Shown: positions 1-64,000 of the stretch, piece by piece
Position numbering within the stretch: position 1 is the first letter of the stretch
Layout: each line of letters opens with the position of its first letter
Source: a virus
Taxonomy: Duplodnaviria > Caudoviricetes
DNA length: 64,000 bases
Reading direction: 5' to 3' (one strand)
Virus record (IMG/VR): IMGVR_UViG_3300027747_002427
The notes under the pieces: generated by a model
Databases searched by the model: none
Seen by the model: the letters and a program-made list of their open reading frames with translations, nothing else
Told to the model about the DNA's origin: nothing
Program-made: the position numbers and the translations under genes

Positions 1-2
1 AT

Positions 3-1802
3 TTAGAAAAGGTTACTGTAGATGAAAACAAAAAATTAAAAGACGGTTTCTCTGGTATATCCAAATCAATTAGTGACAGAGGTCCTATGTTTGATTTATT
101 TGGCTTAGGTACATTAGGTAGAATGTTAAAACCAATTGGAATGGGTATATTGGCAGCTGTTACAAGTCTTTCTCTTTTAATGGGAGCCTTTGGGAAAGAT
201 TTAACATCTGTAATAGATAGAATATTTGGTACCAATCTTTCCCTAATTACAAGAGTAGTTGAAAAACTAACACCTGGAATACCTTCTCAGGCTTATGATT
301 TTCTTACAAAATGGTCATCAAGATTTTTTGCTTCTAGAGCATTTGGTGAGACAACAATATCTAAAGCCGGTGAAAATTTAAAAAGAGTACCTGCATTGGG
401 AGGTTTATTAAGTAGCACTATAGGACCTTTATGGAGAGGTACTATGAGTGCTCTTACTGGAAAAAATTATGTAGCTCCTGAAAGTAAAACCGGTATTAAG
501 GCCATGGAAGGAGCTGCAAAATTAGCAGAAGAACAAAAAGTGGCTAATGCTGCTCAAAAGGCAATTTATGATAAAGAAAAAGCTGCATTAATGAGAGGTC
601 AAGGGTTTAGACAAGGTCTTACAGAAGCTCAAGCTATTGAAAAATTGGCAGCAGAAGGCATAAGTGAAACTGCTCCTACCATTGCAAAAGGAGCTGGGAA
701 GGCTAGTGGATGGTTGGCTAAAATATTAACAAAATTTGGTATTGGTGCATCTGAAAGACTTTTGACCAAAATACCATTTGGTGTTGGTGCTTTGTTTGGT
801 TTAGGATTTGGTGCTGAAAGAATAATGAGAGGTGATTATGTAAGTGGTATACTACAAATTGCATCAGGAATTGCTTCTATTTTTCCTTTTGCCGGAACAG
901 CTATAAGTTTAGCTTTAGACGTTTTAGATATTGGTCTAGCGGTAGCTGCACCGGAATTTAAAAAGAGTGCCAATAAATTTTTATGGCAAAATGGTCTTAA
1001 ATATTTTCCATTATTTAACTTTTTCAGGTATTTAGGATATCATATAGATAGTGGTAGACCTTGGTTAGCGGTATTTGATTTTTTAAGATTAGTACCTGGA
1101 ACCGCAAGTATAGCAAATACATTTGAAACCTTTTTGACATCTGATATAGAAAAACAAACAGATGCTGGGAAACCTATTAGTTTTTCAAAACTAGGTCAAA
1201 TGGTACGCAAAAATCTTTGGAAATCTATATCCCCTTATATACCTGAAATGTGGGGGTTAAAAAAATGGTTTGCCGAAGCAACGGGATTATCTGATGAGAC
1301 TATTTCAGAAGGAGAACCATCTACTTTAACAAAACCAGAAGGTTCTCCTTACAAACCTTTTCCAACCCCTTCAAAAAATACATACCAAAAAAGTCCAAAA
1401 GATGAAGTATCTTGGAGTGAATTACATAAAGGAGAACATTTTATATCTGAAGGAAGAGGTAAAGGAAAATGGGTAAAAGACCTTCAATATAGTTTACAAG
1501 AAGGACCAAAAGGATTTTCTGCTGACGAAGAATTTAACAAAGTTAAACTCCCTTCTGCTTTAGAAGATTCCTCTGATATGAAAAATTATATGACAACTCT
1601 TAATACAACTTTATTTAATTTAACTAATAGTTTTAAAGATTTTAGTCAAAATTATAAAGGATCAGAAGAGTCTCCTTCAATAGTAAGTATAAACAGTTCT
1701 ACCCAGAACAATGGAGGTGGTTTAAATTATTTAATGGGTGGAAGGGATCCTACATTTGAATATAGAACTTTGGTTGGTATTGCTTTAAATCGAGGAGATT
1801 AA
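3..1802 (+). CDS. Tape-measure-like protein (T4 gp29-type), 5'-truncated by window edge
   Basis: Frame is open from nt 3 (LEKVTVDENKK...), so the ATG at 87 is internal. Ala/Gly/Lys-rich helical sequence with hydrophobic KIPFGVGALFGLGFGAERIMRGDYVSGILQIASGIASIFPFAGTAISLALD block; directly upstream of baseplate genes. Confidence 0.6.
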   Translation, partial: LEKVTVDENKKLKDGFSGISKSISDRGPMFDLFGLGTLGRMLKPIGMGILAAVTSLSLLMGAFGKDLTSVIDRIFGTNLSLITRVVEKLTPGIPSQAYDFLTKWSSRFFASRAFGETTISKAGENLKRVPALGGLLSSTIGPLWRGTMSALTGKNYVAPESKTGIKAMEGAAKLAEEQKVANAAQKAIYDKEKAALMRGQGFRQGLTEAQAIEKLAAEGISETAPTIAKGAGKASGWLAKILTKFGIGASERLLTKIPFGVGALFGLGFGAERIMRGDYVSGILQIASGIASIFPFAGTAISLALDVLDIGLAVAAPEFKKSANKFLWQNGLKYFPLFNFFRYLGYHIDSGRPWLAVFDFLRLVPGTASIANTFETFLTSDIEKQTDAGKPISFSKLGQMVRKNLWKSISPYIPEMWGLKKWFAEATGLSDETISEGEPSTLTKPEGSPYKPFPTPSKNTYQKSPKDEVSWSELHKGEHFISEGRGKGKWVKDLQYSLQEGPKGFSADEEFNKVKLPSALEDSSDMKNYMTTLNTTLFNLTNSFKDFSQNYKGSEESPSIVSINSSTQNNGGGLNYLMGGRDPTFEYRTLVGIALNRGD

Positions 1803-1805
1803 TAT

Positions 1806-2816
1806 ATGGCAAATTTTAATTTTTTTACAATATCTGAAGTCAATACTCAATATGGAAAAATAGCAGTTTCATATCCAGTTGCTAGCAAATCTGGAGAAGG
1901 GAATGGTATAATAGATGTTCATGGTTTATTAAGATGGTCTAATAGGGGTAATATTGATGAAGTACCAGCTTTATTATTGACAGAATATAGTTTAGACTTT
2001 AGTAGATGGGCGTCCAATATAGCAGCTATAACAGCAGCTTTAGAACAAGCAGATAAAGAAGGCAAAGCTGATCCATATTTAAAATTATATAAAGGTAAAG
2101 AAACTGATTTTAAATATATTCTACCTTATCTAATTAAACCCGGTGATCCAATTAGAGGTACTATAACTAATGATTGGACAGATTTAGACACAGCTGGTGC
2201 TGTGAGTAGTCTTTTAGGCGGAACTGCTGGGGATATATTGAAGAAAATGGGAACAGCATTAATTGCTGGAGGCGGACAATTTTCAGCTGGATTCGGAACA
2301 GAACCTTTAAAGACTTTTAAAAGTACTGGAGATAATAAAATTGTTATATCATTTCCTCTTTATAATACATATTCAATTAAGGAAGCTAGGGATAATTTTA
2401 GTTTTGTAAATTTATTAGCTTTTCAAAATTTAAAAACCAGAACTAGTTTTGTATCTTATCTTCCACCAAAAATTTATAAAGTAGAAGGTACTGGAGTTGG
2501 TAGTGTTTATATGGCTGCTGCTTATATAAGTGAATTAAGAATAGATTCTATAGGAACTACAAGAACTATTACAGATATTGGGGCATCTAATTCAACTGTT
2601 TTAATACCAGAAGCTTATAAAATAACTATAACTCTTACAGATCTTTTGACCCAATCTTCAAATGTAATGTGGAGTGCCTTAGAAGGAAATTCTGTGCAAG
2701 TTATAGAACCGGCCAATAATAATGCTCAAAACGGTGGCGGTCAAAACGGTGGCGGTCAAAACGGTGGCGGTCAAAACGGCAAACCACCAGTAACTGTACC
2801 AGAAGATCATAATTAA
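1806..2816 (+). CDS. Baseplate/tail-tube initiator-like protein (gp48/gp54-like)
   Basis: Between tape measure and gp53-like gene; C-terminal YLPPKIYKV...AAYISELRIDSIG...IPEAYKITITLTDL resembles tube-fold baseplate proteins. Confidence 0.45.
   Translation: MANFNFFTISEVNTQYGKIAVSYPVASKSGEGNGIIDVHGLLRWSNRGNIDEVPALLLTEYSLDFSRWASNIAAITAALEQADKEGKADPYLKLYKGKETDFKYILPYLIKPGDPIRGTITNDWTDLDTAGAVSSLLGGTAGDILKKMGTALIAGGGQFSAGFGTEPLKTFKSTGDNKIVISFPLYNTYSIKEARDNFSFVNLLAFQNLKTRTSFVSYLPPKIYKVEGTGVGSVYMAAAYISELRIDSIGTTRTITDIGASNSTVLIPEAYKITITLTDLLTQSSNVMWSALEGNSVQVIEPANNNAQNGGGQNGGGQNGGGQNGKPPVTVPEDHN
2727..2779 (+). repeat. Perfect 15-bp tandem repeat CAAAACGGTGGCGGT x3.5 (QNGGG)
   Basis: Read directly; in frame at the 3' end of 1806-2816. 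Confidence 0.95.
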
Positions 2817-2819
2817 ATA
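2814..2819 (+). promoter_or_regulatory. Candidate T4-type late promoter TAAATA
   Basis: TAAATA 4 nt before ATG 2824. Same hexamer at 3587, 12497, 50452, 52274 (+) and 60270-60275 (-) ahead of mostly structural genes; gp55 is encoded in the window. Short AT-rich motif, so chance matches are likely. Confidence 0.35.
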
Positions 2820-2823
2820 ACCC

Positions 2824-3183
2824 ATGAACAGAAGTGAAATAATAAATTTACCAAAAATTTCTTTATATAGTTTTGAGAATTTACTCAATGTATATACAGA
2901 TATGGATACAAATTATAATTTTTATAATTTATTAAGAGCTATTAATGTAGTCCCTACTAATAGTAGTTTAGCAGAGGATCAATATATAACTACTTTTACA
3001 GATACTTGGGTTTCTATTTCTTATAAACATTACAATACTATGGATTTATGGTGGTTAGTTTGTGCTTATAATCAAATATCTAATGCAGCAAAAAAACCAG
3101 AACCTGGAACCATTTTAAAATTATTAAAATCAGAATATGTGGGTGTTGTTCTAGCCGAATTAAAAAAACAAATTAGTAAATAA
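2824..3183 (+). CDS. Baseplate wedge protein, gp53-like (LysM-like)
   Basis: DTWVSISYKHYNTMDLWWLVCAYNQI...PEPGTILK motif. Confidence 0.7.
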   Translation: MNRSEIINLPKISLYSFENLLNVYTDMDTNYNFYNLLRAINVVPTNSSLAEDQYITTFTDTWVSISYKHYNTMDLWWLVCAYNQISNAAKKPEPGTILKLLKSEYVGVVLAELKKQISK

Positions 3184-3706
3184 ATTCTTTAATATCAAAA
3201 AAGAATCTAACAATTATAAAATTTTCAGCCATCTCATGAAGACAATAACAATACATTTTATTGTTAATTAAAAAATAATAAGAATCAAATAATACGTCAT
3301 CAAATACACTTAATTCAAAATCAATATCTGGATTATCACCCAAAAATTTTTCTACTTCTCCTTCTTTTATATTTTGAGTAGCATCACTATTTTCTAATTT
3401 TTCAATGTTTCTTTTTACAACCATCCAAGTTCCTTTTTCATAAGAACAATTTAATAAGAAAATTGGATATTTGCTTTGAAGGTTAAAAACTTTACCAGCG
3501 GATAAAAAAGAAAATTTTGAGGGGGTCTCTTCCAAGACAGAGAGATAATCACTCGGGTTATACCCTTTCTTTTTAGATTTCACCTCTAAATATTTATAAT
3601 AAATGCCAAGAAAATCAAAAGACGAAGAAGACGAAGAAGATGAGGTAGATCTTAATTCTATACCTTTAGAGGAGATAGAAAACGCTGATATATTAGCTGA
3701 CGGCAA
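3173..3706 (-). CDS. Hypothetical protein; true start probably downstream (TTG near 3535 or MVVKR), not overlapping terminase
   Basis: Fills the gap between gp53-like and terL. The first ~35 codons are the antisense of the acidic terL N-terminus (poly-Ser). Confidence 0.45.
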   Translation of the reverse strand: MPSANISAFSISSKGIELRSTSSSSSSSSFDFLGIYYKYLEVKSKKKGYNPSDYLSVLEETPSKFSFLSAGKVFNLQSKYPIFLLNCSYEKGTWMVVKRNIEKLENSDATQNIKEGEVEKFLGDNPDIDFELSVFDDVLFDSYYFLINNKMYCYCLHEMAENFIIVRFFFDIKEFIY

Positions 3707-5486
3707 ATATTTTCAAGGTAATGAAAATATTTTAAGACAAAATGCTACTTTCAAATGGACTGAAGAGATGCAATCGGAGCTTAAGCTCTGTATTAAAAGT
3801 ATCTTACATTTTGCAGAACATCATTTTTATATATCCACCCTTGATGATGGAAAGAAAAGAATTGAACTTCATAAATTCCAGAAAAGATTATTAAAAGCTT
3901 TCAAAGCTAATAGATTTAATATCGTATTAGCCTCGCGTCAGGTGGGTAAAACCACTTGTATTACAATTTATGCTCTTTGGTTAGTTTGTTTTCAATCTGA
4001 TAAAAGAGTTACTATCATTGCTAACAAAGAATCAACTGCAAAAGAAATTTTTAGCAGAATTCGTATGGCCTTTGAACAATTACCAATTTATCTCAAGCCT
4101 AGTATGAAGTCTTGGAGAAAAGATGGGTTCTTGTTATCTAACGATTCAGCTATTACCATTAGTACAACCTCAGCAGCAGGTCCTCGTGGTAGTACAAGTA
4201 ATCTTCTTATTATTGATGAGATGGCTCACTGTCCAACAGAACTCATGAAAGAACTTTGGAAATCTGCTATTCCTATTATATCTTCTTCTAAGAAATCTCA
4301 AATTGTTGCTATTAGTACACCCAATGGAACTGATAATAAATTTTATGAACTTTATGAAGAATCCCAAAAGAAAGGAAGTGAATGGCACTTAGAAAGAGTT
4401 GATTGGTGGGATGTTCCTGAAAGAGACGAAGAATGGAAAAGAGGAGCTATAGCGGCTTTGGGTTCGGAAGAAGACTTTGAACAAGAATATGGCAATGCTT
4501 TTATTCTCCCGGGTAAGAGTGTTGTAGATACAACCTATCTAGATGAGTTAAAAGCTCAAGCTAAAGAACCAGTTCTTATTAATGATAATGGTTTTTATAA
4601 AATATTTGAATTACCTAAACCAGGTAATCTTTATATCATAGGTGTCGACGTAGGAGAGGGTATAGGAAGATCAAATACAGTAGCTCAGATTTTGGATGTT
4701 ACTAATTTACAAGATATTAGACAGGTAGCTATATATGCTACCAATACTATGAGTCCTTTTCATTTTGGAACAAAGTTGATGAGTGTTTTAACCGATTGGG
4801 GAAGACCTCCTATTCTTATTGAAAATAATAACAATGGTCAACAAGTATTAGATGTTCTACATCAAACCCATCAATATGAAAATATTGTATCTTATCAATT
4901 TGAAGGTAATAGCAAACATTATGATACCGGAAAAAGACTAGGAGTTCATAATCATACTAATACAAGATATAAAGGTATTATTAATTTTAGATATTGGTCT
5001 AATGGATTAAAAGTGGTAAAATTAAATGATTTAGACACTATATTAGAACTTTATAATTTTGTTCGTTTGCCTAATTTTACATTTAGTAAAAGAAGTGATA
5101 AAGATTTAGATGATAGAGTATTTGGTTTAATTTGGGGGCTCTTTATTTTAGATCCTTCTTTGGTTTCTAAATATTTTTTATTATCGGAATTGGATGATCA
5201 GGGAAGACCTAGTAGAATACAAGCTCTTGTAGATAATTCAGATCTTATATCAAAAAGTCCTTTACTCATAGGTGGTGGATATACTTTAGAAAAAAAGAGT
5301 GCTCCTGTATTGCCTAGTTATGTGCCGGTTAAAGGGCAAGAAGGCAATGCAGTGCTAGCTGATGAAGCTAAAAATTTATGGATGTGGCTACATACAAATG
5401 GTGGTACCGAAAAAGATACGTTCAAAACTCCTCTTCAAGAGGATAAGTCTTCTATAGAAGAATATAGACCTATTATATTATTTTAA
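3603..5486 (+). CDS. terL: Terminase large subunit (T4 gp17-like)
   Basis: Walker A ASRQVGKTT, Walker B LLIIDE, coupling motif ISTPNG, nuclease GVDVGEG and DDRVFG. Confidence 0.95.
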   Translation: MPRKSKDEEDEEDEVDLNSIPLEEIENADILADGKYFQGNENILRQNATFKWTEEMQSELKLCIKSILHFAEHHFYISTLDDGKKRIELHKFQKRLLKAFKANRFNIVLASRQVGKTTCITIYALWLVCFQSDKRVTIIANKESTAKEIFSRIRMAFEQLPIYLKPSMKSWRKDGFLLSNDSAITISTTSAAGPRGSTSNLLIIDEMAHCPTELMKELWKSAIPIISSSKKSQIVAISTPNGTDNKFYELYEESQKKGSEWHLERVDWWDVPERDEEWKRGAIAALGSEEDFEQEYGNAFILPGKSVVDTTYLDELKAQAKEPVLINDNGFYKIFELPKPGNLYIIGVDVGEGIGRSNTVAQILDVTNLQDIRQVAIYATNTMSPFHFGTKLMSVLTDWGRPPILIENNNNGQQVLDVLHQTHQYENIVSYQFEGNSKHYDTGKRLGVHNHTNTRYKGIINFRYWSNGLKVVKLNDLDTILELYNFVRLPNFTFSKRSDKDLDDRVFGLIWGLFILDPSLVSKYFLLSELDDQGRPSRIQALVDNSDLISKSPLLIGGGYTLEKKSAPVLPSYVPVKGQEGNAVLADEAKNLWMWLHTNGGTEKDTFKTPLQEDKSSIEEYRPIILF

Positions 5487-5489
5487 TTT

Positions 5490-6089
5490 ATGAATCAAGC
5501 TACTTTAAATAGATCACGCAGCGACAAGTTCCTTTTGGTACTTGACTTACCTATTGCTTTAAAAAGTTCTCAGGATACTGTAATACAAGACAAATATTCA
5601 GCCGATCAAATACAGTTTACCATTTACGGATCCCCAGTTCCTAAAATTTCAATTCCAGAAATAAATTTACCATTTGGAGGTCAAGTCTTGAAAGTTTCTA
5701 GCATGTCTCGTCCAGCATATCCATCTTTAGATGTAAAATTTCTAGTAGGTAATGGATATCAAAATTATTGGATTTTATGGAAATGGTTGAATTTGTTTAA
5801 TGATTCTCAAAATAGCACTTCAGATTTAAATATGCAGTCTAGTTTTGTAGGAGAAGATATTAGATTAACAAATTCTTTGAGACGTTATATTTCTGATTTT
5901 ACTCTTTTTGCTTTGGATGAATTTGACAATAGGATTATTTCTTTCAAATATACTAATGCATTTGTTACTTCTCTAGGTCAAATAAATTATTCTTATCAAG
6001 ACCCAGCGGAAATAACTTGTGATGTTTCTTTTGCTTATAATCAATTAGAAGTGAAACTTTTAAAAGATATTAATATATCTTCTTGCTAA
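5490..6089 (+). CDS. Tail tube-fold protein (gp3 tail terminator / gp19-like)
   Basis: SPVPKISIPE...YPSLDVKFLV...NYWILWKWL...DFTLFALDEFDN...YTNAFVTSLGQINYSY tube-fold pattern; near dNMP kinase, gp53 and gp5 as in T4. Confidence 0.6.
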   Translation: MNQATLNRSRSDKFLLVLDLPIALKSSQDTVIQDKYSADQIQFTIYGSPVPKISIPEINLPFGGQVLKVSSMSRPAYPSLDVKFLVGNGYQNYWILWKWLNLFNDSQNSTSDLNMQSSFVGEDIRLTNSLRRYISDFTLFALDEFDNRIISFKYTNAFVTSLGQINYSYQDPAEITCDVSFAYNQLEVKLLKDINISSC

Positions 6090-6092
6090 CGT

Positions 6093-7760
6093 ATGGCTAA
6101 CATTACAATTGCATCTGTAAATCCAGAATCTGGTTCTATTCATATTGCCGGTGCTGAAGCATCAACAACTCCAGGCAATAATAATGATTTAAAATATGTT
6201 TACCAGATAAGAGATCAATTTTATCATTTAGAAACTTGGATGTATAATCAATTTGATGATTATAAACCCTTTCAAGTATCTTTCTTTTCTATAGAAGCAT
6301 TAGCTTTAGAAGAAACATTATTTAATTGGCCTACTAATGGTTGGATGGTTTTAAAAAATGATTTTGAATTATTTGAAAGAGGTTCTTTACCAGTCGATAA
6401 TATAGCTGGTATACCAGCACCTTATATTTTTAGAAGTGATGGTCGTAATAGAATTAATATTAAAATATATCCGATACCAAATCCAGCTGGTATAGTAGGA
6501 GAATCTATTGATAATCAAGAATTGCCTAGAGATTTGTGGGAAATGAATTTTGATTTTGTTATATATGATATAGAAGATTTACCAACAGATAATAATCAAA
6601 ATAAATTACGTAAATTGTATTTTCATGATGAAAGGCTACAAATATTAAAAGAAAGAAATATACAATGGTCTACAGCTAAATACGGACCAAATCAAGGACA
6701 ATTAGGTACTACAGATAAAGCTAGGGCAATGCCTGTAAGTGATGCTATGAAATCTATAATACAAACAGCTGGTTCTAGTAAAAGTGATCCTTTATTTTCT
6801 GATTTAAATGTGGGTTATAATGAAAGTCTAGGTTCTATAAGTGATCCTAAAATTCCTTTAGCTAGTTTCGGAGATTGGGATGAAGGACATGCTCCAAATG
6901 GAGAACCAGTCAATATACTTTATACTTCCCCAGCAGGGTCAAATGCTTTAGAAGATTTAAGTTATTTGTATCAAAATGCAGTTAGTTCTGATGGTACTCC
7001 ATTAATTTTAGATTTTGGTAGAACTACAGATGATAAAAAATTTCATTTAAGACCTCTTTCATATTTTTTCAAAAATGCCGAAAAAAATCAAATAGAAAAA
7101 TTAATATTGGTAGATGGAATATCGCCAGATAAAGCTCTCCCTTATATTCCTAGAGCTCCTAATATGGCTGGAACCGCTATTCAAAATTTTACATCTGGCA
7201 TAGCTTCTCTAATTAAAAGTTATAATTTTGCACCTATGGTCGCAACAGATGACGCAAAAATAACTAATAAACCTCTTCATAATTTTAATTTTGCTAATTC
7301 TGAATTTAATATATATTACGAAGATAACACAGCTGAAAAAATTTCTAAGAATATGGAGGATATGGCAAAACAAGGTTTATATGGTCTTAATAATGGAGGT
7401 CAATTGTTAATGAATATAAACAAAACCAAGCAAACTGGTTTAATGAATACACCTTATTTTGAATCTCAGACATTTTTCCCAAAAAATAAACCTGCTATGT
7501 TGATGATGAAACAAGCATTATTTTTGAATCAAGCTTTATATTTTCAGGTTCCTGGATTAACTTTTAGAACTCCAGGTAAATTTATATTTGTTGACAGAAC
7601 TTCTTCTAGTGATAACAATCCTTTTGATGATAGATTTTTAGGTCAATGGATGATAATTAAAGTTGTTCATTTATTTACAAAAGACAATTATGTCAATGAT
7701 GTAGTTGCTACAAAAATAGATACTTTCAAAAAAATGTGGCCAATTTTAGATAAAAAATAA
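6093..7760 (+). CDS. Baseplate hub protein (gp27/VgrG-hub-like)
   Basis: C-terminal QVPGLTFRTPGKFIFV...FLGQWMIIKVVHLFT...YVNDVVATK is typical of hub proteins; upstream of gp5 genes. Confidence 0.6.
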   Translation: MANITIASVNPESGSIHIAGAEASTTPGNNNDLKYVYQIRDQFYHLETWMYNQFDDYKPFQVSFFSIEALALEETLFNWPTNGWMVLKNDFELFERGSLPVDNIAGIPAPYIFRSDGRNRINIKIYPIPNPAGIVGESIDNQELPRDLWEMNFDFVIYDIEDLPTDNNQNKLRKLYFHDERLQILKERNIQWSTAKYGPNQGQLGTTDKARAMPVSDAMKSIIQTAGSSKSDPLFSDLNVGYNESLGSISDPKIPLASFGDWDEGHAPNGEPVNILYTSPAGSNALEDLSYLYQNAVSSDGTPLILDFGRTTDDKKFHLRPLSYFFKNAEKNQIEKLILVDGISPDKALPYIPRAPNMAGTAIQNFTSGIASLIKSYNFAPMVATDDAKITNKPLHNFNFANSEFNIYYEDNTAEKISKNMEDMAKQGLYGLNNGGQLLMNINKTKQTGLMNTPYFESQTFFPKNKPAMLMMKQALFLNQALYFQVPGLTFRTPGKFIFVDRTSSSDNNPFDDRFLGQWMIIKVVHLFTKDNYVNDVVATKIDTFKKMWPILDKK

Positions 7761-7761
7761 T

Positions 7762-8073
7762 ATGAATAGAGATGAACTCAAAGCTAAATTACAAGAAGCT
7801 CACATTCAACGCTTGGCTTCTTCTAATAAAACCCAATATCCTTCTGCTATGCAAATGGCTAGGAATTTAGGTAGTAGTGTTATTAATAATGCAATGAGTG
7901 TTGCTGCTGGAAATAGTCTAAGAGTAGATAATAGTGTTGCTGAAACTAGATTAAATGTTTGTAAAGGTTGTGAATTTTTTAATCAACTACAAGAAAGATG
8001 TGGTAAGTGTGGATGTAATATGGCTGTTAAGACTTACTTGAGAGCGGAGAAATGTCCGGTAGGAAAGTGGTAA
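7762..8073 (+). CDS. Small Cys-rich conserved phage protein (RLxxCxxC...CxxCGC...CPxGKW)
   Basis: RLNVCKGCEFF...RCGKCGCNMAVKTYLRAEKCPVGKW. Confidence 0.7.
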   Translation: MNRDELKAKLQEAHIQRLASSNKTQYPSAMQMARNLGSSVINNAMSVAAGNSLRVDNSVAETRLNVCKGCEFFNQLQERCGKCGCNMAVKTYLRAEKCPVGKW

Positions 8074-8656
8074 CATAAAAGTCTGCTAAATTTAAAGCTA
8101 TTTTCTTAATTTCTTTTTTATAAACCTTTAAGTCTTTATATTCTAGTGTAAGAATTATTTGTTCTGCTAAAGATCTAATAATTTTATTATTAGTAAATTC
8201 AAAATTATTGGCTGGTTCTAATCCTTCTCTTTCTATATAAAAAAGAGTTCCTTTAACTTCATCCTTTAACCACCAAATTTCGTCTTTGGGGTATTCTATG
8301 TATCTTATATCTGTTATTATAGATATATTATTCTTTGCAAAGGTTTTATCTGCGCTTAATTTCTCTATAAAATAGCGTCCTTTCGTAGTGTTCCTCATTA
8401 GTCTGCCATATTCAACAAACATAGGCCTGAGCAAAGTTTTTTCTTTATCACTATTAGTATAAACTGATAAATTTGTTTTATCTGATATTAATTTATCTAA
8501 ATCTTTTCTTATACAATCACCTGCTATAGAAAATCTCTTAGCTTCTAAATTATATTTTTCTTTAAATGCTTCTATTAAAGCAACACACAAAGAATCTTTG
8601 CCTGCTCTTGCGTACCCCGACAAACCAATCGGAGGGTAAAATAAGCTATTTGCCAT
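8027..8656 (-). CDS. Deoxynucleoside monophosphate kinase (T4 gp1-like)
   Basis: IGLSGYARAGKD P-loop; IITDIRY..E motif. Confidence 0.8.
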   Translation of the reverse strand: MANSLFYPPIGLSGYARAGKDSLCVALIEAFKEKYNLEAKRFSIAGDCIRKDLDKLISDKTNLSVYTNSDKEKTLLRPMFVEYGRLMRNTTKGRYFIEKLSADKTFAKNNISIITDIRYIEYPKDEIWWLKDEVKGTLFYIEREGLEPANNFEFTNNKIIRSLAEQIILTLEYKDLKVYKKEIKKIALNLADFYVTTFLPDISPLSSKS

Positions 8657-8666
8657 AAGTTTTTAT

Positions 8667-8695
8667 ATAATATATTAATTATGGCCACTAGTCAA
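8667..8695 (-). promoter_or_regulatory. sigma70-type promoter TTGACT-N17-TATTAT, 10 nt before ATG 8656
   Basis: Read from reverse complement. Confidence 0.6.
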
Positions 8696-10123
8696 TCTAC
8701 TATTGTAAACAAAGACTCTTTAAAACAATTGGAAGCCTCTTCTGGAATAAAAGCTTCTGGTACTGGACTTACTTTAGATACCTTTAAAGCTAATGGAGAC
8801 GGTAATCAGTATGCTGCTAGATTAGATATGCTAGTGAATGGTAAAAAATCTATAGGTCATGTTTGGGCTATAGATCAAGGTGATCCATATCCTATAACTG
8901 GAGGTACAAGAGGAACATATGTTAATTTTGTAAAATGGTGTAAAGAAAATCATTTATTAGAAGCATTACAGAAACAAACTCCAGCAGGAACTGCAGGAGA
9001 ATTAGTTACTGGCGGAATGTTAGGAATTGATACTTTATTGACTTCACAAATGTTCCAAAATCCTATTACAGGACCAGCACAAAATGCTCCTTGTTTGGGT
9101 GCAGATCTTTTAAATAGTATACACCCTCACATGGTAGAAGGTATAGAAAATTTTTGTAATATTATTCGCACAAGATCATATCTATCTTTACCACCAGGGG
9201 CTTTTGGAGGATTGAGTTCTTTTCTTTATAAAGTACAGGGAGCTATAAGTGGTTTTATTCAAGCATTATATAATGTTTATCACGGGGTTTTATTAATGAT
9301 GCAAAGATTTGCTAATATGATTAACGGACTTTTGCAATCTTTAAATCAATTTATCTATGATTTTATTAGTTACTTTATACCATTAGATTTAATTTGTGCT
9401 ATATTAGGTGCTTTCCAAAGTTTGTTAGATGACGTAGCATTTTTTGCACAACTTTTCGGAGGAGGTGATGGAATTTTTAATGCAATCAATTCAATTCAAA
9501 CCGTTATAAATTTTGCTGCTCAAGGTTTAAATTATGCATACAATCCAATATCTTTAGCTGGTTTGATTCCGGGTGTTAATGATGTATTTAAAGCTTTAAA
9601 TCAATTATCATCAGATCCAGAAGCTTTCATGGGTCAATTAATTTCTCATTTTGGATTTTCTGCTGGGGCTGGAAACAAAGCTGTACAAATTGCAAATGCT
9701 ATTCTTTTACATTATGGGTTAGAAAGTCAATTAGGTCCATTAGGTTCTGTATTGTTGTCTCAAGGTGTTGCTGGAAATAGCAGTCAATGGTATAGATCTG
9801 GTGATACTGGAACCGGTAATTTTGGTAATCTTGCTTATGGTAATGTTATACCAAACCCAGGTTATATAGATCCAGATAATCCTTTTAGTTTCTTGGACGT
9901 AAATTCTAATCCATATTTTAATAAAGCTAAAGCAAACATAGAAGATTTTAAAACTAATGCGCGCGCTATACCAGCTGCAGCTGGTGCAGCGGCAGCTGAA
10001 GTGGGAGCTATACCGGGTAATATTGCAACTTCTGTTGGTAATTTCTTTAATCCTAATGCAGCTCCTCAACAAGTTGCACCAGTGACTCCAACACCAGTGG
10101 TTGCAAATCCAAATAATCCTTAA
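8681..10123 (+). CDS. Hypothetical structural protein with a long hydrophobic helical middle
   Basis: 480-aa ORF between hub and gp5 genes; phage-like codon usage. Confidence 0.7.
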   Translation: MATSQSTIVNKDSLKQLEASSGIKASGTGLTLDTFKANGDGNQYAARLDMLVNGKKSIGHVWAIDQGDPYPITGGTRGTYVNFVKWCKENHLLEALQKQTPAGTAGELVTGGMLGIDTLLTSQMFQNPITGPAQNAPCLGADLLNSIHPHMVEGIENFCNIIRTRSYLSLPPGAFGGLSSFLYKVQGAISGFIQALYNVYHGVLLMMQRFANMINGLLQSLNQFIYDFISYFIPLDLICAILGAFQSLLDDVAFFAQLFGGGDGIFNAINSIQTVINFAAQGLNYAYNPISLAGLIPGVNDVFKALNQLSSDPEAFMGQLISHFGFSAGAGNKAVQIANAILLHYGLESQLGPLGSVLLSQGVAGNSSQWYRSGDTGTGNFGNLAYGNVIPNPGYIDPDNPFSFLDVNSNPYFNKAKANIEDFKTNARAIPAAAGAAAAEVGAIPGNIATSVGNFFNPNAAPQQVAPVTPTPVVANPNNP

Positions 10124-10135
10124 TAATAAAATAAA

Positions 10136-11236
10136 ATGGAGCCAATCAAGGGTATACATTTAGGATTAGTAGTTAGTAGTTCTCCGGATCCAGAAGGAAG
10201 AAATAGAGTTCAAGTATGGGTACCACATTTATCCAATACACTTTATGGACCTTTAAATCAAAAATTAAAAGATGTAAAATTTAAAGGCCCAGAAGATTTA
10301 AATACTATAGACAAAGACATTTTAATTACTTTACAAACCACATTGCCTTGGGCAGAATATGGAGCACCTTTATTTGGAGGTTCTAGCGGAGCTTTTAACA
10401 CTGCTACCGGACAAACAGCAGTCAATAGTGGTTCTACTTTTCAAGGCAGTGGTAATGCTGCTCCTTTTTTGCCTACAGCTTCTGCAAATATGAAGACAGA
10501 TGGTACTAAACCAGCTACGCCTTCTGCTGGAGTTATTACAGCATCAAGAACCCAACCCACTCTCACCCAAAGAGGTATTAGTTTTGCCTCTGGAATTATA
10601 AATTTGGCTTTACCAGATGGTACAACGAAACAATATCCTTTTAATAATGGCGGTGGTGGAGCGGGTGCAATACCTGCTGGGAATTACACAATTTCAAATC
10701 CTCAAATAAGAAATACACCAGGGATGGTTGTAGATGGAGTAGGTTATTCTTTTAATTTAAGTGATATTTATGATCCAGCAGCCGGTCGTAATAGAACTGA
10801 ACTTCGTATACATCCAGATGGAGGGGCTACAGGAACCGCTGGATGTATTGGTATTGTAGGTGATGGTAATACTCAATCTCAATTTTATAAAGATTTAAAT
10901 TCCGTTTTAGCAGCTAATGGTGGTGTTTATAATTTAAACATAGTAAATGATCTTCCGGGAGATGGAACTGGTAAAATTAATGATCCGGATCCTACAAAAC
11001 CAAGTGTTTCTACTGGTAGTACATCTGGAGCAAAAGGTGTAGTATATCCAGATAGATCTGCTGCTGTAGGTTGTGTTCCAAGTAATGTAGGTACACCGGG
11101 ATCTCCTGTAGGAACTTTTTCTACTCCTAATGGTGGAACAAAAGTTTGGGTGTTCTTCATGGGCGGCGATGCTCAGAGACCAGTTTATTTTGCTCAGTCC
11201 CCTAATCCAGGAGATGTAAATGCTTTACGCGGTTAA
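10136..11236 (+). CDS. gp5-type OB-fold baseplate protein with inserted Tlde1/DUF2778-like L,D-transpeptidase-fold domain
   Basis: OB halves HLGLVVSSSPDPEGRNRVQVW..LPWA and GTFSTPNGGTKVWVFFMGGDAQRPVYF flank AIPAGNYTI...RTELRIH226PDGGATGTAGC237IGI. Confidence 0.8.
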   Translation: MEPIKGIHLGLVVSSSPDPEGRNRVQVWVPHLSNTLYGPLNQKLKDVKFKGPEDLNTIDKDILITLQTTLPWAEYGAPLFGGSSGAFNTATGQTAVNSGSTFQGSGNAAPFLPTASANMKTDGTKPATPSAGVITASRTQPTLTQRGISFASGIINLALPDGTTKQYPFNNGGGGAGAIPAGNYTISNPQIRNTPGMVVDGVGYSFNLSDIYDPAAGRNRTELRIHPDGGATGTAGCIGIVGDGNTQSQFYKDLNSVLAANGGVYNLNIVNDLPGDGTGKINDPDPTKPSVSTGSTSGAKGVVYPDRSAAVGCVPSNVGTPGSPVGTFSTPNGGTKVWVFFMGGDAQRPVYFAQSPNPGDVNALRG

Positions 11237-11238
11237 AA

Positions 11239-12489
11239 ATGGAACCTGATTACGACATACATTTAGGTTTAGTAGTTAGTAGTTCTCCAGATCCTGAAGG
11301 AAGAAATAGAGTTCAAGTTTGGATTCCTTATTTGTCTAACACGCTTTATGGACCTTTAAATCAAAAATTAAAAGACGTGCATTTTAAAGGACCAGAAGAT
11401 TTAAATAATATAGATAAAGATATTTTAACTATATTACAAACCACATTACCTTGGGCAGAATGCGCCGCTCCTTTGTTCGGTGGTTCTAGTGGAGCTTTTA
11501 ACACTGCTACCGGGCAAACAGCAGTCAATAGTGGTTCAACAGTTCAAGGTAGTGGTAATGCTGTTCCGTCTTTACCTACTGCAACACCAAATATGAATGT
11601 CACCGGGATCAAACCAGATAATATTAATGGTTCTTACGGAAATGCTAGTAGTCTTGGTCTTCCTTCTGGTTGGAATAAAGAATCTGCTTATGATAAACAA
11701 GGTAGACTTGCTACAAAAGGTAATACATTACAATTTATATCAGCTCAAGAGTTGCACAATATAAATTTAAATGCAGCACAAAATGGAGGTCTAGCAGGTT
11801 TAGCTGCTCCGAAAGATTCTAGTTATTTTACACCAGGTACAACAACAACTGCTGCTCAATGGGCAAATTATATGGATGCTATAGCTTTGCATGAAAACGT
11901 CGGTCTTGGAGGAGGTAAGGGAGGAGGTACATACTCTTCAGTAAATGGTTATATACCAATTAATGTAACATATAATGAAGGTTATAAAAACAATGGACCG
12001 ATACATTGGTCTGAAGGTATATATCAAATGACTGTAGGGGAAAATGGATTGAATAGTGATAACATTTATGATCCAAATGCTCAGGCAGCAGCTTTTACAC
12101 AAAGAGCACGAGATTTTGCAGTTATAGCAGGTGCTAAAAAAGGAGATTGGTCAATAGGTGATAGTGGTATTGCTGCTTATGGATGGAACAGGGCTGCAAA
12201 TGATGTAGCAGCAGCAAATGGTAATAATTCTAATGATTTATTAAATAATGTTTCTTTGCCTCAAGGTGCACAAAGTAATGGAACCCGACCAATAACTTAT
12301 ACGGATAAATCAGCAGCAGTAGGTTGTCAACCCAGCAATGTAGGTGCACCTGGTGCTCCTGTAGGAACCTTTTCTATCCCAAATGGTGGAACAAAAGTTT
12401 GGGTATTCTTTATGGGTGGAGATATACAAAAGCCGGTTTATTTTGCTCAAGCCCCAAATCCCGGGGATATAAATGCCCTACGAGGTTAA
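11239..12489 (+). CDS. gp5-type OB-fold baseplate protein with inserted lysozyme-like/SLT domain
   Basis: Same OB halves as the upstream paralog; insert WANYMDAIALHE219...SEGIYQM...NIYDPNAQAAA fits lytic transglycosylase motifs I-III. Confidence 0.75.
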   Translation: MEPDYDIHLGLVVSSSPDPEGRNRVQVWIPYLSNTLYGPLNQKLKDVHFKGPEDLNNIDKDILTILQTTLPWAECAAPLFGGSSGAFNTATGQTAVNSGSTVQGSGNAVPSLPTATPNMNVTGIKPDNINGSYGNASSLGLPSGWNKESAYDKQGRLATKGNTLQFISAQELHNINLNAAQNGGLAGLAAPKDSSYFTPGTTTTAAQWANYMDAIALHENVGLGGGKGGGTYSSVNGYIPINVTYNEGYKNNGPIHWSEGIYQMTVGENGLNSDNIYDPNAQAAAFTQRARDFAVIAGAKKGDWSIGDSGIAAYGWNRAANDVAAANGNNSNDLLNNVSLPQGAQSNGTRPITYTDKSAAVGCQPSNVGAPGAPVGTFSIPNGGTKVWVFFMGGDIQKPVYFAQAPNPGDINALRG

Positions 12490-12503
12490 TTATAATTAAA
12501 TAT

Positions 12504-14540
12504 ATGCCAAAACCAATAGATTATACAAAAAATAAAGAATCTCAAGTACACCATACATCTGGAAGATATAGTGGTATACAATTTGTAGATAATAAACAGG
12601 TAGATCCTAATGGTTCTCAAAGTCCTAAAGATAAATCATTTTCTTATTGGGGTAATTCTTGGAACACTTTTACTAAAATATTTACAGGCAATATTTTTTC
12701 TAATGCTCCCGGAAATATTAGTTTAAATGCCGGGGAAGAAGTGCATATTACTGCTCATAATAAACAAGAAACTACTTCTGGTGGTAGTGCAGTTTATAAT
12801 AAAGGCGAAACAGTTCATAATCATGGAGAGATGACTGATGAAGATAAAGCCAAGATGAAAGAATATCAAGGTTATCTAGATCAGATAACTCAAAAAGCAC
12901 AAGATGCAATAAAAAATACTGCTGCAGAAAAAGTAACTTGTCCTAATTGTGCTCAAATGCATCTAATAGATGATAAAAGCGATCAATGGGTTATTATTTT
13001 AGATTATATAAGAAGAATAGTAGATAACTTTCCTTATCTTACTTTTCCTTTTGCGGTTTTAAGAACTTTAATTATGAAAGTTTATGTTCCTCTTTTAGGA
13101 CAAAAAACTAATTTAGGCCTTAATGGAGGGGAAGGGTGTGGACCAGGATGTAAAAGTGGAGAAAAGGATGGGATGTCTTTAAAAATGCAGGCCGGTGAAA
13201 AAGCTGTAAAAGATGAAATGGAAAAATTATCTGATAAGATGAACAAATTAACAATAGCTATGAAAAATTCTTCAGCTACTGCTAAAGTTCATAAAGATAG
13301 TGAAATACATATATATGGTGATCCTACAGCTGGTCCTCCTAAAACAAAACCTTATGTGACCCCAGGACCACATCATTCTTTGCCTATGAATTTGAGAGTA
13401 TCAGATTCTTGGAGAAATAAATTAAGAGTATCAACAGAAGGTAATTGTAAAGTAGTAGTTTATCAACCACCATTACATTCTCCATTTGGTAATCTAATGA
13501 TGCAAGTTCAAAATAATTTAAAAATTACTACAGGTAATGCTGGCATGGATCTTATGTCTACCGGGGAAATAGCTGTAAAGGGTGGATCTGTGCACGTCAA
13601 TGCATCAGAAGGAGAACTTTCTATTACATCTAAAAACCTTACAACTATAGGTGGTGGTAATGTTTTAATAGCTGCAGATAATAAATCTGGTGATACAGGA
13701 GTATGTATAGATGCTAAACACACATATGTGAGAGGTGCTTTTAATGTTAATGGTGATGCAGCTGTGCTCGGTGCTCTTACATTAGACGGGCCTCTATCAG
13801 TTCCTTATATTAATTGTCCTACTATGGCAGCTCCTACTACTTTAAACGGATCTTCTAAATACGCAAATCATCATGCAAATTGGGAAGAATTTGGGGCAGC
13901 TTTAAATGCTCTCAATTTTGAAACAGATTTAATAACAAAATTTTTATTCCAACCTAGTTTACTATTAACTGGATCTGGATTAACTGAAATTATTATGGAA
14001 GCTTATAATTTAATTATGATGGCTATATTTATAGAAATACTTCCTACTGGAATATTCATAGGAGCCGGAGTAGGGCTTGGTGCTTGTGCTGTTGCTGGAT
14101 TAGTTTGGAATTTTACTCATAACCATACCCAGGCTCCTCAAGATCATACTCATGAAGTTGCCGTTCCTAAGGGAGGATCTTGGAAAACATTAGCTGGTGC
14201 CGGTCAACAAAGAGCTGCTGGTAATCCAGCCCCAACAGTTGCTCCTACAAGTGGTACGTGGCCTTCTCCGGGACCTAGAGCACTGGGTGGTGGTTGTGGT
14301 GGTGGTGGATTGTTTAAAAAGGCTCGCAATCAAAATTATGGTATTGATAGTGAAGACGCTTTCAATGGTGGTAACTATGTCAATACAACTGTTGTGAGAA
14401 ATCCAGACGGGTCTATATACCCTCCACCAGATTTAACCTATCGTGTTGTTAATGACACGGGACCAGCTCCAAAGATTGATCCGGTTACTGGTAAGGTTAT
14501 TATTCCAGATACTACACCTGTAAATGTAGCTTGTGATTAA
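12504..14540 (+). CDS. Central spike protein (gp5 C-terminal / gp138-like beta-helix with HxH apex motifs)
   Basis: Start revised from 12324 to MPKPID (12504). Beta-helix repeats LKITTGNAGMDLMSTGEIAVKGGSVHVNASEGELSIT...; THNHTQAPQDHTHEV. Confidence 0.75.
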   Translation: MPKPIDYTKNKESQVHHTSGRYSGIQFVDNKQVDPNGSQSPKDKSFSYWGNSWNTFTKIFTGNIFSNAPGNISLNAGEEVHITAHNKQETTSGGSAVYNKGETVHNHGEMTDEDKAKMKEYQGYLDQITQKAQDAIKNTAAEKVTCPNCAQMHLIDDKSDQWVIILDYIRRIVDNFPYLTFPFAVLRTLIMKVYVPLLGQKTNLGLNGGEGCGPGCKSGEKDGMSLKMQAGEKAVKDEMEKLSDKMNKLTIAMKNSSATAKVHKDSEIHIYGDPTAGPPKTKPYVTPGPHHSLPMNLRVSDSWRNKLRVSTEGNCKVVVYQPPLHSPFGNLMMQVQNNLKITTGNAGMDLMSTGEIAVKGGSVHVNASEGELSITSKNLTTIGGGNVLIAADNKSGDTGVCIDAKHTYVRGAFNVNGDAAVLGALTLDGPLSVPYINCPTMAAPTTLNGSSKYANHHANWEEFGAALNALNFETDLITKFLFQPSLLLTGSGLTEIIMEAYNLIMMAIFIEILPTGIFIGAGVGLGACAVAGLVWNFTHNHTQAPQDHTHEVAVPKGGSWKTLAGAGQQRAAGNPAPTVAPTSGTWPSPGPRALGGGCGGGGLFKKARNQNYGIDSEDAFNGGNYVNTTVVRNPDGSIYPPPDLTYRVVNDTGPAPKIDPVTGKVIIPDTTPVNVACD

Positions 14541-15373
14541 GCATTAAATACTGGAGGTCCGTCTTTTAATGCTTGAATAAACGGAGGCAAATCATCTCCT
14601 ACTTCTATCTCTGCTGTTGTCTTTTTAATTACAAGAGGATACTTCAAAGTTTTTGATACGTAATCTTTTTGATCATAAAAATATTTTTTGAATATATTTT
14701 TCTGTCCACTTTTAGATATTTTTATATAAAAAGTATAAACATCGGGTATATCATACATTACCATAGTCCAACCTTTATTTAAATAATTGTCTTTTAAATA
14801 TTTTATAAAACTATCAGATTCTGCTTTAGTTGCATTGTTAAAACTATTTTTTACAAAGTCTACAACTTCTTGAGGTTTCAACATTTCTAAATTAATTGAA
14901 TTGCCTGGATCGCATGTAAATGTAGCTTTGACAATAGGATTCCCATCCGTGTCACATATATAATCGTTTATAACCTGGCATCCACCTGCATTAACTACTT
15001 CTGTATAAGCATTTATACGTGGTATAAAGGTATCATATGCATCTTTTAAAACTTTTCCTAAAGTTAATCTTTTGTCTCCTTGTTTTGCAAAGGTTTGAGG
15101 ATCTACTGGATATATAAAAGAATTATCCGCACTTGCTTTATATTCTGGAAAATCTATAGGATGATTTCTTACAAAGCCTCCCCAATTATCATTTCCAGCC
15201 ATATTAGCTAAATCAGCTAAAAATTGTTTGGCATTAAATTTTAATGAATCTCCTGTAACACTAGGCCAACTAGAAGTTAAACTATTAGGAAATTCTTGAT
15301 CTAATATTATATTAATATCTACACCATCAACTGTTTTAATAGATCCATCTGGATTTCTTGTAATGATTGCCAT
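14537..15373 (-). CDS. Hypothetical protein
   Basis: 278-aa ORF converging on the spike gene with a 4-nt overlap. Confidence 0.7.
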   Translation of the reverse strand: MAIITRNPDGSIKTVDGVDINIILDQEFPNSLTSSWPSVTGDSLKFNAKQFLADLANMAGNDNWGGFVRNHPIDFPEYKASADNSFIYPVDPQTFAKQGDKRLTLGKVLKDAYDTFIPRINAYTEVVNAGGCQVINDYICDTDGNPIVKATFTCDPGNSINLEMLKPQEVVDFVKNSFNNATKAESDSFIKYLKDNYLNKGWTMVMYDIPDVYTFYIKISKSGQKNIFKKYFYDQKDYVSKTLKYPLVIKKTTAEIEVGDDLPPFIQALKDGPPVFNA

Positions 15374-15382
15374 ATATCTTAA

Positions 15383-15784
15383 TTAGTCTAAAAAGTTATT
15401 TTGCTGCTGTTGAATGAAGAGGTTTTTCAAAAATTCCATAATAGCGTCTCTGTCCCTATGACTATTAAAATGTTGTATAACAACTCTTTCTCCGTCTACA
15501 TTATACCCCATTATCATAAAGGTATCTAAATACTCTGTAATAATACCCTTTAAAACTGTTAAGTCTCTAATAGAAACTTTAGTTTCAAAATCTTTTTCTT
15601 TAGACCATTTATCTAAACCTTTTTCTAATTCTGCATTATTAATTGCAGCAAAAAGATTATTTTTAATCTCTTCTAAAGATTTAGGTTCTCTAACTTGTAC
15701 TGAAACAGAAGAAAGAGAAGGAACTATCTCTAAAGACAGTTCCTTCTTTTTGATCTTTTTGCCTTTCTTATTAGGCTCCTGCAT
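15383..15784 (-). CDS. Hypothetical protein (start MQEPNK preferred)
   Basis: Operon-like packing; ATG at 15784 overlaps the upstream stop by 14 nt. Confidence 0.7.
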   Translation of the reverse strand: MQEPNKKGKKIKKKELSLEIVPSLSSVSVQVREPKSLEEIKNNLFAAINNAELEKGLDKWSKEKDFETKVSIRDLTVLKGIITEYLDTFMIMGYNVDGERVVIQHFNSHRDRDAIMEFLKNLFIQQQQNNFLD

Positions 15785-16094
15785 AAGTCGAGGACTTATT
15801 AGTAATACCAAACTTATTCAGGTACTCAATAATGACCTCGATAGAGCTAGTCTTAATCTTGAAACGCTCTGGAATGAATTGTCCTCCATCATGCATTTCA
15901 AAATACTCTTCTCCCATATCATTATGGTTATTGTAACACGTAATGAAGATGGATGCTACTTGCGGATCTACAATAACAGTCCAAGAGCGAGGATCTTGAA
16001 AACCAAATTCGCTAAAAAGCTTATCGGCTACATATCCACTATCTCTCAGTCTCTTAATGAAGTAACTGCATGTTGTTATTTTATTCTTTGCCAT
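15771..16094 (-). CDS. Hypothetical protein
   Basis: 107-aa ORF in the replication operon. Confidence 0.75.
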   Translation of the reverse strand: MAKNKITTCSYFIKRLRDSGYVADKLFSEFGFQDPRSWTVIVDPQVASIFITCYNNHNDMGEEYFEMHDGGQFIPERFKIKTSSIEVIIEYLNKFGITNKSSTYAGA

Positions 16095-16123
16095 ATGTTT
16101 TATTTTTACTTAATATGTTGTGT

Positions 16124-16879
16124 TTATTTTACTAGAGCTGAAACAATGTATTTCAATTCTACATCATCATCTTCCTTATTTTGAAAGATGAAAACTTTAT
16201 ACTGATTATTAATCTTTACTTTAATGTCAGTCTTGCAAGAAGCTAAATTCTTAAATACTTCTGTATTCACTGGAAGAGCTTCCGTAATGGCTTCTCCTTC
16301 CAAAGAGTTGGCTACAAGCAAAGTCATATTGTCTACGTTCTGTAACGTGCGATCATTAATTTCAGCGTATATCTTACCGTCCTTCGAGTAAAAATAGATC
16401 TTGGTAAGATCTGAGGCAAAGGCATAACCAGCCATAATTTGTCTTATTTTACTAGTGGTTAAAATAAACTCTGTATCAAATTTAAGTTGTACAATCTTTT
16501 CTAGATTAACTGGTGTCTCTCTAATAACACTATCATCAACTAAATGGTATTTGAAAAAGGTCTTTTCATTATCCGAAGACTTAATTTCACATTTAATATT
16601 ATTGATATTATATTCAATAGAAAACTCTCCATCATCTCCAAGACATTCTAGCCCTGATAATAATTTTTTAATGCTAATAAGGTTTAATCTTACCGACTCT
16701 TTTAATTCAAATGGTAAAGTAGCCTTAGCATAAAGAATAACTGTCTTATCTGCCGAAGAGCAAATAGAGTATAGATTACTCTTATCTGCCTTAAGGACAC
16801 AGCTTTCTGTGAGTCTATTAACTGGTTTAAGTATCTTCTCTAAGAAACTCTTAGGAAGAGGGATATGAATATCTGACAC
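16124..16879 (-). CDS. Sliding clamp (gp45-like)
   Basis: 251 aa, GTG start; two-domain beta-rich pattern, FFKYHLVDDSVI...FDTEFIL, C-terminal YIVSALVK; replication context. Confidence 0.7.
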   Translation of the reverse strand: MSDIHIPLPKSFLEKILKPVNRLTESCVLKADKSNLYSICSSADKTVILYAKATLPFELKESVRLNLISIKKLLSGLECLGDDGEFSIEYNINNIKCEIKSSDNEKTFFKYHLVDDSVIRETPVNLEKIVQLKFDTEFILTTSKIRQIMAGYAFASDLTKIYFYSKDGKIYAEINDRTLQNVDNMTLLVANSLEGEAITEALPVNTEVFKNLASCKTDIKVKINNQYKVFIFQNKEDDDVELKYIVSALVK

Positions 16880-16892
16880 TTAATTAGTCTTG

Positions 16893-17354
16893 TTAATTGT
16901 TTCTATTCTTTTCATTGAAGGTATTGAATACCTTCCCTAACATACCAGACATCTTAGTAAGAGTAGCATTAACTCTTTCTAACTGAGATCTGATAGCTAC
17001 CATATCTTCATTAGAAAATTTAACTGGTTCTTGTTGTACAACATTTACTGATCCTACTACTGGAGTAGCATTTAAAGGAGGTATAAATTGTCCTTGATCC
17101 GATGAATCTGGAACCTCTGATAATGCTTGTCTTTCTGCATCTTGAATAGCCCTCATCATGGCCGGGGACACTGGCGTCCCCGGCCCGGAAGAAGCTACCT
17201 GCTTACCTACAATAGGAGCAACAAACTTTTGCATATCAATTTTATTAGCTTGATTAATACTTTTTTCAACAGTCATACTATCAACACCATGAAGGTGTGA
17301 GCCAACCATTCTAGCTAACATTGCTGCTTCTAAAGCTTGTTGCTGTGGATTCAT
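16893..17354 (-). CDS. Hypothetical protein
   Basis: Starts 1 nt after the folE2 stop. Confidence 0.7.
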   Translation of the reverse strand: MNPQQQALEAAMLARMVGSHLHGVDSMTVEKSINQANKIDMQKFVAPIVGKQVASSGPGTPVSPAMMRAIQDAERQALSEVPDSSDQGQFIPPLNATPVVGSVNVVQQEPVKFSNEDMVAIRSQLERVNATLTKMSGMLGKVFNTFNEKNRNN

Positions 17355-17355
17355 A

Positions 17356-18201
17356 TTACTTTAAATCCCTACCTGCGTGAGTAACTGAGACTGCAATTGA
17401 AGAGTGAATAGACTCAAGGTGATTAACGATTACAAGGTAATCCTTAATACGACCATCTAAGTCCTTATCCAACTCAACTGCAACCTTACGAACCATATCT
17501 TCAACGAAGACTGGATTCTCATACATAAGCTCTGTCTGATAAGCCTCATCGACTCTCTTGAGAGCATTAACAATAGGTGCTGAACAGCTACGCTCAACTG
17601 CTGCTACAAGCTCTTCAAACCAATAAACGTCTTTACCTTCTGTACCAGTATGACTAAGCTCAACTGTTACATCTGCATAAGACTGCTGGTTATGAGCTCC
17701 ATAATCACTGATCTCCTTAGAGCAAGGGCAGAGAGAAGCGTAAAGAACATTGGCATGAAGATAAAACTTCTTCTCACCATTGATAAGACGACCCTCAAAA
17801 GAACCCTGATAGTCCATGTGAGACTTGACCTTAGAGACTGGAGCCTCCTTCATCATGAAGTAATCAAACTTGATCTTGATGTAAGCGTTCTGTGATTTCA
17901 GACGATTCTTACACTCATCAAGAAGGATATCCATAACCTCATCAATACGATGAGTCTTATTAGCGAGAACCTCCTCAACTAAGATACGATAGCGACTCAT
18001 ATTTGTACCCTTAACCTCTGGAGTGAGATCTGTGTACATACTAATGATTGCCTTAGTAGGGTTAATGGTTCCGTCTTGTCTAATGATCTCCATTGGAACT
18101 ACAATATTCCTAGAACCAACTTTAGGAATATACTTCTTAGGGAAACCATCCAGAGTATTTTGAATATCTGGAATGTCGTCGTTTGTCTTTATTCTTGGCA
18201 T
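17356..18201 (-). CDS. folE2: GTP cyclohydrolase type IB (FolE2/MptA family)
   Basis: PDIQ, SLCPCSKEISDYGAHNQ, NPVFVEDMVR, NHLESIH motifs; start revised to MPRIKT (18201). Confidence 0.92.
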   Translation of the reverse strand: MPRIKTNDDIPDIQNTLDGFPKKYIPKVGSRNIVVPMEIIRQDGTINPTKAIISMYTDLTPEVKGTNMSRYRILVEEVLANKTHRIDEVMDILLDECKNRLKSQNAYIKIKFDYFMMKEAPVSKVKSHMDYQGSFEGRLINGEKKFYLHANVLYASLCPCSKEISDYGAHNQQSYADVTVELSHTGTEGKDVYWFEELVAAVERSCSAPIVNALKRVDEAYQTELMYENPVFVEDMVRKVAVELDKDLDGRIKDYLVIVNHLESIHSSIAVSVTHAGRDLK

Positions 18202-18229
18202 AATTTTATTTGTTTGTTGTTTAATTGAA

Positions 18230-19093
18230 TTACAGATCTTTGAGAATATCTTGGATACGATCATTTTGATCTGATAGGACTTCGTTATTATCCTCTACAA
18301 CCGAAGAAGATGCAACTGACTTTGTTGTCGTAGGAACAACATAACTCTCTTCTTCTTCAACTGTGTTGGAAACTGGTGATACAATCTCTTCCTCACCAAG
18401 GAAGTGAGTCTTGAGGAGCTTGTTGATATCTTCAACACTCTTATGCTCCATGATGGAATCAAGAGGTTTGAAAGACTTATAAATCTCTTCGATGTCTGAA
18501 GCACCCTCTAAAGGAGCTGGAGATGTAAACTTAGAACTTACATAGGTAGGATAACCACCTTCATTCTGCTCAACCTTAATACGAAGATTGCATCCCTTCT
18601 CTGAAAGATCAAAGATTCTTGATCCGAGATCCTCTGCATCATCACCACTGATAGCATCTGTGATGATCTTAGCAAGCTGCTTGCCATAACGGAGAATCTT
18701 AACTTGACCCTGATTCTCTGGATTAGTTGGATCTTTAATAACGTAAACATTGGCGAGCCAATTCTCATTACGCTTGATTGGAGCAATGCGCTTGATCTCA
18801 GCTTCATTGTTGGTGCGATAGATCTTAGAGCGATACTCATCGATTGGGCAACGCTCTCCGTATGTCGTAGGACAAAGAGTTGAGACGAGTTGGTTAGTAA
18901 CCACACTCTTCCAGAGATGATGGTAGTAGTGATAAAGCGTACGCTCTGGTGCTTCGATGTTAGGAATAAGGCGAACCAAATAGGTATTGCCAATTTCCAA
19001 TTTCATAAAGTCTCTGAAACCACTTTCTGCGGTTGAAGACTTCTTGTTAAGAGCCTCTTTGATAGACTCGAATAGGTTTGTGTTGTATTTCAT
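18230..19093 (-). CDS. Single-stranded DNA-binding protein (T4 gp32-like)
   Basis: YLVRLIPN...YYHHLW...CPTTYGERCPIDE...NVYVIKDPTNPENQGQVKILRYGKQL; acidic C-tail ending DILKDL. Confidence 0.9.
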   Translation of the reverse strand: MKYNTNLFESIKEALNKKSSTAESGFRDFMKLEIGNTYLVRLIPNIEAPERTLYHYYHHLWKSVVTNQLVSTLCPTTYGERCPIDEYRSKIYRTNNEAEIKRIAPIKRNENWLANVYVIKDPTNPENQGQVKILRYGKQLAKIITDAISGDDAEDLGSRIFDLSEKGCNLRIKVEQNEGGYPTYVSSKFTSPAPLEGASDIEEIYKSFKPLDSIMEHKSVEDINKLLKTHFLGEEEIVSPVSNTVEEEESYVVPTTTKSVASSSVVEDNNEVLSDQNDRIQDILKDL

Positions 19094-19141
19094 ATGTTTG
19101 TTTGTTTAGTTTGTATTTGTTTGTTTAATATTATATTGAGT
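19094..19141 (-). promoter_or_regulatory. G-free AAAC-repeat leader of gp32 (candidate autogenous translational operator)
   Basis: Minus strand ...ATATTAAACAAACAAATACAAACTAAACAAACAAACAT-ATG; 48 nt without G. Confidence 0.55.
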
Positions 19142-19792
19142 CGAATGATTTTTCAACTCTTCTATAATAAAATTTTTGATTTTTTTTGTAGCTTCTTTTA
19201 CAAAGCTTTTAGTTTTAGGAGAATTATGATATCTGGTTCTTATAGCATTTAAATTATTAAAAATGTTAGGCGCCCAAATAGCTTGTTCATCCTCGCTCAT
19301 ATTAGAAAGAGAAGATGTATTTCCTAGTTCCATTATACTATAAGGATTAATATTATGCTCCCTATAATGTTGTGTCCAGGCTGGCATTCTTCCAATTTTA
19401 TATGTCAAGTATTGATCCAAGTTGATATTATTTGCAAGGCAGAATACAGCAATAAATCGAAGACTTTCTTTAATTTTATCAAATTGTTTTTCTGGTGACT
19501 GATCTTCTAATTGTTGATGATAGAGGCTATAAGCTCTAATAGCAGCTCTTGTTGTAAAGAATTTAAGAGGAGGACATTTCTCTTCTGGGTGTAATCCGCG
19601 AGGTGCACCAAAGAATTCATCCCATTTAATATGAGGAAATTTAGAGAAGAAGTTATACATTCTTCTTAATAAGACAATATTTTCAGAAGTTATATCTGAA
19701 AAGTCTTTTCTCGGTTGATACGGCAAACCATTACGAAAATGTTTAAGAAAACAATTGTAAATGTCTTGCTCTACTTTATTCAGTTGGTTCAA
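19106..19792 (-). CDS. Hypothetical protein in the gp59 (helicase loader) position
   Basis: TTG start; size and position upstream of gp32 match T4 gene 59, but motif support is weak. Confidence 0.5.
   Translation of the reverse strand: MNQLNKVEQDIYNCFLKHFRNGLPYQPRKDFSDITSENIVLLRRMYNFFSKFPHIKWDEFFGAPRGLHPEEKCPPLKFFTTRAAIRAYSLYHQQLEDQSPEKQFDKIKESLRFIAVFCLANNINLDQYLTYKIGRMPAWTQHYREHNINPYSIMELGNTSSLSNMSEDEQAIWAPNIFNNLNAIRTRYHNSPKTKSFVKEATKKIKNFIIEELKNHSTQYNIKQTNTN
19130..19156 (-). promoter_or_regulatory. sigma70-type promoter TTGAAA-N15-TATAAT (or N17-TAATAT) for gp32
   Basis: Read from reverse complement; -10 box lies 36 nt before the ATG. Confidence 0.55.
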
Positions 19793-20093
19793 TGTCTTTC
19801 TTTTTTTTGTTGAGTTTGGATCGGAAAATCTTTTTATAGATATTAGGCGTACTTCCTAAATAGGCACGCATAATATTTTGGAGACTATAATCACCTAATA
19901 TTGCGAAGTATAATTTTTGTGTCTTTTTATCTTCTATTAAGAATTTAAGGAAATTCAAGTAATTAAATTTCTTGCCCCTAGCTATACAAACGAAAGAAGC
20001 AAATTTCATAGTAATATCTTCAAATTCAGAAAGGTCAAACACATCCGAAGGATTGCTTGTTTCTTCAATTTGTTGTGAAGAGGTTATAATCAT
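19776..20093 (-). CDS. Hypothetical protein
   Basis: ATGA overlap with the DHH gene. Confidence 0.7.
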   Translation of the reverse strand: MIITSSQQIEETSNPSDVFDLSEFEDITMKFASFVCIARGKKFNYLNFLKFLIEDKKTQKLYFAILGDYSLQNIMRAYLGSTPNIYKKIFRSKLNKKKKDIEPTE

Positions 20094-20986
20094 AATGGTT
20101 TTAAATTTTTAGTAACTTCCATAAAGAGGGGAGTTATTTTACCACCAGCAGCATATTCATGCCCTCCACCTTCACAAATTTTCTCAGCGAAAGCTCCTAC
20201 ATCAATAGGATCTTCTTTAGAACATTGTCTTATAGAAACTTTTTCAGTTTTAGTATTTACAAAGAAAAATATATCTGGGGCATATTTTTGAATAAGAAGA
20301 TCCATAACTTGTGGAACTATTCTTTCAACTAAACCGGCACATACTTTCTTTTTCTTATTACCTATATTTATATCTCCCATGAAAATAGGAACCTTGTCTG
20401 CTTCTTGAGAAGCTTCTCTCTTTATAAAATCTACAGCTCTTTTTTGATCTAGAGTAATTTTTTTAAATCCATTACTATAATCTTTAATAAATTCAGAAAA
20501 TTTATTGCGATATTGAGACCAGAAAAGAATATTTAAATCATAAGAATCTGGTATTTGAAGCTTATAAGAATCAAAATCATCTGCTAATGCTATAAGCATC
20601 TTTTGATCTTGAGTTAATTCTGGAGAAGATTCCATGAATAATTTTCTCATTAATAAAGCATTAGACGAATATTCTTTATATAATACTTTAGCTTTTTTAA
20701 ATTTGTTTACAAATCTTTCTGAAGACTTATGGTGATCTATAAAAGTAACATTTTCTTTATCTAAAAAAGGTAAAAATTCATCTCTTAAAGCTAAATCTAA
20801 AACAAAAGTAGTAGGGTTATTGTGAGTATTAGCAAAATGTTCTTTAATTTTAGTTTCTATTTCTAAGTTATTTAAAGGAAAATAATGAAATGTGGCATCT
20901 GGTCTAGCCCACATTAATGTTAGAAGACTTACAGCGCCGTCTAAATCATTGTGTGTAAACACATGGTAACATTTTGACATATTCAT
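20090..20986 (-). CDS. DHH-family phosphoesterase
   Basis: FTHNDLDG, VLDLA, IDHH, DDFD, GGGHEYAAG. Confidence 0.9.
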   Translation of the reverse strand: MNMSKCYHVFTHNDLDGAVSLLTLMWARPDATFHYFPLNNLEIETKIKEHFANTHNNPTTFVLDLALRDEFLPFLDKENVTFIDHHKSSERFVNKFKKAKVLYKEYSSNALLMRKLFMESSPELTQDQKMLIALADDFDSYKLQIPDSYDLNILFWSQYRNKFSEFIKDYSNGFKKITLDQKRAVDFIKREASQEADKVPIFMGDINIGNKKKKVCAGLVERIVPQVMDLLIQKYAPDIFFFVNTKTEKVSIRQCSKEDPIDVGAFAEKICEGGGHEYAAGGKITPLFMEVTKNLKPL

Positions 20987-21010
20987 TATTTAATACCATG
21001 TTACTAACTA

Positions 21011-22399
21011 TCACCCCTCATCATCTAAATTCTCTATAAGATTGAGCGTATCAGCTATACTTTGAATGCCAGTACTAATGGATCCAGGTATGGTTCTTCT
21101 TTGAGAATTAAAAGACTGAGCTACACTATCCGGATCTCTAAGCGTAAGAGTAGGATAATCAATTTCTAATACTGTATGACATTCTCTCGGGCCAAAACGA
21201 TTTTTTGTAATACCTAAATGAATAATACCTAATTCAAAATCTTCTTCTTCTGTCCAAATAGAAAATTGAGCGTCTGCCGTATGAGCAAGTCCCATAGACT
21301 CTGATACGGTTTCTAATCCTGGATTATTCTGATCATAAGCTGATCTATTAGCCTGAGTAGCAGAAATTACTGGACATGAAAAGTGATAAGACAACGCTCT
21401 AATTAATTCTGTTATCTGTTTAATAGCTTCGTATGAATTGGTTCCTCTCTCTGGAGGGGCTACAAGATTAAGATAATCTAATACAATAGCATCTGGTTTC
21501 ACGCCTTTCTTTACTAATCTATCCAAGTAAGCTTTAATCTGAATGGGTGTAACGGATTTAGGAGGAAACTCTTTAATAATAAGTTTCGCATCTTGATGTC
21601 TTAATTTATATGCATTGAGAGAATCTTTAAGAGGGTCTATCTGCATAGGTAAATCGTTCATAGCTATGCGAGACAATGAAGAGCTAATACGTTTTGCATA
21701 AACTTGCTCTGCCATTTCCAAAGTGATTAGGACAACGGTTTTATTCTGACTAAGAATATTTGTAGCTATGTTTCCTAAGAAGATAGATTTACCAACATTA
21801 GTAACACCATAAAATACATATAGTGCTCTACCTTCTGCCATAAAACCACCGCCAATCTTATCATCCAACCATTTCCATCCTGATGGAATAGTTTTGAAAA
21901 CCTTTTGAAGATCTTCACAATGCGCATCAACGGACTCTAGATAATCTAATCCGTAATTTTCTACTAAAGAAATACTACAAGCCTTTTCAAAGTCTTCTAG
22001 AATTTGAGAAGAATTAATTTGACCCGACTGAACATCAATAGATGTTTTAAGAACTGTATTATATACAGCTTTCTCTTTAAGAAATCTTTCTGTATTCTTT
22101 AATAAGACTTCTTTATCGTAATTTTTATCAATATCACTGAAGCTTAAAGCTACATTTCTAAGAGCATCTCGTTTTTCCTGTTCTACAAGATGAACTTTAA
22201 GCTCTGTAATATTAGGAACTTTATTATAAGCTGTATAATAGGTTCCTAAAGCTTCAAATACTGTTCTAATATTTTTGTTTTCAAAATAAGAAGGCTTTGC
22301 ATGTTCTATGATACTTTCCAAATAAATTGGATCCATCAAAGAATTGTAAATTACAATCTTTTCAAAAAGACTAGAATCAATAGGTAAAGCTTTAATCAC
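21011..22399 (-). CDS. Replicative helicase (gp41/DnaB-like)
   Basis: YGVTNVGKS Walker A, ITLEMAE, VLDYLNL, SATQANR, KNRFG; GTG start. Confidence 0.93.
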   Translation of the reverse strand: MIKALPIDSSLFEKIVIYNSLMDPIYLESIIEHAKPSYFENKNIRTVFEALGTYYTAYNKVPNITELKVHLVEQEKRDALRNVALSFSDIDKNYDKEVLLKNTERFLKEKAVYNTVLKTSIDVQSGQINSSQILEDFEKACSISLVENYGLDYLESVDAHCEDLQKVFKTIPSGWKWLDDKIGGGFMAEGRALYVFYGVTNVGKSIFLGNIATNILSQNKTVVLITLEMAEQVYAKRISSSLSRIAMNDLPMQIDPLKDSLNAYKLRHQDAKLIIKEFPPKSVTPIQIKAYLDRLVKKGVKPDAIVLDYLNLVAPPERGTNSYEAIKQITELIRALSYHFSCPVISATQANRSAYDQNNPGLETVSESMGLAHTADAQFSIWTEEEDFELGIIHLGITKNRFGPRECHTVLEIDYPTLTLRDPDSVAQSFNSQRRTIPGSISTGIQSIADTLNLIENLDDEG

Positions 22400-22405
22400 T
22401 CAAAT

Positions 22406-22433
22406 ATAATAGTTAAAAAAGAAAATAAAGCAA
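22406..22433 (-). promoter_or_regulatory. sigma70-type promoter TTGCTT-N16-TATTAT, 6 nt before GTG
   Basis: Read from reverse complement. Confidence 0.55.
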
Positions 22434-22435
22434 TC

Positions 22436-22621
22436 TTATTTGCGACCCCAACTCGTATTATCAAATAAACCTGAAAATCCGTTAGTAGGTTGATTACCTA
22501 CTTGAGCGGGTCTCGGTACTGGAGGATTAATAATTTTTGCAATTTCTTGTATTTCTACATCGTCTTGTAATCTGTGTGGAGGCAGATTGTTTAATATATC
22601 TTTTAGTTGTTGATATGTCAT
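22436..22621 (-). CDS. Small hypothetical protein
   Basis: Fills the gap between queD and the helicase promoter. Confidence 0.6.
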   Translation of the reverse strand: MTYQQLKDILNNLPPHRLQDDVEIQEIAKIINPPVPRPAQVGNQPTNGFSGLFDNTSWGRK

Positions 22622-22624
22622 AAA

Positions 22625-23140
22625 TTATACTCCCGGTCTTTTAGAAATAAGATTAGGATTTCCTAATCCATTATAGGTAACAGATTGTACGGTTACTGGT
22701 TTTGGTTTTTCATAAAGAGCTGAATTATTTTCATGCTCAAATACTTCAACCTTTTCTACCCAGCAACGATCACCATATACTGAATTAATATATTCTTGGG
22801 TTGTATTAAAACACCATTCTGCTGTTCTTTCAATACCAACACCCTTAGGCATGATACGAAGAACACAAGCACCTAATTGATCAAGTTCTTTAAACTTTTC
22901 CAAATGAGGATCATCTGCTGCAATACAAAGAGTATGATCAAATTGATCATTAAGAATTTTCTTAAGATCTTTAAGACCTCCAAAATCTACAACCCAATTC
23001 TTTTCATCTAATTCTTTACAACCAAACCAGAATTTAGCTTTGAGTTGATACCCGTGAAGATATTGACAATGACTATGCTTTGCACCATATTGACGAAAAG
23101 CACAAGAACCTAATTCAATTATCTTTGTTGATGTATACAT
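22625..23140 (-). CDS. queD: 6-carboxy-5,6,7,8-tetrahydropterin synthase
   Basis: SCAFRQ..SHCQYLHGY...WVVDFGGLK...FDHTL...VFEHENNSA; start revised to MYTSTK. Confidence 0.9.
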   Translation of the reverse strand: MYTSTKIIELGSCAFRQYGAKHSHCQYLHGYQLKAKFWFGCKELDEKNWVVDFGGLKDLKKILNDQFDHTLCIAADDPHLEKFKELDQLGACVLRIMPKGVGIERTAEWCFNTTQEYINSVYGDRCWVEKVEVFEHENNSALYEKPKPVTVQSVTYNGLGNPNLISKRPGV

Positions 23141-23141
23141 A

Positions 23142-24317
23142 TTAATTTTCTTCCTCTTCTGATTCAATTGAAGTATAAACTAATTCTGGCTTCTCTACAA
23201 CAACTTCTTCTTCAATTAAAGAGTCATTATTGAAACAAAGTTTGGTCTTCAATTTCTCTTCTAATGCTGGAAGAATCTTGTTCCATACATTGATGTCTGT
23301 TTTCCAATCCTTAAAGAATCCTAAGACCTCACCATTAAAAGTATGACGATGTCCGGCTTTTTCAAGAACCTCATAACCTTCACACATCTCAAGTAATCCA
23401 GAATACTTGTTAAGACCAGTGCGGAAATTAAGATACATTTCTGTCTCAAGATAAGGAGGTACAAAACGATTCTTTGTAGTAAGGGCTCGAAGTGTTAAAC
23501 CATTGATATCTTTTGATAAAGGTGTAACATCGGTGTTAGAATCCTTATTCTTACTATCACTTGATCTCTCTGCTTTCTTAGCCATCTGAACGATAACCGA
23601 AGCCATATAAAGAGGGCCTGAACCACCAGCCTGCTTCTTAATAGCTGAAGGATGAAGCTGGGATGGATCTTCGTAAATATGATTAGTAAAGATAACTGGA
23701 CAATTAGCTTTTGCAGCTGAATGGGTAATAGCTCTCATCATACTCTTCAAAGCCTTTGCTCTATTTCCCATGTCTGGTGTATCACTACCTTCATCGATCT
23801 TTTTCTTTTCTTGAGTAGTAATAAGATTACCTAGAGAGTCAATAACAATTAAAACCTTGCCGTGCAATTTATTTGCTATAACTGTATCAAGAAATTTAAC
23901 AATTTGATTGCGACAAGACTCTGTAATCTCTGTAGGTATATGCTTAATCTTAGAAGGATCACAACCAAGTCTAGCTGCTGTAGCTTCATCTAATGCTCCT
24001 TCTGTGTCGAAATATGCAATATGCATACCCTTCTTTTGAGCATTAGCCATAACCTTATTACACATTAATGTCTTACCACAAGATTCTGGTCCAATAAATC
24101 CTGTAAGTCTTCCCATAGGGACACCACCATAGATAGAACCGGATATAATAGCATTTAATGCCATTGATCCTGTATCGATCCAATCCTTAACCGTAGATAA
24201 ACTATTTTCATCTAGATAAGCTGCTTCTGGATTTAAATCTTCTAAAATCTTAAAAGCGTCTTGAATAGATCCACTTGTTTCTTCTACTTCTTCTGTATTT
24301 TTCTTTTTGTATGCCAT
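23142..24317 (-). CDS. uvsX: UvsX/RecA-like recombinase
   Basis: IDTGSMALNAIISG, GPESCGKT, FDTEGA, IDSLGNL, FTNH, GGSG; start revised to MAYKKK. Confidence 0.92.
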   Translation of the reverse strand: MAYKKKNTEEVEETSGSIQDAFKILEDLNPEAAYLDENSLSTVKDWIDTGSMALNAIISGSIYGGVPMGRLTGFIGPESCGKTLMCNKVMANAQKKGMHIAYFDTEGALDEATAARLGCDPSKIKHIPTEITESCRNQIVKFLDTVIANKLHGKVLIVIDSLGNLITTQEKKKIDEGSDTPDMGNRAKALKSMMRAITHSAAKANCPVIFTNHIYEDPSQLHPSAIKKQAGGSGPLYMASVIVQMAKKAERSSDSKNKDSNTDVTPLSKDINGLTLRALTTKNRFVPPYLETEMYLNFRTGLNKYSGLLEMCEGYEVLEKAGHRHTFNGEVLGFFKDWKTDINVWNKILPALEEKLKTKLCFNNDSLIEEEVVVEKPELVYTSIESEEEEN

Positions 24318-24324
24318 ATAAAAT

Positions 24325-24352
24325 ATTATAACAAAAAACCTCAGAAAGTCAA
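24325..24352 (-). promoter_or_regulatory. sigma70-type promoter TTGACT-N16-TATAAT, 7 nt before uvsX ATG
   Basis: Near-consensus; read from reverse complement. Confidence 0.75.
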
Positions 24353-24370
24353 TTGACAATCTGAGGTTTT
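24333..24370 (-). terminator. Intrinsic terminator hairpin (AAAACCTCAGA-N14-TCTGAGGTTTT plus U-tract)
   Basis: 11-bp perfect inverted repeat followed by 6 T on the minus strand, 27 nt after the stop of 24398-24784. Confidence 0.75.
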
Positions 24371-24397
24371 CCTGGTTTCTTTTGATCAGATTACGAT

Positions 24398-24784
24398 TTA
24401 CTCATCAAAAAGATTAATTACACTACTGTTAGTACCACCTGATGCTGGAGCGGATGGCGGGACAAAAACATTGCTCTTGTTGAACATCTGGCTATACTGA
24501 GCACTCAAGCGAAAATCAATAGCTTCAATGTCAGTTTCTGTGATACTATCCTTCTTATAAGAAAAGATAACGTCGCCAGTCTTGTCGGGCAAAAATTCTC
24601 TAAAAAAGATTGGAAGTAATTGAACTGACATTCTTCCGTTCTGATCTTGAGGAACTACGTTAAGAACAACTGGGTTCTTAAGTGCCAAGATTGTGTCGTT
24701 TGTCTTGTCTGCTACGACTTCACCTAAAATGGTGCGGCCTACAGTATCAAGGATGGTTGTTAGGGTTGTTGTTGTTTCGCTCAT
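24398..24784 (-). CDS. Hypothetical protein (small beta-rich, possibly Sm-like)
   Basis: Has its own promoter and terminator. Confidence 0.75.
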   Translation of the reverse strand: MSETTTTLTTILDTVGRTILGEVVADKTNDTILALKNPVVLNVVPQDQNGRMSVQLLPIFFREFLPDKTGDVIFSYKKDSITETDIEAIDFRLSAQYSQMFNKSNVFVPPSAPASGGTNSSVINLFDE

Positions 24785-24792
24785 AAAAATAT

Positions 24793-24820
24793 ATTATATC
24801 GAATCTTGCTCATTAGGCAA
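24793..24820 (-). promoter_or_regulatory. sigma70-type promoter TTGCCT-N16-TATAAT, 8 nt before ATG 24784
   Basis: Read from reverse complement. Confidence 0.65.
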
Positions 24821-25465
24821 CTCCGATTTCCAATTTAATGCTTCTGAAATATTAGGAAATATTTCAACAAAAGTATCTTTAATAGCTAGAGCTATTTCTC
24901 GATGTTCCTTTTGTGTATCTTCTTTTGTTCTTAAATCAATATAATGTACCCAGCTTCTTACATTACCACTCATATACATTGTAGTCTGAGTGCATTGAGG
25001 TAAAACCATTCTAGCACATTCCTTTGCTGCTCCCTTTTCTAAAAGATTTTCATAAAGAGTGGCTCCAGCTACAAGATATTGCTTTATAGCTTCTGTGCTT
25101 TCTTCATTTAAATCTAGAAGATCTGTACTTGATTGCCTATTCTTTTCGGCTTGTTTTCTGATTTCAAAAGATTCAAAGTCTGTAATATTGCTATATCTTT
25201 GACTAAACTCTTGGAAAGAAAAACTACGGTGCCTTAAAATTTGTGCTGCAATAGCTCTTGAAGTCTTAATTTCAAAAGTCATACTAACCATTTCAAAGGG
25301 ACTCCAGTGTTTATGGTCTATTAAATATTTTAATAATTTAGGAGCTGTTTGTGTATTAGCTTGATTAGACGGATTAGACACCCGTGCACAATAACTAATA
25401 AAATCTTCTGGGGATAATATCCCCTCAATTACTGGTTCTGTGATGCTTACTATTTTTACTTGCAT
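24794..25465 (-). CDS. thyX: Flavin-dependent thymidylate synthase
   Basis: HWSPFE, QILRHRSFSFQEFSQRY, ARMVLP, RSWVHYIDLR, TQKEHR. Confidence 0.95.
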   Translation of the reverse strand: MQVKIVSITEPVIEGILSPEDFISYCARVSNPSNQANTQTAPKLLKYLIDHKHWSPFEMVSMTFEIKTSRAIAAQILRHRSFSFQEFSQRYSNITDFESFEIRKQAEKNRQSSTDLLDLNEESTEAIKQYLVAGATLYENLLEKGAAKECARMVLPQCTQTTMYMSGNVRSWVHYIDLRTKEDTQKEHREIALAIKDTFVEIFPNISEALNWKSELPNEQDSI

Positions 25466-26325
25466 AAAATATTCTCCTTAAAGAAATTAATATTCTCTTC
25501 TACACATTCTAATTGCATATCTGATACTTTTTTGTCAAAAATATCTACCATTTTTTCTACAATTTTATGTTCTAAATTAACTGCATATTCATAACTCTTA
25601 AGATTATAACCCATTAATACTGGATGAGATGTATCTATAGTCTCAATAAAAGAATAAAGATCTCCTGTATAATTTATAAATTCTGTAGGTAATCCACAAC
25701 CTAATAAATGATGGGATTTTGTATAATCTATAACCCCATCATCAATTAATTGTTTCAATAGCTTGGGTCTAAATGTAGCAAATGCTGTTGGTTTCCATAC
25801 TTCTTTAATTCTTTTTTCATTGTTTTTGGAATTATAAAGCAATGCTAAATCAAAATCATTCTTTGCATTTTCTAAAGCTTGCTGCCAATAATAGTCATAT
25901 CCAAAGCTAATTGCTATCTTATCTGCATGTTGTGACATGAATAAATAGGAATCTTTTAATTCCTGGTAATTTTTTCCCTGGACAACTCCTATGCGTTTGC
26001 CTCTTGCAGAATGTGTATCAAATTTACCTAGGAACTCTTCAAAACTTTTAATATTGGCTTCATAATCTTGAAATACATCAGGAATTATATACTCATCTGG
26101 CTCTAATTGCAGAACCCAATTAAAAAATAACTCATGATTATAAGCTTCACCAAGCTCATAAAGACTATTATCTAAAATAATTTTGCGTCCCATTTCTTTA
26201 GATTCAAAGAAAAAGTCTCTATATTCTTCACTTTCCTCTAGAAGATGAACTAAAGCATAGTCATAATCCGTTAAAGAACGGACTTCTTTCATTATTTGTA
26301 ATGGTGCTTCGTGTGCTACTAACAT
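25456..26325 (-). CDS. TGT-fold (DpdA-like) base-exchange enzyme, putative DNA 7-deazaguanine transglycosylase
   Basis: TIM-barrel pattern IILDNS..ELG / IIPDV / IGVVQG / HLLGCG / IDTSHPV aligns with TGT DSGG, QG, LMGVG and FDCV motifs; folE2/queD/queE nearby. Confidence 0.65.
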   Translation of the reverse strand: MLVAHEAPLQIMKEVRSLTDYDYALVHLLEESEEYRDFFFESKEMGRKIILDNSLYELGEAYNHELFFNWVLQLEPDEYIIPDVFQDYEANIKSFEEFLGKFDTHSARGKRIGVVQGKNYQELKDSYLFMSQHADKIAISFGYDYYWQQALENAKNDFDLALLYNSKNNEKRIKEVWKPTAFATFRPKLLKQLIDDGVIDYTKSHHLLGCGLPTEFINYTGDLYSFIETIDTSHPVLMGYNLKSYEYAVNLEHKIVEKMVDIFDKKVSDMQLECVEENINFFKENILCK

Positions 26326-26335
26326 AATTTTGTAA

Positions 26336-26363
26336 ATTATATACTATAAACCTAACAAATCAA
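26336..26363 (-). promoter_or_regulatory. sigma70-type promoter TTGATT-N16-TATAAT, 10 nt before ATG 26325
   Basis: Read from reverse complement. Confidence 0.65.
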
Positions 26364-28920
26364 ATAGATCTGTCTGTGTTTCTGCTCCCATTGTAGGTAA
26401 ATCCCATCCAATACAGTCATAAACTCTCTGAATTGGTGGAGATACTATCTTGTCAAACATGACTTGGTGGTTAATTTTAATATGCTCATTGAGTTCTACA
26501 GGATAGTGATCCATAAATGCCATGACCTTATAGTTAAAAGGGTTTTTAGCCGCATAGAAATATTTCATCTTCATACCACTTGGAATAGATTCGTACAAAT
26601 GATCTATTCCATAATGTTTTAATAGATTGTTATAATGTATTGCTGCCTTAGCATGAATAGGTGTACCCTTACCAATCTTACCATCCTTATCTATTTTAGC
26701 TTCTTGTTTTTCTATATCTGAAATTTTACTTCTGATAGCAAGTTCTTCTGCTTTCATTTCTTTGAAACTTTCATAAGCCTCTCTAAAGATTTCATTAGAC
26801 TTCTTTTTATCTTCTGAAAGCATTGCAAGTTCAATTACATTTTTAATTAAACCTTTAACTTCATTAGAAATAGATGAGCGTGCTACTTCTACACCGACAT
26901 ATTTAAATGGATCTTTTGGAGTATAACCTTCTTTATCTAGAATATGAAGAATATATCTTTTCTTTTCCATGAACAATCCTACATCACAAATAGTCTCTTG
27001 CTTGAAAACAAATCGTGGATCTGATGATTTTAATTGTTCTCTAGCCCAAACAAGAATTTCTGTATTAAGATAATTGTCAATTTCTTTGGTTACATTTCTT
27101 GCTTCTTCTGTTAGTTTACCATCTTTAACCAAATCAATACCTAAATGAGTAAGAACTGGTTGAATAGAAAAATATGCTGAGTCTGTATCACCATAAAGAT
27201 ATATCTTTTCCTTTTCTACTTTACATCCTTTCTTAATTGCATAATCATAAACAATCTCTGCTGCTTGTTTAACTACAGACTGACCGGTCAATGTAATACT
27301 AGCGGAGTGGTCTATGTCAAAAAGAGGGGAATACTTTTGTGCAAATACTCCATAGATAGAATTCAATACAAGCTTATAAACATTCTGTTGAGTATCTAAA
27401 TTAAGAATCTCTTGTTCTATCTTATCCTTTTCTTTCTTATCTTTAATGGATGGTAAAGATTTCTCTCTTTTAATCATTTCATTCTTTGCATCAACACGCT
27501 CTTTATACAAGCGATCAATGAGGTTAGGAATGACTCCTTTAAACTTTTGTGTATACAATACGTTATATTTGGATATTGAAAGATTTTCTTTTTGGACAAG
27601 CTTATTAAACTTCTCTTCTGAAAGAGTTACAGTCTTCTCATTAGCCAATTTTATAGTGTATTGCTTGTCTTCAATAGTAGATATTTTACCTATTTTTGTC
27701 TCAGGAGATATATTAAGAGTAATAATAGTATTAGGATATAGACTGTTTGCATCATAACTAACAACAGACTTACTTAACCCTCTCTCTGGCTCGTGGACGT
27801 AACCTCCTACATATTCATCTCTTACGCCATCGTTCTTAAATGTAGGAATAACATAACCTTGAATAGCTGCTTGATGTGCTACAGCTCCGGTAATCATAGA
27901 TACCTTACCCATAGCTTGTTCAAAAGGAATGAATCCTTTGTAAGAAAGTGTTCTTACAAGCTTTATAAATTTGAGCTTCTCATCCAACTTAACAAGAATT
28001 CTTACGTCTTGTATATTATAGTCTACAAATTTACTCCAATCTTCTACAGATAATTGAGCCAGGTTGGATACCCCGGTGTCAATCTTTCCTTCTTTTAATT
28101 CATATTCTCCTACATAATTCAAAGAATAAGATTCACGTTCTCCTCTTGAAAAGGTTTTATAAACCTCCATATAATCAATGTTACTAACACCTCGGATATA
28201 CCAACGATTGATCATCTTGCCGAATTTATTCATGGCTACATTCTCTCTATAATAAAGAGAATTAACTGGTGAAAGCCTCGCAGCATCTTCTTCACCAAAA
28301 AGATTATGAAGACGATTCATAATATAAGGAATATCAAATCCTTCACCATTCCAAGTACTAAGAATATCTGGAGGATCCTTCTCCCAGAATTCTATAAATC
28401 CTTTAAGCATTGCTGTCTCTGTAGGATAATAAAAATAAGTTACATCTTTATCCGTAGGAGTATAAGGCTTGATACCAAAAGAATAATATTTTTGCTTTAT
28501 ACTATCATAAAGAGTAATAAGATTAATAGGATCTTTAGCTAATTCTGGAACTGGAAACTCATTTGGTGAATAGGTTTCAATATCCAAAAAGTAAACCTTA
28601 AGTGGATTTAAACCAAAGTCTATCTTATTGACATCATCTTTATATGTAGACAATAAGAAATCTTGTTCGCAACTAAGATTATGAAATAATCTTTTTATAG
28701 GAGTCTCATTAACAAATTTACTTCTATCAAACTGATTTTTAAATTTAACCTTCTTTAATGGTGTGTTAAAGATCGAAGTAGCATCATGAGCTGAAGAAGA
28801 CTCAATATACAAATGAGGCTCATAATCAGCCACAAGCTTAATCCTATTACCATTCTCATCCCACGTCCAGAGATGAATGACTCCTTGTCTTCCATCATAG
28901 AAAATATTTCTCCACGCCAT
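26344..28920 (-). CDS. polB: Family B DNA polymerase (gp43-like), no intein
   Basis: ExoI DIETYS, ExoII WNGEGFDIPY, ExoIII YNIQD; pol motifs YDANSLYP, KLVLNSIYG, YGDTDS. Confidence 0.97.
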   Translation of the reverse strand: MAWRNIFYDGRQGVIHLWTWDENGNRIKLVADYEPHLYIESSSAHDATSIFNTPLKKVKFKNQFDRSKFVNETPIKRLFHNLSCEQDFLLSTYKDDVNKIDFGLNPLKVYFLDIETYSPNEFPVPELAKDPINLITLYDSIKQKYYSFGIKPYTPTDKDVTYFYYPTETAMLKGFIEFWEKDPPDILSTWNGEGFDIPYIMNRLHNLFGEEDAARLSPVNSLYYRENVAMNKFGKMINRWYIRGVSNIDYMEVYKTFSRGERESYSLNYVGEYELKEGKIDTGVSNLAQLSVEDWSKFVDYNIQDVRILVKLDEKLKFIKLVRTLSYKGFIPFEQAMGKVSMITGAVAHQAAIQGYVIPTFKNDGVRDEYVGGYVHEPERGLSKSVVSYDANSLYPNTIITLNISPETKIGKISTIEDKQYTIKLANEKTVTLSEEKFNKLVQKENLSISKYNVLYTQKFKGVIPNLIDRLYKERVDAKNEMIKREKSLPSIKDKKEKDKIEQEILNLDTQQNVYKLVLNSIYGVFAQKYSPLFDIDHSASITLTGQSVVKQAAEIVYDYAIKKGCKVEKEKIYLYGDTDSAYFSIQPVLTHLGIDLVKDGKLTEEARNVTKEIDNYLNTEILVWAREQLKSSDPRFVFKQETICDVGLFMEKKRYILHILDKEGYTPKDPFKYVGVEVARSSISNEVKGLIKNVIELAMLSEDKKKSNEIFREAYESFKEMKAEELAIRSKISDIEKQEAKIDKDGKIGKGTPIHAKAAIHYNNLLKHYGIDHLYESIPSGMKMKYFYAAKNPFNYKVMAFMDHYPVELNEHIKINHQVMFDKIVSPPIQRVYDCIGWDLPTMGAETQTDLFDLLGL

Positions 28921-28928
28921 ATTAAGAT

Positions 28929-28955
28929 ATTATACTACCTTAATACCATTTTCAA
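28929..28955 (-). promoter_or_regulatory. sigma70-type promoter TTGAAA-N15-TATAAT (or N17-TAATAT), 6-8 nt before polB ATG
   Basis: Read from reverse complement. Confidence 0.55.
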
Positions 28956-29466
28956 TAAATTCTTTTACTTCTTCATCTATAATAGGATTACCTTCATGGA
29001 GAATATCTGAAACGGTTTTATACAAATCAAAAGCTTTACGCTCAAAGAAATTTGTAGCTTTCTCAAATCCTAATGTATCAATCCAACAATTCATTTGAGG
29101 ATATTGAGGAGCAGCATGAAAGATACACCCATTATGAAAATTACCAATCCAACAAAGAAGAAAGATAGCTCCCTTAAGCTCTTTATCTTTAACCATATAT
29201 TCAAAGAAAACTGCTCTTTCTTCTGGAGCCTTGCCTACATAACGATTTAATTTAGTAATGTATTCTCCATCTAAAAAGATAATAGAACGACCTTTGGATG
29301 TTGTATGATCCTTTAATGCTTTGACATTATTATCATTCATATAGACCTTACGCAAGGTAGGCCATTTTACATTTACACCCCTCGTAGAAAAGAATGGCGA
29401 CTCCTGTAAAGGCTGTCGATTCATTGATACTTTTTTATTTTGACGAAGGTCTAATGTATTACTCAT
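28930..29466 (-). CDS. Hypothetical protein
   Basis: 178-aa ORF with its own promoter. Confidence 0.7.
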   Translation of the reverse strand: MSNTLDLRQNKKVSMNRQPLQESPFFSTRGVNVKWPTLRKVYMNDNNVKALKDHTTSKGRSIIFLDGEYITKLNRYVGKAPEERAVFFEYMVKDKELKGAIFLLCWIGNFHNGCIFHAAPQYPQMNCWIDTLGFEKATNFFERKAFDLYKTVSDILHEGNPIIDEEVKEFIENGIKVV

Positions 29467-29472
29467 ACATTA

Positions 29473-29501
29473 ATAGTATGATATAATAAGAGGAAAACCA
29501 A
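29473..29501 (-). promoter_or_regulatory. sigma70-type promoter TTGGTT-N17-TACTAT, 6 nt before ATG 29466
   Basis: Read from reverse complement. Confidence 0.5.
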
Positions 29502-29509
29502 GAAAAATC

Positions 29510-30826
29510 TTACACCTTTTGATCCAAATTATTAGCAATCAATATAGGACTCTTTTTATTTCTCTCTTCTGAACCCCATTCTGTAAAGTATAAAGCCTCA
29601 TATTCATCTAAGTGATCTTCTAACCAAAGACCCTCAGCAAATTTACGACCCTTATCTGAAAGGTTCATATAACGATCAAAATCTGAAGTAATGTATTCTA
29701 ATTGTTGAATAAGATCTGATCCATTTTTAAAGCTAATATCTGCACCTTCATAAGTGCAAATATCTTGGAAAACTCCTGGCATACCAAATGCTCCTGCTTC
29801 AATCATCTTAATATTACTCTTAGACTTATTAAATACATTATCTTGTAAAGCTGCAAATGATACATTGCACTTAGCATCATAGATACCTTGTGGATAATCT
29901 GGAAGAGCTGACCAATCAATGTATTCCATTTCTCCATTATCAATATATGGCTTCAAAGCTAATGGATAACATCCTTTCCAAACAAATTTAAATTTCTTAC
30001 GAGCCTTGATGATTTCCTGTACTACATGAGCAAAATCATCATTCATTCCTGTTCTATTGATTACATCAATGTGAGTGCCAGACCCAGCATAAAGAACTCT
30101 AGGACGCTTTTTGTTCTTTTCGTAAAGATCAATAACGTGTTGTTTATTATAAAATCTATCAAGCCAAGACTTAGGAGCATAATTTGGAATAACTGTAATC
30201 TTTTTATTACCTGTCTTATTGATGTAATAATCTTTCATGTATTGGCATGTGACGGTTATTTCATCCATCATTTCCATAATACCCAATATACTCTTAACAA
30301 TACTTTCATCTACAAATGCATCTTTGCATCTATTATAATCTGGGATATCATCTTTAAAAACAATATCATCCACTTCATAAAGCAAACGGAATCCCATTTC
30401 TTTACTAGCCTTTTTAAGTTCTGTAATAAACTGCTTCTGCATTGGCGTAGCCTGTCTTTGCATTCTAATAGCTTTAATGCCTTGATAAAAACGAATATCC
30501 ATTACCATGCATGTCAAACCGGAAATACAAGCTTTTTGATATTGATTCAAAGCAAATTCTGGCCAAATCATTCTCCAGAAACCACAACCACCGTAATCTG
30601 CATAGTAGTTTAAAGCTCTTGGTAAACTGGTTTCTGGCATCTCTAATGGTGGTGGTCCAGGAACCTGTACTGGATTAATAGCTACATAAGAGTATGAAGG
30701 CATTCCAGGAGGAAGAGCTGGTGGATTGTGAGGGAAGCCACCATTAATAGCTTTATATTCAAACACAATTTTATTTTTAGTGTCTATAGGTTGAGAGATC
30801 TCTGGAGTCTTTATTTTTAAAGCCAT
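29510..30826 (-). CDS. GT-B fold glycosyltransferase with Pro-rich N-terminus
   Basis: GCGFWRMIWP, YEVDDIVF, VTCQYMKDYY..VIPNY, VLYAGSGTH, FNKSKSNIKMIEAGAFG. Confidence 0.8.
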   Translation of the reverse strand: MALKIKTPEISQPIDTKNKIVFEYKAINGGFPHNPPALPPGMPSYSYVAINPVQVPGPPPLEMPETSLPRALNYYADYGGCGFWRMIWPEFALNQYQKACISGLTCMVMDIRFYQGIKAIRMQRQATPMQKQFITELKKASKEMGFRLLYEVDDIVFKDDIPDYNRCKDAFVDESIVKSILGIMEMMDEITVTCQYMKDYYINKTGNKKITVIPNYAPKSWLDRFYNKQHVIDLYEKNKKRPRVLYAGSGTHIDVINRTGMNDDFAHVVQEIIKARKKFKFVWKGCYPLALKPYIDNGEMEYIDWSALPDYPQGIYDAKCNVSFAALQDNVFNKSKSNIKMIEAGAFGMPGVFQDICTYEGADISFKNGSDLIQQLEYITSDFDRYMNLSDKGRKFAEGLWLEDHLDEYEALYFTEWGSEERNKKSPILIANNLDQKV

Positions 30827-30859
30827 ATATTAAATTTATAAACTATTGTTAAAAGGCAA

Positions 30860-31630
30860 TTAAACTTTAAGAGCTTTGTTCCAAATTAACAATTGTAATC
30901 TTGGGCTAAAATTAACATGCATTGCCTTAGCATACTCTGCTACTGCTGGTGCTCTTTCTACGTGCTCTTCTCTAGAACCACAGCAAGGCATAAACCAAAT
31001 GCGATTAAGTGGTATATTAATACCATTGTTATCTTTAACATATTTCTCCCAAATCTCTTCAATGTCTTCTGCAACATTAATAACAAACTTAAATCCTGAT
31101 CCATTGCTTACATGCCATTTAAGAACTTCTGGCTTGTAAGTCTTATCTTCAGGATCACCATTTGAACGAAGCTTGGGAGATGTAGTAAATGTAGCCCCAA
31201 AAGCTTTCCACTCTGGAGCTGGTGTTAGTGTAGCATTAGTTTCAAAATCTATGCGAGGCACAATTTCATATCTCGCTATAAAGGATCTAATAAATTTGAT
31301 TAATTGATTTTGCTGAATAAGAGGTTCTCCTCCTGTAAGCTTTAGAATTGCTCCATTACGAAGATGTTCTATATAGTTATTATCTTCCATAAGTTGGAAG
31401 ATTTCTGCAAATGTCATCTTATTCTTTACAGACCAAGAAATAAATGAATCACATCCGTTAGGTGAATCTTCAGAAGCAAAACCAATGCATGTAAGATTAC
31501 ACATAGACATACGCATAAAGACCGAAGGTACGCCTACATATTCTCCTTCTCCTTCTATGGTATAAAATACTTTATCATCTGATAGGAATAAGGTTTCTTG
31601 GTTAATGTCAATTAAAGAATTCATTGTCAT
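30860..31630 (-). CDS. queE: 7-carboxy-7-deazaguanine synthase (radical SAM)
   Basis: FYTIEGEGEYVGVPSVFMRMSMCNLTC...CDS, LTGGEPL, FETNAT, SPKL, KFVI, FSPRLQLLIW. Confidence 0.9.
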   Translation of the reverse strand: MTMNSLIDINQETLFLSDDKVFYTIEGEGEYVGVPSVFMRMSMCNLTCIGFASEDSPNGCDSFISWSVKNKMTFAEIFQLMEDNNYIEHLRNGAILKLTGGEPLIQQNQLIKFIRSFIARYEIVPRIDFETNATLTPAPEWKAFGATFTTSPKLRSNGDPEDKTYKPEVLKWHVSNGSGFKFVINVAEDIEEIWEKYVKDNNGINIPLNRIWFMPCCGSREEHVERAPAVAEYAKAMHVNFSPRLQLLIWNKALKV

Positions 31631-31643
31631 ATTTTAGTATATT

Positions 31644-33455
31644 TTAAACTAACATCAACCTTGTTTTACCATTTATCTTTTCTAATTGAATGATGTTATC
31701 TAACCCGTTCTTGATAACGGATTTGTTGTGAGAGACTATATAAACACTTTCGTCATAGTCTTCAACTCTTGTTTTTAAAATTTCCAATATCTTTTCTGCT
31801 CCCTTCTCATCTACTGCAGAATCTAATAATTCATCATACATACTAAGAGAAAAGGATGTCCCGGTTTGTGTTCTTAATACATCTTGAAACATAAAGAGAA
31901 TAGCTAAATCAATTCTTTTACGCTCTCCTCCACTAAAATTAAAATATGAACATTCTTTGCCTTGATCATTGTATATGGATTCTTCAAATATCTCATTAAA
32001 TTCACACTTACAAGGAGCTTCTAGAATTTGTAAATAATGATTAAGTCTAGAATTTAAAAGATTTAACATCTTTTTAATAATGTATGTCTTTACACCTTCT
32101 TCCGAAACAACATATTTGGCTGTATCTAAAATGGTTAATTTCTTTTGTATTACTTGTATTTGTTTTTCAGATTCTAAAATTTCAGTTTCTACATTATCTA
32201 TAAGCTCCAATACACCATCTTTTTCATTTCTTAGAGTGGAGATTTCTTCAAGAATTTCTACATTTCTTTTTTCTAATTGGCTCAATTCTTGTATAGCAAG
32301 AGCTAAATCACCCTTATCTTTATTGAGAGCCTTTATTTTTTGTTTAGTAGATGTAATAGCTGATTCTACTTTGGTTTCTTTTTTATTTAAATCTTCTAGA
32401 ATCTTTCTCAAAGGTTCTTTTTTATCTTGAAGGGGTATTAATTTATCTTCTATTTCTTTTAAACAATCTTCTAAATTAGCATTTTCATCATACTTTCTTT
32501 TACAAGTAGGACAAGATGAATCTGTTTTTAATTTTTCTTTTTGCTTTTCTAAAGTTTTAGATTCATAATTAATTTGTAAAAGTTCTGTATTAGTATCAGA
32601 AGCAGACTTTTTAACCTTCTTTAAGCCCTCTTCAAGAGCTTCGAGATCAGATTCTTTGCTCTGTATCTCTTTGTCCAAATCATTAATTCTTCCATTCACT
32701 GAATCTTGATTCGATACATTTTTAATCTTTTGGTTATTAGCTTCTATTTTATCTTTTAAAGCTAATATTTTATTATTTTTAACTTCTTCATTTTTATCTG
32801 CTTGGCTCTTATATAGTTTTAAATTTCTTTGTTGATCTATAAATTTAGATCCAATTATATCATTTTCTTTTTTAATATCATTATAATCTGATCTTGCCTG
32901 TAAAAGCATTTGACCAAAAATACCTAAATTTAAAATACCTTCTACAAATTTTCTTTTGTCTACCTTCTTTTGTGCCATGAAAGGTAAGGTATTATTAGCT
33001 GTCATAATGACCGCATTTTGAAATACCTCTTCATTAGCTCCTATTAATTCTTTGATATATTCATTGGTCTCAGGCATTGTTGAGTGCGTCATGTCTACAT
33101 CTTTTTGATCAACATGAGAAAATACACTCACTTTACTTGGTTCTAATGATCTCTTAATAGTATAAGGAATAGTTTGACTGCCATTAAAAATATTAAAACT
33201 TAAAATCACTTCACAACCTTTTTTAGTTTGATGGTGTATAATTTTATCTTTTTTAATATCTCTCATGGTGACTCCAAATAAACACCAATATAAAGATTCA
33301 ATCACAGTGCTTTTACCTACACCATTACGACCTCCCTTATCACGATTTTCTCCAGTAATAAGGTTAACACCTTTTTGAAAAGATATCTCTAGAGGATCTT
33401 CTCCTACGGAAAGAAAATTTTGTATTTTGACACTATTAAAAATAACGCTTCTCAT
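31644..33455 (-). CDS. SMC-like recombination nuclease ATPase (gp46/SbcC)
   Basis: GRNGVGKST, coiled coil with CPTC hook, FSGGE, YDELLD. Confidence 0.95.
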   Translation of the reverse strand: MRSVIFNSVKIQNFLSVGEDPLEISFQKGVNLITGENRDKGGRNGVGKSTVIESLYWCLFGVTMRDIKKDKIIHHQTKKGCEVILSFNIFNGSQTIPYTIKRSLEPSKVSVFSHVDQKDVDMTHSTMPETNEYIKELIGANEEVFQNAVIMTANNTLPFMAQKKVDKRKFVEGILNLGIFGQMLLQARSDYNDIKKENDIIGSKFIDQQRNLKLYKSQADKNEEVKNNKILALKDKIEANNQKIKNVSNQDSVNGRINDLDKEIQSKESDLEALEEGLKKVKKSASDTNTELLQINYESKTLEKQKEKLKTDSSCPTCKRKYDENANLEDCLKEIEDKLIPLQDKKEPLRKILEDLNKKETKVESAITSTKQKIKALNKDKGDLALAIQELSQLEKRNVEILEEISTLRNEKDGVLELIDNVETEILESEKQIQVIQKKLTILDTAKYVVSEEGVKTYIIKKMLNLLNSRLNHYLQILEAPCKCEFNEIFEESIYNDQGKECSYFNFSGGERKRIDLAILFMFQDVLRTQTGTSFSLSMYDELLDSAVDEKGAEKILEILKTRVEDYDESVYIVSHNKSVIKNGLDNIIQLEKINGKTRLMLV

Positions 33456-34363
33456 TTATTTTCTAAAATCCAATTTTTAACATCTATGGTAGGTTTGTAA
33501 TTTAAATATTTTTGAGCTTCTGTTATATCAGCTAATGTATGTTCTGCTTCACCAGCTCTTGCTGGAATATATTCAATATTATTATCGATAAGTCTAGCTA
33601 TATCTTTTATTGATATATTTTGACCGGTTCCTATATTGTAAAGATTTCTACCTTCATGGGTTTCTGTCTCTGCTGCTAATATATTAACGTTTGCTATATC
33701 ATATACATGAACAAAATCTCTACATTGTTCTCCATTTCCTACTATTGTTAAAGGTTCTTTATTAGCTTTCTGACGTAAAAATATTCCTATAACCGGAGCA
33801 TAAGGACCTGTTCGAGGACTTCTTTCACCGAAAACATTAAAGTAACGAAATACAATTGTTTTCAATCCAAACATTTTTGTATACATTTCTACCATTTGTT
33901 CTCCGGAATATTTTGTAGCAGAATAAGGATTTAAACAATCTATTGGTTCGTTTTCATCTGTAGGTAATTTACATAAATTACCATAAACTGAGGATGTAGA
34001 TGAATATATAAACTTCTCTATATTGTATAATCTACTATATTGAAGCATCTTAGTAGTGCCAACAGCATTTATTTCTACAGCTCTTATTGGATTAAGAATA
34101 GCTGGTCCTATTCTAGACTCAGCTGCAAGATGAAAAACATATTTTACATTTTCAAAAATCTCTTTATGAGGCAAAGAATCATCATTGATATCAAATTTGT
34201 AATATGTTGCTAAATTATTAAAGTAAAATTTTTCATTAGACTCTGCTGAAAGATTGTCTATAACAAGAACTTCATAACCCTTTTCCAGGAGTTTATCTAC
34301 TAAATGACTTCCTATAAAGCCGCATCCTCCGGTTACTACTACTTTATTTTTTAAATTGCTCAT
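33452..34363 (-). CDS. NAD-dependent nucleotide-sugar epimerase/dehydratase
   Basis: TGGCGFIGS, SSTSSVYG, YSATK, RYFNVFG. Confidence 0.93.
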   Translation of the reverse strand: MSNLKNKVVVTGGCGFIGSHLVDKLLEKGYEVLVIDNLSAESNEKFYFNNLATYYKFDINDDSLPHKEIFENVKYVFHLAAESRIGPAILNPIRAVEINAVGTTKMLQYSRLYNIEKFIYSSTSSVYGNLCKLPTDENEPIDCLNPYSATKYSGEQMVEMYTKMFGLKTIVFRYFNVFGERSPRTGPYAPVIGIFLRQKANKEPLTIVGNGEQCRDFVHVYDIANVNILAAETETHEGRNLYNIGTGQNISIKDIARLIDNNIEYIPARAGEAEHTLADITEAQKYLNYKPTIDVKNWILENK

Positions 34364-35075
34364 GTATTAATGTTTTAAATTTAGTTGTACTCCATCCATG
34401 ATCTCTGTTTATAAAAACTTCTGGTATGTTTAAATCTTTACCAGTATAATCTCTTTCTCTGTAATCATCACCCATGATTCTTATATCAAAAGAATTTTCT
34501 TTTAAAATATTATAAAGATCCTTTTCCGTTTTATAAACAATTATATCATTAATATACCTTATAGAAGACAAAATTTCAACTCTTTCTTCTACAGAATGAA
34601 TAGGTTTAATTTTTTCTGAGCGATCTAATGAAGGATCTTCATGGAGTAAAATAGTGAGATGATCACAATAATTCTTTGCTTCTTTAAATGCTTGAATATA
34701 ACCAAAATGAATTACATCAAAAGACCCTATCAATACACCTTTCTTTTGATTTATAGGTTTAAAATATGAATCACTATGAATTGCTTTATCATCTATAAAA
34801 AAGTCATAAGGAGGTTTGCCTAATATTAATTCATGATATTTTAATCCCCAATAATTTAATTGGTTTTTTGTAAGTTGGTAATACTTGTCTAACACTAAAG
34901 CTAGATTACCTTTAAATTCTGTGGTACCCCTTGCAGTATATATTTTTATATAATGACCCTTATCATAAAGATCATTAACTATTTTTATGCGTTCTAAAAT
35001 AGGTTCTGCATTGATGTAGCCTTTACTTTTAGTAATACATAAAGTATTATCCAAATCAAAACAATATATTTCCAT
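34344..35075 (-). CDS. Fusion: HAD phosphatase (capsule-biosynthesis type) plus HIGH-family nucleotidyltransferase
   Basis: N-half FDLDNT...YTARG...GKP..DFFIDDKA; C-half GSFDVIHFGY...KPIHSVEERVEIL. Confidence 0.85.
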   Translation of the reverse strand: MEIYCFDLDNTLCITKSKGYINAEPILERIKIVNDLYDKGHYIKIYTARGTTEFKGNLALVLDKYYQLTKNQLNYWGLKYHELILGKPPYDFFIDDKAIHSDSYFKPINQKKGVLIGSFDVIHFGYIQAFKEAKNYCDHLTILLHEDPSLDRSEKIKPIHSVEERVEILSSIRYINDIIVYKTEKDLYNILKENSFDIRIMGDDYRERDYTGKDLNIPEVFINRDHGWSTTKFKTLIHEQFKK

Positions 35076-35076
35076 A

Positions 35077-36060
35077 TTAATTAGTAAAATTACCTAAGAT
35101 CATAGACCCGTGATTATCTAATCCAAAATGCAATCTAGGGAATCCATTATCATTCATAAAAGCATCTAATTTGTCTTGATTATTAGGACAATATAATAAT
35201 AAAAATCCACCACCACCAGCTCCAATTATTTTTCCACCTAGTACATTAAAGTATTTCTTGGTATGTTCATAAATGTTATCTACAATAGGTACAGAAATCT
35301 TATTAGATAATTGTTTTTTAAGTTGCCAATACTCATCCATTAAAGAACCATAGGATATAAAATCACCTTCTCTTAGATATGAGATTGTTTTTAATCCATG
35401 TTCTTTAACTATTTTTAAAATGTCTTCTGAATTACCTTTAAGTTTCTGTTGATCTGAAAGTACTTCTGATGCATCTCTCTTAATGTTTAAATAATAAACA
35501 CACAAATGTGATACAAAATTATTAATCAAGCTTTGATTTAATTTTAAATCTTCTACATTTACTTTACCTTCTGTATCTATGTTAAGAATTTTTATTCCTC
35601 CATATGCTGCTATATATTGATCCTGTTTACCTACTGGTTCTTTGAGTCTATTAATTTCAATATCACAAGCTTCTTCTGCTAGTATATGTGGTTCTCTGTT
35701 AAGTTTTTTATATTCCCTAATGCAATTCAAAGTGCCTACCAAGAAACTGCCAGAAGAACCTAATCCTGTATTGGACGGTAAATCAGCACAGGAATTAATT
35801 TCACAGCTATTATTAATCTTATGAATTAACAATGCTTCCTTGGCTCTATGATTTTTTAATTCTGAAACATCATTTACTATCTCTATTTGAGAGTAACGAA
35901 GCTTTAATTGTTTTTCAAAATGATCTGGTTTATATGTCAAATAGATATATTTGTCTATAGCCATAGATACCACCAATCCTCCGTGCTTAGAATAAAAGCT
36001 TGGTAAATCTGTACCACCACCACCTAATGTTATTCTTAAAGGAGTTCTACTAATAATCAT
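35077..36060 (-). CDS. hddA: GHMP kinase, D-glycero-alpha-D-manno-heptose-7-phosphate kinase-like
   Basis: RTPLRITLGGGGTDLPSFY, DLPSNTGLGSSG, GKQDQY, GGKIIGAGGGGF. Confidence 0.85.
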   Translation of the reverse strand: MIISRTPLRITLGGGGTDLPSFYSKHGGLVVSMAIDKYIYLTYKPDHFEKQLKLRYSQIEIVNDVSELKNHRAKEALLIHKINNSCEINSCADLPSNTGLGSSGSFLVGTLNCIREYKKLNREPHILAEEACDIEINRLKEPVGKQDQYIAAYGGIKILNIDTEGKVNVEDLKLNQSLINNFVSHLCVYYLNIKRDASEVLSDQQKLKGNSEDILKIVKEHGLKTISYLREGDFISYGSLMDEYWQLKKQLSNKISVPIVDNIYEHTKKYFNVLGGKIIGAGGGGFLLLYCPNNQDKLDAFMNDNGFPRLHFGLDNHGSMILGNFTN

Positions 36061-36761
36061 ATGTTCAAATTAGATGATTGTGCATCGTCATAGAACATTT
36101 TAACAGTTTCTAAAGAAAAGTCATCTAAATTTTTATCTTTTAATTTTAATTTAGGTAATATATCTGGGGTTACGGTAATAATATCACAACCGCATTTTTC
36201 TGCTTCGTATACATTATAAACACTACGAGTGCTAGCCCATAAAGTTTTAATAAACGAATTATTATTTTTTAAAAACTTTGAAGTATTTAAAATTATATGA
36301 GTCGGATCTACACCTGTGTCCGAAATTCTTCCAGCAAATATAGAAAGTATAAGAGAATGTTTTGTGTCTATGGATTTATCTAAAATGTTTTTAATTTGTG
36401 CTTCTGTAAAAATAGCTGTAACATTAATGTTTATTCTTTTTTGATTCATTTTATAAATCAAATCAGCTGTAGATTTACCTTTAGTATTTGTTATCGGTAC
36501 TTTAACAAATATATTATTTCCGTATTCTGAAATTTTTTGTATTTGATACTCCATTTCATTTAATTCATCTGCAAAGATTTCAAATGAAAAGGGAAGATCT
36601 GTAATTTTATTAGTTATTTCTTTTATAAAAGGTACATATTCTGTAATTCCAGCCTTTTTCATAAGACTAGGATTAGTAGTAAACCCAGTTACCCTTTTAT
36701 TATTTTCATAAATGTCAAAAATTTCTTTAACATTAGAAGTATCCGCATATATTTCTATCAT
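36057..36761 (-). CDS. tal: Transaldolase (short TalC/FSA type)
   Basis: YADT, GFTTNPSLM, FVKVP (Schiff-base Lys), INVTAIF, SIFAGRI, LWASTR. Confidence 0.92.
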   Translation of the reverse strand: MIEIYADTSNVKEIFDIYENNKRVTGFTTNPSLMKKAGITEYVPFIKEITNKITDLPFSFEIFADELNEMEYQIQKISEYGNNIFVKVPITNTKGKSTADLIYKMNQKRININVTAIFTEAQIKNILDKSIDTKHSLILSIFAGRISDTGVDPTHIILNTSKFLKNNNSFIKTLWASTRSVYNVYEAEKCGCDIITVTPDILPKLKLKDKNLDDFSLETVKMFYDDAQSSNLNI

Positions 36762-37474
36762 ATTAAATTTTTATTGATAAAAAATAACCCGGCTTCTGCT
36801 ACATGAGGAATTAAATGACCTATTTGTGAATTGGTATTACATGAAACTCCTCTTATAGAACGAGTCAAAGGGTCTTCATTTTGCCAAGCTCTAAAGTCAT
36901 TGAAATCTTCTAGAGCTAAATCTCTAAGATATTTAGTTTCTGCTGGATTATATACAAAATTATAAGATGACAATTCATTAATCCAATATTCATCTGTTTG
37001 TTCATTAACATGATGATATCCACCTTGACCTGGAACTGCATGAGTGATTAATAGATATTTACATTGAGCAAAATTTTCAAAAAAGAAATGTCTATATTCT
37101 GCATTGACGTGTTCTACAAATTCAACAGACCAACATAAATCAAAATTTTCATTTAATTTCAAAGAACCCAAAGAATAATCATGAGCTATTATATCATCAG
37201 GATAAAATGAAAGCTTTTGAACCTTTTCAGATCCTTCTACACCTTTAATTTTTAAATTTAAAAAATCTTTAAAATATTTTAAATGAAATCCAAATCCACA
37301 ACCAATATCTAAAACAGATTTAATATAATATTTGTTTACAATATATCTCCACATTTTAGGACATTCTGTGCCTGGATCTCCTAATAAATTACACCCACCT
37401 AAATGTCCATCCTTAAATGTAACATTATCTACACATTCTGGATTATTTTCTAAAGCTTTGTTTTGTAAATTCAT
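36758..37474 (-). CDS. Class I SAM-dependent methyltransferase
   Basis: SVLDIGCGFG, FDLCWSVEFVEHV, GGYHHVNEQ. Confidence 0.85.
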   Translation of the reverse strand: MNLQNKALENNPECVDNVTFKDGHLGGCNLLGDPGTECPKMWRYIVNKYYIKSVLDIGCGFGFHLKYFKDFLNLKIKGVEGSEKVQKLSFYPDDIIAHDYSLGSLKLNENFDLCWSVEFVEHVNAEYRHFFFENFAQCKYLLITHAVPGQGGYHHVNEQTDEYWINELSSYNFVYNPAETKYLRDLALEDFNDFRAWQNEDPLTRSIRGVSCNTNSQIGHLIPHVAEAGLFFINKNLI

Positions 37475-38040
37475 TTTTGTGTAAAATAATTAACTACTAA
37501 ATGTAAAATAATACCCTGCCATTCTTCTGCATGAGCTGTAATTCTTAAATCATTTATTACTGGTATTAATATACAAGCGTCTGATACTTTTTTCGAATAA
37601 CCACCATCTCTACTAACAACAGACAGTATTTTGCTTTTAACTTTTTTAGCATATTTAATAGCATTTACTAAATTTTTTGAAGTAGTATCAGTTCCTCCAC
37701 CAACAGAAAATACAATTATACCATCTTTAGAAGATAGCTTGCTGCCTCTCAACCAATTAGCATAACTATCCTCCCAAGATTCGTCATTGATTCTTGCGGT
37801 TAATTCAGCTACATTATCTGTTACAGCGTAAGTTTCTATCCCAAGAATTTTTCTAAAATCATTTACGGCATGACTAGCATTAGCAGCACTCCCTCCAACA
37901 CCTAAAATAAACAATCTTCCTTTGCTTTTTTTAATTTTATCTATATTAACAATGAAATTAGATATAGAATCAATATTGATTTGATCTATTATAGATTTGG
38001 TTTCTATAAAATATTGATCTATATATTGATTTAATTTCAT
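37471..38040 (-). CDS. gmhA: SIS-domain sedoheptulose-7-phosphate isomerase
   Basis: GVGGSAANASHAVNDF, ELTARIND, FSVGGG, HAEEWQGIILH; start revised to MKLNQY. Confidence 0.85.
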   Translation of the reverse strand: MKLNQYIDQYFIETKSIIDQINIDSISNFIVNIDKIKKSKGRLFILGVGGSAANASHAVNDFRKILGIETYAVTDNVAELTARINDESWEDSYANWLRGSKLSSKDGIIVFSVGGGTDTTSKNLVNAIKYAKKVKSKILSVVSRDGGYSKKVSDACILIPVINDLRITAHAEEWQGIILHLVVNYFTQK

Positions 38041-38041
38041 A

Positions 38042-38710
38042 TTAAATGATTTCAAAACAACCTTGGCTGCAACCTAAATTTTGATAAATCAAAGGCTTGT
38101 AATCTAATCCGGTTTCTAATAAAAATTCAGCGAATACTTTGATTTCATGTAAACGAAAATCTTCATAGTCGTTAATTTCATCAAATACAATAATAGTTCC
38201 TTTTTTTATTCTAGATCCTAGATATTTAAAAATTGTCTTAGCTGATGAATATAAATCACTATCAACATGAAGAAATGCTACATCTCCCTCAAATTTCTTG
38301 ACAAAAAGAGGAAGTGTATCTTCAAAATATCCTTTTATAAGCTTTACATTATCTGGCCAAGGTTTCCAATTTACTGGAAGATCACTATTAAACATGGAAT
38401 GATTATCACCCACAATATAACCAGGAGGTATTTGCCCATTAAGATTAAAAGCTCCTTTAGGATTGTTAGCATCCCAATGCTCTGGCAATCCTTCAAAACA
38501 ATCAAATCCGTAAATCTCTTTCGTGGTTTTTCTAGAAAATTGTTCTATACTTCTTCCGGTGAAGACTCCAAATTCTAACCATAATCCTTCTATTTTAACT
38601 TCGTCTGCGCATGCTAAATGGAATGTTTCGTGAAAATCCCAATTTGCTATTATTCTTGCTTCGGTTTTTAATCTGTGATCTATTTCGTCTATTTTTTGAT
38701 CTAGTGTCAT
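38042..38710 (-). CDS. TylF/MycF-like sugar O-methyltransferase
   Basis: LEFGVFTGRS, GFDCFEGLPE, KGYFEDTLP, LHVDSDLYSS, IVFDE. Confidence 0.85.
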   Translation of the reverse strand: MTLDQKIDEIDHRLKTEARIIANWDFHETFHLACADEVKIEGLWLEFGVFTGRSIEQFSRKTTKEIYGFDCFEGLPEHWDANNPKGAFNLNGQIPPGYIVGDNHSMFNSDLPVNWKPWPDNVKLIKGYFEDTLPLFVKKFEGDVAFLHVDSDLYSSAKTIFKYLGSRIKKGTIIVFDEINDYEDFRLHEIKVFAEFLLETGLDYKPLIYQNLGCSQGCFEII

Positions 38711-38717
38711 ATTATAT

Positions 38718-38745
38718 ATAATAGGACAAATTGTTAAAAAATCAA
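38718..38745 (-). promoter_or_regulatory. sigma70-type promoter TTGATT-N16-TATTAT, 7 nt before ATG 38710 (heads the heptose sub-operon)
   Basis: Read from reverse complement; occupies one of only two sizeable gaps inside the island. Confidence 0.6.
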
Positions 38746-39833
38746 TAGTTTAAATTATCATATAAAGAGATTATATTCTTTTCTATCACTCGATAATCGT
38801 ATTTTTCCCAATATCTGTTTAAGGTTTTTTCTGATTTTTCTTTATAATAATTTTTATTATCCCGAAGAGAAATCATTTCTGATACATATTCTTCAAAAGA
38901 ATAAGCCATTTTACCACAGCTTTCTATTTGTTCTACATGACCCATATTCAAAGCTGGGTGACTAATAACTGGTTTACCATGATACATTGCTTCTATTATA
39001 GAAGCCGAACATACTTCTCCGTCTGATCTAGCATGAGCATATACATCTATGCCAGCTAAAAAATCATGTATATCTTCTACAGAACTTGTAAATTCCAAGA
39101 AATAAACATTTTTTAATCCCAATTCTTTAACAGTATTGATATGTTCTTGACATCCTCCTAAAATAACAAAACAAGTTTTATCGTTTTGTACTTGCTTGTA
39201 AGCTGCTAAAGAATTAGGAGAAAATATATCACTTCTATTGGCTTGGTGAAAACCATATATAAAAATATCTTCTTCTATATTTAAAAGTTTTCTTAGATTA
39301 GATGGTTTTTTTTCTGGTACTTTAACTATAGAAGGAATTATTTCTGCCTTTGAGATATTACCACCATTACTAGCCCATTTTTCTGCTTGCCATTTACATA
39401 AAAGAATTGCCTTTTTAATATTGGGTTTGTCTTCACCGTTAAAACTATGAATACTATCAATTATAGGACAATTATTAATAATGTTGAAAGGATATTCTGG
39501 ATAACCTCCTCTCGCGGTTTGTATAAAATCATAATTAGTTTCTTTAAATAAATCCCAAAAATCCGTTCCTATCCATTTATAAGGTTCGACATTACCTATT
39601 TTATGATCTACATGAATCTTAATAGTATTAATACCTTGGTCTTCTATTAATTGTTTTCTTACTGGGTCATTATCCGGATGTACAAAACTAGAATTTAAAA
39701 AGGGTGCTGCATTAGTATAAAAATAATCTATCTGATATCTATCTTTAGGTAATAAACATGCCAAAGTTTGAAGATATTTTTCAGTTCCTCCAGAAGCTAA
39801 TCCGGCAAATTTAATAAATGCTGCTTTTTTCAT
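38742..39833 (-). CDS. GT4-family glycosyltransferase
   Basis: GGTEKY, DVYAHARSDGEVCSASIIEAMYHGKPVI. Confidence 0.85.
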   Translation of the reverse strand: MKKAAFIKFAGLASGGTEKYLQTLACLLPKDRYQIDYFYTNAAPFLNSSFVHPDNDPVRKQLIEDQGINTIKIHVDHKIGNVEPYKWIGTDFWDLFKETNYDFIQTARGGYPEYPFNIINNCPIIDSIHSFNGEDKPNIKKAILLCKWQAEKWASNGGNISKAEIIPSIVKVPEKKPSNLRKLLNIEEDIFIYGFHQANRSDIFSPNSLAAYKQVQNDKTCFVILGGCQEHINTVKELGLKNVYFLEFTSSVEDIHDFLAGIDVYAHARSDGEVCSASIIEAMYHGKPVISHPALNMGHVEQIESCGKMAYSFEEYVSEMISLRDNKNYYKEKSEKTLNRYWEKYDYRVIEKNIISLYDNLNY

Positions 39834-40540
39834 TATCTTTGACCTAAATCTAGTGTTGATTTATACAATCCGTTTCTTGATCCTTGAGAAGCTATTGAAG
39901 GATACCACCAATATGTTTTGGCATTAAATTTATATAATTGATAAGCTATTTCCCAATCAGAAACTAATTGAAAAGGAATAGCTGATGAATATATTTTAGA
40001 TGCTATTTGAGGTTTTAAAAGATAAGCTTCTGCGCAATTAGTAGCCGGGTGATTCATTAAATAAGAATTTTTACTAATCTTTTGGCTATTAAAGATTTTT
40101 TCATTTTGAAAATTTATTCCACACCCTTCACCGAGGAATATAGCATCCCAATCTGTCGGAGTTTCTGAAATATACTTTTTATATAAGTCATTAAAATTAT
40201 TATTAAATAAAACATCGTCTTCTAAAATTAATCCAAAATTAGGACATTCCAAAGAAACCTTTTCTATTGCTTTTAAATGTTTTATTGTACAAGATATTTC
40301 TGGTAAATTTAAGGTCCTAAATATATGAATATTAGAATCCCATAAAGGGTCTATTTTTTGTTTAAATTTAATTTCATCTGCTAGATAATATTGTTTTAAT
40401 ATATCTGTAGATAAATCTTCTTGATCATATTCTTTTATAAATTCATAAGGAATTTTAGAATTTTCTAAAAAGGAAATGACTTTAGAATATCTATCTGATA
40501 ATTTTGTATAATGAACTATATAAATTTTATCTGGTTTCAT
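39833..40540 (-). CDS. GT25-like glycosyltransferase
   Basis: SCTIKHLKAIE, LILEDDV, AEAYLL. Confidence 0.75.
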   Translation of the reverse strand: MKPDKIYIVHYTKLSDRYSKVISFLENSKIPYEFIKEYDQEDLSTDILKQYYLADEIKFKQKIDPLWDSNIHIFRTLNLPEISCTIKHLKAIEKVSLECPNFGLILEDDVLFNNNFNDLYKKYISETPTDWDAIFLGEGCGINFQNEKIFNSQKISKNSYLMNHPATNCAEAYLLKPQIASKIYSSAIPFQLVSDWEIAYQLYKFNAKTYWWYPSIASQGSRNGLYKSTLDLGQR

Positions 40541-41433
40541 TTTAATATTTTCTCTTTAAAGAATTTTAACACATTTTCTGGTAAAATAAAGTCTGGAAAT
40601 TTATTATCTATAAACCAAGGTTCATTTAATATTTCTTTATACTTTTCTTCGTTATTATCTATTTCTAAAATTTTATCTATAAATTCTTCTTCTGAAGAAT
40701 AATCATGTAAACTTAAAAATGATTTTTTATTAAAATCTTCTCCTACTCTTTCATTGCCCCAATATAAAGGTATTGTATTAACAAACATTGGATGTATTAT
40801 CTTTTCTGTTGTATATCCGTCACTGGATGTATTTTCAAAACTAATATTAAATTTAAAAGGCTTTAATGCTAAAATTTTCCAAATCTGGTCTCCACGACCT
40901 TGTATTCTTTGATTTATATTATTATATAAACCACCCATACAGTGAACTTCTTTTTTAGAAAGTAATTTAGGCACAAAACTTACTCTTTTTCCTTTAGGTT
41001 GATTAGCTATAAAACTGCAGAAATGATGTTTGTTTACTTTAACATCATTTTTATTTAAAAGAAATTGTGGGTCGTGCAAATATGATTGATCCCTATCATC
41101 ATCATGAGGTCTATTAAACCAATTTATATGCATTCCCCACAAAGGAAATCGGTAATTTCTATCGTCTTCTATATGTTCAAAAGTAAATGCATAATGACAT
41201 TGATTAAAATCTGGTTTACTACATTCCCCTGTATAATATATTTTTTTACATCTTTTATTATTATATTTAAAATGTTGTGGATTACCTGTATAATCATAAG
41301 AATAAAACAAAAGATCTGGGTCTTCGGAATCTAATATAACTTTATATTCTTTAGATAATAAATTATAAAAATAATTGTCATTATCTTTAAAATTAGGCCA
41401 AAAGTCTACAAAACAAATTTTTAAAGTATCCAT
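40537..41433 (-). CDS. GT10 alpha-1,3/4-fucosyltransferase-like
   Basis: FKFNISFENTSSDGYTTEKI...IPLYWG signature. Confidence 0.85.
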   Translation of the reverse strand: MDTLKICFVDFWPNFKDNDNYFYNLLSKEYKVILDSEDPDLLFYSYDYTGNPQHFKYNNKRCKKIYYTGECSKPDFNQCHYAFTFEHIEDDRNYRFPLWGMHINWFNRPHDDDRDQSYLHDPQFLLNKNDVKVNKHHFCSFIANQPKGKRVSFVPKLLSKKEVHCMGGLYNNINQRIQGRGDQIWKILALKPFKFNISFENTSSDGYTTEKIIHPMFVNTIPLYWGNERVGEDFNKKSFLSLHDYSSEEEFIDKILEIDNNEEKYKEILNEPWFIDNKFPDFILPENVLKFFKEKILK

Positions 41434-42185
41434 TTTTTAACATTATTCCAATCTTGACCGCCGGCTAAATGTCTTATGATTACATTTTCTCTAGATACTT
41501 TATTAATATTAAATTGGCATGAGCTTTCTCCTTCCCATTCTGTTACATTAAACCCTGTGGGAAATATAGAAACGTGTTCATTTAATTCTTTTAAAGAATA
41601 AACTATATCTTCATTTAATTCACTATGAAAACCATTATTAGGATATTCCCAAAAAGATTTATCTGAATGTCTTTTAATACCAGCTAAGCTATACCAACTT
41701 GCTTGTTCTCTAAATTCATGCCAAAAACTAGAAGCGGTTTGAAATCTTTCATGAATTGAAATCTTGTTATTTAATTTATTGAATCTTTCTTCTGATAAAA
41801 TATTGTTAATTAAATTTCGCGACCACTCATTAACTTTAATACTATACCAGCCCATACAATGTGTGTTGCCGGAATCTATACAATAACCAAAAGATTTACT
41901 TGGCTCTAATGAATGTTCTGTATTAACAAAATACATATCAGCATCTATATGAGCTAATATATCTCCGTCCTCAAGTTTGTTACTCTCTAATAAATCTTTG
42001 ACTATAGTAAATTTCCACCATGTAGGATTGCCTCTATATAAGTCTAAAGGATTTTCATTGCCAATGACTACGTATTTAAATCCATGTTTATCACAATACT
42101 CTTTATTTCTTGGTGAAATAATTTCATCAAAAATCTGCTGTCTGTGATCATTATATTTTGCTATAACAAAAAGTACTTTTTTCAT
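41421..42185 (-). CDS. GT34-like (galactosyl/xylosyl) transferase
   Basis: YCDKHGFKY, WWKF, HIDAD, REQA, IRHLAG. Confidence 0.6.
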   Translation of the reverse strand: MKKVLFVIAKYNDHRQQIFDEIISPRNKEYCDKHGFKYVVIGNENPLDLYRGNPTWWKFTIVKDLLESNKLEDGDILAHIDADMYFVNTEHSLEPSKSFGYCIDSGNTHCMGWYSIKVNEWSRNLINNILSEERFNKLNNKISIHERFQTASSFWHEFREQASWYSLAGIKRHSDKSFWEYPNNGFHSELNEDIVYSLKELNEHVSIFPTGFNVTEWEGESSCQFNINKVSRENVIIRHLAGGQDWNNVKKWIL

Positions 42186-43066
42186 TTTAATGAATCTAAT
42201 ATATTATCACACATTCCTTCTAATGTAAAGTATTTTGGATATATTTTTTTTATTTTAGAAAGCATATATTCTTGTCTTTTATTTGATATAGATTTTAATA
42301 TATTATCTAGATTGTCAATATCTTTAAAATCTACTAAAATAGCTATATCATCCCAATTTACTTTATTAGCAAATGGTATAAAGGGTTTGTTATAATATAT
42401 ATAAACTGGAATAGATCCCAATTGCATTGCTTCATATAATCGAAAGCTTGTTGCACCATATCCACGCGGACAAAGAGTAAATTTACTGCGAGAAGTTGTT
42501 TCTATAAAAAGATTCTGTCTTTCTGTTTTAACATCTGGAGACCAGTGTTTGGGTTTTAATACATATTCTTCTTTGTTTATCAAAACCTCTAACATTTTCA
42601 TTCTAATATTATGAGATACAGAAGCCCAAGTATTAGGAATATTTTGTGTGACACTTCCTACGAAACTACAAAATATATCTTTGGGTAAGTCTTTAATATC
42701 TTGAATGGAACTGCATATTAAAGGTATAGGAATTGTGTTGGGTACATTACCTCCAGCTGAAAAATGTATTGTATTGAGAGGGAACTCTTGGTAAGGCCCA
42801 TCATCATGTTGAGATACTGTAAAATACTTTTTACTTTTATCTAGGCTGTTTAGATCTTGTTGTAAATCATGTAGCAGATGAGTTCCACCTAAATATAATT
42901 CAGTCCAAAAAACGGGAATATATTCATATCCCGTTGTTTTAAATTTATCTATATTTTTTACATAATAATCATAAAAATATTCTTCTAAATATTTTCCTTG
43001 ATGATAAAAGGGATATGGATTAGTCTGTGTAACTATTCTATATTTTTCAAACTTTTCTAGAATCAT
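42182..43066 (-). CDS. Exostosin/GT47-like glycosyltransferase
   Basis: SKFTLCPRGYGATSFRLYEAMQLGSIPVYI. Confidence 0.85.
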   Translation of the reverse strand: MILEKFEKYRIVTQTNPYPFYHQGKYLEEYFYDYYVKNIDKFKTTGYEYIPVFWTELYLGGTHLLHDLQQDLNSLDKSKKYFTVSQHDDGPYQEFPLNTIHFSAGGNVPNTIPIPLICSSIQDIKDLPKDIFCSFVGSVTQNIPNTWASVSHNIRMKMLEVLINKEEYVLKPKHWSPDVKTERQNLFIETTSRSKFTLCPRGYGATSFRLYEAMQLGSIPVYIYYNKPFIPFANKVNWDDIAILVDFKDIDNLDNILKSISNKRQEYMLSKIKKIYPKYFTLEGMCDNILDSLK

Positions 43067-43739
43067 ATTTTTCTTTTACTTTATCCAATAATTTAATTTT
43101 ATTACTAAATGGTGTAGTCCAATTAGCATGATGTATTGTTATATTTTCTGGTATATCAAAATCTTCTACGCCCTGCCAGGTACCAGATGAATTTGAAGGA
43201 TTGGTTCTTTTCAAAGCCAATTCACCATAAGTCCAATAATCTTTGGATAACATCTTCCATTTAAATGATATTTTTTCTAAATTATTAAAATTGCTTATAA
43301 TATAATTAAAACAAACTTGTTCTTCCGGAAATTTCTCTAAATTACCTTCAACAGTTTTTAAAAAAGCTCTTGTTTTAGGGGTAGATCTCATTATAAAAAA
43401 CCCAGTATTAACTCCACCTCCATAATCATTTTGAAAAGCAGCATCATAATCACCTAGTTGTTGTATTACGTCTTTTGAAAAAGGTTTAAAAAATTGAATA
43501 TCTGGATCTGAAAACATAAAGCATTCTCCGTCTTTTGTTTCATAAGCTGCATCTATAAAACATTGAACTTTATATTTCATAGTATCTCTCCACCCATCGC
43601 TTTGAAATTCAGAACTAGGACATACTTGTGGTTTAAATTTAACTACAAGTTCTATATCAGTGTCAAAGGGAAAGCTTTTTATAAAGTAATCTTTAAACAT
43701 ATCATAATGAGATTCTGTAAATACGGTATAAAGTTTCAT
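43047..43739 (-). CDS. GT77-like nucleotide-diphospho-sugar transferase
   Basis: FSDPDIQFF, NTGFFIMRS, EQVCFN, HHANW. Confidence 0.75.
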   Translation of the reverse strand: MKLYTVFTESHYDMFKDYFIKSFPFDTDIELVVKFKPQVCPSSEFQSDGWRDTMKYKVQCFIDAAYETKDGECFMFSDPDIQFFKPFSKDVIQQLGDYDAAFQNDYGGGVNTGFFIMRSTPKTRAFLKTVEGNLEKFPEEQVCFNYIISNFNNLEKISFKWKMLSKDYWTYGELALKRTNPSNSSGTWQGVEDFDIPENITIHHANWTTPFSNKIKLLDKVKEKYDSRKV

Positions 43740-43805
43740 TGTTTGTAATTACCTTTATCGTCTCTCAAGTCTACAAGCTCACTTTTATTTTTTCGTAAAA
43801 ACCAT

Positions 43806-44576
43806 TTAAAGACATTTTAGATATTTTGCTTCTTGTTCTAATTCATCAGGTAAAGAATATAAAAATTGTCCGTATGGCAACCTTTTAATAAGGTAAGAAT
43901 ATATAAATTCTTTCCAGTTTTTATGATAAGGGGATTCTTCCCAAAGTTTGCTATTATAGATAGCTTCTGGAGAAGATTCATTCCAATTTAAATCATGTTT
44001 TTCATGACAAAGAAAAACACTTTTATTACCTAAAAAAGAATTACTTCTATTATACATTTCTAAAGCAAATGCAACATCCCATAAATGTTCAGCGTATATA
44101 TAATCTTTAAAATATTGTTTATTGTTTAACCACCAATTCTTTTTTACAGCCCAAGCATCAAATCCGGCTATTTCTATTCTAAAGGGTATGATATTATCTA
44201 AACCTGTTATAGGATAACAATCATGTCTTGAAAATGAATATGTATCATATTCTCCTTTTATTAATAATTTAATAATATTTTCTGTTAATAAAACATCACT
44301 ATTTAAAAACAAAAAATAATCACAATCGGTAGTTGATAATATATCAAAAAAATCTTTAGCAATGGGTTTTTCTGATTTAGAATTTGTAATATCTTTTGCT
44401 TTTCTTTTTAAAAAAGGAAGATGATTGAATCCTAAAGCATAATTTTTTTCGTTTTCATATGTAATATTATATAAAGATATATTGTTATGTTTTGAAGCGA
44501 GCTTATTTAAGACTTCTATACAAAAATCTTGTCTTTTATAATCTTTAAAAACATTAATTCCTATTGAAATTTTCAT
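43806..44576 (-). CDS. GT-A-like hypothetical glycosyltransferase
   Basis: YFLFLNSDVLL, AGFDAWAV, HLWD; start revised to MKISIG; C-terminus possibly frameshifted (see findings). Confidence 0.6.
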   Translation of the reverse strand: MKISIGINVFKDYKRQDFCIEVLNKLASKHNNISLYNITYENEKNYALGFNHLPFLKRKAKDITNSKSEKPIAKDFFDILSTTDCDYFLFLNSDVLLTENIIKLLIKGEYDTYSFSRHDCYPITGLDNIIPFRIEIAGFDAWAVKKNWWLNNKQYFKDYIYAEHLWDVAFALEMYNRSNSFLGNKSVFLCHEKHDLNWNESSPEAIYNSKLWEESPYHKNWKEFIYSYLIKRLPYGQFLYSLPDELEQEAKYLKCL

Positions 44577-45358
44577 GGTCTTATACCTTTTAAATATTCT
44601 ACAACCTCTTCCGGATGTTTGCAATTAATACTATTAATTTTTACACCATGCTTATTTGTAAAATAATTTATAGTATCTTGAATTACATCAGCTCTAGACC
44701 CATCCGGCCTATCGGCTTGAAGCCTACTTGTTGCAACTGGATTGTTTTCTATATATTCATCTGAATTAGTTATATCTGCAAAATACCAAAAAGGAGCTAC
44801 ATTAGGATTTAAAATAGATTGTCTAAATGCCATGTCTGCATCAAATAAATCTCTCATTTTTCCATCATAAAGTCCACATTTTATAAAACAAGATTTATGG
44901 TGATATGTAAATTCATTACACATATTTTGATAAAAAGACACCCCAAGTGTTTCACTATAATTGACTTGAAGAGTTGGAGTTCTAGCACCTGGGTGACCAG
45001 CTTGATCACTCATACTAACATATGAAAAATAATTCAATCCACTAATTTTAGATGTTTCTATATATTTTTTAAAAATATCTACATTCTTAATAATCATATC
45101 ATCCTCTATAAGGAATATATGTTCACAATCTTTATTCATTAGAAATGTTATACAATCATTTCTACAAACTGAAGGATATCTATTTTTATTATGTTGAATC
45201 CAATCACAATTATAAGAATTTTTATATTTGTCTCCTCCGTTAACAACTACAATTTCATCAATTATATTAGCATCTTTTAAACTATCAAAAAGAGTTTTAA
45301 AATAATTTTCTGAATTGTAGGTAGTAATACCTACACCTATTTTTTCATTATTAAACAT
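44573..45358 (-). CDS. GT2-like glycosyltransferase (paralog 1)
   Basis: KIGVGITTYN, VVVNGG, HIFLIEDD. Confidence 0.8.
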   Translation of the reverse strand: MFNNEKIGVGITTYNSENYFKTLFDSLKDANIIDEIVVVNGGDKYKNSYNCDWIQHNKNRYPSVCRNDCITFLMNKDCEHIFLIEDDMIIKNVDIFKKYIETSKISGLNYFSYVSMSDQAGHPGARTPTLQVNYSETLGVSFYQNMCNEFTYHHKSCFIKCGLYDGKMRDLFDADMAFRQSILNPNVAPFWYFADITNSDEYIENNPVATSRLQADRPDGSRADVIQDTINYFTNKHGVKINSINCKHPEEVVEYLKGIRP

Positions 45359-46181
45359 GATTTTTATATATTTGCTTTAAACTCTCTATTACTTCTTTTT
45401 CTGAGTAATTTTTTTCAATAGGTCCATATCCTTGTATTACACTAAAATTATTTTTTTGAATAAAAATATCTAGAGCCTTTTTAAAATTCTCTTGAAAATT
45501 AGATTCATTTCTAATCTTGCTTTGTTGATGATCAGGTACGATATCTTTTAAATATTTTTTAGAATCTTTAATATCTGCAAACCATCTAAATGGTGGGTGA
45601 TACCCTTTTTTTATTATTTGATATGTATGGTCAACATGCTCTAAAGCATTATAAAAATTCTCGTCCATTAAACCACAATCTTTTAATACATCTATATGAT
45701 AATAACTAAGGGCTCCTAGTATATTAGGATACAAGTCTATTTCTGTATGACCATAATTGACTGTTTTTCTAATAGTAGGATTTCCATAAGGATCTATGTT
45801 ATGATTGCCATGTAGACCAAAATTAAAATGTTTTATACCAGTAGCTTTGGAAGTATTAATATAAGCTTCAAATATATTATTATCTACAACTTCAATATCA
45901 TCTTCCATTAAAAATATATGTTCACAACCAATTTTTATTAAATGTTTTAAAGCTAAATTCTTTGCAACGGCAACACCTTCTTTATTTTTAGTCTTTATAT
46001 AATGAACATTATTTTCTTCACCTTGCTCTATAAGATTTCTTACATGCTCTTCTCCATCATCTACTATTACAAAACTAATATTGTGATTATCTTTAACTGA
46101 TTTATAACTCTTTTGAAAGAATTCTGGTCTATCGCAGGTTATTAATCCAACACCAATCTTACACGATATTGCTTTTTGCAT
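45351..46181 (-). CDS. GT2-like glycosyltransferase (paralog 2)
   Basis: KIGVGLITCDR, IVDDG, HIFLMEDD, ALEHVD. Confidence 0.85.
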   Translation of the reverse strand: MQKAISCKIGVGLITCDRPEFFQKSYKSVKDNHNISFVIVDDGEEHVRNLIEQGEENNVHYIKTKNKEGVAVAKNLALKHLIKIGCEHIFLMEDDIEVVDNNIFEAYINTSKATGIKHFNFGLHGNHNIDPYGNPTIRKTVNYGHTEIDLYPNILGALSYYHIDVLKDCGLMDENFYNALEHVDHTYQIIKKGYHPPFRWFADIKDSKKYLKDIVPDHQQSKIRNESNFQENFKKALDIFIQKNNFSVIQGYGPIEKNYSEKEVIESLKQIYKNHV

Positions 46182-46926
46182 AATTCTTTTGAATGATTTC
46201 CATGGAATTCAATAATTGTTCCTGGGTAACTCCTGCTGGTTCATTTTGCCCGGGAATATATTGATTATTATACATGAAATATGCATAGGAAATCTGTACT
46301 CCTTTATCTAAATCTGGTATATCTTTGTAATTTATTTTCTGAATCATGGAATTAGATTTAGATAAACCATCCTTTATAGAAGGATGAAAATGATTAGGAG
46401 GATATATACCCTTCTTTCTCATCTTTAAAACATAATCTAACACATCTAAATGTTTAGAATTATAAAATCTTTCATCAAAATAGCCGTTATTCTTCACAAC
46501 CCCTGTGTATAAGAATATAAAATCACTATTTAATTCTGGTGTAAGATTTAAAGTTACACCGGCTTCGTCATCTTCAAGAGGTATTGATTTATCACCTGGT
46601 CCTAAAATAAACCAAGTACCAAATACTTCTGCGGTTTTAATAGTCTTTTCAAATACATTTGGATTTTCTATAACTTGATTAGAGTTAATTAAGAATAAAA
46701 ATTTATAATCCTTAATGCGTAATTGTGATAATGCCCAATTACGTAGAGTAGCAAATGATACTTCTCTATCATAAGATCTAGAAATGGGGGTTTTAGAGGT
46801 GCGATTTTTCGTATTAGATACCACTACTACATTGTTTTTTAATTCTTCTGGTATAGATGAATAGCATCTATCAAGATCTTCTGAGGTGTAAACGTCTAAT
46901 ATTCCTATGCCTATTTTGTCATTCAT
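46159..46926 (-). CDS. GT2-like paralog 3 lacking the EDD motif
   Basis: KIGIGILDVY, FLFLINSN in place of FLxEDD, YFDERF, YPPNHFHP. Confidence 0.65.
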   Translation of the reverse strand: MNDKIGIGILDVYTSEDLDRCYSSIPEELKNNVVVVSNTKNRTSKTPISRSYDREVSFATLRNWALSQLRIKDYKFLFLINSNQVIENPNVFEKTIKTAEVFGTWFILGPGDKSIPLEDDEAGVTLNLTPELNSDFIFLYTGVVKNNGYFDERFYNSKHLDVLDYVLKMRKKGIYPPNHFHPSIKDGLSKSNSMIQKINYKDIPDLDKGVQISYAYFMYNNQYIPGQNEPAGVTQEQLLNSMEIIQKNYAKSNIV

Positions 46927-47975
46927 GTTAATTTTGTGTAAAGGTTGTCTAAATAATTTACTATATCTTCTTTATGTTGCACTTCTAAAGATTCTACAAA
47001 GTCTTTTATACTTTTAGGTATATCAATAGCTGTATATTCTATGTTATTAGTGTTTAAATCATCATCCATATTAGACAATTTGTAATCTATACGAAAGAAT
47101 TTCGGGCCAAGATTTTGAATTTTGGACGATAAAAGAGGTATTTTTTCTGGCTCTATATTTTTATCTACGATAAAACTAACTATATTATTAGGTACATTAT
47201 CTTTTAAATATTGAGAATCTTGTTTACCACATTGTAAATCATTTAAGCTTACTTTAATATGCTTAGGTGATAGGGTATTTTCAAAAAATTCAATTTCTTC
47301 TGTCTCTACATTTAAAATATAAATTCCTCTATCATCTCCTGTGTCTCCAAAATTTTGTTGATATGGACTTCCTACATATAAAATTTTTCCCTTATCATAA
47401 TTTCTAAGCTCTCTTTTATGAAAATGACCTGATAATACAAAGGGTGATTTATCCAATAATGATTTAGATTCGAATCCGTGGTCACAAACCTTAAAGGAAT
47501 TCATATAAAAAGATTGTATCTCAAAATGACCAAAGCAAATATCACTTTCTGGTATATCTTTTAGATCTGTTCCCCAAGGAATTAAAGATATTTTCTTATC
47601 ACCAGCCGCAATAATAATAGGAGTTTTGTCTACTATTATGATATTATCCCAACCATCAAGCATAGTAATTGAATTAACATCGGACCTATCTTTGTAATAA
47701 CAGTCATGATTACCTGTAGAAATAAAAATACGAAAGTCTTTTAGTATAGAAAAGAATTCTTTAGCAATGGTTAATGTATTAACTGATATCTCATTTCTAT
47801 TATGGAATATATCTCCCGGTATAATAATGTCATTTATACCTTTTTGAGAATATAATTCTTTAACCCACTCAGCAAATTCCAAGACACTCTTGTGCCACAT
47901 AGAACTATCTTGCCCTAACCCTATATGGATATCAGAGAATACACCGACATTCTTACTTTTTATACTATAACTCAT
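46923..47975 (-). CDS. Metallophosphoesterase recombination nuclease (gp47/SbcD)
   Basis: SDIHIG, GDIFHNR, GNHD, GHFE, SGHFH. Confidence 0.95.
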   Translation of the reverse strand: MSYSIKSKNVGVFSDIHIGLGQDSSMWHKSVLEFAEWVKELYSQKGINDIIIPGDIFHNRNEISVNTLTIAKEFFSILKDFRIFISTGNHDCYYKDRSDVNSITMLDGWDNIIIVDKTPIIIAAGDKKISLIPWGTDLKDIPESDICFGHFEIQSFYMNSFKVCDHGFESKSLLDKSPFVLSGHFHKRELRNYDKGKILYVGSPYQQNFGDTGDDRGIYILNVETEEIEFFENTLSPKHIKVSLNDLQCGKQDSQYLKDNVPNNIVSFIVDKNIEPEKIPLLSSKIQNLGPKFFRIDYKLSNMDDDLNTNNIEYTAIDIPKSIKDFVESLEVQHKEDIVNYLDNLYTKLT

Positions 47976-48667
47976 TACTCCCTATTACGTTCTCTCATGA
48001 TTTTGATCTGATTATTACGCATTAAATTATTATAATTCTCAGACATAGACATTAATTCATTTTGATACTTCTCATGAGTATCTCTCATATGCTTTTCTTT
48101 CTTGATTCTATTTCTGAAAGCGTTAAATGCTATGCGAGTGAAGTAAGAGAACGGATTAGTACCCTTAACTCTATCATATTTCTTAGACATAAGAGCCTTA
48201 AACATTCTTATAATACCATCTCCTACCATTTCCTCTCTATAGGTATAGTTAATAAAGTTAGGAGCATAACTGAGCTTATGAGAAATCTTACTAACCATCT
48301 CTGCTAAATCATTTGACATATGACCGGAATCATAATATTTGACAATCTCATCATCAAAGTGTTTCGGATCTACATAAAACTTCTCTTTATCAGCTGGCTT
48401 CTTTCCTCTTTTCTTTTTAACAGGTTCTTCTGGTTCGACTACTGTGACTACTTTAGTAACTATTTCTTCTAGTTCTTCTTCGTCTATTTCATCATCTTCT
48501 TCTATATTTTCTTCTTTGCTTGAAATAATAATTTCATCATCGTCATCATCTGAGAAATCTTCTGTTGCGTCAAGATCAATGCCTAAGTGGGCAGCTTCTT
48601 CTTCTGAGTAGTTAATAAAATCATCATTGTTTAATGATTTACGATAATTCTTTTTCCGTGTATTCAT
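47975..48667 (-). CDS. Late-transcription sigma factor (T4 gp55-like) with acidic N-terminal extension
   Basis: FYVD..., KISHKLSYAPNFINYTYREEMVGDG, NPFSYFTRIAFNAFRNRIKKEK. Confidence 0.9.
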   Translation of the reverse strand: MNTRKKNYRKSLNNDDFINYSEEEAAHLGIDLDATEDFSDDDDDEIIISSKEENIEEDDEIDEEELEEIVTKVVTVVEPEEPVKKKRGKKPADKEKFYVDPKHFDDEIVKYYDSGHMSNDLAEMVSKISHKLSYAPNFINYTYREEMVGDGIIRMFKALMSKKYDRVKGTNPFSYFTRIAFNAFRNRIKKEKHMRDTHEKYQNELMSMSENYNNLMRNNQIKIMRERNRE

Positions 48668-50057
48668 ATTTTTCTAAATTGTAAAGTTTCTTCCTTTCGG
48701 ATAAATGTATTTTACCATACTTTGTATTATCTGCAATGTCAAATATGGTAGCTATCTTTTTAGTGTGATGCAAACGAAGTGCTCTGCCTATGGATTGCAT
48801 AATCTTAATCTTGGCTTTACCAGCCGAAGCAAAAATAATATTATGTAAATTAGGTATATTAATACCTGTACTAAAAATTTTAGAAACCGCAATTACAATA
48901 ATATCATTGCGATCATTCATCAAGGATCTAATATTCTCTCGGTCTTCTACTTCTGTGGATCCTCTGATAAAGTATATAGGTCTTTCCGTACTCATACTAT
49001 CTAAAGTAGCTTTTATAATTTCTCCGTGTGCTATGCGGTCTACCATTATAAGAGAATTATTTTCTAATTTGGTTGCTAATCGGGATATAATTTCATTTCT
49101 TCTACTATTGTTTATAAGAAAATCCAATTCATTCTCATAAGCTGCAGTGGGTGATGAATAATCTGAGGTAGATGGGCGGGTGTTATGAATTATATTTAAA
49201 ATAACTATTTTAAAATCTGATACATGAGATTGTTTTTTAAGATCGTCTGTCTTCTGTTCAAAGGTTATAGGACCTAATTTACCTATAATATTCCATTGAT
49301 CTATTTCAGAAGGTGGCATTGTACCTGTAAATCCAAATTTATAATCTGTATTAATAAAATTTAAAACCTTATTAAGTTGATTTCCCTTCCTTAAGGAATG
49401 AGCTTCATCCATTAATAAAATTTTAATGTCAGCTAATTTGGATAAATCTGAACTCTCACTTAATAATATTTGAGTACCTGCTACTATTATAGTAGCTTCT
49501 GGGTCTGGTTTATTATTACCAGACCATTTAGTGACTCCTTTTAATCCATAGGAAGTAAAATCATTAGCGGTCTGTTCTACTAATTGCAAAGAAGGGACAG
49601 TAACTAAAACTAAAGCATCTGGGTCTTTAAGATTGGCTCTTAGACTTTCTATAAGAGTAGCACATATTAAGGTTTTTCCTCCAGCTGTAGGAATTAAAGT
49701 AACACCCCTACCTTGTCTAAGAGCTGATATGACTGACTTCTCTTGATAATCTCTTAGTTTTAAATTTAATTCTTTAATTTCTGGTTTATCAAATCCAGGA
49801 TTGAATATTGTTTTGATTTCTGGATCAATACTATATTCATAATGATTTAATTCTGCAAATGTAATAACATCTTTAAAAAGACCTGCATCAAATTTGCCAG
49901 AAGGGGTTATAGCATATAACCTAGGTTGTATATAAGGATTGTTTCTTCTATAAGCTGGATTAGCTATAGAAAATTTTTCTCTTATCAATGATATACTTCT
50001 CAGATCTCCACTGATTTGAATTTGTTTCTTTTTGTTTATTAAAGCAAATGATATCAT
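48639..50057 (-). CDS. uvsW: UvsW-like SF2 helicase
   Basis: LRDYQ, PTAGGKT, DEAH, GFTGT, STGINIP, QSIGRALR. Confidence 0.93.
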   Translation of the reverse strand: MISFALINKKKQIQISGDLRSISLIREKFSIANPAYRRNNPYIQPRLYAITPSGKFDAGLFKDVITFAELNHYEYSIDPEIKTIFNPGFDKPEIKELNLKLRDYQEKSVISALRQGRGVTLIPTAGGKTLICATLIESLRANLKDPDALVLVTVPSLQLVEQTANDFTSYGLKGVTKWSGNNKPDPEATIIVAGTQILLSESSDLSKLADIKILLMDEAHSLRKGNQLNKVLNFINTDYKFGFTGTMPPSEIDQWNIIGKLGPITFEQKTDDLKKQSHVSDFKIVILNIIHNTRPSTSDYSSPTAAYENELDFLINNSRRNEIISRLATKLENNSLIMVDRIAHGEIIKATLDSMSTERPIYFIRGSTEVEDRENIRSLMNDRNDIIVIAVSKIFSTGINIPNLHNIIFASAGKAKIKIMQSIGRALRLHHTKKIATIFDIADNTKYGKIHLSERKKLYNLEKYEYTEKELS

Positions 50058-50452
50058 GTGGTTTCCAACTTATTAATCTCTATAATATTTTTGAGATCAT
50101 AAGTCATACTCCTAAAGATAGATTCAACCTTTTCTAAATATTCAATAACTAATTTTGCATTAGCCATCTCTTCGTCTATTTTTTGAATAGCTTCGGACTC
50201 TTCTATCTTTCTATCTAAAGCAGTTTTCGGTATACCCGGAGGAATACCTTCTCTTTCATAAGATGCATAAACAGCAGCTCTTATAGTCTTTCTTTTCTTT
50301 TCTAAAGAATAAAGATATCTTTTTTGTTCTATAAGACGTGCTACCCATTTATGTTTAATAGCTGGTAATCTTAATTGTTTTTCTAAAAGATTTAGTTCGT
50401 CTACTTTAGTATCTTCTTCTAATTCTTTTTTGATTTCTTCTATTATAACCAT
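50054..50452 (-). CDS. uvsY: UvsY-like recombination mediator
   Basis: DTKVDELNL...LPAIKHKW helical protein ending RSMTYDLKNIIE; adjacent to uvsW. Confidence 0.75.
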   Translation of the reverse strand: MVIIEEIKKELEEDTKVDELNLLEKQLRLPAIKHKWVARLIEQKRYLYSLEKKRKTIRAAVYASYEREGIPPGIPKTALDRKIEESEAIQKIDEEMANAKLVIEYLEKVESIFRSMTYDLKNIIEINKLETT

Positions 50453-50464
50453 AAATATAACTAA

Positions 50465-50492
50465 ATTATAACATATGGCAAGTAGATTTCAA
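50465..50492 (-). promoter_or_regulatory. sigma70-type promoter TTGAAA-N16-TATAAT, 12 nt before uvsY ATG
   Basis: Read from reverse complement. Confidence 0.65.
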
Positions 50493-50723
50493 CAATTAAT
50501 AGATAATATCATGGAGAACATGAATGCATCGGGAGCTGGTGGAGCTTTCGGCACACCTCAACAAGCTGTATATAATCCACCTTCAAATATAAATTCCGGT
50601 GATACATATGCTCCTAATAATGCCATGAATATTTTTGGATTTCCTAAGATGGCTAAAAGAAAGAAACCAGAGTTTTTAGTATTTGGTAAATCCAAAAAGA
50701 AATTAAGAAAGAAAAAGAAATAA
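50475..50723 (+). CDS. Small hypothetical protein with basic C-terminus
   Basis: Divergent from uvsY; TAATG coupling to the next gene. Confidence 0.65.
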   Translation: MASRFQQLIDNIMENMNASGAGGAFGTPQQAVYNPPSNINSGDTYAPNNAMNIFGFPKMAKRKKPEFLVFGKSKKKLRKKKK

Positions 50724-51157
50724 TGGATAATGGCCATTGGATATTAGAAGATGGTGTAGAAATAAAAGAAGACACCTTTGGATTTATATACGAAATAACC
50801 AATACGGTTACAAATAGAAAATATATTGGCAAGAAACAATGTATTTCACGTTTTAAACGCAAACCTTTGAAGGGCAAAAAAAATAAACGTATAGACTATA
50901 AAGAATCAGACTGGAAGAAATATACAAGTTCTTCTAATGAATTAAATGCTGATATAGAAAAATATGGCAAGGATAAATTTACGTTTAAGATATTAAAAGC
51001 TTGTGGGTCTAAGTGGGAAAATGCTTACTTTGAAATAAAGGAACAATTAGAACGTAATGTTTTAATGAGAGATGATTATTATAACGGTATAATTAATGTT
51101 CGTATAGGTACTCCACCAAAAGAAATCAAGTTAAAATTCCAGTCGGAGGTTAAGTAG
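50723..51157 (+). CDS. GIY-YIG nuclease (T4 EndoII/Seg-like, short)
   Basis: GFIYEITN...KYIGKKQ...WKKYTSSS...FTFKIL...YYNGIIN. Confidence 0.85.
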   Translation: MDNGHWILEDGVEIKEDTFGFIYEITNTVTNRKYIGKKQCISRFKRKPLKGKKNKRIDYKESDWKKYTSSSNELNADIEKYGKDKFTFKILKACGSKWENAYFEIKEQLERNVLMRDDYYNGIINVRIGTPPKEIKLKFQSEVK

Positions 51158-51161
51158 TAAA

Positions 51162-51719
51162 ATGGCTAAAACTCAATGCATCTATTGTTCTTCCTCAACT
51201 TATGGAAGACCATGTCTTTATTCACCTACTAATACCCACGTTCATATGGATGAACCGGGTAAGTGCATTTATTGTGGTTCTCCTCATGTAGGTGGTGGCT
51301 GTATTTATAATCCATATGGAACCCAACACGTTAAGGGACCGGAATATCTTATAAGTGCTAAGATAAAAACAGAAAAGGCTATAGTTTTAAATTATCTTTT
51401 AAATAAAATAGGAGCTGAAGTTATAAGTGAATCTTATACATCTCCTTTGGATAGATTTTACAAAAGAATTGTTAATATAATATTAACAACTGCAGAACCC
51501 TTATTAGAAGCATTGGGTTTACAACAAGCTTCAATTCATTCTAGATTAGAAAAACAGCAACTTATAACAGCTTTAGAATATAAACATAAATTTAAAAAAC
51601 ATTTCAGTGAATTAAACAAAACCATATCAGAAGCTGGAATGCAATTACCACCAGAAATTGTGGAAGAATATCTCGTTGATGCTATAATAGATAGCAAAGA
51701 TGGAGAGTCGAAGAATTAA
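51162..51719 (+). CDS. Hypothetical protein with tandem CIYC...C...HV metal-binding repeats
   Basis: CIYCSSSTYGRPCLYSPTNTHVH / CIYCGSPHVGGGCIYNPYGTQHVK. Confidence 0.75.
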   Translation: MAKTQCIYCSSSTYGRPCLYSPTNTHVHMDEPGKCIYCGSPHVGGGCIYNPYGTQHVKGPEYLISAKIKTEKAIVLNYLLNKIGAEVISESYTSPLDRFYKRIVNIILTTAEPLLEALGLQQASIHSRLEKQQLITALEYKHKFKKHFSELNKTISEAGMQLPPEIVEEYLVDAIIDSKDGESKN

Positions 51720-52197
51720 AGATTACCTAGTATATTATATTCCTCAGAGGGTTATTATATTCCCTATAAATGAGTATCAGGAAGTAATAATAGATAATAT
51801 TGTAAAAAATTTCTTGGAGTGGGGATTGCTAGACAATAAAGTTATTAGCTGTAAAGAAAAATATTTTAAATATTTTTTAGAAAAAGAAATAGATTCTATT
51901 TTAGATTCTTTTAGAATGATGTTTTCAAACCTAAATGTAAAGATATTAACGGTTTATAGAAATGCTGAAATTAGTGATTCTTATAAACATTGGTTTGAAG
52001 ATAATACGCGCTTTAGCAAAACTTTGGTTAAAACACTTAAGAAAAAAACAAAATATTTTAAAGAAATAAAAAAAGATAACTTGTTGTTTATCAACACAGA
52101 AGGAAATTTTCAAGGCATTAAATTAGGAGTACCTTCTGGAGAAGAGATGGAATTTTTGCAAAAAGCCCTTGCAAAATCAAATACCCCAAATAATTAG
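51700..52197 (+). CDS. Hypothetical protein
   Basis: 165-aa ORF overlapping the upstream stop. Confidence 0.65.
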   Translation: MESRRIKDYLVYYIPQRVIIFPINEYQEVIIDNIVKNFLEWGLLDNKVISCKEKYFKYFLEKEIDSILDSFRMMFSNLNVKILTVYRNAEISDSYKHWFEDNTRFSKTLVKTLKKKTKYFKEIKKDNLLFINTEGNFQGIKLGVPSGEEMEFLQKALAKSNTPNN

Positions 52198-52292
52198 AGT
52201 TAGGAAGCCTCGGTACCTTCTTTATAAAACGGGCGTATAAAAATTACTCTTTATCTACTAAAGTAGCAATTTTTAAATAAGTATAAAAGTAA

Positions 52293-52859
52293 ATGTATTA
52301 TCCTAATAATAGTCTAAGTGACGATATAACACCCGTAAACGATTTTTTCTTAAAACAAGCGAAGCCTTACATAAGAAACGTAAAACCTTATACATTTAGT
52401 TTATCTAACACAATTTCTTCTTCTCAGAGAGTTATTATTTCTGGTAAGAATTTCTTCTCTATTTCTAATATCTTTTTAAGTGGTTCTAATCCATCCATGT
52501 TAGATGGTGTTACATTTTTTAATCTTTTTTCATCAGAACCTAGATTATCAGCAATAAACCCTTCATTCAGTGCTGTAGAGATTCCTACATTTACACAAAT
52601 AGATAATGTTATATATTTTGATATACCACCTATAAAACAAAATGGATTTTTAGATGTTATTGTTTTGAATGAGGCTGGATATGGAGTATTGTCTAGAGAC
52701 AGCTATAAACAAAGCTTAAGTGCTTTAAGAAGACTTCAATTACCGAGTATCTACGGTATTAAAGTAGGTACATTTGACAATAAAAACATATATTTTGCTT
52801 CTCAAACCAGTGTATGGTTCATTACAGAAAATAATATACCACTGTCATTGGAGAATTAA
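52293..52859 (+). CDS. IPT/TIG (Ig-like) domain structural protein
   Basis: VIISGKNF...IYFDIPP...LDVIVLNEAGYG pattern; precedes the fibre gene. Confidence 0.55.
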   Translation: MYYPNNSLSDDITPVNDFFLKQAKPYIRNVKPYTFSLSNTISSSQRVIISGKNFFSISNIFLSGSNPSMLDGVTFFNLFSSEPRLSAINPSFSAVEIPTFTQIDNVIYFDIPPIKQNGFLDVIVLNEAGYGVLSRDSYKQSLSALRRLQLPSIYGIKVGTFDNKNIYFASQTSVWFITENNIPLSLEN

Positions 52860-52878
52860 AGGATAATTATATCAAATA

Positions 52879-55800
52879 ATGAGCATCAAATTTTCAGATT
52901 TACCTTTTTTACAAACCTTACAAAACGGAGATATTATTCCTATCGTAAGAGACAATACAAATTATATAGTAAATGGAAAATCTTTATACAATTCTTTAAC
53001 TGGTAATTTTTATGATTCTTTATATACATCTTTGACTGGTAATTTCATAAGCCCAGCAGCATTAAACACAGCCATTGCTCCTTTACTTCCAATTACAATT
53101 TACCAAAATGCCTCTGGTTCATTTGCAACATATACAGCATTAAATAATGCCACCAGTATTTTACTCCCAACAAGCGTATTTCAAAATGTTTCTGCTACTT
53201 TATTAACAAGAAGTGATTATAAAGCATCTTCGGCCACTTTACTCCCTACAAGTGTTTATCAATCTGGATCCGCTCTTCTCTTAACAAAAACAGATTACAA
53301 TTCTACTTCTGCCACTTTACTTCCGATTACAATTTATCAAAATGCTTCCGGTTCTTTTGCAACCTATACATCATTAAATGCAGCCTCTGGACTTTTAACT
53401 CTTTTAACAACTACAAGTAATCTTACAAGTCAATTAGTTCTTAACACGGTTATTAATTCTTTGACTGGTAATTGGAATAGTGCATATGCTTCTACAACGG
53501 CTTTGAACCTTTCTTCCGCTAAATGGAATAGTGCATATATAACTACATCTTCTCTCAATCTTTCTTCCGCTAAATGGAATAGTGCATATATAACTACATC
53601 TTCTCTAAATCTTTCTTCTTTCAATTGGAACAATGTTTATACAACAACTAAAGCTAATTCTGGTAACTGGCAGATTAAAGATAGACTTATAGCTGGTAGT
53701 TCTTCTGTAACTTTAAATGCAGCTGATGGTATATTAAATTTTGTTGGACCAGGTTATAATCCGGGTGGTTATATAAACCTTGGAAGGGGTTCTAGTTATA
53801 CCAATGTTGCTGGATGTATTATAGCATCTTCATCTAATTCCGGATATTATTCAGGTGCTGGTAGTCTTAATATGTCGTCTGGATCCGGGGATTATGATTT
53901 AGGAGGATATATTAAAACATGCAATTCTGGTGGATATATTAATACAATATGTCAAGGTGGTTCTATTAATACTTGTATTTATGGTGGTTCTATTAATACT
54001 TCTATTTGCGGTGGTTGTATTATTACATCTGGTTGTTGTAATATAGTCGGTGGCTCTATAACAACTAATGCCGGAATTTGTTCTAACGCCGGTGGTTCTA
54101 TTAATACAGCAGCCGGTACTAAACAAGCAGATAGTTATTTAAAAACCATAATCGTATCCGGTAATGATCCAAGAGGTGGGGGTGACGGAAATTATACCCG
54201 TTCTTTTAGTAATCCAGGCACTCGCGGAGCAACTACTAATTTAAATAATACATATTCTCAAATTGATGGATTTTCTATAATTTATCAAGATTATGGTGAG
54301 GGGGATTATTATTGGTATATAATTTCTAGAGACTCTGGAGATGGTAGTGGTTATTATCCAGATACAGTGCCTATTTACTCTTCATACCCTTATCAATATC
54401 TTTTTAATGATCAGACTTGGAATGCTTTTGGTGATTATGGACAAGCTCCGCAAGTAACATCAACTACTTTTTATCAACCAGTCACAAGCATCAGACCAGG
54501 AGCCGGTGGACTTATTAATACTGGTGGTGGGTATGCTAATTTAATATTTTCTGGTCTTAATGGAGGAAGCATTAATACTTCTGATGGTGGTGGTTCTATA
54601 AACACTAGCCTTAGCGGTGGATCTATTTGTACAGCTGGTGCTTGGACAAATATCTGTAAATTTGCTTTAGGAGGTTCAATTAATACTTCTGCAGACCCTG
54701 CTAGTATTAATCGTTGTGGAGGAAGTATTGACACAAGTGCAAATTCTGGATTTGCCGGTGGATCTATTTGTACTCGAGCCGGTGGTTCTATTAATACAAG
54801 TTGTGCAGGAGGTTCAATTAATACTTCAGGTAGTGGTGGTGGAGCTGGTGGTTCTATTAATACTTCAGGTTGTAATGGTGGAGCTGGTGGTTCTATTAAT
54901 ACAAGAAGTCAATCTAGTGTCAATGCTCCGGGTTCAATAAACACATCATCTGGTACCACTATAGGATCTATAGGTGGTAATATTAATACATATGGTTCTT
55001 GTGGCAATAGAGGTGGTTGTATTAATACTTCTGGTGGTAATACAGGTGCTGGTGGATCTATTAACACATCAAATGGTGGTGGTTATATTGACACTACTGG
55101 TGTTGGTACCATTCAATTAGGTTCTACTGGAACAAGAACAACTTTAACCGGTTCAGCTACAGCAAATAGAAGTATTAATTTACCTAATAATAATGGTACT
55201 ATTGCCCTTACAACTGATCTTTTATCAGTTAGTGGAACAGCCAATCAAATAACAGCAACCAAGTCTGGTCAAAATGTTACATTTAGCTTACCAAGTACCG
55301 CTGTATTCCCTGGTAGTGTAACAGTTCAAGGAAATTTAACGGTATCTGGTAGTGCTACATATATCAATGCCAATAATTTAATTGTTAATGATAATTTAAT
55401 TTATTTTGCAGCAAGCAACCCAGCTAATACTTTAGACATTGGCATGGTTGGTCATTTTACCCAAGAACCTCTTGGTTATAATCATTCCGGACTTGTTAGA
55501 AAATCTGGTGGTAGTACACCAGGTACCTGGACATTATTTTCTGGTTTAACATCCGAACCTCTATCAGCTTCTAATATCGATTGGGCTGATAATAACATTG
55601 TTGTAGATAGTTTAAGCGCCAATTTAATTGGTAATGTAACTGGTAATTTAATTACAACTCCTAATGGTACCAGTAATGATTGGAATAACAGCTTTGTTAA
55701 TAACATTATCAATTGGTCAACAGACGCAGTTACACCTTCGGTTAATGCTGCTGATAATGGTACTCGAGTAAAAACCCTTGGAGCAGGTGCTACAGTAACT

Positions 55801-56430
55801 TCTTCAAATTTATATGATAACAATGGTATATATTTTACTATAAATGGTGCTAATGTAAATGGATATGCCACGGCAACCGGATTAATTCCTACATCTCACA
55901 TATTCAACGGTCGAATGGCTGGAGGAGATAATACCATGCAATGGATTTACCCAATGATAACAACCTGGGATGTAGACTTTCAATGGAATTCTGGAGCCCC
56001 TGCTCCAAATAGTGGATTTAGTGCTTATTTTAATTTAGGATCTTCAGCAACAGATTACCTCAGTGGATCACTATTAAAAGCCAGAACTATAGCTAATGTG
56101 CCTAAAAAAGGATATAGTTTTTATCTTAACGGTAATAAAATGGTTGGTCAAGTTTGTGATGGTACAAATCTTACTTCTACCTCTCTTTCAGCTACAGTTT
56201 TAGCAAGAAGAATTAATCGTCTCGCGGCATATTTTGATGGTTCTAATGTTAATTTTTATTTTAATGGCACTTCTCTAGGTACTTTAGCTGGACCCGGAGG
56301 AACTGAAGGATGGGATTATGGTTCTATTTCTGCTAGTTTAATAAATAATGGTACTTACGTACCACCTTATAATAATGAAAACGCATTCCTTCTTTATAAA
56401 GTATCTCATAGCTTTAAGGTTGGAAATTAA
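52879..56430 (+). CDS. Long tail fibre / adhesin with GGSINT repeats and a C-terminal lectin-like head
   Basis: 1183 aa; IYQNASG and WNSAY shaft repeats, about 25 GGxIxT repeats, module shared with the 62343 gene. Confidence 0.85.
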   Translation: MSIKFSDLPFLQTLQNGDIIPIVRDNTNYIVNGKSLYNSLTGNFYDSLYTSLTGNFISPAALNTAIAPLLPITIYQNASGSFATYTALNNATSILLPTSVFQNVSATLLTRSDYKASSATLLPTSVYQSGSALLLTKTDYNSTSATLLPITIYQNASGSFATYTSLNAASGLLTLLTTTSNLTSQLVLNTVINSLTGNWNSAYASTTALNLSSAKWNSAYITTSSLNLSSAKWNSAYITTSSLNLSSFNWNNVYTTTKANSGNWQIKDRLIAGSSSVTLNAADGILNFVGPGYNPGGYINLGRGSSYTNVAGCIIASSSNSGYYSGAGSLNMSSGSGDYDLGGYIKTCNSGGYINTICQGGSINTCIYGGSINTSICGGCIITSGCCNIVGGSITTNAGICSNAGGSINTAAGTKQADSYLKTIIVSGNDPRGGGDGNYTRSFSNPGTRGATTNLNNTYSQIDGFSIIYQDYGEGDYYWYIISRDSGDGSGYYPDTVPIYSSYPYQYLFNDQTWNAFGDYGQAPQVTSTTFYQPVTSIRPGAGGLINTGGGYANLIFSGLNGGSINTSDGGGSINTSLSGGSICTAGAWTNICKFALGGSINTSADPASINRCGGSIDTSANSGFAGGSICTRAGGSINTSCAGGSINTSGSGGGAGGSINTSGCNGGAGGSINTRSQSSVNAPGSINTSSGTTIGSIGGNINTYGSCGNRGGCINTSGGNTGAGGSINTSNGGGYIDTTGVGTIQLGSTGTRTTLTGSATANRSINLPNNNGTIALTTDLLSVSGTANQITATKSGQNVTFSLPSTAVFPGSVTVQGNLTVSGSATYINANNLIVNDNLIYFAASNPANTLDIGMVGHFTQEPLGYNHSGLVRKSGGSTPGTWTLFSGLTSEPLSASNIDWADNNIVVDSLSANLIGNVTGNLITTPNGTSNDWNNSFVNNIINWSTDAVTPSVNAADNGTRVKTLGAGATVTSSNLYDNNGIYFTINGANVNGYATATGLIPTSHIFNGRMAGGDNTMQWIYPMITTWDVDFQWNSGAPAPNSGFSAYFNLGSSATDYLSGSLLKARTIANVPKKGYSFYLNGNKMVGQVCDGTNLTSTSLSATVLARRINRLAAYFDGSNVNFYFNGTSLGTLAGPGGTEGWDYGSISASLINNGTYVPPYNNENAFLLYKVSHSFKVGN
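53509..53618 (+). repeat. 51-bp tandem repeat x2 (LSSAKWNSAYITTSSLN)
   Basis: Near-identical copies at 53509-53559 and 53560-53610. Confidence 0.9.
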
Positions 56431-56444
56431 AAAAAAATATTATT

Positions 56445-56472
56445 TTGACAATTAATAAAATTGTTATAATAT
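56445..56472 (+). promoter_or_regulatory. sigma70-type promoter TTGACA-N16-TAATAT, 7 nt before ATG 56480, overlapped by the imperfect inverted repeat TGACAATT...AATTGTTA
   Basis: Read directly. Confidence 0.6.
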
Positions 56473-56479
56473 ATAAGAT

Positions 56480-57421
56480 ATGTCAGACAAATATGTTATT
56501 TTCCATATAGATGGAGGATGTGGCAAATCTATAGTTGGTACTTCTGTTGTTAAGTCTATTAAAAAGGCTTATCCTGAACATAAATTAATTGTTGTAACCG
56601 CCTATCCTGAAGTTTTTATACATAATCCTAACATTTTCAGAGTTTATAAATTTGGTCACATTCCTTATTTTTATGATGATTATATAAGCAATAAAGAATC
56701 AATTATTTTACGAATGGAACCATATCATTCAGGTGATCTTCTTTATAAGAAAAAATCATTATCAGAAATTTGGTGTGATGTTTTTAATATACCATTTGTT
56801 GACAGTAAACCAGAAATCTTTTTGACAGAAAGAGAGCTTATATATGCTCAGAATCAATTACAAAAAGAAGGACCAATTTTAATAATCCAATCTTCTGGCG
56901 GAGCAGAAAATCAAGGTTATCCTTATTCTTGGTCTAGAGATCTTCCACCATCATTTACTCAAGAAATAGTAGATACGGTAAAAGATAAATTTAATAAAAT
57001 ATTACATATAAGAAGAGACAATCAACCAGAATTACAAAACACTATTAAAATATCAGATAATTTTAGAAATTTATTTTCTTATATAAGTCTTGGTGATAAA
57101 TTTTTATGCATAGATTCTTTTGTACAACATACTGCTGCAGCTTTTAATAAGAAGGCTACAGTTGGGTGGATTTCAAATTCACCAGTTGTTTTTGGTCATG
57201 AAATTCATGATAACATTTTAGCATCTGGATCAGAATCATTTAGACATCGTATAGATTCTTACCTAGAGTCTGATGATTGGACTGGAGGAAGATTCCATGA
57301 ATGTCCATATGATAATATAAAAAATCTTTTTGATAAAGATCAATTTATAGAATCTATTTTAGGATCTAAAAATGATTTAATATTTGATATTCAGTCTCAA
57401 CCTGAAATTAAATTTGCATGA
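56480..57421 (+). CDS. GT9-like (heptosyltransferase-fold) glycosyltransferase
   Basis: GGCGKSIVGTSVVKSIKKAYP..LIVVTAYPEVFIHNPNI; FLCIDSFVQHTAAAFNK mirrors GT9 GGLGD...and DSG.MH.AAA motifs. Confidence 0.7.
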   Translation: MSDKYVIFHIDGGCGKSIVGTSVVKSIKKAYPEHKLIVVTAYPEVFIHNPNIFRVYKFGHIPYFYDDYISNKESIILRMEPYHSGDLLYKKKSLSEIWCDVFNIPFVDSKPEIFLTERELIYAQNQLQKEGPILIIQSSGGAENQGYPYSWSRDLPPSFTQEIVDTVKDKFNKILHIRRDNQPELQNTIKISDNFRNLFSYISLGDKFLCIDSFVQHTAAAFNKKATVGWISNSPVVFGHEIHDNILASGSESFRHRIDSYLESDDWTGGRFHECPYDNIKNLFDKDQFIESILGSKNDLIFDIQSQPEIKFA

Positions 57422-58242
57422 AGAATATATTCTTTAATTCTTCTATGCCTCGTAGTATGAGTACATTACTTCAATGTATTCTCAATCAACATCCAGAAAT
57501 CCAAGCAACACCTACAGATCCAGTATTAGAATATCTTTATGGTGCTAGAATGAATTTTACAACTACACCAGAAGTTAAAGCTATAGATAAAGATTTAGCA
57601 TTAAAGACTTGGAGAGGTTTTTGTAAAGGTGGTCTAGAAGGTTATGCTTCTTCTTATACAGACAAGCCAAATCTTTGTATTAAAACAAGAGGAGGAACTA
57701 TACATTATAGATGGTTTGAATCTTTTATGCCATATAAACCCAAGATGATTTGTATGGTTAGAAATTTAAAAAGTATTTTTGCTTCAATGGAAAAACTTTT
57801 TAGAAAAAGTTCAGAATATCATCAAGCTATACAAAGTCATTCTGAAATGAAAGGTACTAGTACAGCCAAAAGAATTGATTCTTGGATTGCTTCACCTCCA
57901 GTTGGGTTAGCATTAGAGAGATTAAATCAAACCTTTTTAGAAAGTATTAATAAAGAGGTTATTTATATAAGGGCAGAAGATTTAACTTCTTATCCTCAAA
58001 GAGAAATGGATAAGATTTATCAGTATCTTGAAATACAATCATTTAAACATGATTTTGATAATATAGAACAAACAATTAAAGAAGATGATTCAGTTTATGG
58101 TCTTACTTCAGACTTACATACAATCAGACAAAAAGTACAACCTTTGACACCGGACTATAATGAAATTTTAGGCAAACAAGTTTGTGATTGGATTGATAAC
58201 AACCTTGCTTGGTATCAACAAGGTTTTGGTTATACGAAGTAG
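57418..58242 (+). CDS. Sulfotransferase family protein
   Basis: 5'-PSB-like MPRSMSTLLQCILNQHP; 3'-PB-like VRNLKSIFAS; IRAEDL..P. Confidence 0.8.
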   Translation: MKNIFFNSSMPRSMSTLLQCILNQHPEIQATPTDPVLEYLYGARMNFTTTPEVKAIDKDLALKTWRGFCKGGLEGYASSYTDKPNLCIKTRGGTIHYRWFESFMPYKPKMICMVRNLKSIFASMEKLFRKSSEYHQAIQSHSEMKGTSTAKRIDSWIASPPVGLALERLNQTFLESINKEVIYIRAEDLTSYPQREMDKIYQYLEIQSFKHDFDNIEQTIKEDDSVYGLTSDLHTIRQKVQPLTPDYNEILGKQVCDWIDNNLAWYQQGFGYTK

Positions 58243-58243
58243 T

Positions 58244-60259
58244 TTAACCTCTTGTACTATATACAGGTATATAACCTAATGATATACCGCTTACATCAAA
58301 TACTTCTATAGTCTTAACTATTGTTGTAACAGTTGTTGATGTTATAGCATTTCCAACTCTTAATGGATTGGCAACAACGACGCCTTGTGAGCTGAGATTG
58401 TTAACGTAAGTGAAATTCACTGCTGATGCACTTAAACCTGTACCTAAAATAAAGGTATTAGCAAAACCTTTTGTATCATTGGCAGAACCACCAGCAATAA
58501 ATGTAAACACTGCATCTGCTCTATTACCTCTACCACCACCAATTACAGAACAATCACCAGCTACAGTAATTGTATTACTTTGACCGCCAACAATATTAGT
58601 TGAAACACCACAAGCAATATTTGTATTGCCACCACCAATAAAGGATGTTGAACCAGTGCCCGTATTATTTGATATACCACCACCGATAAATGAGCAATTG
58701 CCGTTAGCGCAGTTTGAAGCACCAGCTCCAACTCCAGCTGTTCTACCAACAGCTGTATTTCCTATACCACCTAAAATTGAAGCATATTGACCTGATGCAG
58801 TATTTTGACACCCACCACCAACAACGGCGGCACAACTTTGGGCGTAATTACGGAAACCACCACCAACAAAGGAACAGTTACCTATCGCAGAATTCCATTT
58901 TCCGCCAACTACTGTATCATATTGACCGGATGCTGTATTGAGCTTACCACCACCGACAGTAGAATGGAAGCCACCTTGGTTTAGTAATCTATCATAAATA
59001 AACACGCATGTAGCTGATAAACTAGCACTCGATGCTTGATTAACAGAAAAGTCTCCACCAACAATAATACAACATGTATTAGGCTGACTAATAATATTAG
59101 CTACGGCAAAATTACCCGCAGAAAGAGGAACCCCGGATGTTGTATAAACAATAGACATGGCATTTGTACCAGCTGTTGAAAAGCAAGAATTCCATGACGC
59201 GCAACCAAAATTCATAAGTGTACAGCTACCATTACCTGATAAAGCTGCTGTTGCAAAGTTGGTTGGATTGGATGTATTAGTAATAGGTATTGCGCAATAC
59301 CCGCCAGTATGATTAAAATCTCCACCCCCTATAACAGAAGAACGAAGAGGGTTAAAATTACCATAGCCACCATCAATTATTGAATATCTACCTGATGCAG
59401 TATTACATCTACCTCCAACTACACCGGTATAACTTCCTGATGCTGTATTAAGCCCTCTCTTAGGTTGAATAGAGCTTGTTGCATCTACTAATGTGTAAGG
59501 TTGAGAAGATACAGATTGATAAGCTGTATTCCAATTAGCTGAATTGGATACAACTGTGGTTAATGCTCCGGAATTACTACTAAATGTTGTGTATGTATTT
59601 TGCCAGTTACTAGAAGCATTTTGATAAATTGTTGTTAATAATAATTGACTTGTAAGAGTGTTAGTAAGTGTTAAAGGTGTTAAAAGACTACTAAGAGTGT
59701 TAGTAAGAGTTAATGGTGTTAAAAGACTTGTTAAAGCATTTGTTGTTGCAAGAGGTGTTAATAAACCTGTTAAATTATTAACAACTGTGTTGGTAATAAA
59801 TACACTAGAAGTACTTGGATAAGCTGTTACAACACTATAAGCTGTATTCCATTGATTACTATTACCACTAGAGGCGTATATTACAGCGGTACCACTTATA
59901 TTACCAACAACAGTTAATTTTTGATTAGGGACACTTGTACCAATACCGACACTACCTATATTCTGTGTCAATATCAAATTACTGTTAGGGTTTATTATAA
60001 TATTATTTGAAGAACCTAGTCCCAAGTCTCCATATGAATTACCTACAGTAGCAACATCTGCATCAAAATACAATGGTGTTTGTTTTATGCCAACACTTCC
60101 GGTTGTAGTTAAATTGTTAACATTAAATGTGGTTGCAGTAGATGTATTAACCAAACTATAAACACTATTCCAATTATTACTATTACCACCAGAGGCATAC
60201 ATAACACCTGTAGCACTTAATAATCCATAAACTGTAGTTCCTCCTAGTAATTTTGCCAT
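58244..60259 (-). CDS. Tail fibre with YadA-like GGGxxN beta-roll repeats
   Basis: Repeats such as NTASGRYSIIDGGYGN and NSAIGNCSFVGGGFRN; WNTAY shaft motifs. Confidence 0.8.
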   Translation of the reverse strand: MAKLLGGTTVYGLLSATGVMYASGGNSNNWNSVYSLVNTSTATTFNVNNLTTTGSVGIKQTPLYFDADVATVGNSYGDLGLGSSNNIIINPNSNLILTQNIGSVGIGTSVPNQKLTVVGNISGTAVIYASSGNSNQWNTAYSVVTAYPSTSSVFITNTVVNNLTGLLTPLATTNALTSLLTPLTLTNTLSSLLTPLTLTNTLTSQLLLTTIYQNASSNWQNTYTTFSSNSGALTTVVSNSANWNTAYQSVSSQPYTLVDATSSIQPKRGLNTASGSYTGVVGGRCNTASGRYSIIDGGYGNFNPLRSSVIGGGDFNHTGGYCAIPITNTSNPTNFATAALSGNGSCTLMNFGCASWNSCFSTAGTNAMSIVYTTSGVPLSAGNFAVANIISQPNTCCIIVGGDFSVNQASSASLSATCVFIYDRLLNQGGFHSTVGGGKLNTASGQYDTVVGGKWNSAIGNCSFVGGGFRNYAQSCAAVVGGGCQNTASGQYASILGGIGNTAVGRTAGVGAGASNCANGNCSFIGGGISNNTGTGSTSFIGGGNTNIACGVSTNIVGGQSNTITVAGDCSVIGGGRGNRADAVFTFIAGGSANDTKGFANTFILGTGLSASAVNFTYVNNLSSQGVVVANPLRVGNAITSTTVTTIVKTIEVFDVSGISLGYIPVYSTRG

Positions 60260-60307
60260 GATCTTTTAATATTTATCTTATTCTCTTTAAATGCTTAATA
60301 GTTTATA

Positions 60308-62341
60308 TTAAGAAGTGATATTATTATATAAAGTCACTCTAGCAGATAATGGAATTACACTAGTGCTTATTATATCTGTATCTACATAAACTGGATTATT
60401 CCAATTTAGAGCAGTATTACCATATACTAAAGTATTTGCAAATGATCTATAACCTGTTGTATCATTGGGTAAGATTCTAAAGTCTAATCCATTACCTCCC
60501 TTGTTACCATTTTTATCTAAACCATACATATAGTTATTTGTAACTATACCATTTCTCCAAACCGGAGATTGTATGAATATACCCCAATTGTCGGTATAAA
60601 ATTTATTATTAGTTATATATGTACCAACGTTAATACCAACATCTGCAAACCAACCATATCCACATTGATAAGCAGTATTATTATCTACTAATGTATTGAG
60701 ATTTCCATAACCTCCAAACGCTTGATCTGATGAGAGAGCAAGATTATTAGTTACTATCATTGAAAGCCAACATGGACTACCCCCAGTACCGTCCCAATCA
60801 GGGTTATTACCTATCCAACCATATGCTGTTCCATATCTAGCTCTACGTTCTCCTGGATGAGGAATAGTAGCTACAACACAATTATCAATAAGATTATTTT
60901 TACTAAAAGTAGGACTTGCCCCTATATTAATCATTTGTATTACTCCGAGATTTTCATATATAGATGAATATCCATAAGCTGTTAAATTTTGATATATAGT
61001 ATGCCCAGAGTTGCGCATTACTAATGGACAACAATTTGATGTTCTCATTTCTGGTGATCCTGGACTATTTTGAACTGGTGCAACTGCTTGACCATTTATA
61101 GTATTAAGATGTCCAGTTCCGTCAAATCCATCAATACCGTTTATTACTTTAGCCTTAACGGTATAATCGTTTACTACTTCCATTGTTTTCCAATCAAAAT
61201 GATAATCAGCATCATTATAATATTCAGTACTACCTATTCTCCAGCTATAGTTACTTGTTGAGAATCTATCACCACCGTCATTTATATTAGGACCAGCTGA
61301 TAGACCATGAGGCTGAAGTGTTGTTACTGTAAGTGGATTTGTAGCACTATGAGTATAAACAAAACTTGTTATTGTTTTTATACAGTTTGATTTTGTAATA
61401 CCATCAATAATAAAATTACTAGCACAAAAACCAGAGACTTGATCCCAACCAGTACCCATATAAGCTCCAGCTAAATTATTAAAAAACTTATTTCTATATG
61501 TTCCAGACAAATAAAGAGTTGTCATAGATCCTGCACCGGATAGAGTCCAATTATTAAGTGGATGCCATCCTAAAGAAGGATTTTCATAAAATGCATATTG
61601 AACACCACCTTGTGTGCCACAGGTAGTATAAGAACCAGCACTTAAGTAAATACAAATATTTTCTCTTTGTGAAGGTCCTTGACCACCAGTACGTCTGCCA
61701 CAAAGATGCATCATTACATCATCAAAATTTATACTATTATAAGGATCTTGTAGAGTTCCAGATCCATATAGACTATCATTTCTATTGGCAATATAAATTA
61801 CAGTATCATAAAAAACTGGATCTGGTCGAGTAAAGTCCGGAGCTACATCAACAAAAATAGGGTCTGGAAAGTTAGTAGTTGATATATAAAAAGGTTCATT
61901 ACAATGCATGGAATTACAAAAGATAGTAAATGTTTCTCCATTATATGTTATGGTTCTGTTAAAAATATTTGAAAAATTATCATCAGAAAAAGGTGATACT
62001 TTTGCTTCAACAGTGGATGGAATTGTAGACGTTAAACCAATACCATTTGTATAACTAATATTGTTTGATAGACTACTATTAATTAATAAGTGAGGATTAA
62101 AATTATTAAGGGTTATCAAATAGGTAATTCCAGTTACTTCATCAAAATATTTTGATACTAAAACCCTTCCATCGTAAGTTTCTCTTTTAACCACACTTCC
62201 TCCCTGGATAGTCACTTCATCAAACTCTGTACTATAGTTAGCACCAGATGTTATTTTAGTTAATGTATATGTTATTTCATCAAAATAGGTATTAGTAAAA
62301 TATACACCATTAGATGATAATCTTGCGACTGTCGTTGCCAT
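60308..62341 (-). CDS. Tailspike-like protein: FDEVT-repeat N-terminus plus pectate-lyase-like beta-helix
   Basis: FDEIT/FDEVT x3; C-terminal Asn-ladder repeats (DNNTAY, ITNNKF, VTNNYM, VYGNTA). Confidence 0.7.
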   Translation of the reverse strand: MATTVARLSSNGVYFTNTYFDEITYTLTKITSGANYSTEFDEVTIQGGSVVKRETYDGRVLVSKYFDEVTGITYLITLNNFNPHLLINSSLSNNISYTNGIGLTSTIPSTVEAKVSPFSDDNFSNIFNRTITYNGETFTIFCNSMHCNEPFYISTTNFPDPIFVDVAPDFTRPDPVFYDTVIYIANRNDSLYGSGTLQDPYNSINFDDVMMHLCGRRTGGQGPSQRENICIYLSAGSYTTCGTQGGVQYAFYENPSLGWHPLNNWTLSGAGSMTTLYLSGTYRNKFFNNLAGAYMGTGWDQVSGFCASNFIIDGITKSNCIKTITSFVYTHSATNPLTVTTLQPHGLSAGPNINDGGDRFSTSNYSWRIGSTEYYNDADYHFDWKTMEVVNDYTVKAKVINGIDGFDGTGHLNTINGQAVAPVQNSPGSPEMRTSNCCPLVMRNSGHTIYQNLTAYGYSSIYENLGVIQMINIGASPTFSKNNLIDNCVVATIPHPGERRARYGTAYGWIGNNPDWDGTGGSPCWLSMIVTNNLALSSDQAFGGYGNLNTLVDNNTAYQCGYGWFADVGINVGTYITNNKFYTDNWGIFIQSPVWRNGIVTNNYMYGLDKNGNKGGNGLDFRILPNDTTGYRSFANTLVYGNTALNWNNPVYVDTDIISTSVIPLSARVTLYNNITS

Positions 62342-62342
62342 G

Positions 62343-63998
62343 TTAATTAAATACTGTATCTAAACTATTTGTCAATGAATTATAAAATTGGTAAACTTTA
62401 ACAGTATTTGCTGATAAAAATTGTAATTGAGAATTCACAGCAATATTATTTGATGTAATTGTTTTTTGAGCTGATATAGAAGAAGTAGAAGTAACAAATC
62501 CAGTTAATTGACCCCCACTTAATGGTAAAGCATTAATTGAGAACTTTGTACCGGTTATTTTTGAATCTGCCAAAGATGTAATCCAAGAAGGATCGGAATA
62601 AGATTGATTTGTATAAACTCCATTAGTTACAGTATTAGCATTACCAGTTACATTACCAATTAAGTTAGCACTTAAAGAATCTAAAACTATATTTCTATCA
62701 GACCAATCAATATTAGCTGCTGAAAGAGGTTCCGTTGTTAGTCCAGAAAATAATGTCCAAGTACCTGGATTACCTTGTCCAGCTCTTCTGACTAGCCCAG
62801 TATGATTATAACCAAGAGGGGCTTGAGAAAAATGAGCTACTAAGCCTATATCTAATACATTACTACCATAGTTATTATCATTAAAATAAATTAAATTATC
62901 CCCAACAACAAGATTTTTAGTATCAATATAAGTAGCAGAACCTGCTAAAGTAAGATTACCAATAATAGAAACATCACCAGGAAACACAGCACTGGTAGGT
63001 AGGCTCAATGTAATAGTAGAACCAGACTTAGATACATTAATTTGATTAGATGTACCACTTACAGTTGTTATAAAAGAACTAGAAGCATTTTGATAAATAC
63101 TCGTAGGTAATAGAGTAGCAGTTGATGATGCTACAGAAGTTTGATAGTTATTAAAATTTGTATTTGTTACTAGTTGACTTGTTAATGTATTAGTAGTCGT
63201 TAATGGTGTTAATAAAGCAGAAGTAGATTGTAAAAGAGTATTGGTAGCATAGGAACTTAAATTATTAAGAAAAGCTGTTGTTTGTGTAGATCCATCTGGA
63301 AATGTTATCTGCCCACTAGATGCTAAAATTAATCTATCAGCATTAATATACTGAAAGTAATCAATAGAGTTAGTTGAACCACCACTAGGGGACAGTGCAA
63401 CCAATGTTGAGTTTGGTTTATCATATACGCAATTTAATATTGAATAAAATCCACTTAGTACAACTGGGGCGACATTACTTAATGCCGAAGTTAGCATTTG
63501 ACAGTTGGCTAAAGTAATGATACTTGAAGAGGCTGATGTGATAGCATTTGTCACAGCAGCAACTACTATAGAATCTACAAGACTTAAAGTTCCAGAAGTT
63601 AAAACTGGAGCCACAGTAACAGCGCTTTTAATAATTATATTTGCGCTAGCATTATTTACTGTTGTAAAATTTGGATTACCACCAAAAATAGCAACTAAAC
63701 CTGCACCAGTAATACTTGCGGAGCCATAGTCACATAAACGAAGAACAGTGTAGTCGGCGTTACTGCTTTTTGTAAGTGTGCCAGAAATCTCACAATTTAA
63801 AATATTTACATTTCCTGCACCAGTTGGCGTAGCTATGGTCAGGTTTGTCATCTTTATTCCAGCAATTGTACAACCAGTATTTGTGCTTAATGTTCCATAA
63901 AGTACTATATTACCGCCAATAAGCCCCGGACCAGTTATAGTTGTATATGGAACTGTTATTGATGGATTTTCAGTATAACCACCGGGATGAACAATAAT
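62343..63998 (-). CDS. Tail fibre/spike, 5'-truncated by window edge
   Basis: Frame stays open to the window end (IIVHPGGYTEN...), so ATG 63851 is internal; shares a 140-aa module with the 52879 fibre. Confidence 0.8.
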   Translation of the reverse strand: MIVHPGGYTENPSITVPYTTITGPGLIGGNIVLYGTLSTNTGCTIAGIKMTNLTIATPTGAGNVNILNCEISGTLTKSSNADYTVLRLCDYGSASITGAGLVAIFGGNPNFTTVNNASANIIIKSAVTVAPVLTSGTLSLVDSIVVAAVTNAITSASSSIITLANCQMLTSALSNVAPVVLSGFYSILNCVYDKPNSTLVALSPSGGSTNSIDYFQYINADRLILASSGQITFPDGSTQTTAFLNNLSSYATNTLLQSTSALLTPLTTTNTLTSQLVTNTNFNNYQTSVASSTATLLPTSIYQNASSSFITTVSGTSNQINVSKSGSTITLSLPTSAVFPGDVSIIGNLTLAGSATYIDTKNLVVGDNLIYFNDNNYGSNVLDIGLVAHFSQAPLGYNHTGLVRRAGQGNPGTWTLFSGLTTEPLSAANIDWSDRNIVLDSLSANLIGNVTGNANTVTNGVYTNQSYSDPSWITSLADSKITGTKFSINALPLSGGQLTGFVTSTSSISAQKTITSNNIAVNSQLQFLSANTVKVYQFYNSLTNSLDTVFN

Positions 63999-64000
63999 TG

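Follow-up and report, generated by a model that had tools for sequence, protein, structure and literature searches.

Two sister proteins, with a different wall enzyme inside each barrel domain, probably form the head of a split central spike in an uncultured freshwater phage

The cell-puncturing device of phage T4, gp5-gp27 (PDB 1K28; PMC3004832), combines an OB adapter under the baseplate hub with a peptidoglycan enzyme, tethered by long linkers, and with a needle formed by a trimeric beta-helix. T4 gp5 is one polypeptide in the order OB-lysozyme-helix, with the OB domain complete before the lysozyme, and its cleavage yields separate chains, gp5* (OB and enzyme) and gp5C (needle). In the gp5 proteins of Ackermannviridae (CBA120 orf, ViI), which are encoded by one gene, keep the T4-like order and have flanking regions in common with T4 gp5, a CHAP/NlpC-P60 domain replaces the T4 lysozyme (Kutter et al. 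2011, PMC3184105). The enzyme of a gp5-type spike is therefore replaceable by an unrelated peptidoglycan hydrolase; tandem paralogs and strain-level turnover of cassettes are not reported there. The spikes of P2 (gpV), Mu (gp45) and P1 and the VgrG proteins of T6SS have an OB domain of the Pfam family PF04717, and no enzyme lies within it. T6SS spikes that carry effectors, as well as VgrG heterotrimers, are known.

We analysed a window of 64,000 nucleotides (IMG/VR record IMGVR_UViG_3300027747_002427) in which three genes, all on the + strand like every feature given below, likely encode a central spike of the gp5/gpV type that has been split and whose enzymes, located in the OB fold, are exchanged as cassettes. 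Gene A (slot a; 10136..11236, 366 aa) encodes an OB-fold spike-head subunit with a YkuD/Tlde1-like insert, gene B (slot b; 11239..12489, 416 aa) a second such subunit with a lysozyme/SLT-like insert, and gene C (12504..14540, 678 aa from the ATG at 12504) the spike needle. A and B are co-oriented with 2 nt between the stop codon of the first and the start of the second, and 14 nt separate the stop codon of B from the start of C. The division into A/B and C resembles that between gp5* and gp5C. By contrast with T4, the enzymes lie inside the OB domain and are not GH24, the needle has its own gene, two paralogous heads are present and the OB domain is of the PF04717 rather than the Gp5_OB type.

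BLASTP aligned residues 1-126 of A and B with 106/126 identities (E 6e-71); identity is again high over the final ~60 aa, and the middle parts show no relationship. On recount, the identities given in the preliminary description (97/110 N-terminal, 53/63 C-terminal) were reproduced exactly, as were the residues it had named, His226 and Cys237 in A and Glu219 in B. That description had itself raised a misassembly of two strains, each with one allele, and variants with other cassettes do share the same lakes with this strain. Such an origin is nevertheless extremely improbable. A 1131-bp contig (10243-11373), recovered among Logan unitigs of two runs, leads from the A N-flank through the A/B junction and on into B, with the depth of the neighbouring unitigs, i.e. 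single-copy, whereas the sole 32-mer common to A and B (10241-10272 = 11344-11375) is found at twice that depth. Moreover, the A-B-needle order is present in independent JGI assemblies of several samples (L081, 93.8 kb, and L082), and three further tandem lineages exist. The tandem is thus real and not an assembly artefact.

The flanks of A and B have a dN/dS of 0.09 or lower at a dS of about 0.7-1 (0.69-0.98), and the tandem OB pair is kept in four diverged lineages, which together indicate, from sequence comparison, that both copies are under strong purifying selection and functional. Two enzymes are not obligatory, since the close relatives P0003 and P0006 manage with one OB gene in their genomes. 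These single-gene relatives would suit a scheme in which one paralog is a structural spike subunit, the other being a wall enzyme that is free, ejected or active late, or else a spare copy in decay. We consider this scheme improbable in view of the complete OB flanks of both proteins, the selection acting on them, the conservation of the pair in four lineages and the invariant catalytic residues retained in both copies.

The N-flank of A (10136..10443, aa 1-103) comprises the first OB strands and a conserved helical segment that bears the LPWAE motif, and is 89% identical to the N-flank of B (11239..11596, aa 1-119; pLDDT 80-93 for aa 1-78). The C-flanks hold the last two OB strands, followed in A (11027..11236, aa 298-366) by the tail that, in fused relatives, leads into the needle and in B (12298..12489, aa 354-416) by a C-terminal helix. 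In the AlphaFold model of B, the flanks have a pLDDT of 80-95 (87-95 for the C-flank, with strands at 386-391 and 399-404). Residues 3-411 of this model, i.e. both flanks around a looped-out insert, can be superposed on the OB domains of several spikes: that of phage P1, the best structural match (Z 10.1, rmsd 1.9, 80 aa, 32% identity), the PVC spike (Z 9.1), cyanophage A-1(L) (8.7), VgrG1 (7.9) and T4 gp5 residues 6-129 (7.7). As the flanks are unfolded in the model of A (pLDDT 30-60), its OB fold is deduced from their 85-89% identity to those of B. Positions 41-70 of the 75-position PF04717 (spike OB) profile score above the gathering threshold at A 322-351 and B 372-401, and positions 1-36 match insert-free relatives in the stretch homologous to the A N-flank. 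In these relatives, the two half-matches lie ~105 aa apart within one protein; in 22 relatives the same flanks are separated by just 55-85 aa. The earlier proposal that the flanks are the two halves of one spike-type OB domain is thus borne out by the B model and by the co-occurrence of both Pfam halves. The LPWAE motif belongs to a resident ~60-aa helical segment located in the connection that holds the insert, a segment that distinguishes this lineage from other PF04717 spikes.

The insert of A (10583..10951, aa 150-272) is modelled with a pLDDT of 85-97 as a YkuD-fold (L,D-transpeptidase/L,D-carboxypeptidase, Tlde1-like) domain. A fold search gave VIA Z values of 8-9.1 to Pgp2 (6XJ7), YkuD, LdtMt1, Csd6 (4XZZ), Bd1075 (7O21), DpaA (8IKR) and Tlde1a (7UMA), the next unrelated structure dropping to Z 3.4. 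The putative catalytic residues His226 (10811-10813) and Cys237 (10844-10846), together with Thr234 and Gly236, lie in the motif IHPDGGATGTAGCIG and are invariant in 73/73 homologues; they correspond to the His/Thr/Gly/Cys motif of YkuD/Tlde1 enzymes (PMC9638812). The pattern His...(S/T)-x-G-C-h is present, as in the Tlde1/YkuD enzymes, and the 11-residue His-Cys spacing is close to that of H121/C131 in Tlde1a. Both the fold and the invariant motif support the Tlde1/L,D-transpeptidase assignment made initially from the sequence. Unlike established Tlde1/YkuD enzymes, A matches Tlde1_dom (176-252, E 2e-4) at 22.2 bits, short of the 30.1-bit gathering score, and the closest sequence relatives of the insert are secreted Myxococcota proteins with PG_binding domains (50-57% identity). 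T6SS Tlde1 is likewise delivered by a contractile injection machine, but it is loaded as cargo, whereas the domain of A is covalently built into the spike. The domain would act on peptide stems; its contribution to wall breaching is uncertain, because the L,D-carboxypeptidases of this fold trim stems and do not cut cross-links.

The insert of B (11731..12246, aa 165-336) is predicted from its model to be a lysozyme-like/SLT-like domain that would cut glycan strands. It aligns with DslA Bd0314 (6TAF; VIA Z 8.4, 138 aa aligned), MltE (2Y8P; 6.7), human lysozyme (5.9) and MltF (5.7). The putative catalytic Glu219 (11893-11895), in ALHEN, is invariant across the family, and the Glu followed by Ser/Asn and the S-x-G-[LI]-[FY] and N-[IV]-Y-[DN]-P motifs (in B, GIYQM at 260 and NIYDP at 275) are those of SLT-type lytic transglycosylases and DslA. 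Profile and PDB sequence searches gave the insert no Pfam or PDB match of its own; Pfam SLT is present in 6/16 remote homologues, which, with the DslA match and the conserved Glu, upholds the SLT/lysozyme reading. Unlike SLT and DslA, the insert comes from a very small, divergent family, with only 19 matches among 1.84 billion representatives, about one in three of which lies in a spike OB protein.

Gene C is homologous to the directly downstream gene in 31/31 cases of a standalone OB gene and, in proteins that fuse the OB domain to the needle, to the last ~600 residues, in agreement with the earlier view of the needle as a third gene. The needle is fused to the OB domain in 40 relatives, with or without an enzyme insert, and plain OB-needle fusions account for 22 of the relatives of A/B. 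The needle family profile matches the T4 gp5 beta-helix (residues 443-533, E 0.005), gp5 making up 16/18 of its PDB matches, and gene C has a weak match to DUF2345. Four cysteines (C146, C149, C212 and C216; 12939..13151), invariant in 19 needle homologues, are a candidate metal site. Two invariant HxH motifs (H539, H541, H548 and H550; 14118..14156) follow a hydrophobic stretch (aa 496-537) and presumably resemble the metal-binding apex of P2 gpV-type spikes.

Comparison with two close relatives (L083 and L085) showed slot-a flanks that are 99-100% (N) and 94-96% (C) identical around unrelated inserts, the DNA homology stopping at 10443 and resuming at 11027. In slot b, the flank of B is 96% and 94% identical to those of L083 and L085, respectively, and the homology ends at 11540-11596 and resumes at 12298-12309. 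Variant contigs of run X4 (Logan unitigs) break at the same flank borders, one diverging upstream of 11027, and two cassette variants are present in a single JGI sample. The four tandem strains have four different slot-a/slot-b insert combinations, and the family as a whole has about 20 insert types. Across strains, slot-a flanks are closer to other slot-a flanks than to their own slot-b neighbour. These results demonstrate that enzyme cassettes are exchanged between related phages at the flank borders, as had been anticipated from the homologous flanks. The collapse by recombination envisaged as an alternative found no support: no exact repeat is longer than 32 nt, the synonymous divergence amounts to 0.7-1 and joints were not observed. 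As for the suggestion that the whole arrangement is undescribed, replacement of the gp5 enzyme has been published (CBA120, PMC3184105), and what is new here is the enzyme inside the OB fold, the duplication and the rapid cassette exchange. Single-gene relatives often hold two enzyme domains in one insert, such as a LAS-peptidase-like domain with Phage_lysozyme (L019) or an unknown domain with a Tlde1-like domain (L056), which points to a benefit of two activities per spike and to a recurrent need for two enzymes.

In the split spike that we favour, A and B would be paralogous spike-head subunits whose OB domain is placed between baseplate hub and needle, each with its wall enzyme on two long flexible linkers, inserted in the connection that leads to the last two OB strands. 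C would form a beta-helical needle with its own metal-binding tip; being a separate protein, it would need no proteolytic maturation of the T4 gp5 kind. Upon tail contraction, the needle would pass through the outer membrane and the tethered enzymes would open the peptidoglycan locally. The cassettes would be swapped independently at the two slots via homologous recombination in the conserved flank DNA. As both keep the same hub- and needle-facing flanks, A and B, each presumably present in virions, would compete for the same three positions. A tentative sub-case of this explanation is that they mix at random into A2B and AB2 trimers, arming the majority of virions with a peptide cutter as well as a glycan cutter. 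The 85-89% identity of the flanks, the shared C-terminal tail toward the needle and the frequent pairs of enzyme domains in single-gene relatives argue for such mixing, as does the roughly equal synthesis that is likely for two co-oriented genes with 2 nt between them. The slot-a and slot-b flanks stay distinct lineages, however (dS 0.7-1), and self-preference is equally possible. It is somewhat unlikely that each virion carries A3 or B3, the mixed progeny hedging between hosts or wall states. The central spikes known from phages are homotrimeric (T4 gp5, PMC3004832) and the slot-specific flank differences are conserved across strains, but a flank divergence of 11-15% may be too little to stop mixing.

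Upstream of the spike genes lies a tail tube protein gene (5490..6089, 199 aa), whose product gave no match in a Pfam search and whose syntenic ortholog in P0003 carries PF23849 Phage_TTP_2. The next gene (6093..7760, 555 aa), conserved ahead of the spike genes in every close relative, encodes a putative baseplate hub, gp27-like by position only; its product matches PHROG 350 'tail protein' (E 9.7e-6) and had no match in Pfam or PDB sequence searches. A tape-measure-like gene (8681..10123, 480 aa; PHROG 305 'tail length tape measure protein', E 6e-6) directly precedes gene A and is syntenic in relatives.

Downstream of a tape-measure-like gene, the tail module of this uncultured myovirus (genome of ~203 kb, ~32% G+C, from freshwater metagenomes) carries three co-oriented and tightly packed genes: A (10136-11236, 366 aa), B (11239-12489, 416 aa), which starts 2 nt past the stop codon of A, and C (12504-14540, 678 aa), which starts 14 nt past the stop codon of B. 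The N-termini of A and B are identical at 106 of 126 positions (BLASTP, E 6e-71) and their last ~60 residues are also highly identical, whereas their middles are unrelated. A recount returned exactly the identities reported in the preliminary description (97/110 at the N-terminus and 53/63 at the C-terminus), where it was proposed that these flanks are the two halves of a single OB domain.

Both proteins score above the gathering cut-off of the spike OB family PF04717 (25.9 bits for A and 29.2 bits for B, cut-off 23.8), the match being restricted to profile positions 41-70 of 75 and located in the C-terminal flanks. The N-terminal half of the profile (positions 1-36) is matched in insert-free relatives with a homologous N-flank, in which positions 1-36 fall at residues ~10-44 and positions 43-70 at residues ~152-180. 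Even in these proteins the OB halves are separated by a resident helical segment of ~105 aa with an invariant LPWAE motif, and it is after this segment that the enzymes are inserted. Scanning IMG/VR with the family alignment yielded 80 loci, and flank HMMs detected both flanks in 71 proteins. The flanks lie just 55-85 aa apart in 22 of these proteins, followed by ~600 further residues, and enclose a small insert in 6, an insert of one-domain size in 23 (25 counting A and B of the window) and an insert of more than 340 aa in 20.

B was modelled with AlphaFold from an alignment of 80 rows that covers the flanks deeply; the flanks reached pLDDT values of 80-95, with five strands (residues 8-12, 25-28, 72-75, 386-391 and 399-404). 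Residues 3-411, comprising both flanks together, superpose on solved spike OB domains, as had been proposed: phage P1 baseplate spike (Z 10.1, rmsd 1.9, 80 aa, 32% identity), PVC spike (Z 9.1), cyanophage A-1(L) (8.7), AFP (8.4), VgrG1 (7.9) and T4 gp5 residues 6-129 (7.7). Because the flanks of the A model, built on a shallower flank alignment, only reached pLDDT 30-60, the presumed OB fold of A is assigned through its 85-89% flank identity to B. T4 gp5 is one polypeptide (OB, GH24 lysozyme, beta-helix) that is cleaved on maturation, whereas here three genes are found and the enzyme lies inside the OB domain. Since the whole OB domain of T4 gp5 (6-129) precedes the lysozyme (PMC3004832), the topology described here is different. 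Neither A nor B has a PF00959 or Gp5_OB match in Pfam; the function class of A, B and C is that of T4 gp5.

The tandem is real and not a product of misassembly, a possibility raised together with the initial claim. The A-B-C order is also present in the independent JGI assemblies L081 and L082, and Logan unitigs from two runs include a 1131-bp contig (10243-11373) which runs from the A N-flank through A and the junction into B at the depth of the neighbouring unitigs (10.8 and 25.2). A single long exact repeat is shared by A and B, a 32-mer (10241-10272 = 11344-11375) found at double depth. At the DNA level, the flanks of A and B are 80-82% identical (N-flank 312/378, C-flank 153/192), with 59-65% identity at third codon positions against 87-92% at first and second positions, and the Nei-Gojobori method gave a dN/dS of 0.09 with dS of 0.69 (N-flank) and 0.98 (C-flank); dN/dS for pairs with the relative L001 was invalid owing to indels. 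The duplication is thus old and its two copies are both under purifying selection, which leaves little substrate for recombination between the copies. The collapse by recombination envisaged in the preliminary description is thus unsupported, and no deletion or chimeric joints were seen in Logan contigs, which cannot reveal rare variants. Concerted evolution of the two copies was considered and rejected, as slot-a flanks (those at the position of A) group across strains and the inter-copy dS is 0.7-1.

The residues and motifs previously pointed out in the inserts, His226 and Cys237 in A and Glu219, GIYQM and NIYDP in B, were found again on recounting. Residues 150-272 of A were modelled at pLDDT 85-97, and the insert (150-275) matches 47 YkuD-fold PDB entries with Z values of 6.5-9.1, among them Pgp2, YkuD, LdtMt1, Csd6, Bd1075, LdtA, Tlde1a (8.1) and DpaA (6.8), the next row being unrelated (Z 3.4). 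Its motif H226...T234-x-G236-C237-I238 fits the His...(S/T)-x-G-Cys-hydrophobic motif of L,D-transpeptidases, with a His-Cys spacing close to that of H121/S128/C131 in Tlde1a (PMC9638812), and 73/73 homologues keep its H, T, G and C unchanged. The Tlde1/L,D-transpeptidase fold attributed to this insert is therefore borne out, though the Tlde1_dom profile (PF10908) remains below its gathering score (22.2 bits for A against 30.1; 15.8 bits for the homologue in the relative L056), for which reason we class the insert as a Tlde1-like domain of YkuD fold rather than placing it in Tlde1 itself. Its chemistry may be stem trimming, cutting of 3-3 cross-links or DpaA-like release of L,D-linked proteins; DpaA acts on L,D-linked outer-membrane tethers or proteins.

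The nearest sequence relatives of the A insert are not from phages: they are Myxococcota proteins of ~220 aa (50-57% identity, E ~1e-37) in which the A-like domain sits after PG_binding_1/3 domains. Such a distribution suggests gene transfer between bacteria and phage, the likely source being an uncharacterised secreted wall enzyme. In PhaLP, just 10 of the entries for phage lytic proteins are of YkuD type (PMC8310338). The homologues of A 165-269 (P0042-P0120) form a large family, mostly from Myxococcota, with the YkuD-like domain at the C-terminus and without Pfam annotation of this domain.

The insert of B has no Pfam match, and its profile has no match among PDB sequences. When 1.84 billion representatives were searched exhaustively with this profile, only 19 relatives were retrieved. 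Among 16 new ones, 6 carry Pfam SLT (PF01464) and 6 carry a spike OB domain. Glu219 is invariant in 5 close homologues and the aligned Glu in 16 remote ones, the residue that follows being Asn in B and Ser in most relatives. The modelled domain (residues 165-336) resembles DslA (Z 8.4, 138 aa aligned), MltE (6.7), human lysozyme (5.9) and MltF (5.7), values that are middling yet cover most of the domain. This insert thus has a predicted lysozyme/SLT-like fold with a plausible catalytic Glu, in line with the assignment made from motifs. In the relative L013, an insert (7001-8128) weakly matches the fungal chitosanase family GH75 (E 0.0014, below the cut-off). Were this match genuine, it would point to a deacetylated-glycan target, and such a target would fit the best fold match of B, DslA, which is a lysozyme for deacetylated peptidoglycan.

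Regarding the needle, which had been described as a third gene, an iterated search with C found a separate needle gene directly downstream of all 31 standalone OB genes (31/31). In all fused proteins (40 relatives), C also matches the ~600 C-terminal residues, the needle part beginning 15-30 residues past the last OB strand. Such a fusion pattern strongly supports the joint action of A/B and C in a single spike. A profile built from 19 needles matches the T4 gp5 beta-helix (residues 443-533) with an E value of 0.005, and 16 of its 18 PDB matches are gp5 constructs; the leads from an Atlas search with the needle all stayed below 0.9. Four Cys (CxxC ... CGxPxC) are invariant in the family, within the helical middle part of the protein (12939-13151), and so are two HxH motifs (14118-14156), located right after a hydrophobic stretch of 40 aa (aa 496-537). 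The HxH motifs are followed by a Pro-rich tract, also conserved, and then by a GGCGGGG tract, an RN..YG motif and a C-terminal Cys. Together, these features suggest a metal-bound tip and an extra C-terminal module.

The preliminary description had also proposed that payloads are exchanged at the homologous flanks, and the relatives of the window do carry unrelated inserts with breaks at the flank borders. The insert cores of 105 family members fall into approximately 20 clusters with no BLAST relation between them. Pfam names few of them: Phage_lysozyme, Glucosaminidase, CHAP, NLPC_P60, Phage_lysozyme2, SLT, Tlde1, a Hedgehog-N (LAS peptidase)-like domain and, weakly, GH75. Four tandem lineages were found, each with a different combination in slots a and b: YkuD-like and B-type in the window, P0004-type and B-type in L001, P0002-type and P0007-type in L083, and P0002-type (97% identical to P0002) and P0005-type in L085/L086 (P numbers designate the insert types of relatives). 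The flanks of A are 99% (N-flank) and 94-96% (C-flank) identical to those of the slot-a proteins of L083 and L085, with unrelated inserts, and slot-b flanks group together at 94-96% (N-flank), compared with 89/85% between A and B within the window. This grouping by slot shows that the duplication predates the tandem strains and that the cassettes were replaced independently in each slot. By hhalign, no relation emerged between the B-type insert and the slot-b inserts of L083 and L085. In Atlas, the leads stayed below threshold (SLT/lysozyme in the case of P0007, CHAP/NlpC in that of P0004). A rule by which slot a would always hold a peptidase and slot b a glycosidase is plausible.

In blastn comparisons with relatives, collinear homology of 86-93% stops at 10443 and resumes at 11027 in slot a, and stops at 11540-11596 and resumes at 12298-12309 in slot b. 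In the freshwater sequencing run X4, the match of variant contigs ends at 10440, 11027 and 11537, and the stretch without a match ahead of 11027 codes for the end of a P0002-type insert. One JGI sample yielded both the window type (L082) and the L085 type (L086), and the genomes encoding P0003 and P0006 are close syntenic relatives with a single OB gene. In X4, the region 9800-12800 is represented by at least two strains, one near-identical to the window and a second with flanks 90-95% identical which diverges exactly at the cassette borders. The inserts of more than 340 aa (L015-L033 among the loci) belong to fused OB-needle proteins of distant relatives and contain two enzyme domains in tandem. 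One combines a Hedgehog-N/LAS-like peptidase with Phage_lysozyme (L019:7001-8641) and another an unnamed domain of ~215 aa with a Tlde1-like domain 56% identical to that of A (L056:5999-7654). Two domains per insert offer an alternative route to a spike with two activities.

In the mechanism that we propose, the OB trimer would sit between hub and needle, with the enzymes hanging on two low-confidence linkers of ~40-60 residues (residues 80-160 and 300-367 of B), and after contraction they would digest the peptidoglycan locally, as described for T4 gp5* (PMC3004832). A and B should compete for the same three positions of the spike, since the needle-proximal tail is kept alike in both paralogs. 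A predicted A + B complex based on custom alignments scored 0.04, which is evidence neither way. It is conceivable, if rather doubtful, that the locus encodes a programmable two-slot spike, in which heterotrimers of the paralogs let one virion deliver both a cutter of peptide stems or L,D-links and a glycan cutter, and each slot is re-armed independently by recombination at the flanks; the YkuD-fold cassette may then cut 3-3 cross-links or L,D-linked outer-membrane tethers rather than trim stems. If this reading were true, wall penetration, beyond receptor binding, would be a fast-evolving determinant of host range, and the spike would correspond, in phages, to the VgrG heterotrimers of the T6SS with their exchangeable effectors. 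The nearest conceptual parallel is found there, in heterotrimeric VgrGs and in VgrGs that bear effectors. Whether the central spike of a phage can be a heterotrimer is thereby raised as a testable question, one that to our knowledge has not been posed for phages so far.

Tail-associated wall enzymes are usually regarded as a fixed part of the spike. Here, in one small lineage of uncultured freshwater T4-like phages, ~20 unrelated inserts occupy one site inside the OB domain, co-occurring strains of one lake differ only in their cassettes, and the duplication gives two independently exchangeable slots. All this points to the chemistry of host cell walls as a source of selection during penetration. 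The arrangement had been presented as undescribed, but replacement of the gp5 enzyme as such has been published for CBA120, where a CHAP domain takes its place (PMC3184105). As far as could be found, the novelty lies in where the enzyme is inserted, within the PF04717 OB fold, in the pair of paralogous heads whose cassettes are exchanged independently, and in how extensively cassettes turn over between flanks that are nearly identical. The conserved flanks and long linkers, which tolerate very different payloads, constitute a natural scaffold, and the inserts are a set of new, unannotated candidate peptidoglycan hydrolases.

The phage is only distantly T4-like, its terminase being ~30% identical to those of the best cultured phages in INPHARED. 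Neither A nor the needle C has a DNA or protein match among the 50,697 GenBank phage records of INPHARED, A, B and C are all without a match in PHROGs, and scans for sigma-70 and T4 late promoters gave matches at or below chance. The baseplate hub is putatively assigned by its position. Between this putative hub and the tape-measure-like gene lies a small Cys-rich DUF6171 gene (7762-8073, + strand), the end of which is overlapped by a dNMP-kinase-like gene (PHROG 139; 8027-8656, - strand) inside the tail module. Both genes are found at the same place in all close relatives.

Follow-up and report, generated by a model that had tools for sequence, protein, structure and literature searches.

The phage sampled here, an uncultured freshwater T4-like virus with a genome of ~200-203 kb, is considered to carry a DpdA3-type 7-deazaguanine DNA-modification system with QueC encoded outside the analyzed stretch of 64,000 nucleotides (the window); a preQ0-side product, insertion after replication and near-total replacement of guanine are predicted, and the reading as a whole is given a probability of roughly 0.8. 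Replacement of guanine by 7-deazaguanines is a known anti-restriction strategy; the present DpdA3 system is unusual in encoding FolE2 rather than FolE, in the variant loop of its QueC and in having its amidotransferase as a separate protein. To our knowledge, DpdA3 is the only DpdA subfamily that replaces every guanine of a genome, its reconstitution in vitro has yet to be achieved, and its characterized phages come from three hosts only. The present findings extend DpdA3 to an uncultured clade of T4-like freshwater phages that is both large and abundant, and widen the enzyme repertoire of deazapurine DNA, with candidates for new bases; guanine replacement may also affect metagenomic reads of these phages and work on them by restriction or nanopore methods.

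Precursor genes scattered among replication genes

The genes for FolE2, QueD, QueE and the 289-aa TIM-barrel protein wedged between thyX and polB all lie where the original prediction had placed them, on the minus strand and scattered among replication genes:

17356-18264, minus strand: FolE2 (GTP cyclohydrolase IB); Pfam PF02649 GCHY-1, E 4.5e-65
22625-23167, minus strand: QueD (6-carboxytetrahydropterin synthase); Pfam PTPS 4.9e-17, phrog_2389 QueD-like 1.6e-35
24794-25465, minus strand: ThyX; Pfam Thy1 3e-53; translationally coupled to dpdA3; context, outside the pathway
25456-26325, minus strand: putative DpdA3-type DNA guanine transglycosylase, 289 aa, between thyX and polB
26344-28920, minus strand: family B DNA polymerase (T4 gp43-like); Pfam DNA_pol_B 1.2e-27, exonuclease domain 3.9e-22; context, upstream neighbor of dpdA3
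29510-30826, minus strand: glycosyltransferase-like protein, 438 aa, between polB and queE; phrog_7162 glycosyltransferase 1.3e-20
30860-31630, minus strand: QueE (7-carboxy-7-deazaguanine synthase, radical SAM); phrog_2076 QueE-like 2e-39, Pfam Fer4_12 7.2e-5

These gene identities, like the fold, conserved residues and family membership described below, are direct observations. FolE2 scores 209.1 bits against NCBIfam NF010200, slightly below the cut-off of 215, and is kept in the relatives G002 and G008; it was not found in CP220, immuto or phiST, while FolE-IA was not found in the relatives examined, in agreement with the earlier claim that the phage uses the type IB cyclohydrolase rather than FolE. 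The true start of QueD is probably the ATG at 23140 (MYTST...). The protein is of the phage type and shares 43-45% identity with its phiST and immuto counterparts; it contains the catalytic-Cys motif CxxxHG(H) that separates QueD from DpdL (LxxxHRHxF), in the form HCQYLHGY, and the same pattern (HCxFLHGY) occurs in phiST and immuto, so that all three phage QueDs have Y instead of H at the third position of the motif. The phiST DpdL carries LNHRHLF; as the window protein has the QueD motif and no LxxxHRHxF, its identification as DpdL was rejected. QueE is likewise of the phage type, with three invariant cysteines (C44, C48, C60) in a pattern common to the phiST and immuto QueEs; it matches five NCBIfam QueE models at 1e-7 to 1e-11, every one under its cut-off.

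The 438-aa glycosyltransferase-like protein has three weak homologues among 50,697 phage records, none of them in the known deazaguanine phages; the position of its gene is kept in G002 by synteny, and a role in modification is possible, if unsupported.

The transglycosylase: sequence, fold and catalytic residues

The 289-aa reading frame overlaps the start of thyX by 10 nt and begins 18 nt after the polB stop; it has no Pfam or NCBIfam match. In tblastn it is 41% identical to the 'DNA guanine transglycosylase' of immuto (7e-52) and 38.5% identical to the CP220 homologue (2e-38), over 93-97% of the query, and the reciprocal search with the immuto and CP220 DpdA3s returned 25456-26325 as the sole match in the window. 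The phiST DpdA3 resembles the window protein weakly by sequence (1e-3) and the G002 orthologue at 5e-6; together with the CP220 and immuto proteins it is a founding member of the subfamily (CP220 APL47_gp056, immuto26A_65, phiST CGPG_00065). An AF2 model of the window protein (pLDDT 94.4) has a TGT-like TIM barrel of the short form (about 260-290 aa), and matches the model of the phiST DpdA3 with TM 0.80/0.88 and E 1e-18. Among the matches listed by Foldseek for the PDB, 50 of 50 are tRNA-guanine transglycosylases; VIA gives Z 16.8-17.1 to TGT and bacterial DpdA (16.8 for PDB 7ui4) over ~230 aligned residues, at an rmsd of 3.2 Å. A PDB sequence search with the DpdA3 alignment profile reached bacterial DpdA only at E about 1, so a fold search was needed to reveal the relationship.

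Both TGT-like aspartates noted in the original prediction, D52 (IILDNS) and D231 (IDTS), are invariant across 42 homologues; they are matched to Z. mobilis D102 and D280 by motif context (LDNS/IDTS, with LLGCG ~20 residues upstream), a correspondence with which hhalign agrees only partly. The segments IGVVQG and HHLLGCGLP align with FGIIQG and RYLMGVGKP of E. coli Tgt. The predicted lack of CxCxxC is borne out, as the protein has three cysteines only (C210, C274, C288) and no Zn-binding cluster; neither PF01702 nor the CxCxxC...H Zn subdomain of canonical TGTs was found in it, and PF01702 is silent in G002 and G008 as well.

By sequence and modeled fold, the 289-aa protein is a member of the published DpdA3 subfamily (PMC10516641). 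The set had been described beforehand as one for 7-deazaguanine DNA modification with a phage DpdA-type enzyme, and assignment to DpdA3 agrees with this; the label 'divergent TGT' undersells an enzyme that belongs to a named family. A total of 1,388 homologues were collected at E<=0.001, none of them covered by Pfam. In a tree the window DpdA3 falls in an uncharacterized subclade apart from those of immuto and CP220; its substrate is therefore not readable from phylogeny. The precursor pathway is co-encoded, with FolE2, QueD and QueE in the window and QueC on a 202,941-bp contig.

queC and its neighbors beyond the window

No QueC is in view within the window, as originally reported: no scanned ORF has a Pfam QueC match, and six-frame tblastn of the window with the genome's own QueC as query gave nothing at E<0.01. 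That QueC (P0248) scores 176.8 bits against TIGR00364, whose equivalog cut-off is 150.3. For QueC, the window's exact DpdA3 (P0002) and an exact DUF366 protein (P0259) alike, the longest contig that carries them measures 202,941 bp, and both P0248 and an exact copy of the 677-aa protein of the window occur in run SRR5754827. Judged by synteny with G002, queC lies ~8-10 kb beyond the right end of the window, and its distance from dpdA is ~42 kb in every relative long enough to show it. On the basis of the matching 202,941-bp contigs, shared samples and synteny, queC is assigned to the same phage genome. The original prediction had proposed a CDG-derived product if queC were absent genome-wide, and had named queC elsewhere as evidence against it; since queC was found on the contig of matching length, the conditional inference fails, and a queC missing from the window did not mean one missing from the genome. 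QueF, which it had likewise been proposed to look for, was not found, nor were DpdL and DpdN, with the window, G002, G008 and L065 covered across the searches (the window, G002 and L065 for DpdL). A sub-threshold QueF match in G003 (14.5 bits) is probable noise.

All public contigs end inside the tail-fibre-like gene at 62343-64000. An exact 41-mer from the end of the window occurs only in G006 and G007, which share a ~660 bp segment; both are unrelated phages and were rejected as relatives.

The queC locus adjoins a class-II glutamine amidotransferase (218 aa) and the DUF366 gene. QueC keeps the PP-loop SGGLDS and the four Zn cysteines (C...CxxCxxC), and its substrate loop reads SGHWDCS where the canonical form is SGYPDCR; with this variant loop the product could differ. 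The DUF366 protein matches PDB 2ddz alone by sequence, itself a hypothetical protein; a model from a seven-sequence alignment has a pLDDT of 44, a literature search returned only DUF3669 papers, and a profile scan of IMG/VR found the same clade only. More distant T4-like phages carry DUF366 at the corresponding position, with thyX and sugar genes as neighbors and without an adjoining QueC or amidotransferase; for this reason DUF366 is not counted among the pathway members.

Proposed pathway, product and relation to known systems

From these genes we infer which activities the enzymes have, that DNA is their target, how much of the guanine is replaced and which base results. FolE2 would convert GTP to dihydroneopterin triphosphate as the first step, and together with QueD and QueE would yield 7-carboxy-7-deazaguanine (CDG); QueC would then turn CDG into preQ0 or, at a minimum, into the amide ADG. 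The stand-alone class-II amidotransferase may supply QueC with ammonia, or may drive preQ0 to the amidine G+. DpdA3 is then predicted to remove guanine from the phage DNA and put the deazaguanine in its place through the TGT double-Asp mechanism (D52, D231), probably after replication and probably at or near 100% of guanines, as in the three characterized DpdA3 phages; DNA so modified would be shielded from restriction and other DNA-targeting defenses. With queC in the same genome the product is probably preQ0-derived, as dPreQ0 or dG+ and less likely dADG; the estimate for the final base is divided into about 30% for dPreQ0, about 30% for dG+, about 15% for dADG and about 25% for others.

Three other readings were weighed against this one. 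A dADG system as in Campylobacter phage CP220, in which the variant QueC halts at the amide with the amidotransferase as nitrogen donor and DpdA3 installs ADG, is considered unlikely: CP220 does couple DpdA3 with a QueC homologue for 100% dADG (PMC10516641), the present loop departs from the canonical one and a dedicated amidotransferase would suit amide formation; however, the CP220 QueC* itself retains a canonical FPDCR loop and scores 139.5, under the TIGR00364 cut-off that the present QueC exceeds, the two are only 31% identical, and the window DpdA3 falls outside the CP220 group. Highly improbable is a pathway that ends with CDG itself or with a base made from it (dCDG, dDG or a novel adduct), with QueC absent or no preQ0 synthase and with DpdA3 inserting CDG or DG. 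The DpdA3 phage phiST follows such a route via DpdL (PMC10516641), no queC lies within the 64-kb window and the substrate loop of the genome's QueC is altered; against this stand the above-cut-off QueC on the 202,941-bp contig, kept in all long relatives, the failure to find a DpdL homologue in the window, G002 or L065, and the QueD motif, rather than that of DpdL, in the sole T-fold protein.

The remaining alternative concerns the substrate, with the TGT-like enzyme acting on host or phage tRNA, or on nucleotides (deaza-dGMP/dGTP, followed by pre-replicative incorporation by PolB), instead of on finished DNA. The placement of dpdA3 between thyX and polB fits this reading, as do the thymidylate kinase and NTP pyrophosphohydrolase genes beside dpdA3 in CP220 and immuto, the ADG nucleoside in the cytoplasm of infected cells (PMC10516641), and the simpler route to 100% replacement that pre-replicative incorporation would offer. 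It is nonetheless judged very unlikely, as the literature currently reads all DpdA insertion as post-replicative (PMC10516641), no tRNA genes were found in the window, and the closest solved relatives work on polynucleotides. A more speculative and similarly doubtful proposal is that the clade makes an undescribed DNA 7-deazaguanine, or dG+ by a split amidotransferase and variant-QueC route from a Zn-independent FolE2, with DpdA3 acting on nucleotides before replication for full replacement. The favored reading remains a post-replicative DpdA3 system with a preQ0-side product.

Compared with the TGTs of Z. mobilis and E. coli and the bacterial DpdA 7ui4, the window enzyme shares the TIM barrel, both catalytic aspartates and the QG and LxGxG motifs; it differs in its 11-16% identity, the lack of a Pfam TGT match and of the C-terminal Zn-binding subdomain (CxCxxC...H), and a length shorter by ~80-120 residues than bacterial TGT/DpdA. 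[quoted passage not shown] The present phage resembles it in pairing a class-II glutamine amidotransferase function with QueC, with no QueF, which would offer a possible route to G+; the 9g amidotransferase and QueC form a single fusion protein, whereas in the present phage each has its own gene and a glycosyltransferase gene lies in between, and the 9g DpdA1 is longer and replaces only part of the guanine. In BLASTP with 9g Gat-QueC the 218-aa amidotransferase reaches E 0.34 and the present QueC 27% identity (3e-17); the amidotransferase and the Gat domain have the class-II N-terminal MCG(I/S)(Y/F)G and HNG motifs in common and no other detectable similarity, and a functional analogy between the separate proteins and the fused one is possible.

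The DpdA3 phages CP220, phiST and immuto replace 100% of guanine, by dADG, dDG and fdPreQ1 respectively, and DpdA3 assays in E. coli have been attempted without success (PMC10516641). The window phage differs from all three in having FolE2, which none of them encodes, instead of FolE, in a variant-loop QueC adjoining a stand-alone class-II amidotransferase, and in its two loci ~45 kb apart in a ~200-kb T4-like genome; individually, it lacks the QueF and DpdN of immuto and the DpdL of phiST, and its QueC is not of the CP220 QueC* type. It shares with all three a minimal (260-290 aa) TGT-fold transglycosylase without the Zn subdomain and the setting of these genes amid nucleotide-metabolism and replication genes, and with phiST and immuto the phage-type QueD (CxxxHGY) and QueE.

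Gene layout of the window

The window (GC ~30%) looks like part of the genome of a large T4-like phage; genes for a T4-type large terminase and for baseplate spike proteins lie at its left, and a replication/recombination array occupies the minus strand from ~50.4 kb down to 14.5 kb. The array includes gp32, a DnaB-type helicase, a UvsX/RecA-like protein, ThyX, a family B polymerase, a Rad50-like ATPase, an Mre11-like phosphoesterase, a UvsW-like helicase and UvsY, and is directly followed by a SegE-type GIY-YIG homing endonuclease (50723-51157, plus strand, 4.4e-31). Interspersed within it are four 7-deazaguanine pathway genes, all of which were found where the original prediction had placed them:

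17356-18264, minus strand: FolE2 (PF02649, E 4.5e-65; NCBIfam FolE2, 209 bits)
22625-23167, minus strand: QueD (PTPS, 4.9e-17; phrog QueD-like, 1.6e-35)
25456-26325, minus strand: 289-aa ORF, DpdA3 (no Pfam or NCBIfam match)
30860-31630, minus strand: QueE (phrog QueE-like, 2e-39)

The dpdA3 ORF shares 10 nt with the start of thyX, and 18 nt separate its own start from the end of polB; dpdA3 is therefore taken to be expressed together with the other genes of the replisome operon. Between polB and queE lie a 178-aa protein without a family (28930-29466, minus strand) and a 438-aa glycosyltransferase-like protein (29510-30826, minus strand; phrog_7162, 1.3e-20), for which hardly any homologues occur in sequenced phages and a base-decorating role is purely hypothetical.

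The genes for gp46 and gp47 are adjacent in T4, whereas in the window their Rad50-like (31644-33455) and Mre11-like (46923-47975) counterparts are separated by a 13.5-kb sugar/glycan island (33452-46926, minus strand). Its NAD epimerase/dehydratase, cytidylyltransferase-like protein, GHMP kinase, transaldolase and SIS isomerase together suggest a heptose-type nucleotide-sugar route; also present are two methyltransferases, GT1, GT25, GT10 (fucosyltransferase), GT47, a nucleotide-diphospho-sugar transferase and GT2/TAGT-like enzymes. The island is variable, since G002, an IMG/VR relative, has no DNA similarity to the window over 33456-45368. At the right end, three large ORFs (671, 677 and >551 aa; 58244-64000, minus strand) are without a Pfam match; all public contigs of the lineage end inside the last of these, at 62.3-64 kb, and 63337-64000 is 97% identical to G006, an otherwise unrelated 199.9-kb phage. 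The region has the look of a tail-fibre-like module that is hypervariable and exchanged horizontally; it adjoins a sulfotransferase gene (57418-58242, plus strand; Sulfotransfer_3, 1.6e-9) that is kept in G002 at 81% DNA identity.

Identity of the 289-aa protein

The 289-aa protein is a member of the DpdA3 subfamily, which is defined by the proteins of CP220 and immuto plus CGPG_00065 of phiST (Nucleic Acids Res 2023, PMC10516641); replacement of G is complete in all three phages, by dADG in CP220, dDG in phiST and fdPreQ1 in immuto (PMC10516641). By tblastn it matches 26 of 50,697 phage records; the top match, in Flavobacterium phage immuto, carries the annotation 'DNA guanine transglycosylase' (41% identity, 97% coverage, 7e-52), and the CP220/CP21/CPt10 group of Campylobacter phages comes second (38%, ~1e-38). 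With 42 homologues as input, AlphaFold gives a confident model (pLDDT 94.4, pTM 0.91) that resembles, among viral models, the DpdA3 of phiST (M4SLA5; TM 0.80/0.88, E 1e-18); in a Foldseek search of the PDB all 50 matches listed are tRNA-guanine transglycosylases (E ~1e-7). VIA-align superposes it on the Z. mobilis TGT (Z 17.1, 231 residues, rmsd 3.2 A) and on the bacterial DNA preQ0 insertase DpdA, 7ui4 (Z 16.8). Against E. coli Tgt, hhalign gives a match that is poor as a whole (E 0.009) and pairs IGVVQG with FGIIQG and KSHHLLGCGLP with KPRYLMGVGKP. Asp52 (IILDNS) and Asp231 (IDTS) are invariant across the 42-sequence DpdA3 alignment, in which no conserved cysteine cluster was found; the Zn subdomain of TGT is therefore absent. 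The original description, a TGT-like TIM barrel keeping both Asp positions and lacking an obvious Zn-binding CxCxxC, is thus borne out, and the DpdA3 family name is the only element missing from it.

The DpdA3 family is large and unannotated, with 1,388 proteins at E<=0.001 and a Pfam domain in none. A maximum-likelihood tree places 25456-26325 within an uncharacterised environmental subclade (support 93/88), separate both from that of immuto and from the group to which CP220 belongs; long branches lead to phiST, the DpdA1 of 9g and E. coli TGT.

Precursor genes and the queC cassette

FolE2 is the unusual member of the precursor set, as homologues occur in only three records, all dubious, among the 50,697 phage genomes. 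It is present in the relatives G002 and G008, in which no type-IA FolE was found, in keeping with its predicted use in place of FolE. The QueD motif HCQYLHGY has the pattern of the phiST and immuto QueDs (HCxFLHGY); identity as DpdL, the proposed CDG decarboxylase, was rejected for this protein as the LxxxHRHxF motif is not present. Three invariant cysteines are common to the QueEs of the window, phiST and immuto.

As first noted, no QueC is in view: none of the window ORFs scanned matches it, nor was the QueC of the clade found by six-frame tblastn of the window. The closest long relative, G002 (176.8 kb, DpdA3 79% identical), is collinear with the window and carries QueC 42 kb from dpdA, in a cluster near primase and portal genes; by this collinearity, queC would lie ~8-10 kb past window position 64000. 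The cluster begins with QueC, followed by a GT2-like glycosyltransferase, then a class-II glutamine amidotransferase of 217 aa (Ntn, MCGIYG...) and last a DUF366 protein; every relative keeps it, even at a QueC identity as low as 63%:

L065:4852-7454: four-gene queC cassette on a contig assigned to this phage's genome, beyond the window
G002:C1:106651-109235: the same cassette in G002

In cluster look-ups, the longest contig has the same length, 202,941 bp, for the exact DpdA3 of the window (P0002), for a QueC (P0248) and for the exact DUF366 protein adjacent to that QueC (P0259). Run SRR5754827 carries both P0248 and the exact 677-aa protein of the window, and one sample yields both a QueC contig (L054) and a DpdA3 contig (G001), each 99% identical. 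Linked by cluster look-ups, sample co-occurrence and synteny, queC is considered part of this phage's genome with a probability of about 0.9. The original interpretation stands for the modification system and enzyme class and fails for the product: a CDG-derived base had been proposed on condition that the genome is devoid of queC, and queC elsewhere had been named beforehand as counter-evidence.

Within the cassette, DUF366 shows the highest conservation (71-88%). More distant T4-like phages have a 54% identical DUF366 at the corresponding syntenic position, ahead of the helicase, gp15 and portal genes; it adjoins thyX and sugar genes there, with QueC and the amidotransferase not beside it; DUF366 may therefore be a resident neighbour instead of a pathway enzyme.

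Predicted base and route of insertion

On TIGR00364 (cut-off 150.3) QueC reaches 176.8 bits, with its PP-loop and four Zn cysteines intact and the loop SGYPDCR changed to SGHWDCS; QueC*, the CP220 homologue proposed to be an ADG synthase, scores 139.5 bits, under the cut-off. Searches of G002 (82% complete) and of G008 (99% complete; DpdA3 43% identical to that of the window) gave no QueF over the cut-off, and those of the window, G002 and L065 no DpdL, DpdN or immuto-type QueF. For the sequences searched, these results exclude the phiST route to dDG and the immuto route to preQ1 derivatives, and they point to preQ0 or a preQ0-derived base.

Gene identity, fold, conserved residues and gene content are established for the system, and the most likely scheme has five steps. 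FolE2 would convert GTP to H2NTP, QueD H2NTP to CPH4, and QueE CPH4 to CDG; QueC, possibly dependent on the amidotransferase, would then convert CDG to preQ0, from which G+ may be formed in turn, and DpdA3 would exchange the base into DNA via a covalent Asp-ribosyl intermediate, as in TGT. What the enzymes do, that they target DNA, and how much of the G is replaced are all inferred. The exchange could instead take place on nucleotides before replication, a view with which the position of dpdA3 between thyX and polB would agree, as would the thymidylate kinase and NTP pyrophosphohydrolase genes adjoining dpdA3 in CP220 and immuto; it is nevertheless rated unlikely because post-replicative insertion is the preferred view in the literature (PMC10516641).

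Phage 9g makes dG+ with a Gat-QueC, of which the stand-alone amidotransferase of the window clade is reminiscent, although no similarity to the 9g Gat domain is detectable except for class-II hallmark motifs; the enzyme may supply ammonia to QueC or convert the nitrile to the amidine. FolE2 was not found in CP220, immuto or phiST, whereas the window system starts from it; the system is of the known DpdA3 kind and is set apart by this FolE2 start, by its variant QueC, by an amidotransferase encoded separately and by its division between two loci of a T4-like genome.

Follow-up and report, generated by a model that had tools for sequence, protein, structure and literature searches.

An operon of a freshwater T4-like phage probably encodes a mixed-type route to a nucleotide-activated heptose

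Background

The pathway to GDP-D-glycero-alpha-D-manno-heptose (GmhA, HddA, GmhB, HddC) is described for Aneurinibacillus thermoaerophilus and for the capsules of Campylobacter and Burkholderia (Kneidinger et al. 2001, as cited in PMC7378029). Two phage systems are close to the one considered here. First, a UDP-D-arabinofuranose pathway (AfhE/AfhF) is encoded by the E. coli phage HY126 (RB69 gp51, gp52:53, gp55; PDB 9iqw; PMC13326640); in this isomerase-kinase-phosphatase-transferase pathway of T4-like phages, AfhF strips the distal phosphate from a sugar 1,5-bisphosphate. Second, the 'contig 53' cluster of a metagenomic phage (HAD/kinase fusion, cytidylyltransferase and glycosyltransferase), expressed in E. 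coli, adds heptose to DNA (bioRxiv 10.1101/2023.12.21.572611); of the phage sets for heptose activation that include a HIGH-type transferase, it alone is backed by experiment. In cyanophages, heptose genes have already been annotated, and genes flanking the module described below have been called LPS heptose genes (PMC7378029). Here we describe a seven-gene cassette from an uncultured freshwater T4-like phage. Judging from its sequence, the cassette is likely to give the phage its own pathway to a nucleotide-activated heptose, which would feed soluble glycosyltransferases encoded just upstream.

Results

The window, that is, the whole stretch of 64,000 nucleotides that was analysed, carries the T4-like markers UvsY, gp47-like nuclease, gp46-like ATPase, PolB, gp32, UvsX and gp41-like helicase. 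Seven minus-strand ORFs fill positions 33452-38710 and are read from 38710 down to 33452 (Table 1), in the order TylF-like methyltransferase, GmhA-like isomerase, second methyltransferase, transaldolase, HddA-like GHMP kinase, fusion of a HAD domain to a HIGH-fold nucleotidyltransferase, and SDR epimerase. This order, given in an earlier note on the same DNA, is borne out by the ORFs and their family matches. Adjacent genes overlap by 4-20 nt or are spaced by 1 nt, and the cassette sits in a glycan island flanked by the phage gp47 and gp46 homologues. It is under purifying selection (dN/dS 0.03-0.14 against a relative at 80% identity). The promoter of its own that had been attributed to this sub-operon finds no support. 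The only gap near the cassette start is 31 nt long (38711-38741), and the TTGATT and TATAAT within it are separated by 23 nt; a sigma-70 scan returned 106 sites, fewer than in shuffled sequence (119); and the same junction in L008, the closest diverged relative, measures only about 8 nt. Nor is the unit closed downstream, since the epimerase gene overlaps the gp46 homologue.

Table 1. Features of the cassette, in order of transcription, and of the adjoining glycan island
Feature	Coordinates	Strand	Details
TylF-like SAM-dependent O-methyltransferase, first cassette gene, probable sugar tailoring	38042..38710	-	222 aa
GmhA-like sedoheptulose-7-phosphate isomerase (putative), SIS fold	37471..38055	-	194 aa from TTG, or 189 aa from ATG five codons on
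Class I SAM methyltransferase, variable tailoring gene	36758..37474	-	238 aa; PF08241 E 1.3e-5
Transaldolase, proposed S7P supplier	36057..36761	-	234 aa, TAL_FSA
HddA-like GHMP sugar-1-kinase	35077..36060	-	327 aa; PF00288 + PF08544
HAD phosphatase domain of fusion, proposed heptose-1,7-bisphosphate 7-phosphatase	34758..35075	-	aa 1-106
HIGH-fold nucleotidyltransferase domain of fusion	34344..34757	-	aa 107-243; PF01467 E 2.3e-13 (CTP_transf_like)
GalE-like SDR nucleotide-sugar epimerase	33452..34363	-	303 aa; PF01370 E 1.4e-56; stop region overlaps gp46 homologue by 4 nt
GT4 (GT-B) glycosyltransferase, candidate product user	38742..39833	-	directly upstream of cassette; PF13692 + PF00534
Rest of glycan island	39833..46926	-	GT25, GT10, unknown 254-aa protein, GT47, GT77-like, GT2-like, other unknowns (Pfam)

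All scores of the cassette against the GmhA, HddA, TagD and HldE-II models lie far under the NCBIfam trusted cut-offs, and the GmhA and HddA assignments are to be read as distant memberships. The best family of the kinase is HddA (NF049969; 128.8 bits, far short of the 600-bit cut-off). Its top four PDB matches are all heptose kinases (3k85, 4usk/4usm (WcbL) and 4n3o; 98-112 bits), with fucokinase at 65-68 bits, and the GHMP motifs PLRIxLGGGGTD, GLGSSGS and GAGGGG are present. By sequence, then, it is a distant HddA member whose nearest characterised relatives are heptose kinases. To our knowledge, all characterised GHMP sugar-1-kinases yield the axial (alpha-D) phosphate.

The isomerase, whose homologues start at the later ATG, is likewise by its residues and matches a distant member of the GmhA family. 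It reaches 27.0 bits against SIS_2 (PF13580), at the cut-off, and 47.4 bits against TIGR00441 (gmhA), for which the equivalog cut-off is 209 bits; all of its 11 PDB sequence matches are phosphoheptose isomerases, and family searches returned no KdsD/API match. Aligned with E. coli GmhA, it retains the active-site residues GxGGS, His61, ND, the Ser/Gly loop and the C-terminal His180, with Glu65 replaced by Asp and Gln172 by Glu in all phage forms.

The transaldolase (PF00923, E 3.9e-33, 115.5 bits) is by its scores of the TIGR02134 type (272.6 bits, just below the cut-off of 281.95), unlike the talC type of cyanophages (talC/FSA model, only 79.7 bits). In alignment with the T. acidophilum enzyme, the Schiff-base Lys (VKVP), the Asp, the Glu and the TAL-type Phe are kept; FSA typically has Tyr at the position of this Phe. 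The gene lies within the operon in four phage lineages (relatives L004, L008 and L116 have it), and in one complete relative the cassette copy is the sole transaldolase. In SAR11 glycan clusters a transaldolase adjoins a GmhA-like gene and a gene of the HAD family found in the fusion. Because of its place inside the operon and beside GmhA in SAR11, the earlier reading of this enzyme as a supplier of sedoheptulose 7-phosphate (S7P) gains support, to which its non-talC type and its uniqueness in the complete relative add. Most variants of the module are without it.

The N-terminal half of the fusion is a minimal HAD domain of the EcbF/BcbF-AfhF family (TIGR01689, 45 bits), with 71 bits and 39% identity to AfhF, the D-arabinose-1,5-diphosphate phosphatase of phage HY126 (9iqw). 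It falls outside the GmhB/HisB-type HAD subfamily, the GmhB model giving no match. The catalytic residues (DxDxT, T47, K87, D95/D96) are invariant or almost so among 28 homologues, so that its role may be analogous to that of GmhB despite the different subfamily.

The C-terminal half, like the HAD half, retains catalytic residues among the homologues, but HFGY replaces HxGH (family consensus HPGY). Tyr therefore stands where the HIGH motif has its second His, a residue that is normally catalytic. HxGY is present in 93 of 100 viral homologues, while a few members of the fusion family retain HAGH, as in HldE. TagD was rejected as an identity for this domain on its score (TIGR01518, 57.9 bits; cut-off 165.4), the HFGY motif, RDHGWSTT in place of the RTEGISTT of TagD, and its placement outside the TagD clade. 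HldE domain II or HldC was rejected on HFGY, the score (TIGR02199, 54.2 bits; cut-off 181.5) and the tree, in which the HxGY transferases form a clade apart from HldE-II with support of 99/97; support for grouping them with TagD is weak (86/62), and the branches concerned are long. The nearest structure to the predicted one (pLDDT 89.5) is TagD (1coz), at 34% identity; identity is 17-20% to HldC and 24% to HldE domain II. The rfaE_dom_II model matches the domain in all 28 family members (best E 3.5e-22). On this sequence evidence, the HxGY clade is mostly viral and is neither TagD nor HldE/HldC. It follows that the nucleotide cannot be called, although we would slightly favour CTP over ATP, and the CDP- or ADP-linked alpha product envisaged in the earlier note is not inferable from a transferase that makes up a clade of its own. 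In phages, 51 closely related HxGY transferases occur solo, with neither a kinase nor an isomerase gene within 8 kb; the substrate of the clade need not always be a heptose phosphate made by the phage.

The epimerase scores higher with the GalE model (171.5 bits) than with heptose_epim (TIGR02197; 128.7 bits, cut-off 274.6). Its top PDB matches are GalE-type 4-epimerases (best 4zrm, 192 bits), HldD is not found among the top 60, and the motifs STSSVYG and YxxxK occur without the dehydratase Asp-Glu pair. An HldD-type enzyme is thus rejected, and some other nucleotide sugar could be the substrate of the epimerase. The TylF-like methyltransferase (PF05711, E 3.9e-12; PF13578 (Methyltransf_24), E 1.8e-9) has homologues of 52-69% identity in the cassettes of L004, L008 and L116. 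The class I methyltransferase is missing from L004 and L008 or swapped there for FkbM-type methyltransferases, and has homologues at 43-44% in L115, L139 and L144.

Upstream, the GT4 gene has homologues (46-77% identity) at the same place in L004, L008, L115, L116, L142 and L145, and the u254-GT25-GT10-GT4 block co-occurs with the cassette in five lineages. No membrane segments are predicted in any of the 17 island proteins (19-residue hydropathy mean <= 1.45). A GT9 heptosyltransferase, considered as a partner of the cassette, is not supported, as none occurs in the related genomes.

The cultured cyanophage SynMITS9220M01 and about 30 viral contigs carry kinase, GmhA-type isomerase, fusion and epimerase together, while the fusion is nearly absent across 185,579 cellular genomes. 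The GHMP kinase adjoins the fusion in every viral locus with enough upstream DNA (28/28); a GmhA-motif ORF is found in 31 of 33 fusion-bearing viral loci, and in 29 of 32 the epimerase gene comes after the fusion. No fusion-bearing viral locus has a PfkB kinase. The GxGTRL motif of HddC-type enzymes is absent from all six frames of the 64-kb window, and PF00483 (NTP_transferase) from four viral records of relatives, of which two are 100% and 94% complete. The pairing of an HddA-like GHMP kinase with a HIGH-fold transferase, pointed out in the earlier note, is therefore confirmed. Rather than being a peculiarity of this phage, it is part of a widespread, conserved viral module that recurs in many aquatic phages.

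Discussion

In the proposed route, the transaldolase would convert F6P and E4P into S7P, from which the GmhA-like isomerase would make heptose 7-phosphate. The GHMP kinase would phosphorylate C1, presumably giving the alpha anomer by family precedent; the AfhF-like HAD domain would take off the 7-phosphate; and the fused HxGY domain would join heptose 1-phosphate to an NTP. The NDP-heptose would then be epimerised by the GalE-like SDR, and the two methyltransferases may O-methylate the sugar before or after transfer. As had been claimed, each step from F6P and E4P to NDP-heptose has a candidate enzyme; we infer every substrate and product, as well as the anomer, the nucleotide and the acceptor. 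As acceptor, a protein or glycan of the phage or the host, modified in the cytoplasm, is the most likely.

The cassette resembles the GDP-heptose pathway in its order of SIS isomerase, GHMP anomeric kinase, HAD phosphatase and nucleotidyltransferase, and in a kinase nearest to HddA and WcbL. It differs in that HddC has a GT-A fold whereas the phage transferase belongs to the HIGH/Rossmann-fold HxGY clade, in a phosphatase that is of the AfhF/EcbF minimal type rather than GmhB and is fused to the transferase, and in the added transaldolase, GalE-like epimerase and two methyltransferases. With the HldE/HldD system it shares a HIGH-fold transferase of the cytidylyl/adenylyl-transferase superfamily, a bifunctional fusion of two steps and a final SDR epimerase; however, its kinase is GHMP and not PfkB, its transferase is fused to a phosphatase instead of a kinase and has HxGY instead of HxGH, outside the HldE-II clade, and its epimerase is GalE-like and not HldD.

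Among phages, the AfhE/AfhF pathway likewise combines isomerase, 1-kinase, distal phosphatase and nucleotidyltransferase in T4-like genomes, with homologous phosphatases. There, however, a pentose is made from Ru5P by a KdsD-type isomerase, an APH-like kinase is fused to a GT-A transferase, and the product is put on 5-hydroxycytosine in DNA; the relatives of the studied phage show no ThyA-type hydroxylase. The 'contig 53' cluster, compared here by description, also has a HAD phosphatase, a kinase and a cytidylyltransferase-like enzyme, all required for heptose. It differs in a HAD domain fused to an APH-like kinase, in its reliance on host GmhA, in having no transaldolase, epimerase or methyltransferase, and in its target, DNA made 5hmC by MT/TET enzymes (heptosyl-5hmC). 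By annotation, genes 204-207 of SynMITS9220M01 share the core of kinase, isomerase, fusion and epimerase. The fusion there, annotated as hypothetical, has HPGY and 44% identity to the one studied here; that cassette has no transaldolase or TylF gene.

The cassette might instead make an ordinary product with analogous enzymes, the GHMP kinase and HxGY transferase being non-orthologous replacements for HldE. The family-wide match to rfaE_dom_II and the HAGH of a few members are consistent with this. So is the related cyanophage P-SSM2, whose genes 309-311 (annotation only) comprise a clearly HldE-like PfkB kinase, an HldC-like transferase with HPGH, and a separate HAD protein (gp311) of the same family, 46% identical to the HAD domain; and papers on cyanophages interpret such genes as LPS genes (PMC7378029, PMC7029224). 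Nevertheless, we regard this as unlikely. The HxGY clade stands apart from HldE-II and never occurs with PfkB, GT9 is lacking in the related genomes, the epimerase is not HldD-like, and the methyltransferases and about ten soluble glycosyltransferases suggest a custom glycan. The axial phosphate made by characterised GHMP sugar-1-kinases also argues against an ordinary product.

A product other than heptose is quite improbable: a pentose (an AfhE/AfhF-like arabinose route), a hexose, an octose (transaldolase with a C5 acceptor), or the product of a glycerol-3-phosphate cytidylyltransferase. All family scores are under the cut-offs, the sole characterised relative of the HAD domain works on arabinose 1,5-bisphosphate, TagD is the nearest solved structure to the transferase domain, and JGI annotates many homologues as glycerol-3-phosphate cytidylyltransferase. 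On the other hand, the isomerase is GmhA-type and keeps the GmhA residues, the best relatives of the kinase are heptose kinases, the transferase clade is distinct from TagD, and the co-located transaldolase fits S7P. A glycerol-phosphate role is unlikely for a transferase that is fused to a sugar-bisphosphate phosphatase and lies in strict synteny with the kinase and the isomerase.

Finally, it is highly improbable that an HddC-type guanylyltransferase in the rest of the genome or in the host uses the alpha-heptose 1-phosphate to finish a standard GDP route while the HIGH domain serves otherwise: SynMITS9220M01 does have a second GHMP kinase, beside a GT-A transferase (GGRGTRL), that is nearer to the studied kinase (130 vs 70 bits), and the search of the phage's own genome for hddC was confined to the window, but GxGTRL and PF00483 are absent as described above and the HIGH domain is under purifying selection and is fused to the phosphatase expected to produce its substrate.

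Conclusions

A phage-made activated heptose remains our preferred reading. Starting from ordinary sugar phosphates, the operon most likely yields a seven-carbon sugar that is tailored and nucleotide-activated, by means of mixed enzyme types.

Gene content and setting of the cassette

The gene order in the earlier note was recovered exactly: seven minus-strand ORFs, encoding a TylF-like methyltransferase, an isomerase, a second methyltransferase, a transaldolase, a kinase, a phosphatase-nucleotidyltransferase fusion and an epimerase. Pfam and NCBIfam assign the two methyltransferases to TylF/Methyltransf_24 and to class I. Neighbouring genes overlap by 4-20 nt or lie 1 nt apart, and the epimerase gene overlaps the gp46 homologue. 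The element is a T4-like phage, because the glycan island is bordered by gp47 and gp46 homologues and genes for UvsY, a helicase, PolB, gp32, UvsX and a DnaB-type helicase lie nearby. The public runs with matching DNA are freshwater metagenomes, with no RNA dataset for expression among them, and megablast of the DNA against GenBank phages gave no match.

The cassette had also been credited with its own promoter. Its sole gap is 31 nt long with badly spaced hexamers, and L008, the closest diverged relative, has about 8 nt at this place. Scans for sigma-70 promoters and terminators returned sites no more numerous than in shuffles. With no sigma-70 excess and zero occurrences of the T4 late-promoter motif TATAAATA within the island, the promoter claim was dropped. 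In the whole window TATAAATA has 5 occurrences, whereas shuffles predict about 20 (100 of 100 shuffles had at least 5). Given this depletion, the late promoters of the window phage may differ from those of T4. Besides the probable 7-deazaguanine genes of the table, the window encodes ThyX, and a 438-aa protein beside the radical-SAM gene has no Pfam match and is 72% conserved in L008.

Coordinates of the cassette, its surroundings and related loci
Record	Coordinates	Feature	Details
Window	33452-46926	Glycan island	15-kb run of 17 genes; cassette at its downstream end
Window	38710-33452	Cassette	Minus strand
Window	34344-35075	Fusion gene	
Window	46923-47975	gp47 homologue	Metallophos; island border
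Window	31644-33455	gp46 homologue	AAA_23/SMC_N; other island border
Window	38742-43739	Glycosyltransferase block	GT77-like, GT47, 254-aa unknown protein, GT10, GT25, GT4; beside the heptose cassette
Window	56480-57421	Rejected GT9 candidate	
Window	57418-58242	Sulfotransferase	PF13469, PF00685; among fibre-size genes; downstream partner of 56480-57421
Window	29510-31630, 22625-23167, 17356-18264, 24794-25465	Probable 7-deazaguanine genes	Among replication genes; Fer4_12 radical-SAM protein (possible QueE), PTPS/QueD-like gene, FolE2; same set of spans covers 438-aa protein and ThyX
SynMITS9220M01 (L006)	7992-9995, 14605-16861	Two parallel sets in one cultured cyanophage	GHMP kinase, small cupin-like ORF, GT-A transferase (HddC-like); GHMP kinase, GmhA, HAD-HxGY fusion, epimerase
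L147 (IMG/VR contig)	7423-10210	Solo HxGY transferase	Between FkbM methyltransferase and MGS-like gene; GT25 and Methyltransf_24 near
L047 (Pelagibacteraceae single-cell genome)	6105-11307	Glycan cluster	HAD, GmhA-like SIS, transaldolase, two SDRs, 512-aa protein
L194 (Escherichia phage LF82-33)	4471-4857	AfhF-type HAD phosphatase	Labelled 'phosphoheptose isomerase'
L198 (P-SSM2)	7086-7430	AfhF-type HAD phosphatase, gp311	Labelled 'phosphoheptose isomerase'

A conserved viral module

To our knowledge, there are only two established routes to nucleotide-activated heptose. The ADP-beta route uses a PfkB kinase and HldC; the GDP-alpha route uses a GHMP kinase and HddC. The claim that the phage pairs a GHMP kinase with a HIGH-fold transferase was borne out well beyond the window. 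Relatives of the fusion form 342 clusters at E <=1e-5, and the full-length fusion is present in 32 of the 80 best viral-contig loci. A GHMP kinase lies near it in all 28 loci with at least 1.5 kb of upstream DNA. An ORF with GmhA motifs stands directly upstream in 31 of 33 and an epimerase homologue downstream in 29 of 32, and a PfkB kinase is near the fusion in none of 32. The same core occurs in the cultured cyanophage SynMITS9220M01, as genes 204 (kinase), 205 (isomerase), 206 (fusion) and 207 (epimerase); its fusion, annotated as hypothetical, is 44% identical and carries HPGY. Among 185,579 prokaryote species, one genome each, only four full-length fusions were found, all on short MAG or SAG contigs, including two from single cells of Prochlorococcus; the solo HAD domain, unlike the fusion, is common in cells. 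Finally, dN/dS is 0.03-0.14 for the six genes shared with a relative at 80% amino-acid identity. The synteny, the near-absence from cells and the dN/dS values therefore mark the hybrid as a module that is conserved, under selection and essentially viral. It is frequent in T4-like and jumbo phages of aquatic habitats.

The fusion protein

The 243-aa fusion joins a HAD domain of the EcbF/BcbF type to a downstream CTP_transf_like domain. Its N-terminal 106 residues contain the full set of HAD catalytic motifs, with little or no variation across 28 homologues, and are 39% identical to PDB 9iqw. This entry is AfhF, the D-arabinose-1,5-diphosphate phosphatase of E. coli phage HY126. Matches by tblastn in Mosigvirus phages lie inside the arabinosyl-5-hydroxycytosine cluster, between the nucleotidyltransferase/kinase gene and a peptidase gene. 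AfhF takes the distal phosphate off arabinofuranose 1,5-bisphosphate, after the isomerase and 1-kinase and before the nucleotidyltransferase (PMC13326640). For a pentose, this step corresponds to that of GmhB. In cyanophage P-SSM2, gp311 is of the same HAD family (46% identity); its neighbours are gp310, a PfkB kinase, and gp309, an HldC-like transferase with HPGH. The Mosigvirus HAD gene is mislabelled 'phosphoheptose isomerase'. The same label stands on AfhF-type HADs in Yersinia, Proteus and Acinetobacter phage records as well as on the two phosphatases in the table, and is a propagated misannotation in many phage records.

The transferase domain has HFGY at the HxGH position of the superfamily and ends in RDHGWSTT. 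HxGY is the norm of the family (93 of 100 viral homologues; consensus HPGY). The AlphaFold model is confident (pLDDT 89.5). Pairwise identity and structure favour the TagD side: 34% identity and TM 0.82 against the TagD structure (1coz), 17-20% and TM 0.66-0.70 against that of B. pseudomallei HldC, and 24% identity to E. coli HldE domain II. By HMM score, TagD and rfaE_dom_II are tied, both for the window protein and for the family. The maximum-likelihood tree included three PGAP-named TagD proteins, drawn from PGAP-annotated plasmids, E. coli HldE-II, P-SSM2 gp309 and a SAR11 NT-PfkB protein. In this tree the phage transferases form a separate clade (support 99/97) of fused and solo forms, with a few HxGH forms, which joins TagD weakly (86/62) and with long branches. 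Because the phage clade is separate and its join to TagD is of this kind, the domain is, as judged from sequence, neither a TagD nor an HldC. The HxGY clade goes with GHMP kinases, and the PfkB-bearing P-SSM2 has the HldC-like enzyme; this distribution fits an HxGY transferase adapted to the product of a GHMP kinase.

Solo HxGY/GWSTT transferases of 130-140 aa, 48-61% identical to the C-terminal half of the fusion, were seen in at least 51 phage loci (including L147, L009, L011 and L146-L193). All of these loci lack HAD, GHMP and SIS genes within 8 kb of the transferase.

Isomerase, kinase, epimerase and transaldolase

The equivalog scores for GmhA, HddA, TagD, HldE-II and HldD all fall far under the trusted cut-offs, and the corresponding cassette proteins are distant family members. 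Since these scores mark distant members only, residues and specific relatives were examined. The isomerase is SIS_2/gmhA-like in Pfam and NCBIfam, and all 11 of its PDB matches are phosphoheptose isomerases. An alignment with E. coli GmhA shows that GxGGS, His61, ND, the Ser loop and His180 are retained; all phage forms carry Asp for Glu65 and Glu for Gln172 (E. coli GmhA numbering). The best-scoring family of the GHMP kinase is HddA (129 bits). Its top PDB matches are heptose kinases (3k85, WcbL (4usk/4usm) and 4n3o; 98-112 bits), and fucokinase matches at 65-68 bits. An HldD type is not supported for the epimerase: HldD is not in its top 60 PDB matches. It is a GalE-like SDR (4zrm, 192 bits) with the STSSVYG and YxxxK motifs, and the dehydratase Asp-Glu pair is absent.

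The transaldolase (PF00923, 115 bits) is of the TIGR02134 type (272.6 bits), not the talC/FSA type (79.7 bits). It keeps the Schiff-base Lys with the Asp and Glu, and also the Phe by which transaldolases differ from FSA. It is outside the universal core and occurs in the clade of the window and the viral loci L008, L004/L005 and L116, invariably between isomerase and kinase. The genome of G003, a complete relative, encodes no other transaldolase. In Pelagibacteraceae glycan clusters, a 50%-identical transaldolase directly follows a 46%-identical GmhA-like gene, together with the same HAD family. One of these, L047, has the GmhA-like gene, the transaldolase and the HAD, then two SDR genes and a gene for an NT-PfkB protein of 512 aa. 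This synteny with GmhA-like genes and the non-talC type support, as association rather than proof, the earlier suggestion that the transaldolase supplies sedoheptulose 7-phosphate. In the 512-aa protein the transferase domain is N-terminal and PfkB C-terminal, the reverse of the HldE order. Two other loci, L046 and L111, show the same association of SIS, transaldolase and HAD.

Is HddC encoded elsewhere?

A search for hddC had been suggested. In the window, a GxGTRL-type motif occurs in no frame, and PF00483 has no match in four related viral records, two of them from genomes that are 100% and 94% complete. HddC may nevertheless be encoded elsewhere in the genome of the window phage, because SynMITS9220M01 has another GHMP kinase, adjoining a GT-A transferase, at a separate place in its genome.

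Potential use of the product

A block encoding the 254-aa protein, GT25, GT10 and GT4 accompanies the cassette in five lineages, and in these the GT4 gene always adjoins it. The GT77-to-GT4 block is also conserved beside the cassette in the diverged large phages L004, L008, L115, L116 and L145, one of which is a 414-kb contig. Membrane-like segments are absent from all 17 island proteins. Since the glycosyltransferases are soluble and eukaryote-like, the acceptor would probably be a protein, or something else that is soluble, glycosylated in the cytoplasm.

DNA is another potential acceptor. A metagenomic phage cluster places heptose on DNA, and, for heptose activation by a phage set of HAD, kinase and HIGH-type transferase, it is the best precedent from experiment (bioRxiv 10.1101/2023.12.21.572611). 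In the related records, no ThyA-type hydroxylase or hydroxymethylase was found, nor any Tet_JBP domain, the latter in a search without a positive control and thus weak evidence. Because neither ThyA-type nor TET enzymes were seen in these records, DNA heptosylation is the less likely model.

The GT9 candidate was rejected as a partner of the cassette, having no Pfam GT9 match and no PDB sequence match. Its sole lead to GT9 is PF01075 in 15% of one related Atlas cluster; both GT9 and this protein are absent from the related cassette-bearing records.

Significance

Phage pathways of analogous design for arabinose, and the heptosyl-DNA cluster, have already been studied, and cyanophage heptose genes have been annotated as LPS genes (PMC7378029; PMC7029224). 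In the literature searched, there was no paper on the module of GHMP kinase and HAD-HxGY fusion, nor on a transaldolase embedded in it. Taken together, the observations would allow a bolder reading, which we consider rather unlikely as a whole. The HxGY clade would be a dedicated alpha-heptose-1-phosphate nucleotidyltransferase in a third, essentially viral NDP-heptose route. Its product would be new to biology, for example a CDP-linked D-glycero-alpha-D-heptose, 4-epimerised and O-methylated, which soluble GT10, GT25, GT47 and GT77-type enzymes would use in the cytoplasm to build a custom glycan on proteins of the phage or its host. In a sense, this would resemble giant viruses, which glycosylate their own capsids. 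The module itself joins a GHMP kinase to a phosphatase-transferase fusion of a separate, largely viral HIGH-fold clade. It would thus add a third route to nucleotide-activated heptose and would give a function to hundreds of proteins labelled 'glycerol-3-phosphate cytidylyltransferase' or 'hypothetical'. It would also suggest a role in glycan synthesis, rather than in the rewiring of carbon flux, for some phage transaldolases. Because the module is present in a cultured cyanophage, the prediction is open to bench work.

Follow-up and report, generated by a model that had tools for sequence, protein, structure and literature searches.

A coupled GT9-fold glycosyltransferase and sulfotransferase gene pair among phage fibre genes: a candidate fibre-decoration cassette

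Introduction

Two genes for a predicted glycosyltransferase (GT) and a predicted sulfotransferase (ST) lie among the fibre genes of an uncultured T4-like phage, within a stretch of 64,000 nucleotides that is called the window here. What would a phage build with these enzymes, on which acceptor, and from which donors? The initial annotation of this locus proposed that the phage makes its own activated heptose, attaches it to its fibres and may sulfate the product.

Glycosyltransferases encoded beside structural genes have been proposed or shown to decorate the virion in mycobacteriophages, where the published targets are C-termini of the capsid and tail tube in phages of actinobacteria, as summarised in a citing article (Freeman et al., 2023, PMC10527164, cited in PMC12619734). 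The present locus differs in the GT9 fold of its glycosyltransferase, in its fibre neighbours and in the attached sulfotransferase, to which relatives add cysC. What sulfotransferases do in phage genomes is unclear according to a 2023 study (PMC10580990).

A coupled gene pair between four fibre-like genes

The GT and ST genes are one coupled unit, in which both open reading frames and the ATGA overlap are present as first described. They are flanked by four repeat-bearing neighbours rich in Ser, Thr, Gly and Asn. The features of the locus are as follows:

52879-56430, plus strand: fibre-like protein (1183 aa); S/T/G/N 49%, GGSINTS-type repeats, C-terminal module in common with the gene at 62343
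56445-56472, plus strand: sigma-70-like promoter; TTGACA, then TGTTATAAT near the ATG; by scan alone not above chance
56480-57421, plus strand: GT9-fold glycosyltransferase of a divergent subfamily (P0001, 313 aa); GGxGK N-terminal loop, D212-S213...H217 donor motif
57418-58242, plus strand: PAPS-type sulfotransferase (P0002, 274 aa); 5'-PSB loop PRSMST, 3'-PB pair R115/S123; start overlaps the GT stop (ATGA)
58244-60259, minus strand: fibre-like protein (671 aa) with beta-roll repeats of NTASG type; no other neighbour type accompanies the GT-ST pair so constantly
60308-62341, minus strand: right-handed parallel beta-helix protein (677 aa), tailspike/depolymerase-like; Atlas feature scores 0.93-0.95
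62343-63998, minus strand: fibre-like protein (at least 502 aa; frame open to the window end), so labelled from repeats, composition and relatives

In the 49-nt gap upstream of the GT gene, TTGACA stands at 56445-56450, and TGTTATAAT follows shortly before the ATG. A TTGAyT element with an A/T-rich -10 occurs at the same position upstream of the GT gene in nine of 12 relatives, but a promoter scan of this AT-rich DNA found 58 sites against 55 expected from shuffles, that is, no enrichment. The promoter resembles those seen at replication genes such as uvsY and not a late promoter; its timing therefore does not point specifically to structural genes. Of the T4 late promoter TATAAATA, the window has fewer copies than expected (five against 20), and it was of no use for classing the genes.

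None of the four fibre-like neighbours matched a Pfam or PHROG family, so the label depends on composition, repeats and relatives. The C-terminal part of the product of the 62343 gene is 70-87% identical to fibres of L012, L014 and L020, and Atlas leads for the 58244-60259 product point to YadA_head and LbR with scores below 0.9. Because neither a blastn search with the locus nor tblastn searches with two window fibres gave a match in the phage collection, the window fibres are not linkable by sequence to characterised fibres. NTASG-type repeats recur in many neighbours of the pair, although not in all, and a search for an acceptor motif common to all neighbouring fibres found none. A YQNAS-type motif was considered as a general acceptor site and rejected, being present only in the window and L012.

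A divergent GT9-fold glycosyltransferase

The AF2 model of P0001 (pLDDT 95) is closest to solved GT9 structures, with VIA Z values of 22.9 to 3TOV, 19.9 to WaaF (1PSW), 19.8 to TibC and 19.7 to WaaC (2H1H), compared with 11.4 for the best non-GT9 GT-B protein; a Foldseek search gave an E of 2e-12. The GT9-like assignment made at the outset is thus well founded at the level of fold. The PF01075 profile does not match P0001 even at E <= 1 and is matched by 26 of 121 family members at E <= 0.01 (best 6.5e-9). Judged by these profile comparisons, the P0001 family is a divergent offshoot of GT9. Cellular genomes scanned with P0294 yielded no matches.

Characterised GT9 enzymes mostly act on the LPS core. 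With WaaC, WaaF and other GT9 proteins (2H1H, 1PSW, 3TOV), P0001 has in common the GT-B fold (VIA Z 19-23) and the donor motif D-S/T-G..H-x-A-A-A. Its D212-S213-F-V-Q-H217-T-A-A-A aligns to NDSGLMHVAAAL in WaaF and VDTGLSHLTAAL in WaaC, and hhalign against E. coli WaaF gave 94% probability. In addition to lacking the PF01075 match, P0001 departs from these enzymes in its context, which is phage fibres rather than LPS core genes, in its putative donor, which shows no link to heptose synthesis, and in its N-terminal loop. The structural alignments begin with residue 4 of the model against residue 1 of the chain, and comparison of the N-termini thereby places the near-invariant Lys16 of GGxGK at the position of the catalytic Asp13 (G-D motif) of WaaC/WaaF, a correspondence of register and not of individual residues. 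Conservation of D212, S213 and H217 reaches 90% or more across the 121 diverse members, and K16, R153, D212, S213 and H217 are near-invariant.

The bacterial autotransporter heptosyltransferases TibC and Aah offer a second comparison. Like P0001, they have the GT9 fold and adjoin a gene for a repeat-rich surface fibre or adhesin, and by analogy the two may follow the same logic, in which Ser/Thr residues of beta-solenoid repeats are glycosylated in the cytoplasm. Their sequence identity to P0001 is only 9-11%, and P0001 has no counterpart of the N-terminal extension that underpins TibC's iron-containing dodecamer, as residue 3 of P0001 aligns to TibC residue 96. Among reviewed proteins, fold searches ranked LPS heptosyltransferases above the autotransporter enzymes. 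Autotransporter heptosyltransferase systems are not known to include a coupled sulfotransferase.

Members of the P0001 family are fused to GT25 domains and to FkbM methyltransferase domains. In L120, a GT9-like::GT25 fusion of two glycosyltransferases is followed by an overlapping ST gene, and these arrangements argue for glycan building with tailoring. BLASTP found no ST likeness in the extra domains of the fused members; the ORF after the L128 fusion was also considered as an ST and proved not to be one.

These fusions, together with the ST coupling, bear on whether P0001 is an enzyme at all. Such a loss of transferase activity has been described for BimC, an inactive protein of GT9-like type, and for PnsB1, a subunit of the plant NDH, and P0001 might likewise have lost its activity and serve as a fibre assembly or localisation factor. 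Both proteins are among its structural matches, and the Lys at the catalytic Asp position fits such a loss. Against this stand the near-invariance of D212-S213...H217 and R153 over diverse members and a gene context that argues for chemistry, and we consider a non-catalytic role very improbable.

A PAPS-type sulfotransferase

The ST assignment is secure by profile and by fold. P0002 matches PF13469 (Sulfotransfer_3) with 38.8 bits (cut-off 27) and PF00685 (Sulfotransfer_1) with 30.9 bits (cut-off 22), and its structure model (pLDDT 92) reaches VIA Z 19.2-19.7 to tyrosylprotein sulfotransferases (TPSTs; 19.7 to TPST1), 16.3 to the CurM ST and 14.1 to 3-OST. The loop PRSMST in place of PRSGT, noted as a caveat from the beginning, is confirmed. 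Relative to the consensus P-(K/R)-S-G-(S/T)-T, P0002 retains R12, S13, S15 and T16, the Gly being Met or Cys across the close clade, whereas more distant members have PRSGST (L022 and L117) or PRTGST (L024). The 3'-PB pair R115 and S123 (R-N-L-K-S-I-F-A-S) is invariant across 31 ST sequences, and the invariant residues comprise T16, K89, R91, K109, R115, S123, D224 and H234. Taken with the near-invariant residues of the GT, this conservation indicates that both active sites are live.

TPST1/2 are the best structural matches of P0002, are likewise PF13469 proteins and have in common with it the 3'-PB motif and, apart from the Gly that is Met in P0002, the 5'-PSB motif, but identity is 14-16%, and the Glu-Glu pair of TPST1 aligns to Pro32-Thr33 (HMMER alignment), so the catalytic Glu that follows the 5'-PSB helix in TPSTs is not kept. 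NoeE, a carbohydrate sulfotransferase, ties with the TPSTs in a Swiss-Prot fold search (E 7e-9, 297 columns) and is the sole NCBIfam match of P0002, at 19% identity and thus as a match of fold.

The likeness to TPSTs allows two separate modifications, in which the ST would sulfate fibre tyrosines directly, as TPST and RaxST do, and the GT would glycosylate Ser/Thr independently. The fibres are indeed repeat proteins that contain Tyr. The standing of NoeE beside the TPSTs speaks against this division of labour, as do the Pro and Thr in place of the catalytic Glu and the constant coupling of the ST to a GT, in L120 to a fusion of two. Direct tyrosine sulfation alongside an independent glycosylation is, in our estimate, improbable.

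A sulfated sugar would require PAPS, and the initial annotation saw no PAPS synthesis in the window. That gap is partly filled by relatives: four related records (G005, G007, G009 and G010) encode an APS kinase, in G010 directly downstream of the ST. Five related records were searched for an ATP sulfurylase of the Sat or CysD type, and none has one that the search could find. A metagenome scan with the cysC of a relative did not recover the contig of the window, though such a scan may omit the record from which the window comes. The arrangement resembles the Nod-factor sulfotransferases NoeE/NodH with NodPQ, where a PAPS-dependent ST acts on a neighbouring GT-built sugar and has a dedicated PAPS-synthesis gene, the phage acceptor being putative. 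It differs in that the phage relatives supply only the APS kinase step.

Linkage to fibre genes across phages

The pair is kept in every related T4-like record examined, at 64-95% identity for the GT and 74-96% for the ST, whereas the flanking fibres of the same region are only 30-50% alike or have been replaced. Fibre genes accompany the GT9-like gene in six independent phage contexts and on one cellular contig. Wherever a phage context has flanks (the window clade; G010; L024 and L025; AG-345-L05; HTVC112P), the gene adjoins large S/T/G/N-rich fibre ORFs. For example, the fibre beside the GT in G010 has collagen, beta-roll and Peptidase_S74 domains, and in HTVC112P the GT start overlaps the stop of an annotated tail fibre gene whose product has Peptidase_S74. 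Distant versions of the pair lie beside fibre genes in a 66.7-kb phage and a Kyanoviridae single-cell virus, and the Pelagibacter phages HTVC111P/112P have the GT only, again beside fibre genes. The cellular contig encodes a secreted protein with YadA_head and Peptidase_S74, together with two paralogues of GT9-like type and an ST of 37% identity. The pattern of fibre adjacency and of independence from heptose genes covers about 20 loci.

This linkage could also arise if the enzymes served the host surface. During infection, GT and ST would then act at the cytoplasmic face on a glycan of the host envelope (LPS core, capsule or a precursor of S-layer glycan), masking the receptor against superinfection or keeping progeny off debris, and the genes would lie beside fibres because receptor-binding and receptor-modifying functions co-evolve. 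The nearest structures and reviewed proteins of P0001 are LPS heptosyltransferases, the sigma-70-like promoter is as in early or middle genes, and the adjacent beta-helix spike implies a polysaccharide receptor. The N-domain of P0001 is mildly basic (pI 8.5), which counts for this reading, yet less so than in WaaC/WaaF (pI 9.7-10), from which P0001 also differs at the catalytic Asp position. No flippase, ligase or lipid-carrier gene lies beside the pair. The translational coupling of the HTVC112P gene to a tail fibre gene, and the persistence of fibre adjacency across phages whose hosts differ widely, and next to a secreted fibre-like protein on the cellular contig, point further away from the envelope. 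Hosts so diverse would hardly offer one common envelope acceptor, whereas a fibre acceptor would move with the gene. Modification of the host surface accordingly appears rather unlikely, while remaining a serious competitor of fibre decoration.

The heptose genes as a separate module

The heptose genes of the window (33452-38055) lie 18.4 kb from the GT-ST pair, in agreement with the roughly 18 kb first given. They were the basis for the initial proposal that this operon supplies NDP-heptose, that the fibres are heptosylated as by Aah/TibC, and that the ST sulfates the heptose. The presence of the operon in the same genome favours this proposal, as do the GT9 fold, the donor motif that aligns with WaaF/WaaC DSG/DTG..H, and the rank of TibC among the top structural matches. 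Co-occurrence does not bear it out. The heptose kinase was found in none of 12 GT-ST records and a GmhA-like SIS isomerase gene in none of five, both sets including the complete 225.8-kb genome G007, which also has no PF16363 sugar dehydratase/epimerase. Conversely, in G014 the whole glycan island is present, 78-91% identical to that of the window against 50-60% for core genes, with no GT-ST at the syntenic site (a 321-aa ORF of this genome was considered and is not GT9-like). The heptose/glycan island is a separately mobile module, independent of the pair, and it has seven or more glycosyltransferases of its own. P0001 is, moreover, without the N-terminal extension of about 95 residues found in TibC. 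These observations, together with the near-invariant Lys at the GT9 catalytic Asp position, count against a GT fed by phage heptose, and we regard sulfated heptosylation from the phage's own pathway as quite improbable. The heptose island of this phage should not be presumed to feed P0001.

A proposed fibre-decoration cassette and its implications

The explanation that we prefer, and to which we give about an even chance, is that the pair decorates the fibres with a sugar, probably sulfated, whose donor the host supplies. P0001 and P0002 have neither a signal peptide nor a TM segment (maximum 19-residue hydropathy 1.1 for the GT and 0.8 for the ST), as would suit a soluble GT9-fold GT and a translationally coupled, PAPS-dependent ST that act in the cytoplasm of the infected cell. 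The acceptor would be the phage's own fibre proteins, with their high content of Ser, Thr, Gly and Asn. To these the GT would add the sugar first, and the ST would then probably sulfate that sugar. The donor may come from the host nucleotide-sugar pool and need not be phage heptose. In at least some relatives, a phage APS kinase would add to the PAPS supply, with host APS as its substrate. The benefit may be shielding or the tuning of adsorption.

A broader statement, that several aquatic phage lineages sulfate their own tail fibres, as a sulfated O-glycan or directly, by means of a GT9-like/ST cassette joined in some by an APS kinase, is one that we advance tentatively and hold to be possible rather than probable. 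If true, it would bring to light a sulfated virion modification in a bacteriophage for the first time, and it would assign a function to phage sulfotransferases and to cysC "auxiliary metabolic genes". The gene cysC in viromes is usually read as an aid to the sulfur assimilation of the host. A GT9-like/ST cassette beside tail-fibre genes, in some cases with APS kinase, offers an alternative, in which PAPS serves the decoration of the virion or of the receptor. The phages concerned include relatives of cultured Pelagibacter phages that carry the GT, which makes a direct test possible. Should their fibres bear a negatively charged sulfated glycan, adsorption, host range and particle stickiness would be affected in abundant freshwater and marine phages.

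Organization of the gene pair and its surroundings

The window derives from a T4-like myovirus with a G+C content of about 30%, encoding UvsY, a UvsW helicase, and nuclease subunits resembling gp46 and gp47. Its UvsW shares at most ~34% identity with cultured phages in the collection searched. Two genes, for a glycosyltransferase-like protein (GT; product P0001) and a sulfotransferase (ST; product P0002), share an ATGA overlap between the GT stop and the ST start and lie among four genes for large, fibre-like proteins.

The GT-ST pair and its flanking genes (coordinates, strand, description)
52879-56430, +, large-protein gene
56480-57421, +, GT gene, 313 codons
57418-58242, +, ST gene, 274 codons
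58244-60259, -, large-protein gene
60308-62341, -, 677-aa product, reads as a right-handed beta-helix spike
62343 onward (62343-63998), -, large-protein gene

None of the four flanking proteins matches Pfam or PHROG. Ser, Thr, Gly, and Asn make up 45-49% of three of them, which contain internal repeats, and 39% of the 677-aa product. For the latter, a right-handed parallel beta-helix is predicted (Atlas feature scores 0.93-0.95); tailspike depolymerases have this fold, which hints at a polysaccharide receptor. The genes at 52879-56430 and 62343-63998, in opposite orientation, have a ~140-residue module in common (SGT.NQI...NLIGNVTGN). Between uvsY and the fibre module lies a SegE-type GIY-YIG homing endonuclease gene (50723-51157, +; Pfam E 4e-31), and several relatives carry this gene at the equivalent site.

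The 49-nt gap 5' of the GT gene contains TTGACA; further on, TGTTATAAT lies a few bases ahead of the ATG. A scan of this AT-rich DNA found 58 promoter-like sites in the window versus 55 expected from shuffles. A TTGAyT element with an A/T-rich -10 nonetheless occupies the equivalent position in 9 of 12 relatives, including those with a differing upstream gene. The T4 late-promoter octamer TATAAATA is scarce across the window (5 sites versus ~20 expected). The late promoters of this phage probably take another form.

A predicted enzyme in a distinct GT9-fold subfamily

P0001 has no Pfam match, and heptosyltransferase models match only its N-terminus, faintly. Its family is large (744 representatives at 50% clustering), and a structure model built on 121 diverse members (pLDDT 95) finds strong matches among GT9 structures only: a Veillonella GT9 enzyme (Z 22.9), WaaF (19.9), TibC (19.8), and WaaC (19.7), with the next GT-B folds at Z ~11. 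A sequence search of the PDB with the family profile recovers WaaF (E 0.004), and the profile aligns with E. coli WaaF at an hhalign probability of 94%, placing the DSG..H donor motif of WaaF at D212-S213...H217; PF01075 is reached by 26 of the 121 members. GT9 superpositions begin at model residue 4 (chain residue 1). P0001 differs clearly from GT9 in one respect: judging from this start and the N-terminal sequences, the position of the catalytic Asp13 of WaaC and WaaF falls in P0001 on a near-invariant Lys16 in a GGxGK loop. P0001 thus has the GT9 fold and belongs to a distinct subfamily, whose donor and acceptor are not deducible from GT9. Fusions of family members to GT25 domains (three cases) and FkbM methyltransferase domains (three cases) fit a glycan-building role. 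In one GT25 fusion, an ST directly downstream overlaps the end of the fused gene.

The sulfotransferase and its sulfate donor

P0002 exceeds the Pfam cut-offs for both Sulfotransfer_3 and Sulfotransfer_1. Its model (pLDDT 92) superposes best on tyrosylprotein sulfotransferases (TPSTs; Z 19.2-19.7), followed by the CurM sulfotransferase (16.3) and heparan 3-OST (14.1). Among reviewed proteins, the carbohydrate enzyme NoeE matches at the level of the TPSTs, and the fold consequently does not identify the acceptor. Direct tyrosine sulfation is a minor alternative; the catalytic Glu of TPSTs, however, aligns with Pro/Thr in P0002. A non-catalytic role of P0001 is a further minor alternative. The 3'-phosphate pair R115/S123 is invariant and the 5'-PSB loop keeps R12, S13, S15, and T16, but all members of the close clade have Met or Cys in place of its glycine, whereas more distant members carry PRSGST or PRTGST. 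Record G002 encodes a second, distant paralogue (35019-35792, -; 23% identity to P0002; PRSGAT loop) ~10 kb from its GT-ST pair.

No sulfate-activation gene occurs in the window. Three related records, G005, G007, and G009, encode clear APS kinases (E values from 1e-47 to 1e-54), and neither type of ATP sulfurylase (Sat or CysD) was found in the five related records searched, which suggests that phage APS kinases would convert host APS to PAPS. G010 (66.7 kb) has an APS-kinase-like ORF directly 3' of ST.

Gene order on one strand of G010
First: 1897-aa fibre with collagen, beta-roll, and Peptidase_S74 domains
Second: 537-aa Sortilin/BNR-like protein and a small ORF
Third: GT, 42% identity to P0001
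Fourth: ST, 47% identity to P0002
Fifth: L029 9214-10018 region, -, APS-kinase-like ORF, 145 aa, Pfam E 5e-12
Sixth: L029 9214-10018 region, -, 125-aa CTP_transf_like nucleotidyltransferase-fold ORF

The last two ORFs might form a minimal PAPS-making unit. The opposite strand encodes an FkbM methyltransferase and a 681-aa GT4+GT9 fusion.

Heptose genes do not accompany the pair in the related records searched

The initial annotation proposed that GT attaches heptose from the phage's own operon to fibres and that ST may sulfate the product. Genes for a SIS isomerase, a GHMP kinase, a nucleotidyltransferase, an epimerase, and a transaldolase make up a heptose-type operon in the window, within a 13.5-kb glycan island that separates gp46 from gp47 and holds at least seven other glycosyltransferases. 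The test proposed there, co-occurrence of GT with heptose genes, fails: the kinase is absent from all 12 GT-ST records and the isomerase from all five searched, and the complete 225,756-bp GT-ST-bearing genome G007 has neither, nor a PF16363 sugar enzyme. Conversely, the related record G014 (39% complete) carries the island (56783-73419; L125, L126) with no GT-ST in the 10-kb stretch that follows the syntenic site. Heptose may still be the GT donor in this particular phage, but nothing supports it. The island is 78-91% identical to window 33452-46926, whereas core genes (gp46, gp47, UvsW, DNA polymerase region) share only 50-60%, a disparity indicating that related phages have exchanged the island laterally.

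Association with fibre genes across hosts

GT and ST each have hundreds of close homologues (64-96% identity), carried by lake-metagenome contigs as long as ~220 kb. Both genes occur in all 12 longer records searched. Among 24 viral loci found through GT, ST lies directly 3' in nearly all that extend past GT; L019 and L025 are exceptions, and the L006 sequence stops at GT. The neighbouring ORFs are fibre-like, only 30-50% similar to those of the window or wholly different. The pattern recurs with more distant versions, those of G010 among them. L024 and a single-cell virus of the Kyanoviridae, AG-345-L05, have GT and ST at most 700 bp apart, beside ORFs with 42-44% S/T/G/N. L025 and the Pelagibacter phages HTVC111P and HTVC112P carry GT without ST. 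The start of the GT gene in HTVC112P overlaps the stop codon of the annotated tail fibre gene, whose product has a Peptidase_S74 domain. A cellular contig with housekeeping genes (L117 4951-10571; NCBI MAG contig JAXOUH010000359.1) links two tandem GT9-like paralogues and one ST (37% identity to P0002; canonical PRSGST loop) to a secreted 985-aa protein that combines YadA_head repeats with a Peptidase_S74 chaperone domain.

The main rival explanation, remodelling of a host envelope glycan, draws on the GT9 ancestry of GT and the early-type promoter of the pair, but is a poor fit to the wide range of hosts and to the coupling with fibre genes. No description of such a cassette was found in the literature searched. 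The function of phage sulfotransferases is stated to be unclear (PMC10580990), and mycobacteriophages are a known case of virion glycosylation (PMC10527164, as cited in PMC12619734). A fibre-decoration cassette is the most economical reading of the GT-ST pair. The two proteins are conserved and soluble, and their genes are coupled. They travel with fibre genes in phages of unrelated hosts, recur in a cellular genome next to a surface protein of fibre-like type, and have relatives fused to glycan-tailoring domains.
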